Positions 1 through 64,000 of a stretch of 64,000 nucleotides of DNA are shown here, piece by piece. Source of the DNA: Ascidiella aspersa (Eukaryota); assembly GCA_963924565.1 (NCBI GenBank), contig OZ004615.1, positions 8,928,001 through 8,992,000 on the forward strand. The letters are read 5' to 3'. A program made the position numbers and the translations under genes. Position 1 is the first letter of the stretch, and each line of letters starts with the position of its first letter. A model generated the notes under the pieces. That model saw nothing but the letters and a program-made list of their open reading frames with translations. It searched no databases and had not been told where the DNA came from.

Positions 1-199
1 ATTTCTACGTATACCCTTTTGCCGATTTTTGACGAACAACACAGCGTTGGCTCAAATGCTAGATATTATTTACGAATTTTGCGGACAGCTTGTGAGTATA
101 AATATTTTGATTCAAGTATTTAATTTCTGTTTTTTGCTTAGTTATCGCACTATGCTCGCAGCGTTTCTGTAATTATAGAAGGCGTATACGTTTTAGGAC

Positions 200-3125
200 C
201 TCGTAACACACAGTACTGCGGCGTCTGCACACTTTGGCGTTTTAAGTGGAGAATAAACTGCGTTGCGTCATACGGTTTGATTTCGCCCCGTGAAATATAA
301 ACTTGGTAGCGAAAGGCAGTCACATTTCACCAGGCAGGGAAATTCAAACACCTGGGAATTTACGACGACACGGCAGATGTAAGTAGGCGGCGTTGTGGTG
401 GCGCGATTCTTAAAACGAAGCCGGCATCGTAAGGTCACATCTTACTATCCATTGTTACGCATTTGACCTACCACTGGCGCGCCATTGTGAACGATTGCCG
501 CCCGCGCCCGCCTGCGTTAGCGGACATTTGCGACGCTTTAAATTTGACATTAAAATTGTTTCAGGTGCGGTGAAACATAGTAGCTGGAATGAAAGCGGTA
601 AAAATGACGAGCAGTGAAAGCTTGCTTGCCTTGGACCCAAGCTTAAATTCAGTTGAAGGCTTAAACAACGCTGCACATGATTTATGGCTGTCAATTCGCA
701 GCGGATAACACAGATCGAGTTATGTCGGTTCGTTCCCTGAATGAAACGGTTTATTTGCGTTGTAGCACTCGGCAAACGCCAAGTTGTGCGCAAATGGATG
801 CCAGTGTATGACTTGAAATACCTGTCATTGTCATAAACGTTTTCGAATGTTTGCCAAACCGGGATGTACCGCCGTTTGTAGGGCGTTCCGATATGAACTA
901 AGTCGCAAGCGGGAAATTTCGAATATACACACAGGCAAGATTTAGTGACATCTGCCGAAACGCAATTTCGAAAATATCCAGTGAAGTGTCATAGCGCCAG
1001 GGTACCGCGTATTCCGAGACCCCTTTTTTTTGCTTTTCTACAATACACTCGTGATCCGGCTCGGCCGGCGCGCCATTTTTAGGTTGGCCGCTGCGCGAAA
1101 AAAGTAGCTTTTGACACAAGCAGACGCCGGTGACAGTTTTATTCGAGCTGTTGTGAAGGCGCAGCTCGGCGAATGCAGTCTAGACTAAACCGGCAGCTAA
1201 GGCGTTTTGTAGAGCGTTTCCATGAAAAGCAAGAAACCGGTGCGGAGTGTTGACGTAATTCACGAATGTGTTTCAGCGTAAAGCGCGCAACATATTTCTG
1301 CTGAAGATCGTCAGAACCCGGTTTAGTTACTGACAAGGGTAGATTTAGTATTTTTGGAATGCAGTGGACTTTTTATTTGGCATTTGTAGTCAGTATTTGT
1401 TCGACAATGATTGGTCATTTTCGTATGGAATAATTTTAACATTTTCTACAATAAACCTCCTAAATCACTTAAAATAATGTTTTGTCTGATAAAAAGCGTT
1501 ACAGAAATATGTAATTTCCAATGTTACAACGAAACGCAAGCTAACAATATCGGTAGTTTTCGCCTACAAAGAGTTAACCACCAACTGTTGAATTTGAAAT
1601 GCCACGTCAGAACTTAGCCAGCTTCAGCTTTGCCAGCCGCATAAAAAACAGCTTTGTTTAGGCGTGTCCATTTCTTTGTTGGACACGGCCGGACAAGGAC
1701 AAGGGACAATGGCGCGTTGCACGTGTGCAAGTGTCAAGTGTACGACAAATCCAGTTCAGGGTCAACGCCCGGCGGCCCAAATCGCGCCCGGTGGAAGCGG
1801 ACGCCGCTGCGCTGTCTTGCAGGTGCTTGTGGCAACAAGCTTTTGTGAAGGCGTGACCCTGACCCGGTAACCGCTATCGGTCATTCTAGCAGGCCTGAGC
1901 CGAGACACTAACAAAAAACACGCAGTCATAACGTTTGTGAGTCGGTCCTTGTGAGAACGATTTAAAAGAGTTGAATACTGCTCGTAATAATCTGTTATGG
2001 ACATAATTACAAAATATTTTAACATCGTTCGTTGTGGTTACGTATGTGCGTATCTTCGGACGGCGTGGGCTTGAGTTGAAAGCTACGCGAGCGTGAAGCA
2101 GCATCGACGCATTTCATGTTGCGCGGAGCAACGATACAGCGCAGGTTTGGCGTTTTTATCAGAGCCGTCGCATAAGTGACCGTCGGTCGGACGCTGAGGA
2201 AAGCAAAAACGTTGCCGCGTGCATTCGCCGCGGTACGTGTTTGTTTTGCTATTTACGCAAGGCGACACAGACTTTGAACCAAACCCGCGCGAAACTGGAC
2301 GAAACTCTTCCCAGAAAAAGAAAGCGTAAATTTAGCCAGCGAACGCGCGCCTGGCCGTATAAGACGGCGTTCGAGATGAGTCAGTAGTTTTTTTGGGCCC
2401 CGCGATGATTTGATGGCGTTTTTACGTCACCGCTCAGTGCTGCGTTTGGCACCGCTCAAAAGCTCCGCTTAATCGGATTATCCCGACACGCAAAGCAAGT
2501 GGCCAACGCGCATCGAATATATGATCGCTGCGTTCGATTGTCTACGTCTTGCCAACGCAAGTTCTCCAAGTTTTGCTGCTTGCGCCAGTTATAAATAGGA
2601 AGAACTTTTTTAGGTGATTAGCAATGCGCCACTACCGCCGCCCTCACTGCTTTAGTCACACACGCATGGGATGAGTAAATTGGCGTCGACTGGTCCGATG
2701 GTCAGTTACCCTTTATTTTATCAGGCCCGACACAGCGTTGCGTCCGCCGAAGCTCCCCGCAGCGCAATTGTCAATTTCCGTCCTCGAAATTCTACTCGCG
2801 TCGATTACGCATCGCTATCGCGTGATTTTTATTTGCGACACTTACAATTTTAGACTTGGTCGACGCGATTTGGTACTATTGCCAGTGAGATGGCAAATCG
2901 GACGAAGATGCGACGGGCCGGAGATTTTTAGGTCACCCACAATCTCGGCCTGCCGGTTGTTGACCGATAGGATTTGTGCTTTGTGTGTTAGCGCTGGCTT
3001 ATGCAAACCACTATCTGCAAATAAATCGCCACAGCGCCAAGACTCGATCTTTCTAGGTTCTTGTGTATTCGCTTCAGTCAGTCCTGATTCCGCCGAGGTC
3101 AGAACGTGTTGCTAGCAGATATGGT
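200..3125 (+). promoter_or_regulatory. Upstream GC/CpG-rich non-coding region of Lmx1; candidate TATA box at 2590-2596 and possible non-coding first exon or outron
   Basis: GC-rich blocks without credible ORFs; TATAAAT at 2590; possible donor ATG|gtaaag at 3123; strong acceptor tttttcctttcag at 4364 upstream of the first coding ATG. Confidence 0.35.
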
Positions 3126-4588
3126 AAAGATTTTCCAGCGTAATTCAGGACAGTTACATTGTAATTTGGTTTAGAACTTTTCATTATTTTTCAAGCTGCA
3201 TTTTTATATAATTTAAAAACTTTGAAAAATAATCTGAGAAATATGCTGGGTGAATAAATGGCGAAGTTAAGTGATTGTGTTCATTTCTTACTGTGAAGTC
3301 TTTTTTTCTGATTTACCAGTTGTTTGATAACTGTTATGGCGAAATAAGAATACAACTCTAACCACCTGAATTTACGAAATGACAAGAATGGTGTGAGGAG
3401 CTCAATGATGTTTAAAGCAAGACTATTATAAAAAATTGTTAAAGTTTCAATTAGTTTTATTAAATTTTTTTTCAAGTCAATGGTATAATCGTTTTGTAAA
3501 TAGAACGCTATAATACGAAGCTTATGTTAGTTTTAATATATTTTCGTTCAAGTACTTGGAAGACTGTCAACGTCAATATTATTAAAATAGCTTCCATCTA
3601 AAGGCATTTTCCAGAAAAGTGACCCAAAGCGGAATACATGTCACATTTTCTAAGAAAGACAACCATGTGAGCAAAAAGCCGCGGGGTAAATGTGTAACAG
3701 TCCAAATCGGATTACTGTGGTTAGATCTGTCGCAATAAACTTGGACTTATCTCACCCAAGTTTTAGTAATTACAACCGTACTTGGGAGGGTCATGACCCT
3801 TCCCTGTAATACGCAAATATGAAGCAGGCTTCGGGGGGTTAGCGCTGCTGTATCGAACAGCCTAGGAAATGCGACTTAAAACATCCGGCTTGACGGTTGA
3901 ATATGGTGGTTGCCCAGCGCGGAAAAAAGAGCATCGCGTTATAAATGATGCGGGAAGGCAGCGCCGGAAAAGCTATTGCCTGTCGCGGTCTCAAAGTTTA
4001 GGAATCGCGGAATGAAGAGTTGGGATCATATCCGCCATTTTAAAAGACGTGAACTATCAGCAGTGGCCTGGGACGTTTGAGGGTTACTTGTATATTCAGA
4101 TGGTATAGTTAAAGAACAAAAATATGAAGAACAGAAATTTAGTAAATATTAAGCAAGAAAAAATATTGTATTACTTTTTTGTTTGAATTTATAAAACGTT
4201 CTGTTTACAAGATGGTCAAAATAAAAAAGAATAACATTTAATAATATATTGTTTAGCAAACTGTATTTCACTAGAAAAAGATAGCATAAAATAACAAATT
4301 AAAGTATTTACAACGCATTAAAATCTACGATTATCCATAGTGCTATAACGATTTTTCCTTTCAGACTCTAGTCGTATATGTCGGTTGACTCCGTAACACC
4401 AGCATTGTCACAGTTGTTTCTGTTTTCTTGGAATCTTACCTGGCGCAAGCCTCTTATATAAGCTGGCTGCTGGTTCCTGTTGCGCCGACACCCTGTGTTG
4501 CAGCTCGACCACTGTCGACGGCCCCGCGCCCCCCAAAAGTTCCACTCCGACCCAGGTGCCCCCATTCTCGGCCCATGTTCGTCCCTTG

Positions 4589-7500
4589 ATGAAAGTGGAA
4601 GCGTTCGATATGACAAATATGGAAGAAGACGAGGCAAATGAAGAAGGTGGGTTGGAATCGCTTAGCAAACTCTTATTTTCGAATATAAGATACAAATAAA
4701 TATTCACAGTAAAATTTCGATTGTCAACAGTCGCTATAGCTTATAATATCGAGATAAACTTCAAACCTCCAAGAGAAGTTTACTTTGTAAAATTTGCGGC
4801 AAATATTTATTAACATTGTTAGTAAAAATGAAAAAAAATGTAGCTTTTTCGTTGAAAGTAAGCCGTAATGATCGATGTAACAATAGTGTATTATGCTAAT
4901 TTGTAAGTGTTATTTTTAAGAGCTATTTCGTAGGGGTTTTTATTTGGCAAGACTGCAATTTTTTTAAAGTTATAGAAATGTGTAAGCAAGCAAAAACGTT
5001 TAAATAGTTCGACAGTGCTGCGAATATATTTTCGATGATTTTAAACATAGTTTCTGAAGAAACTTTCTTAACGTCTATTTTTGTTTCTGAACGTCTATTT
5101 TTGTTTTACTAAAATCTAAATTTAAATTAATAGTCACCATCATATAATAACGAAAGGTAAAATATAGCCCATTGCTCATACTACTGGGTACGCATTTCTA
5201 TAATTATTTTAAGCAAAGCAGCGTCCCGCTATACATCACATCTTTTTCGGGCCAAGCCTTATTTACATACAGTGCTCAAGCAATAGTTGTTGGCTGTGTT
5301 ACATTCTTTACTGCAATGTTAACGTTTGATACTACTATTAATAGTAAGCGTAAATAGAACAATAATAATGACAAATTCGATAGTGGCTAATCCTCCTTAT
5401 GTACAAAATTCTCAGATGCCAATCTTTTATAGGAAATTAATTGGTTTGTGCTGTTATTTAGAAATCTTAGGCTTAGTTTTTCAAGGACGTCTAAAATATA
5501 AATAGAACACAAAATTGTCATTTACTTGTCGAACTACAAAGATCGTAAAATAAAAAAGTTTCTTTTAAAATGTTTATGGAAATATGGCAACCAGATTAAT
5601 CATGTTTGCTTAATGCGCATTTAAAACATCATTATTGTTTAAAACGATGCGACATAAAATTTATGCAAAAATATGTGCTTGCAATTTTGCCGACTGAGTC
5701 ATTAAATGCCAAAAATTTGAAAGATAAACAAAATTTATTTTATTTATACTAACAGCTTAATCTTCTTTTTTTACGTGGGGCGAAGTTTGAAATATAGCGA
5801 AGTAGGGTGTTATTGGGTATTTCAAAAAACGTTTGGCTGATGACGTCATCGAGATAAAAGGCGTTGCGAAAGCGTTGCGTGTCCTTAAGCACTTTTAGAC
5901 ACTCTGTTACGCGTTCTACGTCAATCAAGCGCAACAAACAAACACTCGGGAGAGACAAACATTTTCTTGCGAGATTTGCCTTGCGCGACACTGTATGCGC
6001 AGCTGGCAAAGAATCCTCTCGAAATGCGGCGTCTTGATAACTTGGGAATGTTGTTCGCCTCCAAAATTTTGGACCGGTTTACTGGCGCATTTCTTAATCT
6101 CCTAATATCGAATTGCAATCAATAGAAAATGGCTATCGGCATTCGTAACGGTGGTTTGGGTTAAATATAATTGAAAAAATGTGTAATTTAAAAATTAGCT
6201 TTTTTAATTTACTCACAAATTGTTTCACTCACAAAATTATTTTTTCATTTTGTTTTACTCACAAAATTATTTTAACTACAAAACAAGAAACTATACAACT
6301 TGCGAAGGCCTGAATTCCAGCGATGAACCCTAAACAAACTCGGTCAATATTTTTGTGCGTATCTTCTAGATCCTCAAGTGTCACTGCCCGTGCACAACGA
6401 CTCCATCTACGTGGGATCGAACCACTTCAGCGATTGCGGCGGGCTTTCGGGCGACCCTTTTCCGCTGGAATCGAGCGGCAACTGTCCGGAGCTATGCGCC
6501 GGATGCCACAAGCCCATCTTCGACAAGTACTACATGTGGATCGACCACCGGGCTTGGCACGAGGCGTGCGTCCAGTGCAGAATGTGCGGGCAAGCCCTCA
6601 AGGACACCTGTTACCTCAAGGACTGTAATCTCTACTGTCGACAGGATTACAACCAGTAAGTGACTTAATGAGTTTTCGTGCAATGTTCGATTAGAGTGTG
6701 GAAAATTTTTATGATAGCAACCAGTCGCGTTTCCACCTCCACCAGTCGCGTGTATTAATGTACCACTAACGTGTTTTCATGTTTTGGGGCAAACAGACAG
6801 AACTTGATTATTCACCTAGAACTGAAAGAGATTTGTATCAAATATTTTGACAGATCCAACTTAAGAGTGTATTGCTAAGAAAATGTTTTGCAAAATCTAC
6901 TTGAGTTTTTTTTTCAGTTTTTACTATGATTGAAAACATTTAACCGTTGGTTTCAATCAATGGTGAATTCACTTGAAAAGGTTTACTGGCGGGACCGCGT
7001 CTGTCCAACGACTGTCATTCCTCGAAAGTAACCATCCTCTTCGAAATAAAATAGCAGCGACTGGTGATTGCTTAGGATTTGATAAAAAAAAGTCTGATTT
7101 AATGGCCATTAACCTCACACTCCCCTAAACCACTTTGGTGGGAACACTCCGATGTCGGCCACGCAGTTGTCTGGTTTCATTCGGTCTGGGTCTGGGCATT
7201 ACGTTGATGTGAGAAATAGCGCGTTATTGCCGGGAAGTCGGTTTTCGATTCGCCTGGAATGGCGATATCTCCTTTTCAGTCGAAAGCCACAATTTCTGTT
7301 GGTCTAATTGACGGATGCCCGCTTCACACCGTTCCACCGGGCCAACAATACTTTCGAAATGGCAATTTTTGCGCTACCGGGAATTATCACCCTGCTATTG
7401 GTGCGCCGTGAAGCGTGACGTGGCCTGGAATTGATGAAGATTACAGCTGCGTGGGTGGTGCGAGCGACGAGCATATAGACCCCATTGTGATTTTCACCAG

Positions 7501-10500
7501 CCGGATTAGGATAGCGTTACGGTCCACACACTCACTCATACACACACATACGTCGTACACGCCAACACATTGTTGCCATACTGTTTCCTCGTCGTAAATG
7601 TTTGTTGTTGAAAACGTACGTCGTCAGAGAAACGCAAAACAAATAAATGTTAAAAATATCAATTTGTTCAAGGGTTACAACATTTCGCGGGGTATAATTA
7701 TGTTTTTGGCGTCTGCTGACGCAAACGCACCCCTAATTATCGCCTTGGATATCAATTAGTTTTCTTGTCTGGTTAAGCTGAGGCTAATGGTTACATCTGA
7801 AACAAAATTGGGTAAAAGGTTAGGTTTGAAAGTATATAACAAAATGGTCAAACCGTTTAATTCTCGCAATTAAAAGTTTAGCTATCCAATTTCTAATCCA
7901 GCAGTCTATTGGCGGATTTGTAATGCAGTTCGTTTTTTAGCCACTTTGATTCGCGTTGAATAGGTTGTCTAAAAATTAACCGAGAAATATAACCAATATT
8001 ATATAGCAGAAGTCGTGTACGGTTTTCATATAAGCGAGGGATGAGTTCAGCCAATAGGGGCGTGACTTGACAAAACTCTGGGCAAACGTGCGCCGGGGAA
8101 ACTGTTCAGTCCGCTTGTGTGGCCAGGGAACACAATCACGCTCGCAGAAGCCATACCCGCAACTGAACAGATTATTCCTGCACGAAATTTGACATTCTTA
8201 ACCCAAACAGGAAGGCGGCGCTTGCGATTTCCCAGAAAACCGCTATTTCCGAGACCAATTAAGTCATGGCCGATGCGATGGCCTATATTACTTACACATG
8301 TCTGAATCCAACACTGTGCTTGTTGTTTCGGGCGTGTGCATTAAGACTGTTATCAAAACATGTTGCCCTTTATTTTAGGCAGGCGATAGCAGGTTAAACG
8401 AAACAAAATTGCGACCTTAACGAGACTCCTGAACGGTTAATAAATATTTGGATCACGCCATGTATGATATATGTGGGTGGCTGAGTGAGAAAATGGGTTG
8501 AGAGCAATTAGTGTAAGCGGATCATCTTTGAAACAACAGCGAGCCATTATGGGCCGCTTTTTTGGCGTTGCCCCCAGTCCGGCAAATGCCAGATTTCCCA
8601 TTGCAAATCTCGCGGCAGCGCCCGAGTGAGTGCCATCGGATGCTCAATAGACCGTCACCTGTCCGAGGTGTCCCGCCTTTGTCGCCGCCACTCGAAACCG
8701 ACACATTCGTCGGCCGTTGGCTAAACAAGGGATTTCGAGGCGGCGAGTCGGTGGCAGCGGGTTGCGCTCAGTTGGCAGCCTTCGTGGGAACCTCACCGGC
8801 TGGCCGCGGGCTGCGCCTAGACCAACAGAGCTTCTCCAGCTCGATCACAGCCAAGGCGTTTCGCGGTCGGTCGGCTTTCCTGGCACTGCGTTGCGTTGTT
8901 TCTTGCATGTGACGCGAGCCAGGTGGGCCGCGTAAGGTCGGGTCGACGAAGAGCTGGAGTTCTCTGGTGACCTGCTAACCGGCACCGGAATAAAGGCCCA
9001 GCGCCGGTTCCACTGTCGAGTTGCAAGGCGTCCGACAAGGGCATAATTTAATTAAACACAAACGCCGGTCCTAGTGTGCGCGTAATAAAACGCGCCCCGA
9101 ACTTGAGCACAGCCAATAAGGCCGAGCAATTTGTTCCGACACGCTTCCCTTCCGTTGGCAAAGCGATTCCACTTGGTCACATCACCTTCGTCATTGAGCT
9201 TTGCTTTAGAGTTTGGTTAACATAAAACACACTGTTTGTGGCACATGGAATGAATAACAATATATTTATCAATGATGGTGCCGTTTTTTGTTTGCCATTG
9301 TAATTTTGAAGAGTATGTTTAATATGTGAGGTTTAGCGAAACAGGTTTTTAATTTCTATGTTTCTGTTGATCAAACCAGCCTGGCGGGTCCCGCAAACCA
9401 GGCAAATCGCAAGTGCTTTGCGTCCTGCGTCGATTCCGGTTTCTGAAATGCCGAATGCGTCAAGCGAATGCGCGCTATTTCTCTCGCGGCCGGTCCTAAT
9501 GACCGCGTTCGTCTGTCACGGGACACCGCTCTGCGCGTCAAGCTATGCGATTACACAAACCCGTCCGGCCACCGTAAGTGCCAATTTCGCCGGGCTCCAA
9601 ATGCCTGCGCTCGGCCGTCCGCAAGCCCGGAGGTGCCGGCACAATGCGACACCGCCTAGCACGCGTTCTGCCGACTACGTCGAACGCTACACCAGCGGCT
9701 GACCGCACGACCTGGGCAAAATGCTTGTACATTCTACGGTTTCGGGCATATAATTTGGCTAACTTGTTCTGTTTTAGTATTTAACGAACAAACGCCCGGC
9801 AGGAATGGTCAAAAGTGCTTTACAGTTTATTTTTTCTTAATTCAAATTAACATCATTTATAGTCTACTATTTGTATTGGAACCGTTGGCATGGCCTCTTT
9901 TGAGACGTGTGTATATTTTTCGAATCACTGTTTCACTAAGCCTAATATTTACGAAAACAAAGGTCATTTCGAATGTGCTTATTTGTCCATTTGTTGTCTT
10001 GTACGTAAATCGTTAACTGTTGTACGATGTTATTTTTAATTTGGAATATTACATTGCGCAAGTTGCATTTGTGGTGCGCGAGAAAGCTCGATCGTTGACG
10101 CATTGTTCGCAACATTAGAAGTGTATTTTTATTGGTGCACTGTCACGAAACGCAAGGACTGGCCGAGAAATGAACTAATTAGCGGCCATCCCCTCCATAT
10201 ATTGCCGATTAGAGCCCAGTGCAAGCAATCACGCGGCTTATTTTCGATATCAACATGAAGCCAATTAATGTAACAAAAAATACTTCACATTGCCAACAAC
10301 GACCCAGCCAAATATGGTGACAAATTACACTGCCTAAGGGTGATTTTACAATTTGGTCTTTTGATATACGCCCACAGCGTGCATACGAACCCAATCTATT
10401 TTTACCCTAGCAGAAGAAATGCCTTAAGGTAGCGGAATACGGATTAAGCGAAATGTTTAATAAATTGTCACCTCAGTCGCTTATACAGAGGAAGCGTGAG

Positions 10501-13500
10501 AAAAAACATTTCCACTTAGATGTGTATAACTACGAGAATAAGTCGATTTACAAACACTATATGGCTTTGAATCATTGGCAAATACCCAACGCACCACTTC
10601 AAAGCCCTTCGTCACGTCATACCACGACGCCGACGGCTGTGGATATTAGCAGCTTTGCGCGGATTATAGACAATTTGCTTTTCAAAGTACATCCTCTATG
10701 TGATGCTTAGTCGGTAAAAGGTTTAAGCTAACAAATTCCCGGAATTTTGTGCGCGAGTCTTGCTGTTTTTATGGCGTTGTATCAGTATTACTTTCTGAAA
10801 CCACATCAGGCCAGTGATTATCGTGAAAATATCCGTTTTAAATTTAAAGGCTTTAGCAACAATTTTTAGAATTTGCAATTTCGAACAGACCGATTGCCGC
10901 AGGTTAACAACCGCCAAAAACGGACATAAAGAAAATGAGCCTTATTTTGCTTTTTGCGCATAAGTTGCGATTAATTTTGCAGCACTTCGGTGCAAACCAA
11001 AACACGCCCACATTTATAAAACGGGCCGAACGCGCCAATATCTGTCGCTGGAATTGGGTTGCGGACCACCCGCATTCATTTCGCGCCTCCAGGCAAGCCA
11101 CGAGAGGCCCATGATCGTGCCGAGGCTCCCTTGGGACGCTTATGGAAAATGGATTGACCGAGACTGGTCGCACGCAGCCGGCGCTTTGGGCTTCTATCTT
11201 CCAAGTACAACTAACCTGTCGCAGCTGATGCTGCCAAAGGGTTGCTTGCTGAAAACGAAGCGACGCAACGTAATATCCCCTTGGTGACGGAGTGTCTGAG
11301 TAACAGGACAGCGTTCACACCAGTCGCGTTTTCTTTAGGTTTAAAAGGACAACAATAGTTTTAAACTAACGGCCGTTTTGACATACGATCTCTCATGGTC
11401 AAGGTCCATAATAGGCGTGCGTTTGTCTTGGGCGGGAATGCTTCCACCTCAAACAGGAAGCTGCCACTTAAGCGCCTTATTTTGAACGCCGCTTATGTTA
11501 TCGACGGCCTATTGTTTCAAGTGCCAGTCAGGTAACGCGAGACCTTGGCGCGAGAATTTTAAGCCTGAAAATATTGAGCGGAATACTAACAGAAGCTTCT
11601 AGCCGCGCTATGATTTTGAGGTTCGAAATTTTCACAGTGATTTAATTGTCTCAAAAAACATTTTATCATTCTTTTGAGAGACAATTTAGGCGTGGGGACA
11701 AGCCAAGGTGATTGGGTACATTTTAATGCTATTGATTAGGTAACGGTTTCAAGATCAGCCGAAGGCTGCACCCAGATAAGCGCTTATAAAAACACAGGCG
11801 CCCGCGTCGAGAATTACGATCGAACCCATGAAGTGTATCATGAACAAGCATAGGCTATAAGGGCAAGTAGACCATTACAAAGCACTCCAAAATTATTTTT
11901 TTCCCGGTCGCAACGCTCATTTATGAGGTAGTTGAGCTGGTCAGTGCCTGGGACGAAACTTGAACCGCAAAATGCATAGCGTTTCGCAAGCTTGTGCTAT
12001 GATACGCTAAATAATGTATCAAGATTGTAGCAGCACGTGTAGGCGAACCCTTTAACGCCGCTTATCGTCCGGCCCAACATGAAACGCGATTTAGAAGTTC
12101 AATTGCATTAAGTTGATGTCATGTTTTATTAATGCAGTGAAATTACCGGGCCTGGGACGGGAGCCGCTGCTGCCAAACGTCACCGGGTTTCCATCGATTC
12201 GTGTCGGCGCCCGCGGCCTCTTTCGGGGACCCGACGGCCCCAGGCGCCGGTGGACGAAATTCGGTTAACACCCCTCGACGGTGACGGACTCGGTAGCAAT
12301 TATCGCGTTGGTGCGTGCGCGAGTTAAAACCACGTTAGTTTCGATCTCATAAAATATTAACCGTAGCTAAGTCGATGATAAGTTATTTATACGGGACAGG
12401 CAGCGATCGTGTGCGGTGGCGCCGCCGCCTTGCAACTTTCATGATCGAATAACGAATTAGTGCCCGCGACATGATTGATTTTTCGCGGCGAACTTATCGC
12501 CTAAATGCTTGCAACAGCAACAGACTCCGGGGCGAAGGACTCTTCGCTGGCGCCGTGCAATTTTCCCAATTGCATTTTCATCACCGCGCCGCCGCTGTCA
12601 AGAGAATGTAAGGCGCGATTTTTTATTCGCAAAATTGATATTGGCCATGTTGGTTTTCGTTATTGGCCTTAGCCACGGCTTGTCAATTCAATGGCAGTAC
12701 TCAATTGTTCATTGACGAAAATATCGGATTAATTTTTATTTGCACTTTTTCAAAAAAAAATATCCCTGTAGTTTTCTTGCAAGTTCATTTGTTATTGGTC
12801 CTGTTTGATTCATAATATAACATTTTTGATTTTTTAATAAACAGCAGAAAAAAGTGTCGATATTATTGAACTATATGTTTGGCCTAATCGGGCTACAGCA
12901 CAAAATTGCGACCATTCGTTTTTTGAAATAACACTGACTATTATTGCAATTCAACGAAGCCATTTCGTTAGCCGAAAAAATGTCTTCACGCCGATGTGTC
13001 TTTCTCCATTCGAAATGTCCGTTCCGCCGCGAGTCACGAACAGCGGTTGTCAATCGTCGGCTAGTAACGCTCGTGACCCGTGCCCGATCGCGGGCTCTTG
13101 TTGGCACAAAGTGTTTTGAATAGGTGTGACATCGGTCGTTTCCACGACTTATCCTAGTCGTAAGGTTGCACAGCCCATTTTTTTCCATCTATCATCACGA
13201 CACCGCGAGTTGGGAAATCTCCAGCCGGTATAACCCAACCTCTTCTGTATAGTTTGCTAAAACTTTGTTCGAAGTATATTGAAGCATAACTCACTGGCTT
13301 AAGTTTGATTTTGATTTTTATTCCCGCATTTCGACGTGTATATTTGTAAACCATTTACACGAAATACATTTCATGTTTTGTTTCCAAATATTTAAGAAAA
13401 GTCTATAATAGATGATTTAAAACGCCCTGCGTGGTTTCTTTTGCTTTAACAAACTGATATTTTTTCTAAAATTATTTAAGTAGATCGATTTTAATTAGGT

Positions 13501-16500
13501 ATATCAGGCTGTCCACTCACCCTCCCTATATACTTTCCCAATATAATTTGTTTTTTTATAGTTAATGTTTTATAGTTAAAATTCATTCAAAAAATCTGCT
13601 GAAAACCATTTGGTTATTCCAACATATTTTTAAATTGCCGAATAGGTCAAGAATTAATAATAATTAAGGTGTGGGTATTGCAAATTATTAAGAGCTATTA
13701 TTTTTTCTGAATAAAATTTTATTCAAGTTTACATGGAAAGTACACAAAACACAAAAATTCTACACAAAAATTTTCCTTGAGTCAGCTAAGACGCATTGAA
13801 TGCAAATATGCAACCTTCTGGACTTCACATCATAAACTCCTCACTTTGTATAGCAGCAATATGTTTAGGTAATATGGCAAATGTTGCAATATTTGTTGTT
13901 GAATTGCGTTTTATAAAGTATATATTTTTGCATTTAGCTTCACCTAAGACGCTTGTATTTGTATTTGTATTCTGTACTTGTAAGTAGCATAACATTCCTT
14001 CAAAACAATATCCTACGAATAAACTGGGTCTGGTAGTCAGTGACGTTATTTCTGGCTCACCCAGTTTATTACTAGTTTCACCTCGGTCCGTGGGATTGCC
14101 TATTTTGGCGAGGCCGCCGCGACGTTTGGGATTAAGTTCATCTGGGATCTGAATCTTGCGCTGTAGCGTGCGATCGGTTTGTAAAATGGCGTTGATCGCG
14201 TGTAAGCTTGTTATGGGAACGTGGTGCTAATCCACGTTCGGCCTGGCCACATTCTCTTGGGAACGCAGGAAGGCACATCCGCGTACCAAACGCAAGCCTT
14301 AGATTCTAATCGTTGGTCGCTTAGAACAAATCCGCAGGAGGAACCTTCGCATTGGAATTGTGATTGTTTGTGGGGTGTTATATATATATATATATATATA
14401 TATATAGCTTTTCCGGTAAGGCCTGGTCAAGTGTTTTTACACTTAAAGAGCTGTAATTTTGTTTCTTCCGAGAAATATGTGTGACTATATTTACAAGGTC
14501 ATTTATAAAGTGATTTTCTTTTATTTGTGTATTTTCAATCTTGTCTCTGTGTTGTTTTTCGATTTACTTATGGACGATTTACAATCCCTGTCGATTAGTT
14601 AACAGTGTGTCTGCGGCGCTTTCAAACTCAAAAATCGGACCGATTTTCTATTACTCGTCTTGTACACTGTACGGGTAAACCAAAGATCGGGGTTCGACGT
14701 TGCATATAGCTGCGCTATTTTCGTACTGAACACGTCTGATAGGGTGATGAACGCGCACATTACCAAACTCTTTTGTAGCGGCCGTCTTGCCTTTTTATGA
14801 TTTATGTATTTTCCATTTTTAAAGGCGACTGCAGACATAGTGTCTGCCGTGTGCTTTTGTACAAACAAGATATCTCGACAGACCGCGGGCTACAGCGGGA
14901 CCCGCTATGGGTCATTCCCCCCCCCCCCCCTCTTGCAGCTTTCCCGGAGCAACTACAAGGTTGCGGTGCCAGCAAAGGGAGGCGCGACTACAAAGCGCTG
15001 GTATGCTTTGAAGTGTGCATTGTGATGGATTTCACCCGCCCAGACTGCTACTGTTTAATGGCAAATATTTGCGTGGGCATCAACTGCTCTCGCCGGCCTT
15101 TTTATTCGTGTAAACAATCGTATATATGTCAGTGCATACAGCAGGCCCAGCGCGGACTCGGGGCATATATAAGCGTCCATTGTCTGGCATCGCCAGCGCC
15201 GCTTAAGTATTGTTAGTGGTGAAACGTCTTTGCTTATGACCAGTTTCTTGGTCTCTCACGTTTGGCAAGCCTTCCCGATCGCACGTTGTAAAAGTCTGTC
15301 TGACACTGCTTTGACGTGCTTGCGCTGTCGTAGACGTTGCGCGGTTATGTGAACGTTCAGGCGCACTTTCTTTTATGACATAACCTAAAGAGCACAGTCT
15401 GATTTACAGCCTGGGATCAAAGGCTAGGTCCCGCCTGTTTGATTTTCGAGCCAGGCCGCCGAAACTCAGTTACTTATTTACTCGCTTCTTTTCTGTATCG
15501 AATTGGTAATACCAATTATTCTTAAAATTCGAACAATGGTATAGTTAAGAAGATACGTTTTATTGAAGGGGTTACTTTATCTTGCTGTGATAAAGGCAAT
15601 TTGCTGTTTAAGGTGAATTCAGTCTTGTTCTTTGTATTAAAATATCAATCAGAAAGCTTAGCTAAGTTTTAATGGGTGCAGTTATAACTTCCTGTATACA
15701 TGTAAACTTCCCAAACCGTCAACATTGCTCTTACATGGAAATATTCCTAACCACCAAACTCGATAATACCTATTCCCTCAAACAAAACCCGGCTCGCCTG
15801 TCTACGGCCGATAGGTGTCAAGATGGCGGGGTGAGGCGGCTAACCGTAAGACATAAACGTCCAAACAAAGCAACACGGCCGGGCCATATCTTGCATCTTT
15901 GACGTGAAAGCGCCTCTTATCTATCGGGTCGCGCGACGGATCTTTCCCACCGCTACGAGTTTCCGTAAACACGCAGCCGGCACACCAACACAGCGACACA
16001 CACAACGCTCTGTTATGGACTTTTCGCGACAACGCCCCGCTTCCCGCGGCTTTAAACGCCGAAGCGGCTTCCAATATTTTGACAGGTGTCTTCGAATGTG
16101 TAAAAGACTGACCGTGCTGCTATGCGGCTAAACACCTTACCCACATATTAAACAAAGTGTCTGACTTCGATAACTGCGTAAACCTCTTTATTTCACCAAT
16201 TCCAAGTAAGTAGCCCAGGCTGTCAATTTGTCCAATCTACTTCTATTTTATTCAATGTAACATGAGGTTTGTGGGTCATTGGCTGAAACGCAAGGCTACC
16301 GATTGTATTGTTCTTCCCTGGGTCACCGAATAAGAGATTTACAACGATTGTCGCATATACAGTGCTCAATAGGGATTTGGCGAAATCGGATATTTGTACT
16401 GGGCGCCACAGATTGACCTGTAATTTGTCGGATAAGGTGTATAGTTTCCGTGTAAGAAGGCCCCGTAAAATGCGTCACAGGGTCGTGCGATTGCCCAGCG

Positions 16501-19500
16501 CCAGGAAAGACCTGGGACCTGGTGTGCCCCGCTTGGCCCTGGCCCATTGACTCCGCTGAACCGCCTTGTTTGTAAGAAGTCAAGTTTGAGGTGTGCGTCT
16601 TGCTTGGGCACCTGTTTCTGTTGTGAACATTGCGTGACTGTTCAAGAGCTCTAGGAGAAAAGCGTCGCCGTTTTACACACACACGTGTCGTATGCGCGCA
16701 CACAAACGTACACATTCGCAAGGCAGGAGGGCGAACGTGGGGGCCAGTCAGAGGCGGAAATCACCTTTTCCCACAAATCCGCCCGTTGCCCTATACCTGT
16801 CGCTAGTCGATGTTTGGCGCGCTGCTGTTCTTTGCTTTCCGATGTAGCCCTAAATATACGGGCTTCAAACGTCGTTGCCTCGTTGCTACGTCAATTAAAT
16901 CAGGCACTAACACAACAAAAAATAACAACACAAACGAGTGTTGTCAAAATATTTTCTTTATGCGATTGTGTGTTAAAAAGTAAAACAACTTGCATCTCTA
17001 TATTGTGGTATAGGTTTTGTTATTTTTCGAAGGGATATGCTTTGCTTTGTCAGCCGTTGATTGTGTCCAAAACGTTGTCTGCTCGGCCTTGCAAATGCGC
17101 ATAAATTTGTCAAGAATTAGCTACATAATTTATCCCGTCGGGCAACATATACTGTTGCACGTTTAGCCGCGGCGCAACAACATAAGGCAGGGTGGCCGAC
17201 ATGACAAATCTATAATTAATGCCCTCCTCAAAACCGGATCGGGCGCAATTAATATTGCAGGGCGAAAAATTTGATAGTTTTACCGCACACTTGCGACTCT
17301 GCTGCAAAAACATTAAGCGGGTGGCTGTTCCTTTCTTGCGGATTGCCTTAAATTATTGAGATTCGTGTAAACAGCGCGTAATGACCGCGCGATCCCGCGC
17401 CTAAAGACCCACCCTATACAACAATAAATAAACCAAGCCCAGGCCAATGAAACTTTAATACGCCTCCCTTGGTGATATGATTGTCACATTTTTTGCTTTT
17501 GGTGAGAAATTTCCCAACATAAGCCCCAAACAAATGCAATGTTCACTAAAGTTGCTAAGGTGATTTCCAAAGAGAGCCGACTATCCCATTTTTGTCATTT
17601 TCTGTAAATATTCATCGAAGACGAAATCTAATCTGATATTGACATATTTTGCACAAAATCGATCATTTGGATACTGAAGAAAAATGATTTCAGCTGATAG
17701 CTTAAACGCATATGAAATTTAACCAGCCTACCGTTACTATAAATAATATATGGCGCTGCTGTATATAGTGTCACAAAGGTGTGACAAGAACAAAAATACG
17801 CATCTTAATTTATCTGATGCTCACACGGTTGTGGGTTGTTTTTTGTGGGAAGAGTCTTAAAATGGCGATAGAAGCGGTGTCGTGCTTCATACAACCACCT
17901 CTGGACCAAGTCCAGGAATAGGTGCAGCGCAGTTCACTTGGCGTATGGATTTCCTTTGTAACTCAAAGTTCGCCAACGAGTGAATCGTGTGCAATGAAAT
18001 ATTCATGTCTGAACCGCCGACAGATTGGTAAATGTAAATCAGTTGATTACATTCGGGATATATTACCATTTGCAACATGAGACAATTTACCGTATATTCT
18101 CAAACTAAATTGTAAAATTTGCTTTATCTACATAACTATAACAGTGCCAAGTCAAAGTAGGTGCTTGACGAAATGCCAAAGCATCCAACTCGGTGTCCTT
18201 GTTAATTTGGTGGAAAACGATCTATTTTCTTGCAATCCATTTCAGTTAGAATCTCCTTAATCTCCTGATTTACTAAATGTGTTATAAAGGGGTCATCTTA
18301 TTATCGTGAACCTTCGTCACTTCACGCAATTGTGTTGATGTAACTTGGCCCAGATTCGCACGACAAGATTTTTAGCTGATTTACACTGAAGGCCAAACAT
18401 TGTAGATGAAGATAACAAACCCAAAACACGAGAGAACATGATTTGTGGAAAAGCCGCAACGGCTTTGTATACTAAATATTCGTTTCGCTCTAAGGCAAGT
18501 GTTTGGCAACTGCAGTGCAAGACCCAACGGATTTAAATTGCGTCAAACTTATTTTTTTTAAATATATTTGGTAAATCGCGACTGCGAAAACAGGTGGAGG
18601 TGAAGTTGGCAAAAATAAAATCTTTAGTTGTCTATCTGCGATCCGCTGCCTTTGTCCAAGCTTCTAAGCTGTTTTTAACGTTAACATCGCAATGGCCTCA
18701 AAACCGTTGAACATTTCCTTCGAACGACGGGATGACAAGTTATGGCATCTAAGGCTCTTGAGCGAGTTCCTGAAGACGCTGGGCGGCCATCGGGAGTCCC
18801 GAGCGTCGCGCGGCCGCTTAAGTGCTCGGGCGTTCAGGGCGCACACTTGAGCGGCTGAAAAAGCTTGGGCTCGGTCCCAGACAAACATGCATGAGACGCG
18901 GCACCTGCTGTCCCGCCTCACTTGTCGGAGCACTCGAGCGCGCTTTCCTTTCCGCGATTGTCTGCCAGCCGCGCATCCCCAGTGCGGCTCCCTGTTTTCG
19001 ATACCCCGACAATGTCAACACGATGGGACGAGAACCGCTGAGAATTGGGATGCTGCTATACCTACTCCAGCTCCTAAGATAAAATGCTTCATTTTTCCCG
19101 CGGAGCCAATTGTTTTTAACTGCGAAATCTTTTGTGGTATACGTTTGACAGCTTTTGGGGGTCGAATCGCTTGGGACCGGACGCGATGTACACCCGAACT
19201 CAAGGCTTTGCGACCCAACCCGAACCTTGTTTGTGTGTAAGCCACCGAAATAGCTAAGACGTTGATCTGCTGACCCAAATGGTGCCGCATCATCAACGTT
19301 TGTGGGAACCGGTGTGCTTCGGTTGTTTATCAGGTGCCGGCTGAAAATTTTCCCGCGTCGGCGGCTAAAGTATGTTCGACATGAAGGCAGTCTCCGTATT
19401 TTCCAGGTGTCGAGTGGTCGATCACATTTCTTATATTGTTTGTTGTCTTACCGCGAAAGATATGATATTCAAAATGGCGTGAGAACCCACGTCTTATTTT

Positions 19501-22500
19501 ACTCTGTGCCGTTTTTTTGAAATACGTTCGCACTATGCTACATTTTGTCGTTGCTTTTACTTATGATCGGAATTTTGTTTGTTTTACAAATGTGTGTTTT
19601 ATAATTTTAAACTATTTATTCTTTTTAATTTTACACATAGCAATGATAGCACGTTAATGCTTTGATGTTGAAAATGTTTTGGACAGTTTTGAAGAAATTT
19701 AATAAAAGGATATATTTTAATAAAAATCAAAACATTTTTAAAGCTAATAATTCAAACCTCAACTGCACGATTATATGTATTGATAGAGTTTAATACCAAA
19801 ATTTTAGCATGTTTTGATAGTAAATTAAGCTTAGCGTAAGATTCAGTATGTGGTTGTATATAACTTTGTACCTTATTGACACGTTAAATCGACCTAAATT
19901 CGCAGATTCGCTGGTACCAAATTTTTCAATTAATTTTTAGCTTAAGGTAAATTAAAAACAAAATAGTTGAAAAATGGTGGCAGGCCGTGAGAGTAAAAAC
20001 CCAATAGGGTGTACGCGGACAGAAAGAGTTAAGCACCTGCACTGTGTTCACCGTAATTAAGTTTCTGTATTCGCATTCTGAATGAAAAAAAAAACGATTG
20101 TACAAATATGACAGCAGAACATGTGTTAAGCAAGTTATCGGCTTATAGGCGATAGTCGTTTCTACGACTCTTCTCAAATTTCGCTTCGTGGACATATAGA
20201 GATATAGGCCAAGTTAATTAACCATGCGCGAAAATGGAAAACATTCAACGATATGCTCGTAATATTTCACGCGGGCAAGTAACGACTGTAAGGTTTCCAG
20301 ACGGCCGTTTCCTCTGCAAGCGGCGCCTAGTCGACCAAATATTTTGTAAGGCGTAGCCGCTCGTAACCAGCAGTCAGTCGATGGTGGGCATCTATAAAAC
20401 ACGACGACAAGCAAACGCGCGCACACAGGAGGGTCGACATCCCCGGGTATCCGGCCCGGCCGCTGTTTGACGCTCGTGCCGTCGCCTAGCAACGCGTCAA
20501 CCCAGCGAGCCTAAACCTCTTGAGGAGCAGCTGTTGAGGGCAAGTGGCCAGACGAATGCAACAGGTTTCGCCAACCAACGCCGGGAGCTCGCGGGCCTTC
20601 CAAGTTTACTTACAGGCCATCGTCCGCCCCCGCCTTTACCGTTCCGCGCTTGTCGGGGCTTTTCGCGTGTCCGCCGCCACAACAGACGTGCCGTTGGGTA
20701 CCGGGCAATACTCGCCACGACACTTTGGGCAATGCGGGAGAGGATTACACAACGTGTTGCAAAAATGGTTACTGGATGACGTGCGGATGTATGGTAACGA
20801 GTTTCTGGGATTTCATATACGGGCGACTGTTTTCCTAGCTCTGTTTAAGCCCCGAATCGCGTGCTATTGATTTCAGAAATTGTATTGCACTTTTCTTCTT
20901 AATGGGTTTGTTGGTGTCATAAACGGGCTTCTTTTTCACTACAGTTGAAATAAAATTACTTTCCTAGTTCCTACAAAGTTTACATAAGTTGCAGACGTAT
21001 TGTAACCAAAAATAACCTAATTTCTAGCTGCTACTTAAATGCATTTTTCACAAAAATTAACGCTCTTCTATTTCTGAGATTATATTGTTCGTAGGAATCA
21101 CGAACGAACAAATACCCATCATGGGGGAAAGCCAAATTCCCACAAATGACCTGGCAAACGTCTGCTAAGTGGCTCAAAATGTGGGCGGATGGCTAATGGG
21201 CCTTCGTTCCCGCTGTGTGAAGGGCCAATGCGAGATGACGTGATATACGTTGTTGCGCGATCCCCCCCACCCCTTAGATCCAATAATACATACATTTAGG
21301 CCTGTCGCTATCCAGGATCTAGGCCTTGGGTCACGTTCTTGCCTATATTTGGGGTCAGTCGCCAGAATGACACGGCTCCGCGGTGGCACACAGCTGTGTT
21401 TGTTAAAATGCCTCGGCCATACAGCAACGTAAATCCCGTTTGGCAACACTGTTTGTCCCGCACTCCAGACCGGGAGCAACTTTAAAGCGGCCCGCCGAAA
21501 TAAATGCGCACCAGATGTTTTCCCCTTTAAATGTCGTACGTGCCTTACAGCTGATCCAGCGTCGCTAAGGAATCGGCTAAAAGCTGGGATTCCATTTAAT
21601 CGCCCGTTTCCTTAGGGTTTCTGCACGGACTGAGCGGACTTGTGGTTCCGTCGTTGTTTCGTGTGGAAGGCCACAAAGAAAAGCTGGATTAAATTTGCTA
21701 TAAAAATTGTATTCGTTTCAATATTTTATTCCCCCTATGGTAAATTACTAAACAACAAAACACGCTTTGCTTATACCGCCATTATTTTTTGTTATAAACG
21801 ATTCGTCTAAAGAAGGGAACCAAAATTTTTTTCATGAACCAAACTTTTGTTATGAAGCCAGGATAACTAAAAGTTCTGACGATTGCGGGCCATATAAAAA
21901 AATTCGAACTTTATTAACTCGACAATCGCGGAACGAAGGAAATGCAAATAACTATGCAATGAAAAATATAGTATAAGCTTTAATAAGTTGTCGTACGATT
22001 TAAAATTTTATTAAAAATTACGTTTAAATTTTGAAAAAATTATGCTGTCGTTGTAGCAGAATAATTGGACCCTGTTTTAAATTATCTGCCCTCGATGTGC
22101 CCCAAACATTACGTAACGACCGTAAGTAAATGCCCTGCCTATTAAAACTTTGGTTCTCGAAAGGATAGGGATTCTCGAAAGAACCGGATCTGGCCCGAGG
22201 GTCGTAGTTTGGTGACCTCTGGTATGAAACACGAGGTTTCAGGAAAGCGACCAACGGACGGTTGAAGTCAGATCACGATTCTAAGCGCAATATCTTTGTT
22301 GGGTCGTCGACTGCAGTATTTTGACACAGCGCATAGCGTAGCACAGTACAGCACCCTCCACTGTTTGCCCAATCGGGATTTGGATACAAAAGGCAAAGCT
22401 TTAACATCAACAAACTCGCGTGCTTGTCTGACAGGGGGATAGGGCTTCTTTCCGCCGATTTTCACGCGCATTCGACTGTGGAAGGCGACAAAAGATTGTT

Positions 22501-25500
22501 CCACAGAAATGCGACGAGCGGGTATATACGAGCCGCGCCAAAATGAAATATTACGTTGCGGAATGCCTGGCAGGGTCCACAAGACAGTTGAAATCACCAC
22601 TTCGTGCCTGCGCGATTCCAGAATGCCCGATTTCGAGCATCGTACATTTCCAGGTCGTTTGTCTAGCCGTGTCAAGTTTTCAGCGCTTGCTTTCTCGCAA
22701 GGCGCCCGTGTCCTCCTGCCAGTCGTTGCGCGCAAAAAGTTGGCGGCCATTTTGTTTCCTCCTCTTCGCCTTACAGCAGCGGACAGAAGCGAGGGCGTGA
22801 ATGTGTAGGACTGCTGGACATCGCGCCCATAGTTTACAGGACGGTCGCCGGCCTGGAACAAAAGTTTTGGAGTTTATCCGTGAAACGTGCCGGTGTTTGG
22901 ATGCAAAAGCGTTCTGCAGCTTTCCCGAAGATCCCGGGGCCGTTTAAAAGATTAGAGAACAAACGCTGACGGCGCGTGTCGGGATTTGACTCATATCCGC
23001 ACAGCCGACCAAGCGAAAAGCAAAGGCTAAGACTAACGAGAGGATTTGAAAGTTTCTTTATTTTTTAGAGACAAAAATGACAAGCGTGTATCAACAAAAA
23101 AGCTCTCCAAAAATATTCACCTAAACAAAACTGGTTTCTCTCCATCGAAAGTTTTTTTTTATGAATTTATCTTTCTTGTTGCATTAAATATGTGCTTTTA
23201 GAAATCACCTTGACCCTTGCAAGGTAAATGTAGACCTTAATAACTGATCAGTATAAGCAGAAAACTGTAGCCATGCTGGCAATTCAGGTCAGACACAATT
23301 AAAAGAACTTAAAACATGCAAATAGAATGCAACGACATCAGAATGTAATAAATTCTATTTGAATAAGGTATACTGACGATGGCTTTGTTGGCAAAATATT
23401 TATACATCTTTTAAGTTATTTTAATTGCGCCTGACCTGGTTTGCTTAAGCTTAGCTAGAATTTTCGGCTATTTACCTTTCTTGTTCTTTATTACCTCAAA
23501 TCATGACGTATTTTCAGTCGATTTTGGCTGTTGTAGTGTTGCACACAACCAGACTTCTTAAATACAGCTGCTATATTTTTATTCAGATTACAAAAGTGCA
23601 AAAGATGCAGCAAAAGCATCTCGTGCAATGAGATGGTGCGGAGGGTGGCTGGACATTCTTTTCACGTGCTTTGCTTTGCTTGTCACTTTTGTGGCCGTCA
23701 GCTCGAGGTGAGGATTGCAACCACTTTTCGTATTATAGCGGAATACATTTTACATTTTATATACGAGAATGTATAAAAAACAACTTAAAATTTGTATATA
23801 ACGAAATACGATAATTGACCACTATAAAGGAACCTTTACTCATATTATTTTATTAACCTTTTCCGTGATAATGGCAAACTGAAATGTGAAATATGAAGAC
23901 ATTTCCTCGCCCTTACATGTAAATGAGGACAATAAATTCAAACGGTAGCAATTACTTTAGACTTTGTTGTCTGAGTCAATATTAGTCATTTAAAAGTTCT
24001 AGTCATCAATAGAAGAAATATATTTCGCCAATTCGGCGTCATCAGTCTCTTAATTCGAATTCATTTTTTGACTCAGACAAGAAAGTCTAAAGTATATTGT
24101 TTCTGTTATAATATGTGTAATATTATGCAATAACAAACATTAAGAATTTCTATAGTTAAGTATACATGAATGTCGTATTTAGTCCGGAGACCTGTACATT
24201 ACTGACGAAATAAGCGAACGCATTTGCTGCAAAACGTGTAACGATCGCATCGATATGGTACAAGCTGATGAGTCAAACTCAGATTCTGGTAAGCCAGTAT
24301 TTGTTGCTATACTTATATAGGTCGTCGCTAGTTGGTTGCTTGTTATTTGACTTAAAATTGATAAAAAAAAATTGTATATATTATATGTTATGTATGACAT
24401 TTTTGTTATTCTACGTCTCTAATGTCTCTAACAGCAATGTATGTTTCTTATTTTACATATTGCCCCTTTAAAACAAAAGTGGTAATGATTTCGAGGTATC
24501 CAAAATATGCCTGTAATTGTTTTGACCCTTCCTGGCCTTCCGTTAAGTTTATTTTCGCCATGTATAAAATTTCCGTCTATCTAAGTTTTGCCGAGTAAAT
24601 TGGACAACAGAAGGCCTGTTTCTGGTTTTACATCAAATATTTATTTCCAGAAAAAAGTGACGACGAAGTGTTTTGTCCAACAGGAGGACATTTGTCACAT
24701 GTTGGCGGTCCCCACTATTACCCACATCCATCTGGTAAAATATCGTTATTTTTGTTACCTTTTTTTTTTTTTTTACCTTTTTTATTAATTTGAGTTGGAC
24801 CTACTGGAATCAATACTTGCAGTTATATTTCAACTAAAGGTGTAACATCACGAAAACCTTTACTCCTAGGTTATTTTTAAAACAAATTATTACCTGAAAA
24901 TGCTTTGCGCAAAAACATGTAGATTAAGAACATTCCTATTTATTCGTCGAAGACTGCGAACAAAATAAATTGATTAATAAGTGTTAACAACATTTTCCGA
25001 CGTCTTGTGTCCTAAATAAATTTGCGAATATATTTTCTTCGCTATAATTGCCAGCCGCCAAGCTTGAAATTTGTTCGTACTTGCGCATTCTTCTCTTGAA
25101 AGTTAAATCAATATAAAGCCACTTCATGACGTCATGTTTTCATCGTTGCCTCGTGACTGACTGCTATTGAAAAGGTTGAATTCTAACTAATGCTTATAGA
25201 TAACATGGTGTTAGGCTAAAGTCTTCGCTGGTCTGATTCAACTTTTACCTAAATGGTTTGATATTCCTGAGCAAGTTTACCGAACTACTATTACATGTGT
25301 TTAAAGTTTTTTTTTACCTATAGTTTTATTTTTATTTTTGTGTTATTTTTAAAGAACAAGCTGGTCGCATGGATCTCATGCGCTCCAAGAACAAATCGAC
25401 GTCGTCGAGTATTGGGATGCTGTCAGCCAGTGATAAACAGCGGCAAAAGCGCCCGAGGACCATTCTGACCACGGCCCAAAGGCGAAAGTTCAAGGCGTCT

Positions 25501-28500
25501 TTTGAAGTTTCGCAGAAGCCGTGTCGAAAGGTGAGTGAATAAATTTTCCGGTGTTAGTTAGGAATAAACGAGGAAGACCCACCTATCCTCCGTATTTCAC
25601 TAAAGTAAGGTCTTTACTTTCGTTTGACCAAGGACTTGTAAACCATTATTTAGAGCGGACATTTTGTTAGCCGCTCACACTCTTGGGGCCGTTGTAGTTC
25701 TTTAAATTTAACGATTTAAAAAATGAAAAAAGCTCGTTATGCAGAGAGTGTACTGGGTTGAAACGAAAAATTCGGCTGGTTTTTCGAGCACGACCTTCTT
25801 GTTGAGTCTGTTAAACGGACGACAGACAAGTCGAAGCGCCGCCGCGTCCCACCCTTCTAAGGTTCGGAGCAACGACGGGCAATCGGCATTAGCGGCAGAC
25901 TTTATTGTTGTTTTTCTTGAAAATATTGTTGCCGACAGTCGGGTATCCCCTTTCTATCTGTTTGGCTGCGTAGGCCTGCACACAGACGTCGGGACAATAA
26001 AAGCGGAACTGTCCCAGACCAATTAGCGAGCCCAGGGTAAGCATCTTATTCGATTGCTGGGCTTAAGTCTATAATCCCTAGCGCCCATTTGAGGGTCCAC
26101 TTTTACGAGTAACAGGAGCTGCCCGGAATAGAGAGTGCTGTGGCTACTGGATCAAACTCACACGACACACGTCCGATATTTTACTAGTTCCTAAAGCCAA
26201 TTCACGGTGGATGAAAAACGCTACGATAATTAACATAGCGTAAACAACAGTACTCACACGACACACGTCCGATATTTTACTAGTTCCTAAAGCCAATTCA
26301 TGGTGGATGAAAAACGCTACGATAATTAACATAGCGTAAACAACAGTATACCTCTGTGTATCCGCCAACACCAAATTGAAGACAGCTCTCCCAGCTTTGT
26401 GTTTATGGTTTTGAGTTTTACTTGATGTTACAGGAAACACTTGTCTTAAATATAAAGATGGTTGAATTTTGCTTAGTAAAAAAATTTGTAATTTAATTGA
26501 TCGATTGATATTTTTTGACTATCCGAAAGGTAGTATTACTTAATGTTTTAATTTTATTAAGTGTTGGCATATATATGCTTGGAAAAATATATGATTGGAC
26601 ATTTCAGACATTTTAAAATATTCTTTATTTGGGAAAATTGGTATTAGCTATTCAAGGCATAAAATGATTGGTATTTTATCGATTTTAAATCACGAAAAAT
26701 CAAAACATAGATTTCATTAATCGTTTTGTATCAGATAACTTAAGCAACTTACAAATCCTTGAAAATGGTATGTTTGGCAGCAGCACATAGCGAAGCGGTA
26801 CAAACTTAGAATTTACAAATATCACAGTACAGTCGTACAATCATCGAGAAGGCATTCAATTTTAGTTTTACCAGCTTGCTTCGGGGACTTTCGATTATTG
26901 AGACGCTCGTCAAACGATAGCGCAAATTTATATTTGCCGCCATTTTGTTGTTTGGATTATAATCTGTTACTTTTGAGTTCTTCTTGACAATACTTAAATG
27001 TTCTAGCAACGAATAACACCTTCGTTCATAGGTTTTGTACGCACATAAATAATTGAAGCTCAATGTTATTCCGTTGTCCAATACATCCAACACGTTACAA
27101 AAAAAAGTTACATGTGTAAAATGTATTCTTGTTTCAATAATGTCAAATTGGGTTGTTTAATGTTAACATTAAAAATATATCGGTATATAAAAGTTAAACT
27201 TATCCCTTCTTTCGGTTCACCTGTCCTGATATTTCCCACAACAAATAGGTATAAAATATTTTTTTTATATGAGTTTATTATTATGTATTTAACAGGTTCG
27301 CGAAACATTGGCGGCGGAAACTGGACTTACTCCACGAGTGGTTCAAGTGTGGTTTCAAAACCAACGAGCAAAAGTAAGCGTTTGACTAATACAAAGCGAT
27401 TCTTTTATGTAATTTTTAAGTATTTAAATTATTTTGCTCACTTCCGCCATCACAGGTCAAAAAGCTTGCTCGACGCCAAACACAAGGTGACGCTAGTGGG
27501 CAGGATTCGTCTCGTGGCAACAGACAGCGAAGAAAGAAAACCAATGACTCAGATTCAGACAGTACGTTTACAATTACAACTTTTCCACCATTTTATTGCC
27601 TTTCAATACCACTAAAGTGTATAAAAAATGTTTTGAATATTTTAAATGAGTAAAAACGCTATGCATAAATATAGCCTATCGTAGCCTACTGTTAATCATA
27701 ATTCAACTAGGCTACCTAAATAAGTTAAAATTCCTGTAACCTCGTTGTTCGTTAACTAACTTTGAAATGACAGAAATGATTTGCTTCATTTTTTAAGTCG
27801 TTTAATATAGATTTAAAAGGTATTTTATAGCATCATTTCAGTTATGTAGGCTATGCCTCAAACATATTTTTACTAATAACCATTGGATGAATCGACAATT
27901 ATTATGTAAGGAAACATTGAATATAATTGTCTTTTCCAGACGAGATATCTAGTCCGGGGTCATACACCTCAACAGCGTTTCACGACAGTTACAGATCGCC
28001 TGGTAGCGTTCACACTTCGCCAACGGCTGCGTCGGAAAGCAGTACGAGTATTTTTTACTCGTCAAGTCATCAAGCCCACGGTAGGATTTTAAACCGCTAA
28101 CACTTAAACTTAGCCAAGTAGGCCTACTCGAAATGAGTTAATTGTATCGGCGTCGGACTTATAGTACAAAAGGCTAAAATATTAAATCAATGATTAGTTT
28201 TTTCAGTAATAAATAGAAACAAGCTTTGTAATGAAAACAATATTCAAAGGACAAACATTTTGCATTAAATTCATAGATATAACAGCGAGATTATACAAAT
28301 CAAGCAGAACATATTAAACGTTGCTCGGCTCGCAGGTTTATTAACCTGTTTCTGGTGACCTGTTTAATTAGCCTATTATATTTTCCACTTACCTAAACGT
28401 AACCTACTCTTACACTAGATTCAAATATCATGTACGACGACTACGACCAGCATAACTTGCCCCCTTTGGACCCAGGAGAAGACGGCTTCGTGACTCCACA

Positions 28501-28783
28501 ACCGCCCCACTTGGGAACTATTGGGTCCACAATTACACCACTTGAGCTGGAACCCAGGTATAGGACACCAGAGCACCTCAACGACTACAACAATAACGGC
28601 AGCAGCGGCAACATGCTTGCAACAATTGGCGACGCAAATATGCTTGGCGGTTCGCCGGTTGACGGTTTTCCTCAGCAGTATTCGGGCGCACCTGCCTTGC
28701 CACACTTCCAAGCTCAAACCTCTGCGGACGGGAATCCGATCGACCGGCTAATGTACATGCAGAACAGCTACTTTCGCACTTAA
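4589..28783 (+). CDS. Lmx1: LIM-homeobox transcription factor Lmx1 (2 LIM domains + homeodomain), ~506 aa, 10 coding exons
   Basis: Phase-consistent GT-AG exons: 4589-4646, 6370-6655, 23587-23707, 24183-24288, 24651-24734, 25355-25530, 27296-27373, 27456-27561, 27940-28080, 28419-28783 (1521 nt). LIM1 [26 protein letters not shown]; LIM2 [27 protein letters not shown]; homeodomain [57 protein letters not shown]; C-terminal [14 protein letters not shown] matches the Lmx1a/b tail. The start codon (MKVEAFD..) is the least certain part. Confidence 0.95.
6370..6655 (+). CDS. Lmx1: Lmx1 exon encoding LIM domain 1
   Basis: ttctag acceptor and CA|gtaagt donor; complete double zinc-finger LIM pattern in ORF 6378..6659. 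Confidence 0.95.
6656..23586 (+). promoter_or_regulatory. ~17 kb Lmx1 intron with many GC-rich candidate cis-regulatory modules
   Basis: Intron boundaries fixed by LIM1/LIM2 phase (CA|A). About 15 CpG-rich blocks of 0.3-1 kb are separated by AT-rich spacers; no credible protein and no obvious transposon structure. Confidence 0.6.
14379..14406. repeat. (TA)n microsatellite
   Basis: About 14 TA units read directly. Confidence 0.9.
23955..24092. mobile_element. Tc1/mariner-type MITE (~138 bp) in the Lmx1 intron that splits LIM2
   Basis: 25 bp terminal inverted repeats CTTTAGACTTTGTTGTCTGAGTCAA / TTGACTCAGACAAGAAAGTCTAAAG (1 mismatch), flanked by TA on both sides. Confidence 0.75.
25355..27561 (+). 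CDS. Lmx1: Lmx1 homeobox exons (25355-25530, 27296-27373, 27456-27561)
   Basis: Spliced translation gives the Lmx-class homeodomain; phase-0 introns after KPCRK and after WFQNQRAK. Confidence 0.95.
26156..26348. repeat. Tandem duplication, 2 x 96 bp
   Basis: Unit ACTCACACGACACACGTCCGATA...AAACAACAGT at 26156 and 26252, one mismatch. Confidence 0.95.
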
Positions 28784-31292
28784 CAAAAAGCGGAAGTGCT
28801 GGCACCACGGGCTATTTACATTTCTATTTATTTAGAGAATTTTTTCTTTCTCTTTGTTTCTTCTTTATTTTCTGTTCCTGATTTCACGTCGCAAATAGCA
28901 CTGGCTGCTTTGATGCTAACAACGTCTTGTGATTTAACAAGTTAAAACAAGTTTAGTTTTGGGAACTTACTTTTTGTTAAACTTTGTCAGTCATTTTAAT
29001 GGCACAGTTATTATAAGGGTTTATGAAAAAAAATGGTTACACAATATTTTTATGATAATCAACGCACATCCTTTTTTATTCAATTACAAGCTATGGAAGC
29101 GAAGAACGGTTAAAAAACAATCCTGTGATAACCTGCTTTATCGTGCGCCTGTATTTGCTTGAGAGAACGCCTATATGACTTTTTACTATCGAAGTTCTGA
29201 GAGTGCTACCCAAATCCTAATGCGTGTTTGCTACAATAATGCTCACATGTACACATAGCAGCACGGCTAAAGCTAAGATAGGTGGCTCAATTGGGCCTAC
29301 TTTTACTAGGCTACGTTCGTTTTATTGCATGGCTTTTAAGATTGCTAAACGCGACAAACTAGTAGGATTAAGGAACTTATGAAGCAAATTTCAAAGATTT
29401 AACACGCATTAGTTTACTCTTTGACTATGTGACCTTTTATTTGATACGCAGTGTTTATAGTTGAACCAAAACACGTTTCACCCCGTTTACTTACTGTGCA
29501 ACAATGGCCTTGACCTACGAAAATCCAAATCGTGGACAAGAGAGTGCTGCTTATGTTATTCTAAAAATAATTTGTTTAATATAATTTGGTTACTTTTTCT
29601 TGTGAGCTGTTTACCAAACAGTTTCAAAAGGAAATACAATAAGATCGTTACTGGTATTTAAATCCATTTGACGCATTTTAAGCAATGGTGAAGTTCTACA
29701 AATGCAGTATACATGCTTACTTCAATTTGTCGCAGCTGTGATGCGTTTTATTGTTCCCATATAGCAAGCAATAGACGTACGAGTTGCGTTGCTATTTCTG
29801 TCGATACCCTTATAAAAAATTGTCACCTATACGCGATTGTTGTTGTGTCGTATACGTAGACTATATAGACGTAGGCCATAATATCAGGGCTTTGAAACGA
29901 TATTGCCGAAATTAATTAAAAAATGATAGCTTTGGTCAACAAGATTAGTTTTTAGTTGCATAGGCCAAGTTTTTAGCTCTAGTATTTCGCAACATTTTAG
30001 TACGCTAATGGCCCGAAACTTTGGATCGTGTAAGATTAATCAAGTAGGATGTGACTAATATAATTTACATTACTGGTAGTCACTTAGTAGATATTTTTAT
30101 TTGACTTCTAATGAAAGTATCGATGAAAATCAGGTGTTCTTAACATTTTTAGGTAAAAATATTCCCAAACTGTGAGCATTTTTCTACAAAACAACAATGT
30201 CATGAGTAGATATTTTCAAACTATTAGTTTGAAAAGCAGTGTTTGTCAACCCATGGGTCGCTGTTGATTTGTTAGGTCGCCGACAAAAGCAGTTTACATG
30301 GTTATACCTAGCTATCCAGATTGGTTTTGAGCAATATTTCTCCATAATCCTAAAAAACTGCGAAACGGACGTAGCGGCTGCTGTGTTCTGCAAAAAGGAC
30401 GTATGTTTCTGCAATCGACGAACGCATGTTCTGCTATTTGTTGGGAGCAGGAAAATAAAATTGTTTACAACTTTCAAGCGGCGCGCACTTTGTGGCCGCC
30501 TTGCCCGGCCAAACCAGACTTTACTATATCTCGGCTAATAAACGAACATTTCGCTTACTATCCCGCATATTGGTCACCCAAGTCAATTCCCAGTTATGCC
30601 TTAACAATCAAGTGATTTAAGACATCCAAAAAACTGTTCAACTATTAAGTCCATTAATTTTGAAGCAATATTTCATATTTCACATATAAAATAAAACGAA
30701 ACGAGAGCAAGCACGTACGTTGTTTTACGTCTAAACAAAGAGCAACACTTAGGTTGTTTTATGTGTTTTACGCAAACACTTCTTAAAAGTAAACTTGAAT
30801 ATTAATGTACGTCATTTGCTAAATGACCCAAGTGCAATTGAAATAATTTGTCAAAATGTCTTGTAAACTAGAGTATTTTCCCATAAGACTAAAAAGTCAT
30901 ATCAAGTCATTTTAAAACAGTTACAACGCCGACTCAAATTATAAACGCCCTTAAATCTAAATTCTACACATAAAACTTCGTAAAAATAACATTTTGATTA
31001 GCGAAAACCTTTTATGATGTCAAAAAAGGTTTTAATTTGCATACAACAACATTAGGGTTCTTTCAAATAACAAAAAGAACGTTAACGCAATGTGTAACAA
31101 TGAAGCCAATTTTCTAGCAAATGGCAACAAAATTTACTTCCAATAGGCATAAACACACACACAGTGCAAACAGTCACAAAACGGTTAACACAACACAGAT
31201 AAATTTTGGGAAGCTGTCTTTACGCCATGAACATGTGTTCAGTATATTATGTTAAGGTATAGTTTAAATCATTATATAGGGTAATGTAAAAT

Positions 31293-31469
31293 CAGTGGTT
31301 CTCAAAACTTTTTCACCTAGATCAGTGGTTTCTTACAACTTTCCAGATTTATTAACATTAAAATTCAATTAGAAAAATAAATCTCAATATTGTTCAGCTT
31401 CTTCAAACTTTCCCACTGCCTTGCAGACCCCAGTTTGAAGGCTTGCAGACCCCAGTTTGAAAACCACTG
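31293..31469. mobile_element. Degenerate hAT (Charlie/Buster-like) MITE 3' of ZDHHC24
   Basis: Left ends CAGTGGTTCTCAAA (31293) and CAGTGGTTTCTTA (31323); right end TTTGAAAACCACTG (31469); imperfect 8 bp TSD acctagat/ctctagat; internal GCAGACCCCAGTTTGAA repeat. Confidence 0.6.
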
Positions 31470-31810
31470 CTCTAGATTATGCCATGTATTTTTTGTTTTA
31501 AGATTCACATGTATATTATGTTTCTCGTTTAATAAAAACCACAAAGCGTTACACTGTTTTCAATTAAATCTAGAAGGATCTAAAGTTATCTGCAGTTTAA
31601 TGATTCTAAAATGGATGCAACAAAGTAAAAAATAACTATAGTTTGCATACATTCAAGAAGTTTAAAATACAATGGCCCCTGCCTAAAATGTTGCATAAAT
31701 TTACCAATATCTAGACTTACACTTGTTACTTCTTCAATGTAAAAATGAAGGCAACAAACTATGTAAGCATTACAAAACACTAAATGTAGCATTCTCAATT
31801 AATTACAATG

Positions 31811-33627
31811 TCACAGTGATTTGCCATTTTGTTCGGCGAGTTCTTTTTCTACAAAAGTCATGCCATCACCAGGTAGAGGACTTGGAATAAAGGGCGAAAT
31901 CCAAGCAACTTTCCAGTTAATTCCAAATACTTCTCGTAGATTAGCAGCAATTCCAAGATCATACCCTGTCCCAGTGTTCTTCATAACTTCTGGGGTTGTG
32001 CGACCCCTAAAACCAAATTTCAAATTAATATATCAATAAACAAACACAAAAATTGATATAGCATAGTAATATCAAAGTTGTTCAAACAAAGCTTAAAATT
32101 GTATCCCTTTAAACTTAAGATACAAAATGATAAATAAATTAAAATAAAATATAAATATATCTACTTCAGCGTATTTCTTAGATGAAACAGAAGTATGGCT
32201 GTTGCATACAGAAGCGAAACAATACACAACGATGTCATTAAAGCCATTAGGAACGTTTCTCCTTCAGCAATGCCCAACATCCAAGCTAAGAGTGGCATAA
32301 CCATCGTTAAGACTGAACTAAAAACAGAAACAATATTTGTATATAACATTAAAATTTCTGGTTTAATGATTTGTATAATACTCACTGTGCAGAAAAACTG
32401 TGGAACAGCTCAAACACAAAATCGAAATGCATGTAGTTCGCATATGCCAAGGCAAGCCACAGGTAGCCATTCATATGTAAGAAGTAGCGTCTAGTCGTAT
32501 AGCCAACACAGTTTGAACCAATGATACAGTGGTGGTCACGCACTAAAACACACTTGTCACAGGTGTAGCAGTGAAAAGATCTGTTGATAAAGGTTGTGCA
32601 AAAGCTTGTCAACATAAAAATGCTATTTGTTTAACACCTTCACAGTGCCACTTAATTTAAAGATTTTATAACCTTACAACAAATTTGTGTCTGTAGTTTA
32701 CCATATTTTTTCAAAAACTTATTGCTGAAAAATCATTCCTTAATGAGAAAATAACTAAACACCAACGTTATTATGGTGTTCATCATAAATAAGTTGTTAG
32801 TTTTCCAGTTTTATTTATGCACAGTGCACAAATATCAGTCACAAGAAAACAAAGTTAACCTGGGTGGAAAATTAGCTTCACATCTCCAGCAATATCTCCA
32901 TCCTGGTTGCAATGCACTTGGCAACACTACAGAACCGCTACCAGGATTAGTTGAAACAAATTTCCAAACTGAGTAAAGGGTATTGATCAGAATCAGTGTA
33001 CCTGAAAATGTGAATGTCATTAAGCTTACTTTGTTGGTTCATACACTAACTGTTAATGTACAAAAATTTGACCTTACTTTTAAAGCCAACATCTACCTCT
33101 GTTTTTTAAATGACAAATAAAAAATGATATTTTGTAACTATTCTTAATTAACTTTAATAATTATGGACTGATAAAATTATTTCTTCCAATAAAAATATGA
33201 TTTATTTAAGTTTTATGTCCCTATCTTATTGTAGGATAATTTTTTGGTTCTGCTTGAGCAATTATCACTTTCTAGTCTTTGTTAGTGACTTTAATAAAAT
33301 ATGCCTAAAACACAATAAGGGGATTTATCGCATGACAATAATCTGCATACTAATTAAGACAGCATATTATTTGGATTTAAGTGGTTTTTGGTAGTTTGTA
33401 ATCAGTAATGATCACTAAGTTACCGAACTATACAATAATTTGCAATGGCTACACTTACCAAGAAATACATGACCCAGCTTAGAAGATGATGAAAAACCTG
33501 GACCATGTAGTTTTGGCAAGATCACAAAGAGTTCAAACAAGTAAACAGAGAAAACTAGACACAAAAGCCCTCCCATTACAATTTTCTCAGCACGATTTTT
33601 GAAAAATACTTTGCGTGAATCTCCCAT
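31811..33627 (-). CDS. ZDHHC24: DHHC palmitoyltransferase, ZDHHC24-like, ~284 aa, 5 coding exons
   Basis: Exons 33627-33459, 33001-32860, 32580-32386, 32317-32165, 32006-31811 (855 nt, phases consistent). Cys-rich domain WRYCWRCEANFPPRSFHCYTCDKCVLVRDHHCIIGSNCVG; TTxE motif GRTTPE; YDLG..NLREVFG; C-terminal SPLPGDG typical of ZDHHC24; four hydrophobic segments. Confidence 0.92.
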
Positions 33628-34693
33628 GCTTACTTGTAGAGTCAAAATTATTTAATAAAACCTGTTTCAAAGCAAAAATAAAGTATAACTAAAATGGAAA
33701 AACTTTTAGTTTCCTAAAGACATGAATTTAATTTTAAAAATAAACTGAATACAAATAACATAACTGGTCTTTCGACAACAACAAAACAATACAAAATGGT
33801 TTTCAGTGTTGACAGTGCTATAAATAATGGAAAAACCATTCAACAAAGACTACGCTAGTAACCATTTTTCATGTTATAACCGGAAATAACTGCATAAAAA
33901 AGAGAATAAGAGTTAAAAAATCCTGTAGTTGCTTCCCAGATTGCAAACTTTGGATTTTGCGCGAGGGAGATGATTTTGCAGCTCCAATCTGGATTGCACC
34001 TAAACAAAATACAGATTTTACACAGTAAACATTCAAGAATTTAAGCTGCATACTTTTGGACTAAAAAAACATCACAAAGAATACGAATTAACGATTGTTA
34101 CTATCGACAACCAATTGATTCACATTCCTAAATATATTTAACACCACAAACAACACTTTCGTCCACTTAGAGTTTTATAACAATTGTTGGAGTTATTCTG
34201 GTGTGTACACAGCCCACAGGCTCCATATCGCACTTATATTGTAAAATACCTTTAACCTAAACTGAAGCAAAGTATTTTATCTTATTTACTACAAAATTGG
34301 ATAATAAGTTGCAAAACAAAACTCAAACATACACTGACCGAACCGTGACGTATGCAGTGTAGCGTAAAAATGGCTTTATGAAATTTGTTAGAATTCTATA
34401 AAACCCCTACAGTAAACTTTTCTTAGTCTAAAACAGTTGCTACGGTTTTAAACACTTCAGTAGATCAAAGTAAAAATTGAATTGATGTTTTATCATGATT
34501 TATTTTCTGAATGATTTTATGCAAAGGTCCAATAAGCATGTTTTGAAAAAGCATATTTGGATTTATTGGAGAATTCCCCGTTATAGAGATTGTTGTGTTG
34601 ATTATTATGAGGGCAGAATGAGCCGATTGTTAGTTTGTGGTGCATTGTTTGGTATGCACGATGGTATAAACATTTGTTTAGTTGAATAAGGAA
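33628..34693. promoter_or_regulatory. Putative bidirectional promoter and 5'UTRs between divergent ZDHHC24 and SWT1
   Basis: Start codons ~1.07 kb apart, head-to-head; CRE-like TGACGTA near 34346; minus-strand acceptors at ~33662 and ~34001 suggest 5'UTR exons or a trans-splice site. Confidence 0.55.
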
Positions 34694-37600
34694 ATGGATT
34701 CAGGAGTTATAAGCAAGATTCAACAGACTCTTCCGAAATACTGGATCGCTAAGTTTTCCCAAAACTACGAAAATCGTGTATTTTACTTCAATACTTTAAC
34801 TGGAAAATCATCATGGAAACATCCCACTCAAGGTAACTGTTTTTAAAATAATATTCTTAATTAATTCAAAGTGCAATGTCAATCGCCATTGGATACACAT
34901 ATAATACAACTATACTAGTTTCTTAAATTGATGACTGGCGCTGGTCTAGAATCCTACTAGAACAAACTTTATTTGGGTTAAGGTACAGGTTGACCATTAG
35001 CGTTTGGGTTTGGGTAGGTTAAGAAATTTATTAAATATTAATATTTGATCTGCCCTCACCTAAACACTAACCGAAACCCTAACCTAAATATTCTGTGTTG
35101 CTTTGAACTGTTTCAACTCTGTGGTAAGATTCAAGGCAAGGGCCCTATTTTATTAAAAAATTATGATTTAAAAGACTGTTTGTGAATATACTAGTTTTTT
35201 GTATATTAATGTTTTGTAGATGGCAAGAATAAAGATGACTTACTTGTTAAAATGTAGTTCAATTCCAAAAATTGGAAAAAAACACTGTCAAGTAAATTCC
35301 TAAAATGATTATTACAATTTGATTTAGTCTTAAATTGGTTTGTTTAGACTACATTATAATATGTTTATGTGTCTTTCTGTTGTGTAGAAGAAATCAGTGG
35401 AAAGGTCAAATGTAAAAAGAAGCCAAATAAAAAGTCTGCTGAATCCTTACCTTCAAGAAAATTAATTAGCCAAGTAGGCAAAGGTATTTATTTATTTTTT
35501 TTTTTTTTTATAATTTGTAAATTTATCACATAAGTTTTTAGTAGATGAAAGTGTACAGTTACTACCAACTCCAAAGCAATTATCTAAGAGAAACAACACA
35601 TCTGAGAAGTCGCATAAAAACCATAGCATCCTTTCTAGTTGTAAAAGTGTTACCAAGGGTTTGTTATTTTATTTGTTGTATTTTATTTTTACCAAAACAG
35701 ATAACTAACTATAATATATATTCAATGTTGTTACAATTATTTAAAAAAACTGTCACCTGCATCCAATTATATCTTTTTCGTTTTAAGTTACTTCGTTTTG
35801 ATTGTTACATTATAATCATAGGCATTGAACGTAGGTGTGCAAAGCGCACATTTTTTCAATTTTATGTTAAGCTTTGCCCATTTTATTGTAAACGTTTTAG
35901 CCTAAAGGGTCTATAAGAAAGTGACACTATGTTAAATGGTTTATCTCAGTTATAATATGCCACAACGCAAAATTTTGGACTGTTGTATAAAACTCCAGTA
36001 ATTTAAAAAATTTGCAACCCATGACCATAATCACACTATGCTTTTTTCAATATTACAAACAAATAATGGTAAATGGCGTGATTGATGGCCTTAACAAGAA
36101 CTGTGATAAGTTGTGCATAATCCTGAAATAATACAGTAAACTTTGGAGGCCACAAAAGGTGTATTGAAGTAAAAAAATAGTCTTTAAAACAAAATTATTG
36201 GAACCACTGATTTTTAAGTTGCTTAATTGGAGATAAATAACAAAAGATTTCCACCTTCATTGTGAGTACCATACTGTATATATTTTTTTATTTTTCAGGT
36301 GAAACTTCTAAATCAACCAAATGCAAAAAACAAATTTCTACTAAATTACTTCAACCAAAGGATACGCATTTTGTTAAGAAACAATCAACATGTTGCGCAA
36401 ATACACTGTGCACTCCAGGCCATGTTGCTTTTTCAAAATGTTTGACAAAAACCTCTTCGTTACCAGTGATGAATTCAAACAGTAAAAATTCTGCAAAAAG
36501 AAAAAGAAAACTGAAAAAGGAAGCAAGTATTGATGACGATGAACGTAGTGAATTAGCAAGTTTCATTGTGCCAACCAAGAAGCTATCAATTTTACAAGAG
36601 TGCAAGTCAGTCACTAGAAAAAGAACATCTGAAGTGCTAAATGCTAGTAATAAAAATTCTTCAATTATTGTACATAATCTGAAAAAAAGTTTCCCAACAG
36701 ACCGAAACAAAACTACTATGTTGCAACAAAATATAACCAGCAATCGAATTAAGGCTCACAAAAATTTACCAATTAGTAGTTCTAGTGTTTCTCATATTAA
36801 GAAAAGCTCTGTACCTTCCACCAAGCAATTGCCAGCTACAATACCAAATTTGCCATTGCCAAATACGGTAAGTCAATTAATTAACATTTGTATATAAAGT
36901 TTGGTGTCATTTAATTCCATTTCAATTGTTGATTAGATTAATTTAGACGACTCTGATGTAGAAATGGATGATATTTCCTCTTCACCTGGTAAGTATTACA
37001 TTGTCCTTCTTTTATATAAAGTATATAAACACTAAACAGTATAACATGTCCTAAAATAAAATGTTCTATATACATATATTTTCTTTAAGTGTTTAAACAA
37101 TATTATAGTTTTGTGAACTTACTGGAAAGTGACAAAAATTAATTTATTCGTTTTTTAGTAATTAGTCCAACTATTTTTTTAATTACATTATGATTCATAC
37201 CACTTGAAGCTGTTTACTCTAATATTCATTGTTCTAGGTCGAAGTTCTGCTGTGACAAACCCTCCGCCGTCACAGTCAAGCGTTTTATTTGTTGTTGTGG
37301 ACACCAATGTATTTCTCGAACCAAATGGACTTGAAGATATCAGTAAAATTATTGATTGGCATCCCATACCTAATGGCTTCTTTCGAAGATCAATTGTTGT
37401 TGTACCATGGGTTGTTCTTCAGGTGGGCTTTTATACTTATCAACACTCTGTTTAGTCCTAAACAATAGCATAGAGGGCTCATCATAAATACCCCCATAAA
37501 GTGACTCTTTAGCGAAAGATCATCAAACTATTTAAACTAGGTCTCACTTTTGGTTTCAAAAACTTGTCAGGCCCTACCATAGCCACTACATGTTGAAAAA

Positions 37601-40600
37601 TATTTTGGTCTATTAATACAAAAAACATATTGACATGTGGTAGTTTTGGTGGGGCCTGATTGCATTATTTTATGAATGCTAAAGTTTAAATTTAATTCCA
37701 ATGCATTAAGTGTAAACAAGTTAATTTTATTGTAATACCTAGTTATCCATGTTTCACTGAAAATCGTCAAACCCCACCAGTGGAGCACAAATGCCCACTT
37801 TGAGAAGGAATGCTATGCAATTGTATGCAATATATATAATACAGTGAAATGTATTTTAGGAGCTTGATCACATGAAAAATAACCACAAACTCAAAATAAA
37901 AGCAAGACAAGCCATTGGATTTTTAAATGGGTTGGTAAATTTTACTTGTTCTGGTTACATGCTCGGTATAGTTTACAGTATTTTTCGTCTATAAAGTACA
38001 TGACTTTTCATTTGCTGACTGTCGCTTACAATATTGTTTAAAAGTAGAATAAATATGAATGGGCCAGTGCGTGTGTGATTCGCTCCCTGTGAGTCCTGGT
38101 TGACATCCGTTCGCCTGTCCGACTATAGAGCCTAAATTGGTTGCTGTCAGGAGACATATACTTATTGGTCAATATGTTGATCATCATAATTTCAGGTCAT
38201 TTGTTGCGTAATGGCTTGTGATACACACTTGCAATTCTCGACAACAAAGTGACCATATACCTTGCATGTGGCACCAAATCCTACGCATTTAATAGTCCCG
38301 TTAAACAATTGATGGTCTCTAGTTGCAGTACAAAATATTTTTTTTAAATAAGCATCTGAACTATTCACTTGATCTTAAGTAATTTATGTTGACATATTAA
38401 AGTTACTAAAATCATACCCACAACCTACCAATTTAGATTAAATAACATAGCTCAGTATCATTTACTTTGCTCTATGAGGGGGACAACTTTAGATTTTAGC
38501 TGGGGGTGCCGAGCAAATACCACGCCTCACACCTCAAGATAAACAATTTGAATGACTAAATCATGGCACAAAAAACAGATGGGCGTAGATCAGAAATTCG
38601 CAGATGGTGTGCCAACATTTTAATGACTGTAATTTTGTCCGGACCAGTACCGATTGTTAGACACTTATCTGATTGGCAAGAGCAAATTGTAGTCCAATAA
38701 TAACCCTACAATATCAAGAGGCTGTGATATTTTCTTAAAATGTAGCAGTATAAGGTAATTTATGTGTACCAGTACTGACTATCAAAGAACGTTTACAGAC
38801 TCCTGTTAAAATTATTCCCACTGTTGGGTATTATATTATTACTTTTTTAGGCACTTTTCGTCGAAAAAGTTGGGTATACGAGGTCAAACAATTATGGAAG
38901 CTGCCTCATTTTTTGGTAAGCTGTGTAATTTTTAAATTATAAGATGAGTATTCTATACAAGATAAACATTACAATTGTTGTTCTGTCAAAAAACTATGTT
39001 TTTATATAAAGGTCTAACAAAACATGTGTGATACAGGTGACTTTTATTTTCAGATGGTTTAGCACCCGAAACCAACGATGACCGAATTTTACAATGTCTA
39101 TATTTCTTTAGTCAAATGCAGGGTTATCATGTGACAGTGTTATTCAGCTATGACAAAAATTTGTGCAATAAAGCCCTAGTCAGTAACTTCAGGTGGAGTT
39201 ATTTTAAAGATTTAAAACAAAAGTTAAAACCTTATTATAAGTAGTAACTTATAATCATAGGTGTTATTTAACTTAAAATTTTCTCCATAAGGACATGGTA
39301 TTTCAAAAATAATAATTAAAAAGTGGTATATATTTGAAAAACATTTAAAATTTTATTTTAAATTAAACCGCTATTTTTCGAATGAGTTTGTGCACTTAAA
39401 TCTTTGCTTTGTTGTAGAACTTTCACGAGCTTAGAGGGTTTGTTGAAGGAAATTACGATGATGGCCACTGACCCAAATCTGGAATTTGATAAGAATAAAA
39501 AAACTTCAAACTTTAACAGTCCAAGAATTCAGAATAGTTCAACAGGTATGTTTCAATTTTGGAATTAGTTTGCACTAGAGTGTAGTATACACAATTATCA
39601 CTGTATTCTTTTTGGAAAATGTTAACACAATACCTTTTGTGTGTGTTTTCAATCTTTAGATATTAACGACAATGTTAAACTGGAATGCGAGAAAAATCAA
39701 TCACTTGACAACAATGATAACGTGATCTTCGAATGTTCGTCTAATAATTCAACTAATTTTCTGCCCATCTTGCAAATAGAAAAGTTGTGTTGTACAGCCC
39801 TCAGCGCAATTCTCGAGACTGAAATGAGAAAGAGTTATGGCGACAATTTGTGGGAAGAAATTGTTATTCTTAAACCGCCGTGGTCATTGCAAGGTATTTT
39901 AATGTTATTCAATTTTTGCTTAATATTTCGCCACGTTTACTGTGTTTTGTTACCATTAGTTTAGATTTTATACTAAATTTTAGCTTACCCAACTGGAGTT
40001 ACACGCAGGTTAAGCTTAAAGTTTTTATTGACATTCAGTGTTTGTAATACGCATTTTTTGCCTGAACGAGTTGTCTGCAAATTTACGGTGTTTTTTTGCA
40101 GATGTCCTTCTGTGCGTGAAGAAGCATTGGATTGCCGTCTTCAGCATGGTCGGAGTGGACAGGCTTGCTTCAGTGCACGTCGAAAGGTTACTTCGGATGG
40201 TCAAGTGTAATTCCATCACATTTAGGTCATCGCCGAAAAAAGCTGGTGAATGTTTTAATTATTCCCACAAAGTTATTTTTGTGATAAATGGTGTAACAAT
40301 GTCGATATCCACTAAACTACGCCGTTTCATACAACTTTAACCTACAGCAAGGATGGCGAACCACTGGCCCGCGGGTCACAAAGTGACCCACCACAGATGA
40401 CTCACTTGTATCTCTAGAAATACCGAAATGTTATCAATCATTTTCAGGAAATAATAAATGTAAAAAAAAATTCTTCGTTCTATAGCACTATACCGTCTAA
40501 ATCAAGACTCCCCAATCTGTTGGTCGTGCAAAAATGTTTAGGGTTGACGAGTATACGCCTACATTAATTGCACTTTAACAAATGCGTGCAGAAAATCAGA

Positions 40601-43357
40601 CAACTAATAGCATTTTGTTTATCGCTGTAAAACGTAAAGGGTGGCGGGAAATTAAGAACTCGCAGAATAAAAATTGTGATTACCCTGTAATGCTTAAAAA
40701 CTTTCTGCTGAACCCCTGTAATCCCATGAAATGCTGCAGCATTTTAGGTTCTTAATATTTGTGAGAATCCGAATTTGAAGATTGTTCAAAAACCTTCAAT
40801 TTCCAACCCAGACAATAACAACTAAAACGAGGCAGCAGCAAAGTTTTGCATAAAATTACCAAATAATTAAATATATGACATACTTCAGCATTGTGTATAG
40901 ATTAAGTCGTATTTGTGACCCGCGCGATGAAAAGTTTCGCCATCCTTGACCTATAGCAAACCTGCGAAGGGGTTTCGCAGTCATATTGATAAAGTTATAG
41001 TGATGTGATAGGATACTCCGCTCTAAGGAAAGATATCTTAACGTCGACTGTTGAGCTTCTTAAAGCAATTACGAGCAGACGGAAATACAACCCAAACGTA
41101 ACTGAAGCTGTTGCAGTGTTAGAGAAACAGAAAAGGGTAATGGATGTCGGTTTTGTGTTTCAATATTACGCTTTGCTCTTTTTGCAACAATAAGACCCCT
41201 TTATTTGTAGATATTTTCCCAAACTTCACCTGAGAAAACCCCAGTTTGCAATACTCCTGATAAGAAGAGAACTTCACTCGCTTCCGGTGGTAAAAAAATA
41301 GTTTAACTATCTACACTTTTATATCAGCTTTAATTAGTTAACGTGCGATATTCGTGTGGTCGACAAAATCTTGCTCCAAAAGTCTATCATGTAGTGTTGT
41401 AAGCGATATATTGTCAGAAATGCCTTTAAAATTAGGTCCATGTTGTGAATTAAAGAAAACTATCTCATTATATTTTATTAGATTTAGTGGAAATTATTTT
41501 TGTGGTTGCATCGTAAAAGTTCTAATCGTTTGTAAACTAATGCTCTCATTTTCAAAACTTGAAATCGCTAGTTGTCAAGCTGTGGTTACTCTAATTGCCC
41601 TGTAGCAAGACCTTTACATCGGAAACTTTTTTAGATCATACCCCTATTTCGCCGCTGAATTGTCGACGCTCGCCCAAGGACAACGAAGGCTTTCAAGTAA
41701 AAGCAGAGAGTTCTACAAGCATGATTAAGCCTGACGAGTTTTGGAAAGTCTTGGACCAGGTAGAAAAACGCGGAAACAATATACATAAAGCGGCGAGCTA
41801 AATTTCGTGACCGGTTTTCAGTATTTCCATTTGGCAAAAGTTCAATTCTATATCACGGGTTGCAGAAACCATTAACATTGCAAAAATAAAAAAAATGTCC
41901 GGGTTTATAATATGTTGGTTAATAATGTTTTTGCTTGTATTTTTAAACTAACGCAAGAAATTATTTCAGTTGTATAACTTGAAAAATTAAATGTTTTGTT
42001 TTTTTCCTTATATGGCGGGCCAATAAAGGTATGGTCATCGATTGTCGTTCACTGTGTCGCCATATTCCGAAGCCTGTCTTTCGTGACTTCACCCGCGTTT
42101 AGCCAATCGCCGCCCGAGTTGCAGCGACAGCTTGTGGAAAGTGAGGAGGAAATACCCAGTCCCGAGATGGCGCTACGTGTTCTCCCTTTGCTGCTGCAGA
42201 TGATAGAAGGGCTTGTGGCGACATTGGAAATGTAAGAACACACAAAAAAATTAGTGAGAAATTTAAAGCATCCAGCAAACACGTTTAGGCTTAAGATTAC
42301 TATTTATTTCTTTCATACAGGGTCGGTTATTCCACCTGTAATAACGATATTTTATTGTGGTGACTTATTATGTTTTGTACATTTTATGCCATTAGGACTT
42401 TTCGGCGTTCGCGTCGCGTTGGAAAGTTCGGTACATTAAAGTGCCATAGTTTTGACATTTTGGTGGATTTCCGTGCACCCATTTTAGGGTAGTTCGAAAA
42501 TTAATCCCGCGTAGGCACAACATATGTAGCCTTAAAAAAGTGATACCAATTATGAATATCAATAAGTTAAGTACATTTAGAATAAAAACCATAACAAACG
42601 ACCAGTGAATGACTACAAACGAACATTATTTAATATTTGAATACTTTTTAAGAATATTGCAAGCTTGTCAGAGCGAAGGGTCGGTGCCGACTTTGGCGCA
42701 CTGCCTTGACCTTCTTCAAACTCTTTGGACGACAAGTCAAGCCCTTGCCATTCAAACCAATGTTGAAAGGTTAGTCACAAATTGCACACAGTATAAAATC
42801 GAATGTTTATACGCCGCCCGGTTATGCTGCTTGGGCATTTTTAAGAATCGTTCGTTTCGGCAACATTATCAATGTAAGATTTTAAAACTCCAAAATTTGT
42901 CCAATGGCGAGATAACATGATCAGGTTTAGATTTATATTTTAACTGAGAACTTTTACATGATAAGCTTTAAATAAACCTGATCTTTTACATGATCATGTT
43001 TACATAAAAAATGATCAGGTTTATTTTTACCGAGAGCAATCGATATAAATATGATTTATTTATAAATATTGTTCAGTGTTGTAAATCAACAAACCGAGCT
43101 CAATATCCGGCTGTCAAATAACAGTAGTGCAATACTGACATGACTATACTTAACAGTAATTTTACGCGGGTTTACTTAATGTGCTTAGTGTTTTATTAAT
43201 GTCCATGGTGTTAAGTTTGCGCCCTCCAGTGGTACAGTCGTGCGCAACCCACCAGAAGGACAAGCAGCAACTTCTCACGGGTTACAAGAAGCTGGTTTCT
43301 GTGCGCGAATTGTTGCAAGACTGCCACACGGTAACACTCCAAAGCATAGAAACATAA
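34694..43357 (+). CDS. SWT1: SWT1 RNA endoribonuclease homolog (WW domain + PIN domain + C-terminal helical region), ~870 aa, 17 coding exons
   Basis: Exons 34694-34832, 35388-35483, 36299-36867, 36937-36988, 37238-37422, 37860-37930, 38851-38915, 39054-39192, 39418-39545, 39660-39893, 40102-40245, 41012-41136, 41211-41289, 41635-41759, 42029-42231, 42653-42769, 43216-43357 (2613 nt, phases consistent). PIN motifs VVVDTNVFL, VPWVVLQELDHMK, NDDRILQC, DKNLCNKA; SWT1-type LSAILETEM..YGDNLWEEIVILKPPWSL..KKHWIAVF; WW domain LPKYW..RVFYFNTLTGKSSWKHP. The last exon may instead splice from 43330 to ~43548 (IRVL*). Confidence 0.9.
34947..35132. repeat. Degenerate foldback/MITE-like inverted repeat in SWT1 intron 1
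   Basis: TATTTGGGTTAAGG..TTAGCGTTTGGGT mirrored by ACCTAAACACTAA..CCTAACCTAAATA around an AT-rich centre; ends uncertain. Confidence 0.4.
40348..40948. mobile_element. Non-autonomous hAT element (601 bp) in an SWT1 intron
   Basis: Perfect 13 bp TIRs CAAGGATGGCGAA / TTCGCCATCCTTG, subterminal CGCGGGTCACAAA / TTTGTGACCCGCG, 8 bp TSD acctacag/acctatag. Confidence 0.9.
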
Positions 43358-45664
43358 TTGTTTGTTTACCTGTAATGTTAAGCAGCTTGTCTTCAGAAGG
43401 CAACTGTTTATGTTTCTCAGGAACATAGCGTACGTGCTCACGTGATGTTTATCTATTTACTTGCAATGCCAGTTTGTGTACTGTGCATATGTACTCTCAC
43501 TTCGCTTTCTTGTTATTTTTCCCTTTCTATTTTTTCTCACTTTTTAGATACGTGTGTTGTAGCACAACCGTCCGGGGATTCCCCTTTTCTTGAACATACC
43601 ATAGTGTCAAACAATGGTTAGTATCAGTGCTTCTAAACCTCTTACCAGTGCAAATCTCTGCAAAAGTTCAAATTTGCGCGGAACCATATTATATTTTCGT
43701 TCATTTTAAAAACGGAATATGAAACTCTCGCGTATTGTTTTCTATTCGGGAATGCAAGTTATTTTCTAATACCCGTTATAGAAATACCTAATTTTGCGTG
43801 ATTGAAGTCCTCATAAAACGATTGTAAATGTATATATTACCTCATATATTCTAGTATTTACATTAATCTTACCTTTCGCGTTACACACATAGCCGCACAA
43901 CCGTACAGAAACGCTTAGTTTAGTCACACATATTTCCGTTATGTTGCTTAATGAATATTTCAAAAAACGGAAATTAACACAAAAAAATGTAATTATCTTA
44001 GGTGGAAAGTAAACTTTTAATATATCTATAAAAGAGGTATTTCAAAAAAAAAATCGCAAAATCTCGTGTTAATTTAATGAGCTAGTTTGCGTCAAAACAA
44101 TACAACATTACTTTTTTATTATAACCTCCGAAGATTGGATTACCTATAGGGATATTTTCTCAAAGAAAAAACACTTGCAGCTTGACAGATAGGTAAAAAC
44201 AATGCTAATTGAGAGCAATGTGCTTAATGAAAAGTAATCCATGTACGAACCCCTTATAAGTGGCACAATGCCTGCTTGGAGCAACAGTATATTTTTCCGT
44301 TGTTGTCCAAGGGCTATTTTGGAGAAAGTTAACTTAAAATTTGTTCTTTTCGTAGCGATAAAAAATTTAAAAGGTAATATTATTGGTAATATTACAATAT
44401 TATTTAAAATAATTTATGTTCTTTAAGTGATATAACCAAGCATAAATTATTTCGAGCGCTATCTTTTAAATTGTTTTGACAACTCCATTGAAATACCTTA
44501 TATTAATTATATAAGCTATCTTTGTAACTATGTAGGTATTTTTCAAAAATATTCCCTTGAAACTACTATACGTTTATGGAAATATGTACTCTTTTATTGT
44601 ATTTAAACATTTTTTCTAAGTTTGAAAGGAGCGGGCATATAGTTTCAGAAAGCCTTGCAAGGATTGCACTGGTGGTAAGGTTAGAAGCACCATTATTCTG
44701 AATATGTCATTTTCCCAAAGTGTTTTTTACCTATGTATTATTTCCTTGGCTCGGAACGTTGTAGATCAGAGTGGTTCAAAGTGGCCAGCATTCACAAAAC
44801 TACTTGCGTATTACTCGCGGCTTACATAGCTAGGCTGCATTAAAGCTACGAAAACGTGAACGCTTTATTTAATATAGTTAAACTTTTTAAACCGTTACAA
44901 AACAGTTTGAACACATTTTCTATCCATTAAAAATCTATTCTTGAGTATTTCCTTTAAGGAAGTGGTTCTTGAAATTTTCGCTTTTGCCTACACACGAACC
45001 TTCCGAGCCCTGCATTTATCACTGAACGATAATTTGTTTGGGAGCGCTCGTTTCTTCGAGAAACGTGATAGTTGTGATCATCCAAAGTTACGTTTCCGAC
45101 CAGAAGCTCTTTCTTATTCACGTGATTGGATGGTGTGTGTTGCATTTAGGTTATAGAAACCCGAATTAATCCATTTCTTCTCGGCACATGATTTTCGATT
45201 AATATTAAAAAATGCCTATTAAAAATCTCGAAACTAAAATATTAAACGATAGTATAAGCGAAACTGCGTTTTTTTAAAGCAAAAAACGACTTATGATGAT
45301 GTAAAACCTCCAGATATATCCCAAGAACAATTACAACCATTACGATAAATCACTATATACTGCAACAGATTACTTAATAATCATACCGGTATAAAATATT
45401 ATCTACAGGCGTAAACTTTATTTTCAAAATGTTTTCTTGTGAAATGATGACATACCTTGTAGTTCATAACAACCTTATTCCAAAAAAGACATTGACAGTT
45501 TTGCTATTAGCCAGACGCAACTAAAACGCGTTATTTGTAAACTTATGTTTTGTACAAACAACCTTGTTAAAGCAAATGTAATTTTATTGGTACACCGAAA
45601 GCCATAGCAGACTCACCAAATTTGTCGATGAATGATGCAATCAAGTCCGGCTAGAAAAACAACT

Positions 45665-45739
45665 AGCCTGCAGTGAGGTTCGAACTCACGACCTCCGGCC
45701 ATGCCGGGACCGTCGCTCTACCAACTGAGCTACACAGGC
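45665..45739 (-). tRNA. tRNA-like gene (Thr-like scaffold) with non-canonical anticodon arm; nominal loop triplet GGC; possibly a pseudo-tRNA or repeat-associated Pol III unit
   Basis: GCCTGTG TA GCTC-AGTTGGTA-GAGC G A-CGGTC-CCGGCAT-GGCCG-G AGGTC GTGAG-TTCGAAC-CTCAC TGCAGGC T; intact A and B boxes, cloverleaf fold, T5 terminator 5 nt downstream; anticodon arm 2 nt too long and lacks U33. Confidence 0.65.
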
Positions 45740-46003
45740 TTAGAGGGGAGCGAGTCAAGAAATAACCACACGCCAATGCTTGCTACATTCTGTTAATACA
45801 AGCAACTTCATATTAAAGGGGATACACAGTACCTTATCATCATTCAATTAAAGATACACACACATATGTGTTCAGCAATGTAGGAAAGTATTGGCGGAAC
45901 GTAGCAAGCGTTGTCTTATGGTTGTCCCAATGTGAAGTTGCTTCTACTAACAGAATGTAGCAAGCATTGGCGTGTGGTTATTTCTCGACTCGCTCCTCTC
46001 TGA

Positions 46004-46078
46004 GCATGTGTAGCTCAGTTGGTAGAGCGACGGTCCCGGCATGGCCGGAGGTTGTGTGTTCGAACCTCACTGCAGGCT
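46004..46078 (+). tRNA. Second, slightly degenerate copy of the same tRNA-like gene
   Basis: GCATGTGTAGCTCAGTTGGTAGAGCGACGGTCCCGGCATGGCCGGAGGTTGTGTGTTCGAACCTCACTGCAGGCT then AGTTGTTTTT; 3 substitutions relative to the minus copy (one acceptor-stem and one T-stem mismatch). Confidence 0.6.
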
Positions 46079-48811
46079 AGTTGTTTTTGTAGCCTGTCTT
46101 GCTTGCATCATTGAAGGACAGATTCGGTGAGTCTGCGATGGCTTTCGGTGCTAATGATACGTAGGTCGTAATCGTTGGTCAAAAATCAGCTTCAGAAGGG
46201 CAACATCACAGTTGCTAAACACATGTGTGTGTGAATCTTTCATTAAATAGTTTTAATGGGTAACGAAATATCATTGAATGGAGCGCTTTACCAGAAACGA
46301 ATCCTACCAAACCCTATATGATGCAAAGTAAGCCGAAACCTATGCCCTTGTTTAAAAAAGTTCCAGTTAAAAACACAATAATCCTTCTGAAGAAGTGTAT
46401 TGGGTTAAATAGAATACCATCGTTTTCCTGTTTAGCTTTTGCCGTACGTAACATAGCTATATGGACACACACCATCTAACAATTTTAAAAAAGCTTTACG
46501 ACATACCCGACCTCGTTCCGCTGAAACAAATCGTTTTCTAGATTTTTCTGCTGCGAGTTAATTTTAGCAATTTTTTTGCCAAAAGGAAACACTTATTATA
46601 AATAACTATCACTTTTTTTGTTTGCCTTTAGTCAGTTCATATATAATGCTTTGATTATTGCAAATTGTTTGGATCTTTTTTAAGTTTTTGTTGACAATCT
46701 CGACTTTTGTTTATTTCCCTAAACCTCCTTTTCCCTTACTCTTTTTGTATTTTCTATTGTCGTGTAAGCTAACAGTTTGGTTGGTACCGTGTTAGTGTAT
46801 TTTCCATTCGTTTTCAATTATATGTTGTACACCCGCGTGGGCCTGTATTACGTTCTTTCTATGCTATTTATGTATCACTACTTCGTCATTAAACGCCCGT
46901 TATACTTTTTCGATTTTGTTCATTCTTTTAGTTAATTGCTTTGCTTTAAAATGCAATATTGCTAAAAAAAACTTATTAAACTCTTTTAGAAAATTCGAAA
47001 TGCCCTGCCAAGTGTAGCAGTACATTGCCTCGTTGGTAAAACTTTTTAAAAGTAAACCGCATGTTAAACAATAGGGTGTATCTTTATAGAATCCAAAACC
47101 ATCGGTTTAGCCAGTCGATCACTGCTCCGCTGACGCGTATATTAACAAGTAAAACTCATAGTTGAAAACTCGAGTAAAAACAGGATCAGACGTTTTGTTT
47201 AAAAGGAAAATATATTTCGCCAACTGGCATCATCAGTTCCTGTAAGAGTACAAATAAATAAAATCAGAGCGCAGCCATCAACAAACCAATAAAAGTAAAC
47301 AATAAAATATTAAAACTTGATAATAGACTAAAAACGCAATGAAAAGTACTACAGCCTCGCAGGCAACACGGCTGGAACAAATGAGTAGGCGACGCAAATA
47401 AGTGAAGGAAGGGGAAAAAATACATATGCGCAGTGCGAGATGCTAGACGGTAAAATGCGGCTCGAATGGGTAGCGATAAGATAGCGGTTTATCTTATTCG
47501 CGGTAGAACCATTTTTTGGATGTTAATTGTTGCGTTGACTACCTTTAGCCACTTAGTTTCACATATGTCCAACTTTTTCAAAGGTGTTTTGTGTAAAAAT
47601 GTTATGCTGAAACACTCTGCAATGGTAGGCCTCTGCCTCAGCATGGACATGTGTTTGTCAGCGTAGTGGCGCAGAAGTGCTGCTTTGTCGTTATTTTCTG
47701 TTAAAAGTACGTCCTGTTATAACGCTCTACACACAAAAACTTACGACATCGATTCGCTTTCGTTTTCCCCCCCGCACATAAAGCTGATTTAATTAATGAG
47801 TAAAAAATTAAAAAAAAATATTCTCATAGCGTAAAAACAAACGCAGTGAGCTAATACATTTTTTTCCCAATACCGTTTTAATTCAATATAATTTCCTAAA
47901 CTTTACAAATTGGAGTTCAATTTAGGTTTAACTCCTTGAGACAAACAGTGATTTAGCATGAAGATATTTACTCTCAAGGGCGTTCATTCAAAGCCTTCTA
48001 AGGTATTGACAAAGACGGGATCTCTATGCTTTGTTTACCACTGGACATACCGACGCTTGAATCGTTGACCTATTCACACAACGAAGTTTATTTACACATC
48101 GACTTGGCAGAAAACAAGCGTTTTGGTCGTACGTTACCTCGTGCCAACTATATCTACGTACAAATCTTAGCCATTGTTCAGGCAAAAACTTGTGAAACCG
48201 GAAACGCGGCAACCGCTCTGAAGCGGTCAATGCTTAAAGAGTCGAGGCATTTAACTCACTGATGGTCGAGCGCTAAATATTTACTTTACGATGGCCCGGT
48301 TGCCAGTTGAACGTTTTACGACGTCCTTTTTTTCGAGCGTTGGGAATCCTGTCGCTGTTTGCACAGAACCAACGAAAAGCACTGATTCATTAGTTTGTCG
48401 ATATCATTGCTGGCCCGGTAAACAGCAGCAGAGTCGAATTTTGTGGGTTTAGTTTAGAATTTACGTGGGATCTTACAGGAGGTATTTTCGCAGTTTTCGA
48501 CATATGGTCCGAAATGAATATAAAAAGAGATAAGGTTTTGATTTTCAAAAATAGCAGAAGAACAGTGCTAAGACTACTGGATTTGTAATTTTCTGCGGTC
48601 GACTACAAACCGCCACACTTTTGTTGTCAATCAATCAGATGAAGCATTGGCATAACCAACGAAATACTTTTGTTTTAGCAAAGAACCGAACTATTTCGTA
48701 CAAGGTTAATGATATCTACTGAAAATACAGTAATTCCATTAAAGTAATCTAAAGTTATTAAAAGTTAGGCGAGTTACAAAATTTAGATTTGCGAATTTAT
48801 CCTTCATTCAA

Positions 48812-51800
48812 ATGGGCGTGTGTTGTTCAAAACGCGGCGTGGTGGCTGTCAAAGAAATTTCTGGCCTTCCAGCCACTGAAGAAAGTTTGTTAATTAAGGA
48901 AACTGTGGGTGACGTTTCAGGTAATTATAAAATAATCCAGTTATCTACTAGTTTGTAATTGACAGTCTTATTCAAAAAGTATGCTGATGGTCAAACCATA
49001 ACCATATCAATTGCTTTGCGTATAAATTTCTAACGATAGTTAGAATAAGTTGTTGCGCCATATAATTTTTGCATAATTTTAGTCATTATATCTTTTAAAT
49101 AACACAACATTTAGGCATATAGACGTTGTTGTAAAACTTTAAAATATTAATTATTGTAAAAGGAGGCCACAGAAATAAAATATGTGGATATAAAATGAAT
49201 AGAGTGAAAGTAAAGTAGTTATAGGTTACCAAATCCGTCATTTTGTGCGACATTTAGCGTTTCCGCGTTAGAAGACGCATAGAATACTTTTTGCCTAAAA
49301 TGAATTATGGGCGTTTTGTTAGGATTGTATCCCAACATATATAAACAAAACATGCTATGATCTTTTGTACTAAGATTACAGTTATATTCAATACTGCAAA
49401 ATATTATGTTAGTGTATTTTATATGTAGGCTATCTTGTGTCATTGAGCTGCCTTACACAATTTTAAAATAGTTTTTCTCTGTTGCACACCAATTCGCCCA
49501 TTAGTCTGGATTAAACAGTTTATTGATACTCATGAACTCTAAGTGGAATTAATACCTGATGAAGTCAGCGCGAAGGTTTTTGTCAGATTTGTGCCGGAAG
49601 TAAATCATGTGCAAGTGTAGCCTATTAGTAATTAACGGTTATCCAATATTAAGTTTCCTACGCCAAACAATCCTATTTGTGATTCAGGTGCAAAGAATAC
49701 AAACGGAATTGAATCAAGGCTGAATTTACCTAACGTCGTTGAAAGGTACTAAATCGTACACATTTATTACAGTAGTAAATTGAGGTATTTATTTTTTAAC
49801 AAATTGAGTAGGTTCCATAGACCATGATCGGGTGCTTTATTCTGAATAAGTTTTCAACTTTCGAATGTCGGCATTGTAGGCTTATCTGTTGAAAAAATCT
49901 AAGTGTTTTCTTTATATTTTTTGTACGCTTATGGATGATACCCTATACTTCAAAGAAACAAAAATAAATTTTCTTATTTCAATTCTATATGACGATCCAT
50001 TTTTCAATATTTGGATAATAGCGACGTTAAAAGATTTATTTTAAAATAAAAAATGAAATAATACGATAGTGTTATGCCATTGTTAACAACAGGTAACAAT
50101 TTGTTTTACAGTTCTCGTGAGGTGGCAACACAAGAGGCGGAAACTATCCATAGTATTGACCAACAGAATAATTCGGCTAACAGGGCGACCCTGATTTTCC
50201 CAACCTACTCTGGTTACCGGGCGCCAAGTAACTCTAGCCCTGGTTTCGGCGCAAAAAACTACAGCACTAATAACCCTCCGAAAGCCTACGTATCGCCCAT
50301 TCCATCCAGAGCTACAGGGTCGTCGCCCTTAGCAAACCGCAGTGCTCTGGATTACTTGTCAACTCGTCCGTCGCCTACGATTACACGCTATGCACCGATG
50401 GCGTCGCCTTCTTTGCCCCGCAAAAGTATGCCGAGTCCATTTCAAATGCGATCCACGAAACTCGTGAATACCAGCGGCGATTTTGACTCCGATCTTGAGT
50501 CCGACTCGGAAAAAGAAGTTTCACTTAATGTGACGTCAATCGCTGAAAGGGTCGAAGTTGCTGACGAAACACCACCACCAACAGGTAGATTTTAAATCTC
50601 GGAGGTTCTTAAAACTTTCCAAAGCGAAAAAAATAGCAAATATTTCATCATAGATAAAACTCATCATTAATTTTTTACATGTGTAGAGCGAAATCCCCCT
50701 AATTTTGAAACGACAACCCAGAGCACTGATGTGCAACAAGTGAACTCTAAGTCCAGCAGTTCGACAATGACAGAGGTATTTCAAGTCAATCTCTTGTTAA
50801 TATGTTTCATATGAAAACACATCATAAATACATTCTTACGAATTAGAAAGGAAACATTTGAGCGTTTTATAGATTAACTTGTTTGACTGTAAATTGTTTA
50901 TGACACGAAAGAATATCTATGGATTTAATATGTTCAACGATTAGTCGTAGTACAGTTTGTTTAATCCTGTTTATAGCCATTACCAACTACTGGTGACAAA
51001 ATAAGCTCTGCGAAAGCGAGATCTCGACAAGACAAAGTTTCGTCGAGCACCAACACAATGGAAGGTAGAATGATCGTTGATGCTATCCATAAATTTGACA
51101 TGGAATTTTGAATTTTAGTGCGCTAATTGGCATATTCGTGTATAAAAATATCAAATTGTATTCTATGTAACTGCCATATCAAATTAATCAACAAAAGTGT
51201 TTGGATAACGCAAAACCGAGCGATTGCTTTCCGAAGCGTTTTAATTTGCACCCAAATTATTTGAATTGCGTTTTATGACGTTTGCTTTTCCACCGTGTCA
51301 AGCGTATTATTAGGTAACATGTGTAACAAAGTTAATGACGTCACCAATGTGCATAGTGACGAACGATGTTCAAACAAATACCGAGACACCAAGCCACGAA
51401 ACCCCCTTGACAACTTCAAGTGACTCACAGACCGCTACAGCGAAAGAAGATTTTATTCAGGTATGCGTTACGAATAATCGTATTTCAAAGGCAAAACCAA
51501 ATAAAAAACTTTACACTCACAAATTCCAAACTAATGGAACATTTTCATTTTTAAAAACGTCAAAATTTCGGAGTTTTTAATAACAGACGGTGGACGCGTG
51601 CGTTGGAACCGAGAGTGAAGTCTACTTCCGTTCTGATGTCACAGTACAAGTTATCAATAAAAAGGAGTTAAAGAAAAGGCGAAAGAGGCTTACGGCCAGT
51701 ATGGCGGTAGGAACAGACAAAAGTGAGACTGCTGTTATAAATATTATTGGTTACTGGCGTATTCAGATAATTTTAAGAGCAATATGTAAAGTTGTTTTAG

Positions 51801-54800
51801 TATTACAACATTAGAAAACATTTAACAGTTTTAAAAACGCTAAATGAATTTGAGATTCTGTTTCGTTTTTGTTCAAGGTCTCAACGACGCGAAATCGCCA
51901 ACATTTGTTGAGCCGAACAAATCCAAATTGCCAAAGTAAGACTAAATATTTAGCAGTAATAGCCATGAAGCAATTAATCTTTACGGTTTCAACGCATTTA
52001 GAATCATTATGGAGCACGTGGACGAACCTCAAACTCGGCCACCATCCCCTCTGGCGACATTTAGCAGTCAGCAGACGGAGCGGGAAATTCCGAAACCAGA
52101 CCCAATTATAGAAACTTTGGAAAACGCGTTTTACAGATTTGCAAGGTAGAGTCGATACATTCTGTCTGCTCTAGCTAAACTGCCAATTTACCATACCGTG
52201 ACAAATAAGGACCACTATATTTTGTGTTTCGATAACAATCATTACTTTCCATGACCTCAACAATCAAAGAGGTTTGCAAGTTAAACCCTTTACGTAGCAT
52301 TAAGTGCTAAAAACGTATAAAGCTCTTTAATCGAAATTCATATTTTTCTTTTGTAATTTAGGTACGGTGAGGTGAACAGCGAAGGTCGGGAAATGAACAA
52401 CAAGAACTGGGCCAAGCTTTGTCGAGATTGCGACTTTATTGACAATCGAAATATACTCGTCGGAGATGTGGACGTCATTTTCTCGCGTCATAAGTAGGGC
52501 GATGATTTTTTTGACCTAAAAAAATGAAATTTTGACTCATTTGAAATGCATTAATTTAAACAACATATTGTTCTTTGAAATACCGCATTTGTGTATTGGC
52601 GTCGTCGACCACACGTTTTTGATACACAAGTCAGTCCTTTTTTGGGTATATGCAAAACTCTTCAAAATGCTTAGTTAATTTTTTTGTCTAGGCCATTCAA
52701 AAAGACAAACACCTATAAAAAAGCCTAGAAAACAAGACGATGATCATTTAAAAAAAATGTAAACAGTTGAAATACAAGGTAAAAATAATTGCAGAAAATT
52801 AAAAAAGCGTATACCGACACCGTACATTACTCTAATGAAGATATAATGCAGTTAAAATGTACGTTAAATGTAATTCCAAAATATTTTTTGTGACGAAATT
52901 TAACTGAACGACAATTTCAAAAAGCTAACTCGTTTTTCATTTTGTAAACGTGCATTTTTAATCGATTTTGACTTGAAATAATGTTGACAAATGTTGACCC
53001 AACATGAAAATTTTGACAGTTTTTTAGTTTTTTTGACAAGTCATAAAATAATCGCCCTAGTCATAGATATAATGAAAATAAGAAATCGTGATTTTGTGTA
53101 ATTGGTCCTACTACAATCTACATGCTGAAAATTAACATTTTTAAAATAAATAAGCATACAACCTATTAAAATGAAAGCAGTGTAACAGATTCTAAGCTGT
53201 TTGCATGTATTTTTTTATTATTTCGAGTGCGTAAAGTTAACATTTTGTAGGCCTAAAGGAGAGCGTTTGATCACATTCGATATGTTCCTGAACTGCCTGA
53301 ACGAGATAGCAGACCGAAAGTTGACCAAGCAGAAGAAGGATGAAAAATCAAGGAGGGAAGTTATTTACCACAGAGTGATTGGGAAAGCTCCGGAACTGGT
53401 TGGAATCACGGTTAGTAGAAACAGCACTTTTAAGAAGTAACATTTGCTCGTGTTCTGCTGCATTACAGTTGCGCTTTATCGGCCTAAGTGACCGTAGAAG
53501 AACTCATGGTATATATTTAGTTTTAGAGAACTTAAACGATTTAGGTTTTACACGTTTAAAAAATCTGGGGTTTTGCGAAATTTAAATAAAAGCGATTTTA
53601 TGACAAAATTATAACACTATTTTAAAGGACACAAACCCAAACCTTATATGATTTTACCGAAAATTGCTTTACAATATGCTTATTGCTTATGATGTGGATA
53701 AAATTGCCTTGAATTTTTGAATAAATACGTTCATTTCAATCCTAAATGCCAAATATTATTTTATAAAATTTTCACTCCGTATTCACAAATGTTTTGTGTT
53801 TTGTACTTCTTATGTTTTGTACAGGAGGTTTCGAAAACTGGAAATGTTAGTCGAATGACCGACCACCACCTGTATCCGGCTTCACACAAAATGCGGTTAG
53901 TTGTATACATATTATAAACTTTGTTAACTAAATGTTCAGTGTTTCCCAACCTTTTTGACACTAGTGCCCCCTTGGGCTAAATATTATTTCATATCGCCCC
54001 CCTCATCTTGCTTTACAGTAAAGTATCATATTAATCGTTGTCTAACATCATATTGTCTGCACTTTTGTTTCGATAAGCTGTCCGTAATATTTTAGGTTGT
54101 CTAACTTACATTCACTATAGGAATTTATGGATACATTAATTCACCAGGTTATGTCATTACAAGGAAATATTCAACTTTCTGCACCAATACTATCAGGGGT
54201 CGGCAACCTTTTCTTGTCACTGGCACCAATCAAACTCAGAAAGGTCTCTGTGGGCCGCACAAAAAGTAAACTAAGAATTGTGTTATTGGAATGTTAGAAC
54301 AACTGTGAATCAGGCGGACCTCGGATTTTTTCATCCATACTACTAATGAAAAGTGCAATAAAGCTAGTTTGAGGAAACGCGATAACCTTAGTGTTTATAG
54401 ATAGTGTAATTCAGTGTTTGTTAAGCTCTTTAAGTCCTGGCGCACCTGGCGAGCGAAGCGAGCGCAATATTTTTGGGGTATACCAACATTTCTTTTAAAT
54501 TTCGTGCTAGTATTTATTACAGAGCGTTTTATAGAATAACTTGTTTGACTGTAAATTGTTTATGACACGAAAGAATATCTATGGATTTAATATGTTCAAC
54601 GATTAGTCGTAGTACAGTTTGTTTAATCCTGTTTATAGCCATTACCAACTACTGGTGACAAAATAACAAATCAAAAAATGTTAAAAAATATATGTCTAAT
54701 ACTTTTGAATACGTTTTCCTTTTGTCCGCAACCGTAAAAAAGCGCTAATCTATTCCAAAGACAGAATTAAAACGTAAACAAACTGGACGTAGAAAGATCA

Positions 54801-55923
54801 TTGGCGCGAAGCGCAAAATTTTTTGCCCGTACTAAGTTAAAATCGTCAAAAAGTATTTAAAATGGACTCGTGTCAAGTTGTCAAAGAGGTGGCGGGCCGT
54901 AAGTTGGCGACCCCTGCTTTAAATATACAAACATTTTGCCGCGTATAAAACTGTGAAACACTACAACAACCAACAACTTTACATAAGAAAGTCAATTATT
55001 ACGTAACAATGGTCGGAAAACTACCACAAGTTCGCAGTACAAAAGTTGCCATTTAAGGTTAAAAGTTACCTACAGTCCTGTTTGTTACTATTTTTATGTG
55101 AACTTTTTATAAAATTTAGCCTATAAGTACTTTTATGTAACGCCCCCTTATGTGCATTCAGCGCCCCCCAAATTAGAAACAGATCCAAAACGCCCCCTTG
55201 TAACTCGCCAACGCCCACAAGGGGGCGGTACCGCCCACGTTGGGAACCTCTGCTTTAAACGAAAGAAAGCTTATCGTTTTCTGATTCTATAGGAAATACA
55301 ATACAAGTTACTGCACCTAAACGTGGGTTTTCATTTTACGTGGGCTGAGCAGAAGCCTATAGCAAAGGGCTACTCAACTGGCGACCGCGGTCCGAATGCG
55401 GACCTTTTAGTGTTGAATACGGACCTTCTGTCCCAGTATTTTCCTTAGCAATATGATTTGATGAGTTTTTCTTGGCAAACACTTGCTGCTGTTCATCGAA
55501 AACCTCTTTCTATAGTAACGGATATTACAGTATTCACATAGTGAAAGCAAAAGACATATGTAATTTATACCGTATTACATTTTGTATGACTGTAAATTAT
55601 TTTATGATATAGTTATAACGGGCCTAAGCAAATTTTCAACTTTTGTAACTAGACCTTTGCTAAAAATAGTTGAGTAGCCATGCTATGACACAATCACTTT
55701 TTACAGGTTTGACGAAGAAGGTAGGGGCTTAGGCATCGATGAGAAGTTTGAGATGATTGATGCCCATTTCGGATACGTGAACGGTTACAAGGAGCGCAAT
55801 CAGTACGATCAAAAACTCGCCGGACGTCCAACCTCAAGCTCGTCCAGCATAAGACCTTCCTCAAACTCCTCAAAAATCAGACCAGGAACATCTTCCTCGC
55901 AAAGAAGTCAAAGCCCCAGATAA
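48812..55923 (+). CDS. TPPP: Tubulin polymerization-promoting protein (TPPP/p25-alpha family) with long N-terminal extension, ~612 aa, 13 coding exons
   Basis: Exons 48812-48920, 49688-49745, 50112-50584, 50687-50775, 50977-51064, 51357-51460, 51587-51722, 51878-51935, 52002-52145, 52362-52493, 53251-53410, 53825-53895, 55707-55923 (1839 nt, phases consistent). p25-alpha domain LENAFYRFARYG..GREMNNKNWAKLCRDCDFIDNRNI..DVDVIFSRHK..ITFDMF..GKAP..VSRMTD..SHKMRFDEEGRGLG..GYVNGYK..YDQK. The domain call is very secure; joining of the 5' exons is inferred from phase continuity. Confidence 0.88.
54194..54916. mobile_element. hAT-type MITE nested in the outer element, containing a copied host-gene fragment
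   Basis: CAGGGGTCGGCAAC ... GTTGGCGACCCCTG termini, subterminal GGGCCG motifs; no clean TSD. Confidence 0.7.
54522..54666 (+). repeat. 145 bp direct copy of 50860-51004 (end of TPPP intron 4 plus first 28 nt of exon 5)
   Basis: 144/145 identity read directly (atagattaac vs atagaataac is the only difference seen). Confidence 0.95.
55363..55682. mobile_element. hAT (Charlie-like) MITE just upstream of the last TPPP exon
   Basis: GGCTACTCAACT / AGTTGAGTAGCC inverted termini; CGGACC subterminal repeats. Confidence 0.7.
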
Positions 55924-56815
55924 AATTTGTTTAGCTTAACTTGTTTGGTTTATTAGAATTGTTGTGATGCTTTACAAACTTTATGGATAGTGGATCTGTC
56001 GCAACAAAACGGTTGATCGTAATGAGGGGCTGTTACATTTATCCATGCGTTCGTCCTTTTGCATATTAAACTATTCATATGCCTGGTGCAACATGTATAC
56101 TACGTTACTCATTCAACATATTTTCCTTTTTCTGGGTTTAATATAGACTATCTTTTATACAACTTATCACAATTCAAGTTAGAGCGTAAATGCTAAATAT
56201 GTCAAGGAAACTGCTTAGGGCAAAACTTTGACTTTTGTCACTGTGAAAAAAAATGCTTTTGCACAATCCTCAACTATACTGAAACAAGTCTTTATTCGTT
56301 TATTGTCTTCTTTTTACAAAGTATTTTTACCCAAATGTGTTTATTGTCTTGAGGTATGACAAATGTATTGTAAAATAGCTAAAAATATATTATTCATAAC
56401 TTTGTCCTGAAAGTACGTTAAGTCATTTTGTTATAGTCTATTCTTTCGCTGAAGGAACCAAATAGAGTTATGGGCGGCAGAAAATTTTAATAGCTGGTAA
56501 GTTCCGGCCTTTCTCTTTGGGACGACAAAATCGTCATATGTGGGCAGTTATATATTAACGTATATGCGCGTATTACGCAGTTGCATTACAGATATAAAAA
56601 CGTGTTCTGTAAATAAATGTTAAGATGAAACATATAGTTTTAAAAAGAATTATAAATACTTATACTGCGTTAAAAACTAGAAATCTATGACAACATTTTT
56701 AATATAATTTTATCATCGCATTTTGAATAGGGCAAAGTTCAGTTGGGTTTTACAAATTTTTATACATAATAAAACACAGTAAATAGGCTTGAGTTTAACA
56801 CCGGCTCTCCTGCCT

Positions 56816-59800
56816 TTATGCATTGTTAGATTCTGATTGTCCACTTTCCCAGCTGTCGCTCTGGCCGTCCCCATAAGGAGGAACGTTAGTAGGTGGTTGC
56901 TCTTTCTTAACGTGAACCATCCACAGATTCCTCCAGTAACGAGTTTTCATAAGCTTATGAAAGCGAGTGCGCATCGCTGGAACGCGGGAAAAATACAGGA
57001 ACGGGTTCAGCAATGAGTTTAGAGTTGTGATCTGAACAAAGGTACTTCGTCAGTTAGATTATGAACGTTATTAACTGAATAAAAGAAACTGTTAAGGATG
57101 CACCAAAAATCTTACAGTTGATGATCTACAAAATGTACTTTGTTTGGTAGGATAAATACCATTACATAATAAATATAGGAAACGGCTAGGCTAGCTAAAA
57201 GCTAGTTTACCAAAATAAACTTTTAATATACTGTGCCCAATACATTAACTGCGAGTAAATGCACGGCAATCACTATTCTAAAGTTCTCCGTACTAAATTA
57301 GTTGAACTAAAACGTAACGCATTCTGTTTCACAACAGGAAGTTGGTTTTATGTCAGGGATATGTATTTATGCCACTTTATTTGTTTATGGGCTAAAAGCG
57401 GGGAATAATTCATAATCATAGCCAGTTAAATATTTGTAGTTACGTATTTTTACCTATTTCGGTGCATTTATCGAAATATTGGCCCTGTTTTAATATACCC
57501 TCAGCTACCCTCGCAGGGCCTGTTATGTCCCCTTAAATGCCTTACCTGCAACAGAATGTTGAATATTTCCTTCAGGCTTCGGTCGTTGTGTGCGTATGTG
57601 TACATGATAAAGATCATGAGCGGGCACGTTGTGATGACGAACACAGTCATGATGGCAAACATCGAACGCATCACGCGCACGTCACGGCGACGACCCACCT
57701 TGGTGCGACGTCGTTTCTTTGCTGCAGTGAGGCGACGCAAAGTCCCGATCATACTTTGCGTGACCGACTGTCGCTGATTGGAAGGTAAACTTTTTTTGCT
57801 CTTTGGTCGCATCACGACTTTGGGTGACGTCGCCTGTGTGGACTCGGCTTTTCGATATAGAACGGGTTTACTAACCCCAGGACTGATTGGAGTTCGTGGT
57901 GGGCTAACTGGGTTAAGTTTTTCCTCTTGTTTGTTGGATTCCCTGCTGCTGTCCGTCAGTTGAGTTTCGTCTGTGTTATTGTGACTACAACCTTCCCGAC
58001 TATCTGTATTCACTACGTTAAACTGGAATGCGCCATTCACTGGGATAAATACGTCGTCGTCAGGAGTTGTACGGCAAGCGTTTGATAGAGTTGGCAACGC
58101 AGCGTTGTTTTTCGTCCCATTTGTCGAACTAAGTTGGGTCTGTTGACTGCCGCTCGACGATTTTCGACTGTTGGCTGTCGAATGCCGAATCTTCTGTGAT
58201 TGCTTATGGATGCCGTAAAACATGAGGGCGTATATTACCACCGTGAATAGGAAGGTAACGCTTGACATGGCGCTGGCAAGAAGCAACTGCAACTTTGTGA
58301 GAGGTGGCAACTGTTGTGAACACGACTCATCGAAGCAATACTTAGCATCGGGGTGCAAGTTATGAATTCTGTGAAAAAATAGGCTGATTCTAACTATACT
58401 TGGCACAAATTTACTTAGAGTTTAAATAACTATATAAAATTTCGTGTAGTTTAAGCTGACTTTTTTCGGCAAAACTAGTTTAAGCTGTATTTTTCGGTAA
58501 TACAATTTACATTTATGAGATTTCAAATCTAAAAGCGAGGTAAAATTTAAACAAGAAAGAAATTATGTTTTATAATTGATGTAAAAATATCAAAATAACT
58601 TTATAACAGTTCTACAAGCTGATAGATACCTCGCATAGTATTATTTTTTTTAAGACAGCTTACATAATATACCCTACCCACGGACTCAAGCCATAAGACT
58701 TAAATAAGAACAAGATCAACGCCGAATAAAACCAAGTTCGAGATTAGACCAAACTTTGACTAGTACCAAATAGTCGTAGTACCGCCTAAATCGGAAAAGT
58801 CCTAAACCCGTCGGAATAACACCTAAATCAGTGCTTTTCAACCCGTGGGATGGTACGCACTTGTGCGGATGAAAAAAATTGTAACGCGGATGACTAACGT
58901 CGTGCGAATAAATGTGCGGATGAAAATGGTGCATGTTATTGTTTTTTATTATGTGTAATACAGTAATCAAATAAGCTGGTGCGCCCACTTATGCGTTACA
59001 GGTACAGTAATCTCAGTGGTTCATTGCAGCTTAAGCTATCTATTTTATATCGGTCAAGGCTTATAGGCACACTGTTTTAATACACAAACCCTGTATTGTT
59101 ATTTCACTAATAAAACTAAAGGTTGTAAACTTACTGTACTTGTTTCGTGCGGATGGAAATTTTCCGAAATAATAAAGTGCGGATGAAAATTTTAGAGGTT
59201 GAAAACTTGAAAAGCACTGACCTAAATGATCAAAATCAGACCTAAACAACACTTTGCCTAACCTGAAATCCAACTCCTATGTACATCACTAACTCCCCTA
59301 GTATTTCAAACCTAAACCATTTTCTAACCCCACCCATTACCCGCCAATAACCAAAAACAGGGCCAAAAACCCGGTGCCAAAACAGCGGCACCCCAACGGT
59401 GCCGGCCAAACTAGGGCGCTCAAACGTCGACACAAAAAATGGCTGAAGTCAGACCGACGGCCCCCTATCGTCCCATATAACCTATACTGACACTACAGTT
59501 TCAAGCGTTATTTTTGCCATTTAGGCCTATTTTAGAAGAATTTAGGGCGTATTTCGGCAGATTTTGGTCTTATTCAGACGCTTTTGATCTTATTCTGTAT
59601 TGGAAATTACTGCGTATTGGGCTTTATTATGTCCTTGGTCCTAATACAATGGTTTTATAGACTTTTCTGCTTTACGTATTGCTTCTTTTTAGGTCTTGTT
59701 GTGTGTTCGTATATCCACCACCAAAAGCATATACCTCACTATAATAACTAGGACCAGGGGCTGATCCAATGAGCACTAGGCCATTCTCCGCTCCCAAACT

Positions 59801-62800
59801 ATATTTTCTTTCAAATTTTACTATGCAAATGCAGCTTGTGTGATTTTTGTGTTTTCTAGTATGTTGTTCAAAAGGCGAGGTAGTATGATCAAAAACAATA
59901 TTTTTTAGCTCAGAAATATTGGTTACAGTAGATTGTTAATTAGTTTTAAATATGTTTTTTGCGATTGACAACTCTACTTCCTAGCTGTGTGAAGAGTGAC
60001 TTGCGCTACTGAAGTTAGATTCCTGACACACAGGGGAATTTTAGCTAAACAAAACTTAGGATGAGATTAAAGTGTTTTGAAGCGGAAGAAAGCCTTAGGC
60101 ACGTATTATTTGAAATACTTGAATTTAAATAATTGTTAAAAAAGTCAGTTACTTGGCCCGCGCCAATTACACTCACCAAATTTTCGCGCTTTTTAGTAAG
60201 CTAACATTTTCCATACATTGATTACATTTTTACATGGATATAAGTTTGCTCTGATTGTTTGATTTTCGCAACGGATAAATTATCTGAGGTGCGTTAGTTT
60301 CCTGGCGTGAAATGTGAAGATAGTTGTTACGTCACTATGAGATTTAGTTGGCCCAGAACTTGGGTTGATTGCTTGCACAATACCTGGCTCAGTAGTACTG
60401 TGCTAGTAGGAGGTGTTATGTACCTGACAATAGAAATTAAATATAGTTTTATACTACTTGTTAAAATGAATTGTTTCTATGTATGTATTGTTGTTTTATA
60501 CTTCTTTGTGTTTCCATAGTAGTCCAGTAAGAGGAGGTATTATTTGTTGTGGTATAATTTTAATCGACTTAACCAAGGTATCAATGTGCCCAAAAGAATA
60601 AAATAAAGGTGAATTTACAATTTACATGCGCGAATTATTTGACTTTCTATAATTCTTTGTAGACAACAGGAATAGATTCAGAATTAGGACACATCTTTTC
60701 TGCAGCTGAAAAGCAGAATTCATTAAAATTCATTTTATGCTGTACGGTACACTTGTAAACAGTTGTTAAATCTCAGTAAGATATCTGTCACAGTTATATC
60801 GGCTATTGATTTCGCTCATCGAAAGCTATCCGCCCACGTACGGAAATAGTGACTACGGTTGTGACACACCATCTATGTAGGCTACTCGGCCCATTCTGTC
60901 AAAAAATAGATGACTAGGAAATTATAATTAAGATGCTATACGTATTATGAGGTGCAGTATTTAGAATCATTTCAACAATTGTTATTTTTTTATATCAAAT
61001 ACTACGGCCCCTTGAATTCGAATTGGTTTCTATGATATTTCTAGAAATGCATAAACTGTTTTAGAAAAAGCTCGTAAATTAAATATGTATGTGAAGGCTT
61101 GCCATACGTCCCGGTTTAGCCGGGACAGTCCCGGTTTTCAGGCCTTGTCCCGGTGTCCCGCCCGGTTAACCAATTTGTCCCGGATTTTTCAATTTAAGAT
61201 TTGCAAAGAAAAAAGAAAAAATGTAAAAACTCTTGAGTTAGCCATTTAGCAATTCTTTATTAAAAACTAAGTAATATACTTTTTACTTTTCGTTTTTGGT
61301 TGGTAAGGCTGTCAAGCATTGTTTTTAACATAAATTACTTATTTTTCCAGCGGGTGTTGAGAAATATTTTTCTGGGGCTGAGGTTGCTGGGGTTAGTTTC
61401 TTTTTTGTGTGTGCTGAGTAAAACAATTTAGATGGATATTATCCGGCGGGTACTGGGAATTTTTGAGGAAGATAATCAAGCGCCGTCGCAACCCGGTCAC
61501 CTTTAAGCAATTTTTATTTCCAAGGATTTTTTTTCACGTATGACGCAGTTTGGTGCCGGTATCATTTGCTTGAATATTACGCAAGCCTAAACAATTGCTG
61601 TTACAACTTAAAGTTTAACGTTTGTTAGTAACTCTGGATCGATAAATGTCGCCGGTTTTCAGCATTACAAATCAAATTAAAGTCATGACATACTGATTGC
61701 CTTAATAAAAATAAGTTTTAATGTTCGCCAAAGTTGGCATTAATAGTAACCAATTTTCAGTTTCAAACGAGATTTTACTTATGTTCGACGCAATATGGTA
61801 CAGGGATTGCGTATCTGCTTAAAGGTTTAACGTTTGTGAGTGGTTCCAAAACTGCTTTTTGGTTACATACTTTGTTGCATTGTATAAAAAACTTTAATAG
61901 CAATTACCTGCGAGGAAATATATTGAAATTACGTATATTGCCCTAATCAAAATTAATTACTTTTAGTTTAAGAACTTCTTGAAGTATGTTACCACGCAAA
62001 ATTTTGGTAGAGTTCGCAAAATTTCGCATTTAATGCGGCGGTTTCAATTGTAACCAATTTTCAGTTTCAAACAAGATTTTACTAACGTTGAATTACGTTT
62101 TGCTAAAAATCACGCAATGCGAACCAGGGCTGCTATACAACTTAAGGCAGTGGTTCAACCTTTTATGCTTCGTCGCCCCCTTTAAAAGGCGCTCAACCCT
62201 CGTGGCCAACAGCTTAAAAAAACAACCTTGCATCGCATTACGTGTTTTTACTTGTTTTACTTCCTTACGTATATAACAAATACAGCCAAGGGCCACGGTT
62301 GAGAAACCCTGACTTAAGGTTTTGCGTTAGTGAGTGGTTCCCTATGTCACTGGTTTCCGTAACGTAAAATATGTTTGACGTGCTTAGCGGCTGGGTATTT
62401 AGTCGTTTTATTTTAAATAAGCACACATTAAATGCAATTTTGTTTCAACAAAATGTAAAATGTTAGTTTGAGAAGACGAACATTTAGATGTTTCACAGTC
62501 ACGCAGATAAATGCGTTAATTTATAACACGCCATCCGATTAAATGCTGCTTTCACACAGGCTAAAGAATGTGACTCCATTTGTGGGGAAGTAATTAGTTA
62601 ACCCATTCCATGCACAATAAGCAAAAAAAAAATAGTCAACGGACGACCAACATCTGTGCTGCAAACATTAACGATTAGAGAAATTGAAATGTTTTATTTA
62701 GAAGAATTTAAAATGTGTACCACTTTACACACTATTTTGCACTCAAGCCAGGATATCACCCTATCCGTAACATTACTATTTAGTAACATGGTGAATTACC

Positions 62801-63556
62801 TTTTTAAATCATCGGAAATAACACGCGGCTCAAGCAAATGACGCGAAGTAGGCCTACAACATAATATGTAATAGTTTTAAGAGGCTAGCTTGATCGAATG
62901 CTACATTTTGTTTTATCTATGCTTCAGATTGATTTGGTGCGGGGAATTCGAATTTGTTATGGACGCAGCGCCTTTGCCAACAAGTACGGCCTAATATTGT
63001 TGCTGGTTTCACGAGGGCCGCATCCTACTTTAATTGTAGAAAGTTTTTACGCGACTCATTTGTTTCACAATGGAGAAAATTACCTTCGGTTACAATTTAA
63101 ATTACTTAGACAAACTACCCTTAAAAACAGAGCCCTGAAAAATACCACCTGCCAAAATATAAAACAACCGCAACCCCGTTAAGTTAATTAGTTGCATTAA
63201 ATTCTTTTGTATTAGGTCTACATTAAGTTTATTTGCAGTTTCCAATATGCGTCCCAGATTTACGTTTCTACAAAATGGCAAGCCTATATATGTGATATAT
63301 ATAATTTTTAGCAGACAAGGGCCTTTAGGAAATGCCAAGTATAGTCTTCCATTAATGTACAATGCACAAAACCACCCACCTGAGCAATCCTAAGACAAAT
63401 CATTTAGGATGAGTTAAAATCAAGACCTACCTGCAATCACAGAGTTCTACGCAAGACCATCCTAACATAGGAGCTATGACCTGCATTGTGATTGGCATGA
63501 TCCACATGAACAGGATTACGCACACCGTTCGTTGTCTGGTGATCGTTGTCTGGTAT
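56816..63556 (-). CDS. Class A GPCR, cannabinoid/lysophospholipid (EDG) receptor-like; TM4-TM7 only, 5' part beyond the window end
   Basis: Exons 63556-63431 (YQTTITRQRTVCVILFMWIMPITMQVIAPMLGWSCVELCDC), 58368-57546 (ECL2 CSQQLPPL, TM5, long ICL3, TM6 DVRVMRSMFAIMTVFVITTCPLMIFIMY), 57031-56816 (TM7 TTLNSLLNPFLY, helix 8, stop). PxLGWxC and CSxxxP motifs are typical of CB/S1P/LPA receptors. Confidence 0.85.
58829..59219. mobile_element. hAT MITE (391 bp) in the GPCR intron
   Basis: Perfect 13 bp TIRs CAGTGCTTTTCAA / TTGAAAAGCACTG, perfect 8 bp TSD ACCTAAAT, five internal GCGGATG repeats. Confidence 0.92.
61094..61695. mobile_element. Degenerate hAT (Blackjack-like) element remnant
   Basis: Left end AGGCTTGCCATACGTCCCGG followed by clustered GTCCCGG motifs; right end uncertain (GGTCACCTTTA ~61505 or AAATGTCGCCGGTTTTC ~61645). 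Confidence 0.45.
62148..62311. mobile_element. Short hAT MITE (164 bp)
   Basis: Termini CAGTGGTTCAACC / GGTTGAGAAACCCTG with perfect 8 bp TSD ACTTAAGG. Confidence 0.88.
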
Positions 63557-63779
63557 CTATCATAAAGGCATCACACTTAACTATCGAAACCAGGTGCTGC
63601 TTAAGGTTTAATAAAAAGATTGGACATTAAAATGGTTAGTATTGTGTACACGTTAAAAAAATGTTATTGTAAACGCCTAAACGAGTTTTTGGACCTCACG
63701 GTTACCGAACAAGGGGCTTTAGATGTTGAAGCGTATTCAACATTTACGCATAAAAAGTTTGTGATATTATGCAAAAAAG

Positions 63780-63880
63780 GTCACTTTTTTGTGACGTTGA
63801 GTTTAGAAGTCACTTTATAACGTCATGTTTGGCACAACTTTATAACGTCACATTATGACGTAACTTTATGACGTCATCAC
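63780..63880. repeat. Cluster of short (T)ATGACGTCA / TATAACGTCA repeats
   Basis: gtgacgttg, tttataacgtca x2, ttatgacgtaa and tttatgacgtca within ~100 bp; probably part of an interspersed repeat. Confidence 0.5.
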
Positions 63881-64000
63881 TGAACTGACCAAGTTACTGC
63901 CCTTGGTATGATATCTCGGTTTTGGGTCAAAAAAAAATCTGTTAATTGTAATTGATACGGTCACCACTTATTTTCGCAAAAACATGACATTATCATAAAT

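Follow-up and report, generated by a model that had tools for sequence, protein, structure and literature searches.

LC8 is a dimer that grips two client chains, each through a motif of 8 to 10 residues, and N, M, S, and G have been reported as anchors of its sites (PMC12057147). The described system closest to the present one is KANK1. According to PMC12803091, the L2 linker of KANK1 has 15 sites joined by linkers of 3 to 4 residues and binds 7 to 15 LC8 dimers through sub-threshold sites of the TNT, VNT, IGC, VMA, and VGE types; sites that are too weak singly bind cooperatively and produce a hinged rod in the gap between membrane and microtubules. ASCIZ/ATMIN, Nup159, and FAM83D (Chica) also carry several LC8 motifs per disordered region, and the sites listed for them are Q-anchored (PMC5746249); in ASCIZ the sites are unevenly spaced, and long linkers lower cooperativity and lead to heterogeneous complexes (PMC10046861). 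A G-anchored site with I/V at −1 and +1 is listed once, for MYZAP (PMC5746249). Among TPPP/p25 proteins (PF05517), the long type has a full p25-alpha domain and is marked by the final GR of the motif GxGxGxxGR, and TPPP1 has an N-terminal extension of about 50 residues (PMC3498115, PMC12047068). Dimerization is crucial for bundling by TPPP (PMC12047068, PMC4542545), and reviews state that LC8 and tubulin compete for binding to human TPPP/p25.

We analyzed a 64,000-nucleotide stretch of the Ascidiella aspersa genome (the window), in which a plus-strand gene (48812-55923) with 13 exons and GT-AG introns encodes a protein of 612 amino acids without an internal stop. The protein is an unusually long TPPP (p25-alpha), and an array of candidate LC8 motifs falls in exons 3 to 7 (Table 1). 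Its nearest named proteins are XP_078494081.1 from Ciona intestinalis (631 amino acids) and XP_039269969.2 from Styela clava (512 amino acids), both annotated as "uncharacterized"; exon 10 is 93% identical to each of them. When exon 9 was used as the query for homologues, none of three candidates was accepted. A scan of metagenome contigs yielded two further loci from 85 pattern matches, which are counted here as one extra species (L011) because they are 99.5% identical. The exons of L011 keep the intron phases of exons 5 to 10. The splicing of exons 4 to 6 was deduced from splice signals, reading frame, and orthologues rather than from reads. The RNA data comprised 199 mapped reads from about 6/100 of one run, mostly in intronic repeats with few in exons, and the junction between exons 11 and 12 (two reads) was the sole exon joint seen. 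RNA depth was zero not only in the bins over exons 4 to 6 but also in the one over exon 10, which is clearly coding; depth is therefore uninformative about skipping of exons 4 to 6.

Table 1 Features of the long TPPP gene in window coordinates. Motif scores are those of the LC8 matrix described in the text.
Feature	Position	Strand	Remarks
Exon 1	48812-48920	+	start MGVCCSK; alternative donor possible at 48908
Exon 2	49688-49745	+	LPN motif aligned with both Ciona proteins
Exon 3	50112-50584	+	S/P-rich, predicted disordered; no site ≥3.3
Motif 1, REVATQEA	50116-50139	+	exon 3; 2.3; acidic at buried +1; isolated, doubtful
Conserved block TLIFPxYSGYR	50182-50220	+	exon 3
Acidic conserved block, DFDSDLES-type	50479-50502	+	exon 3
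Exon 4	50687-50775	+	
Motif 2, FETTTQST	50704-50727	+	exon 4; weak, 2.1
Motif 3, SSSSTMTE	50752-50775	+	M anchor; 6.6; ends on final base of exon 4
Exon 5	50977-51064	+	
Motif 4, VSSSTNTM	51037-51060	+	N anchor; 5.4; 3' end of exon 5; Ciona counterpart absent
Exon 6	51357-51460	+	
Motif 5, NDVQTNTE	51362-51385	+	N anchor; 5.7; 5' end of exon 6
Motif 6, TSSDSQTA	51413-51436	+	Q anchor; 4.1; exon 6
Exon 7	51587-51722	+	three-site conserved module
Motif 7, VDACVGTE	51590-51613	+	G anchor; 3.0; exon 7
Motif 8, SDVTVQVI	51632-51655	+	Q anchor; 4.9; exon 7
Basic run	51659-51688	+	exon 7
Motif 9, ASMAVGTD	51695-51718	+	G anchor; 4.6; exon 7
Exon 8	51878-51935	+	P/S-rich spacer from array to domain; no sites
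Exon 9	52002-52145	+	P/S-rich spacer up to 52098, no sites; domain from 52099
p25-alpha domain and S-rich tail	52099-55923	+	PF05517 above cut-off
Exon 10	52362-52493	+	part of p25-alpha domain/S-rich tail
Exon 11	53251-53410	+	part of p25-alpha domain/S-rich tail
Exon 12	53825-53895	+	part of p25-alpha domain/S-rich tail
Exon 13	55707-55923	+	part of p25-alpha domain/S-rich tail
Altered Rossmann-like motif GRGLGIDEK	55720-55746	+	motif comparison

The SH4-type consensus for dual acylation consists of Met-Gly, a Cys within the first residues, and Ser at position 6, and Fyn is reportedly a precedent for a dually acylated start of this type. The start of the present protein, MGVCCS, fits this pattern with an early Cys and Ser at 6, and MGVCCSK is therefore predicted to be a signal for N-myristoylation and palmitoylation. 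A start of the form MG..CS, with a Cys no later than residue 5, is also found in three other long TPPPs (P0002 from Styela, P0008 from C. savignyi, and P0012), and the MG start is absent from the RefSeq model of C. intestinalis, the 5' end of which is possibly wrong. The membrane anchor put forward in the earlier note is thus supported by an MG..C start in four of the five long proteins with an N-terminus. A transmembrane anchor was rejected because the best 19-residue hydropathy was 0.94 and no transmembrane stretch was present.

At the other end of the protein, 132 of 166 residues of the domain are identical to Ciona, in which PF05517 matches as a full-length domain over 153 positions (E = 3e-47). 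By analogy with its family, the p25-alpha domain likely binds microtubules. In the four of four long proteins that keep the segment, GxGxG is retained and the final GR is replaced (GRGLG-[IV]-[DE]-[DE]-[KL]), so that microtubule binding may be altered. An ordinary short TPPP of 169 residues with an intact GxGxGxxGR is encoded on another contig (C3) of the same genome. A 28-row tree places the five long proteins on one side of a branch with support of 100/99, apart from this short protein, although with a warning that long branches meet. Judged from these sequences, the gene is a paralogue separate from the ordinary short TPPP. The same genome also contains at least two full-length LC8 genes.

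The linker that bears the motifs is predicted to be disordered. FoldIndex was negative in six of seven blocks over residues 51-401, and the AlphaFold2 model of the Ciona orthologue showed no secondary structure in residues 1-420, where pLDDT was mostly below 50 (partly expected given the few alignment rows there), and pLDDT of 90-98 in the domain. Single-sequence AlphaFold2 of the Ciona protein gave a mean pLDDT of 34.9 and was uninformative. A query of the ESM Atlas with the Ciona linker returned no usable match, and Pfam assigned no family to three linker exons or to P0008.

We scored 8-mers with a matrix whose per-position counts were tallied by hand from S1 Table of PMC5746249, which lists verified LC8 motifs. 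Of 69 non-duplicate rows, 67 were kept and two were dropped for lack of an anchor alignment; the tally could not tell apart rows that the authors had marked red as rejected, and the cut-off of 3.3 was taken from the same paper, where it applies to a different matrix. All nine LC8-like motifs quoted in the earlier note were present in the spliced translation, spanning 50116-51718, but a realistic tally comes to about seven: six reach 3.3, all of them in exons 4 to 7, VDACVGTE falls below the cut-off, and REVATQEA and FETTTQST score low. All sites are weak, scoring 2.1 to 6.6 where the training motifs average 9.8 on their own matrix. Motif 5 also scores 4.8 in an overlapping Q register. As the earlier note had observed, there is no perfect K-x-T-Q-T: strict TQT is absent from the window and L011 linkers, and the ELM-type pattern K/R-x-TQT has no match in any of the four linkers (window, Ciona, Styela, and L011). 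Only 13 of the 67 known LC8 sites fit this pattern, so that it is not required. Its remark that several motifs sit at the 3' ends of small exons was also borne out, three of them ending at or within 4 nt of such an end (exons 4, 5, and 7); three further motifs begin no more than 5 nt past the 5' boundary of their exon (3, 6, and 7).

Motif density, on which the earlier call had rested, exceeded that of shuffled sequence. Residues 56-405 contain six sites ≥3.3, compared with 2.07 ± 1.26 in 2000 shuffles (p = 0.007), and exons 4 to 7 alone contain six compared with 1.71 (p = 0.0014); no site lies in exon 3, residues 353-405, or the tail. The excess persisted under shuffling in 30-residue blocks (p = 0.013), with a threshold-free statistic in all six matrix settings (p = 0.003-0.013), and when the anchor was left unscored but restricted to Q/N/M/S/G (five sites ≥4 compared with 0.92, p = 0.001). 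The Ciona linker has eight sites ≥3.3, one of which is a true TQT (2.10 in shuffles, p = 0.0005), and the available L011 linker has six (1.11 in shuffles, p = 0.0005), whereas the Styela linker has none (1.43 in shuffles) and lacks the module encoded by exon 7. Three of the four linkers therefore show an excess, which holds with block shuffles and in six of six matrix settings. Of the refuting conditions named in the earlier note, the first two, scores no better than shuffled S/T-rich sequence and lack of conservation in related species, did not overturn an LC8-type array. With no site in Styela and one site ≥3.3 in the long TPPP P0012, the array appears dispensable for the long architecture. 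In L011, the counterpart of exon 5 is 415 nt long, compared with 88 nt in the window, and includes several V/I-G-T-D-type sites; some L011 sites are spaced 8 to 14 residues apart.

Conservation in orthologues was mixed: the motifs are enriched in two of the three orthologues with a readable linker but not in Styela, and identity to Ciona was 21/64 in motifs and 16/75 between them (p = 0.09). In exons 4 to 6 alone, the values were 9/40 and 9/54 (p = 0.33), and the motif-free exon 3 is equally conserved with Ciona (53/150 identical). For six of the nine motifs, the alignment places within 2 residues a Ciona 8-mer that reaches 2.4, as is the case at 14% of linker positions (binomial p = 4e-4), although this threshold was set post hoc and the global alignment is partly circular. 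Motif 2 aligns with the true TQT site of Ciona (8.9) and with a VNT site of C. savignyi, and motif 3 has a Ciona counterpart scoring 5.3 at offset 0. Motifs 1, 4, and 6 face no such 8-mer; at the place of motif 1, P0156/P0158 have TQE or THE and Ciona scores −3.3, and at motif 6 Ciona retains SQ with a score of 0.9. At aligned places the anchors interchange among Q, M, N, and G with LC8-type flanks kept, as in TQS/TQT/VNT and TMT/TQV.

Such words might also arise by chance in an S/T-rich, low-complexity linker through duplication of exons and motifs, with no LC8 function. The composition of exons 4 to 7 (T 17%, S 14%), the absence of the array from Styela, and the lack of a window excess at a loose threshold of 0 (10 compared with 9.6, p = 0.51) agree with this reading, as do the many false positives that matrices for short motifs yield (PMC5746249); in PMC6607443, 7 of 19 high-scoring peptides bound LC8. 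The shuffles, moreover, ignore duplication of single motifs, which is seen in Ciona and probable in L011. Nevertheless, the excess outlasted both composition-matched and block shuffles in three of four linkers, different anchors coincide at aligned places, and the invariant columns of exon 7 concentrate in its sites (see below). A plain tandem-repeat origin of the window motifs was rejected because exons 4 to 7 are not DNA repeats of one another among the largest 20 of 39 families. We consider a chance origin very unlikely.

Exon 7 is the best-conserved unit of the array and encodes two G-anchored sites, DACVGT and SxxVGT, between which lie first a middle site and then a basic run. The module occurs twice in Ciona, and the only candidate for a second copy in the Ascidiella genome (1/1) was exon 7 itself. 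Across three species, 10 of the 13 invariant columns lie inside the two G-anchored 8-mers (hypergeometric p = 4e-4), or p = 0.04 when all three sites are counted. These two sites resemble sites of KANK1 and that of MYZAP, with which they share the G anchor and I/V at −1 and +1, although MYZAP contributes a single listed site, 1 of the 67 training motifs (PMC5746249). The middle site in Ciona, VSRGSQST, is off the phage-display optimum quoted in PMC6607443 at three of eight positions.

The strictness of this module raises the question of whether it serves a partner or modification other than LC8, such as a second acylation combined with a polybasic patch for membrane or tubulin, or a docking site for a different dynein light chain, for instance Tctex1, while the other motifs drift. 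Tctex1 sites have a basic consensus, and the basic run is kept in every copy of the module. DACVGT is the most invariant motif, unchanged in all three rows of the alignment as well as in Ciona's second copy, and thus stricter than usual LC8 sites; it nevertheless scores just 2.4 to 3.0, and none of the 67 training motifs has its Cys at −2. That the motifs of exons 4 to 6 show no excess of identity fits this reading as well. By contrast, the core [VI]G[TV][DE], a pattern defined post hoc and used descriptively, recurs six times in L011 and three times in Ciona, mostly without the Cys or the basic run; the same cluster is filled by Q-, N-, and M-anchored sites, and LC8 alone could explain all of its sites. 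We therefore regard a different role for the module as unlikely.

On balance, these sequence features make it probable that the linker, through some seven LC8-type motifs that are weak and mostly lack a glutamine anchor, binds several LC8 dimers together, which would join two chains in a tether from membrane to microtubules. Myristoylation and palmitoylation would place the N-terminus on the membrane. Lone sites would be too weak, and binding would be cooperative, as in KANK1. Each LC8 dimer would grip the same motif of two chains and thereby pair their p25-alpha domains, which would fit the dimer-dependent bundling by TPPP. Because KANK1 sites are missed by matrices (PMC12803091), the linker may hold additional hidden sites.

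The shape of such a duplex depends on spacing. From motif 2 onward, the gaps between 8-mers are 8, 20, 3, 9, 9, 6, and 13 residues; motif 1 lies about 160 residues ahead of the cluster, and the stretch from the anchor region to the cluster, about 165 residues, is motif-poor. The earlier note had envisaged a semi-rigid LC8 rod from membrane to microtubule, and a stricter form of that idea is a near-rigid ruler of fixed length, zipped by LC8 and tuned by splicing of exons 4 to 8. The KANK1 precedent supports the span, and motifs 4 and 5 and several L011 sites are closely spaced. Rigidity is doubtful, however, with gaps of 3 to 20 residues compared with 3 to 4 in KANK1 rods and with the motif-poor stretch next to the anchor, and long linkers gave heterogeneous complexes in ASCIZ (PMC10046861). 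The earlier note proposed that exon skipping tunes the length. Skipping of single exons was rejected: none of exons 2 to 8 (0/7) has a length divisible by three, so that each skip would break the frame, whereas exon 9 could be left out by itself in frame. The blocks 4-5, 5-6, 6-7, and 4-7 could be skipped in frame, and the module-less Styela model could be such an isoform; no skip junction was seen among the 199 reads, few of which are exonic, a depth too low to exclude skipping. Taken together, we find a near-rigid ruler distinctly unlikely. The uneven gaps and the effect of long linkers in ASCIZ favor the tether in a beaded form, a duplex that would be hinged rather than rigid and about 25 to 28 nm long if 7 to 8 sites each contribute the 3.5 nm per dimer of KANK1. 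Its reach would likely be set chiefly by the number of motifs in each species, through duplication or expansion of exons, and to a lesser degree by exon skipping.

The locus thus resembles KANK1 L2, as described in PMC12803091, in having a long disordered linker between a membrane-side and a microtubule-side part (predicted here) and many weak, non-canonical sites with N, G, M, and S anchors, none of which passes strict prediction. It differs in having about seven unevenly spaced sites; moreover, KANK1 reaches membrane and microtubules via partner proteins, whereas here a single chain joins the p25-alpha domain to a predicted lipid anchor. LC8 binding has been measured for KANK1 and is predicted from sequence here, and no sequence relationship between the two has been shown. 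ASCIZ, Nup159, and Chica, which the earlier note had cited as examples of multivalent binding, are alike in having several motifs in one disordered region and, in ASCIZ, in uneven spacing, but their sites are mostly Q-anchored, whereas only four of the nine here are and none is TQT; KANK1 is the closer model. Compared with the long-type TPPPs described in PMC3498115 and PMC12047068, the protein shares the full p25-alpha domain but has an MG..C N-terminal extension of about 400 residues, an altered GxGxGxxGR, and a clade of its own beside the short TPPP.

Multivalent LC8 arrays have been described before, as have TPPPs. Neither their combination in a long TPPP paralogue with predicted acylation nor a long acylated TPPP subfamily turned up among the titles and abstract beginnings listed from the open TPPP literature on LC8, p25alpha, myristoylation, or ascidians and Ciona, and term searches of TPPP reviews found no passage on tunicates or acylation. 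More tentatively, we propose as possible, but rather less than probable, that the protein is an ascidian one-chain counterpart of KANK1: a lipid-anchored TPPP with a mostly VGT LC8 ladder that keeps paired microtubule-binding domains a fixed distance away from the membrane and whose reach is varied by duplication of motif exons.

If LC8 binds, this would be a second, independently evolved case in which LC8 stiffens a membrane-to-microtubule linker, and one small protein, tractable in Ciona, would carry the anchor, the spacer, and the microtubule domain. The V/I-G-T-D/E repeats would also add many glycine-anchored ligands to a class with one example among 67 training motifs. Finally, the orthologues form a natural series, with about seven sites here, eight to nine in Ciona, at least eight in the third species, and none in Styela, which allows a test of how the number and spacing of sites relate to cooperativity and length, a question left open by the KANK1 paper (PMC12803091).

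A 145-nt stretch of the long TPPP gene (window 50860-51004), which includes the exon-5 acceptor and the initial 28 nt of exon 5, was found by sequence comparison within the window to recur at 54522-54666 with 99% identity. This second copy sits amid repeats in the last intron of the gene. In L011, the orthologous locus of a third, ascidian-like species, 35 nt within a long exon (963-997), beginning in an acceptor-like sequence, are 71% alike to the start of the exon-8 equivalent (2542-2576), and this likeness matches a VGT site to a VQA site. A GC dinucleotide serves as the donor (2240/2241) of the L011 intron that follows the exon-7 module. A distant long TPPP of 387 residues, P0012, has an MG..C start and falls with the ascidian long proteins; it has neither an LC8 array nor a Rossmann-like motif.

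Features located in the window and on contig C7 of the same genome
Feature	Position	Strand	Remark
tRNA-Ala(GGC)-like copy	window 45664-45740	-	
tRNA-Ala(GGC)-like copy	window 46003-46079	+	
ORF	window 6327-6659	+	
ORF	window 28403-28783	+	
ORF	window 57501-58421	-	
TLIFPxYSGYR-type block	window 50182-50220		exon 3; kept in Ciona, P0156 (long-TPPP-type protein), partly Styela
Acidic DFDSDLES-type block	window 50479-50502		exon 3; kept in Ciona, P0156, partly Styela
Intronless LC8 copy	L005 (C7 locus) 1495-1767	-	~80% identical to typical LC8

The two tRNA-like copies are inverted relative to each other and possibly represent a tRNA-derived repeat or foldback element. The three ORFs presumably resemble pieces of two genes, one encoding a LIM-domain protein and the other GPCR-like.

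The genome carries a canonical LC8 gene with introns on contig C1 alongside the intronless copy, which may be a retrocopy. Both short blocks in exon 3, kept across the proteins listed, are likely to be additional binding motifs.
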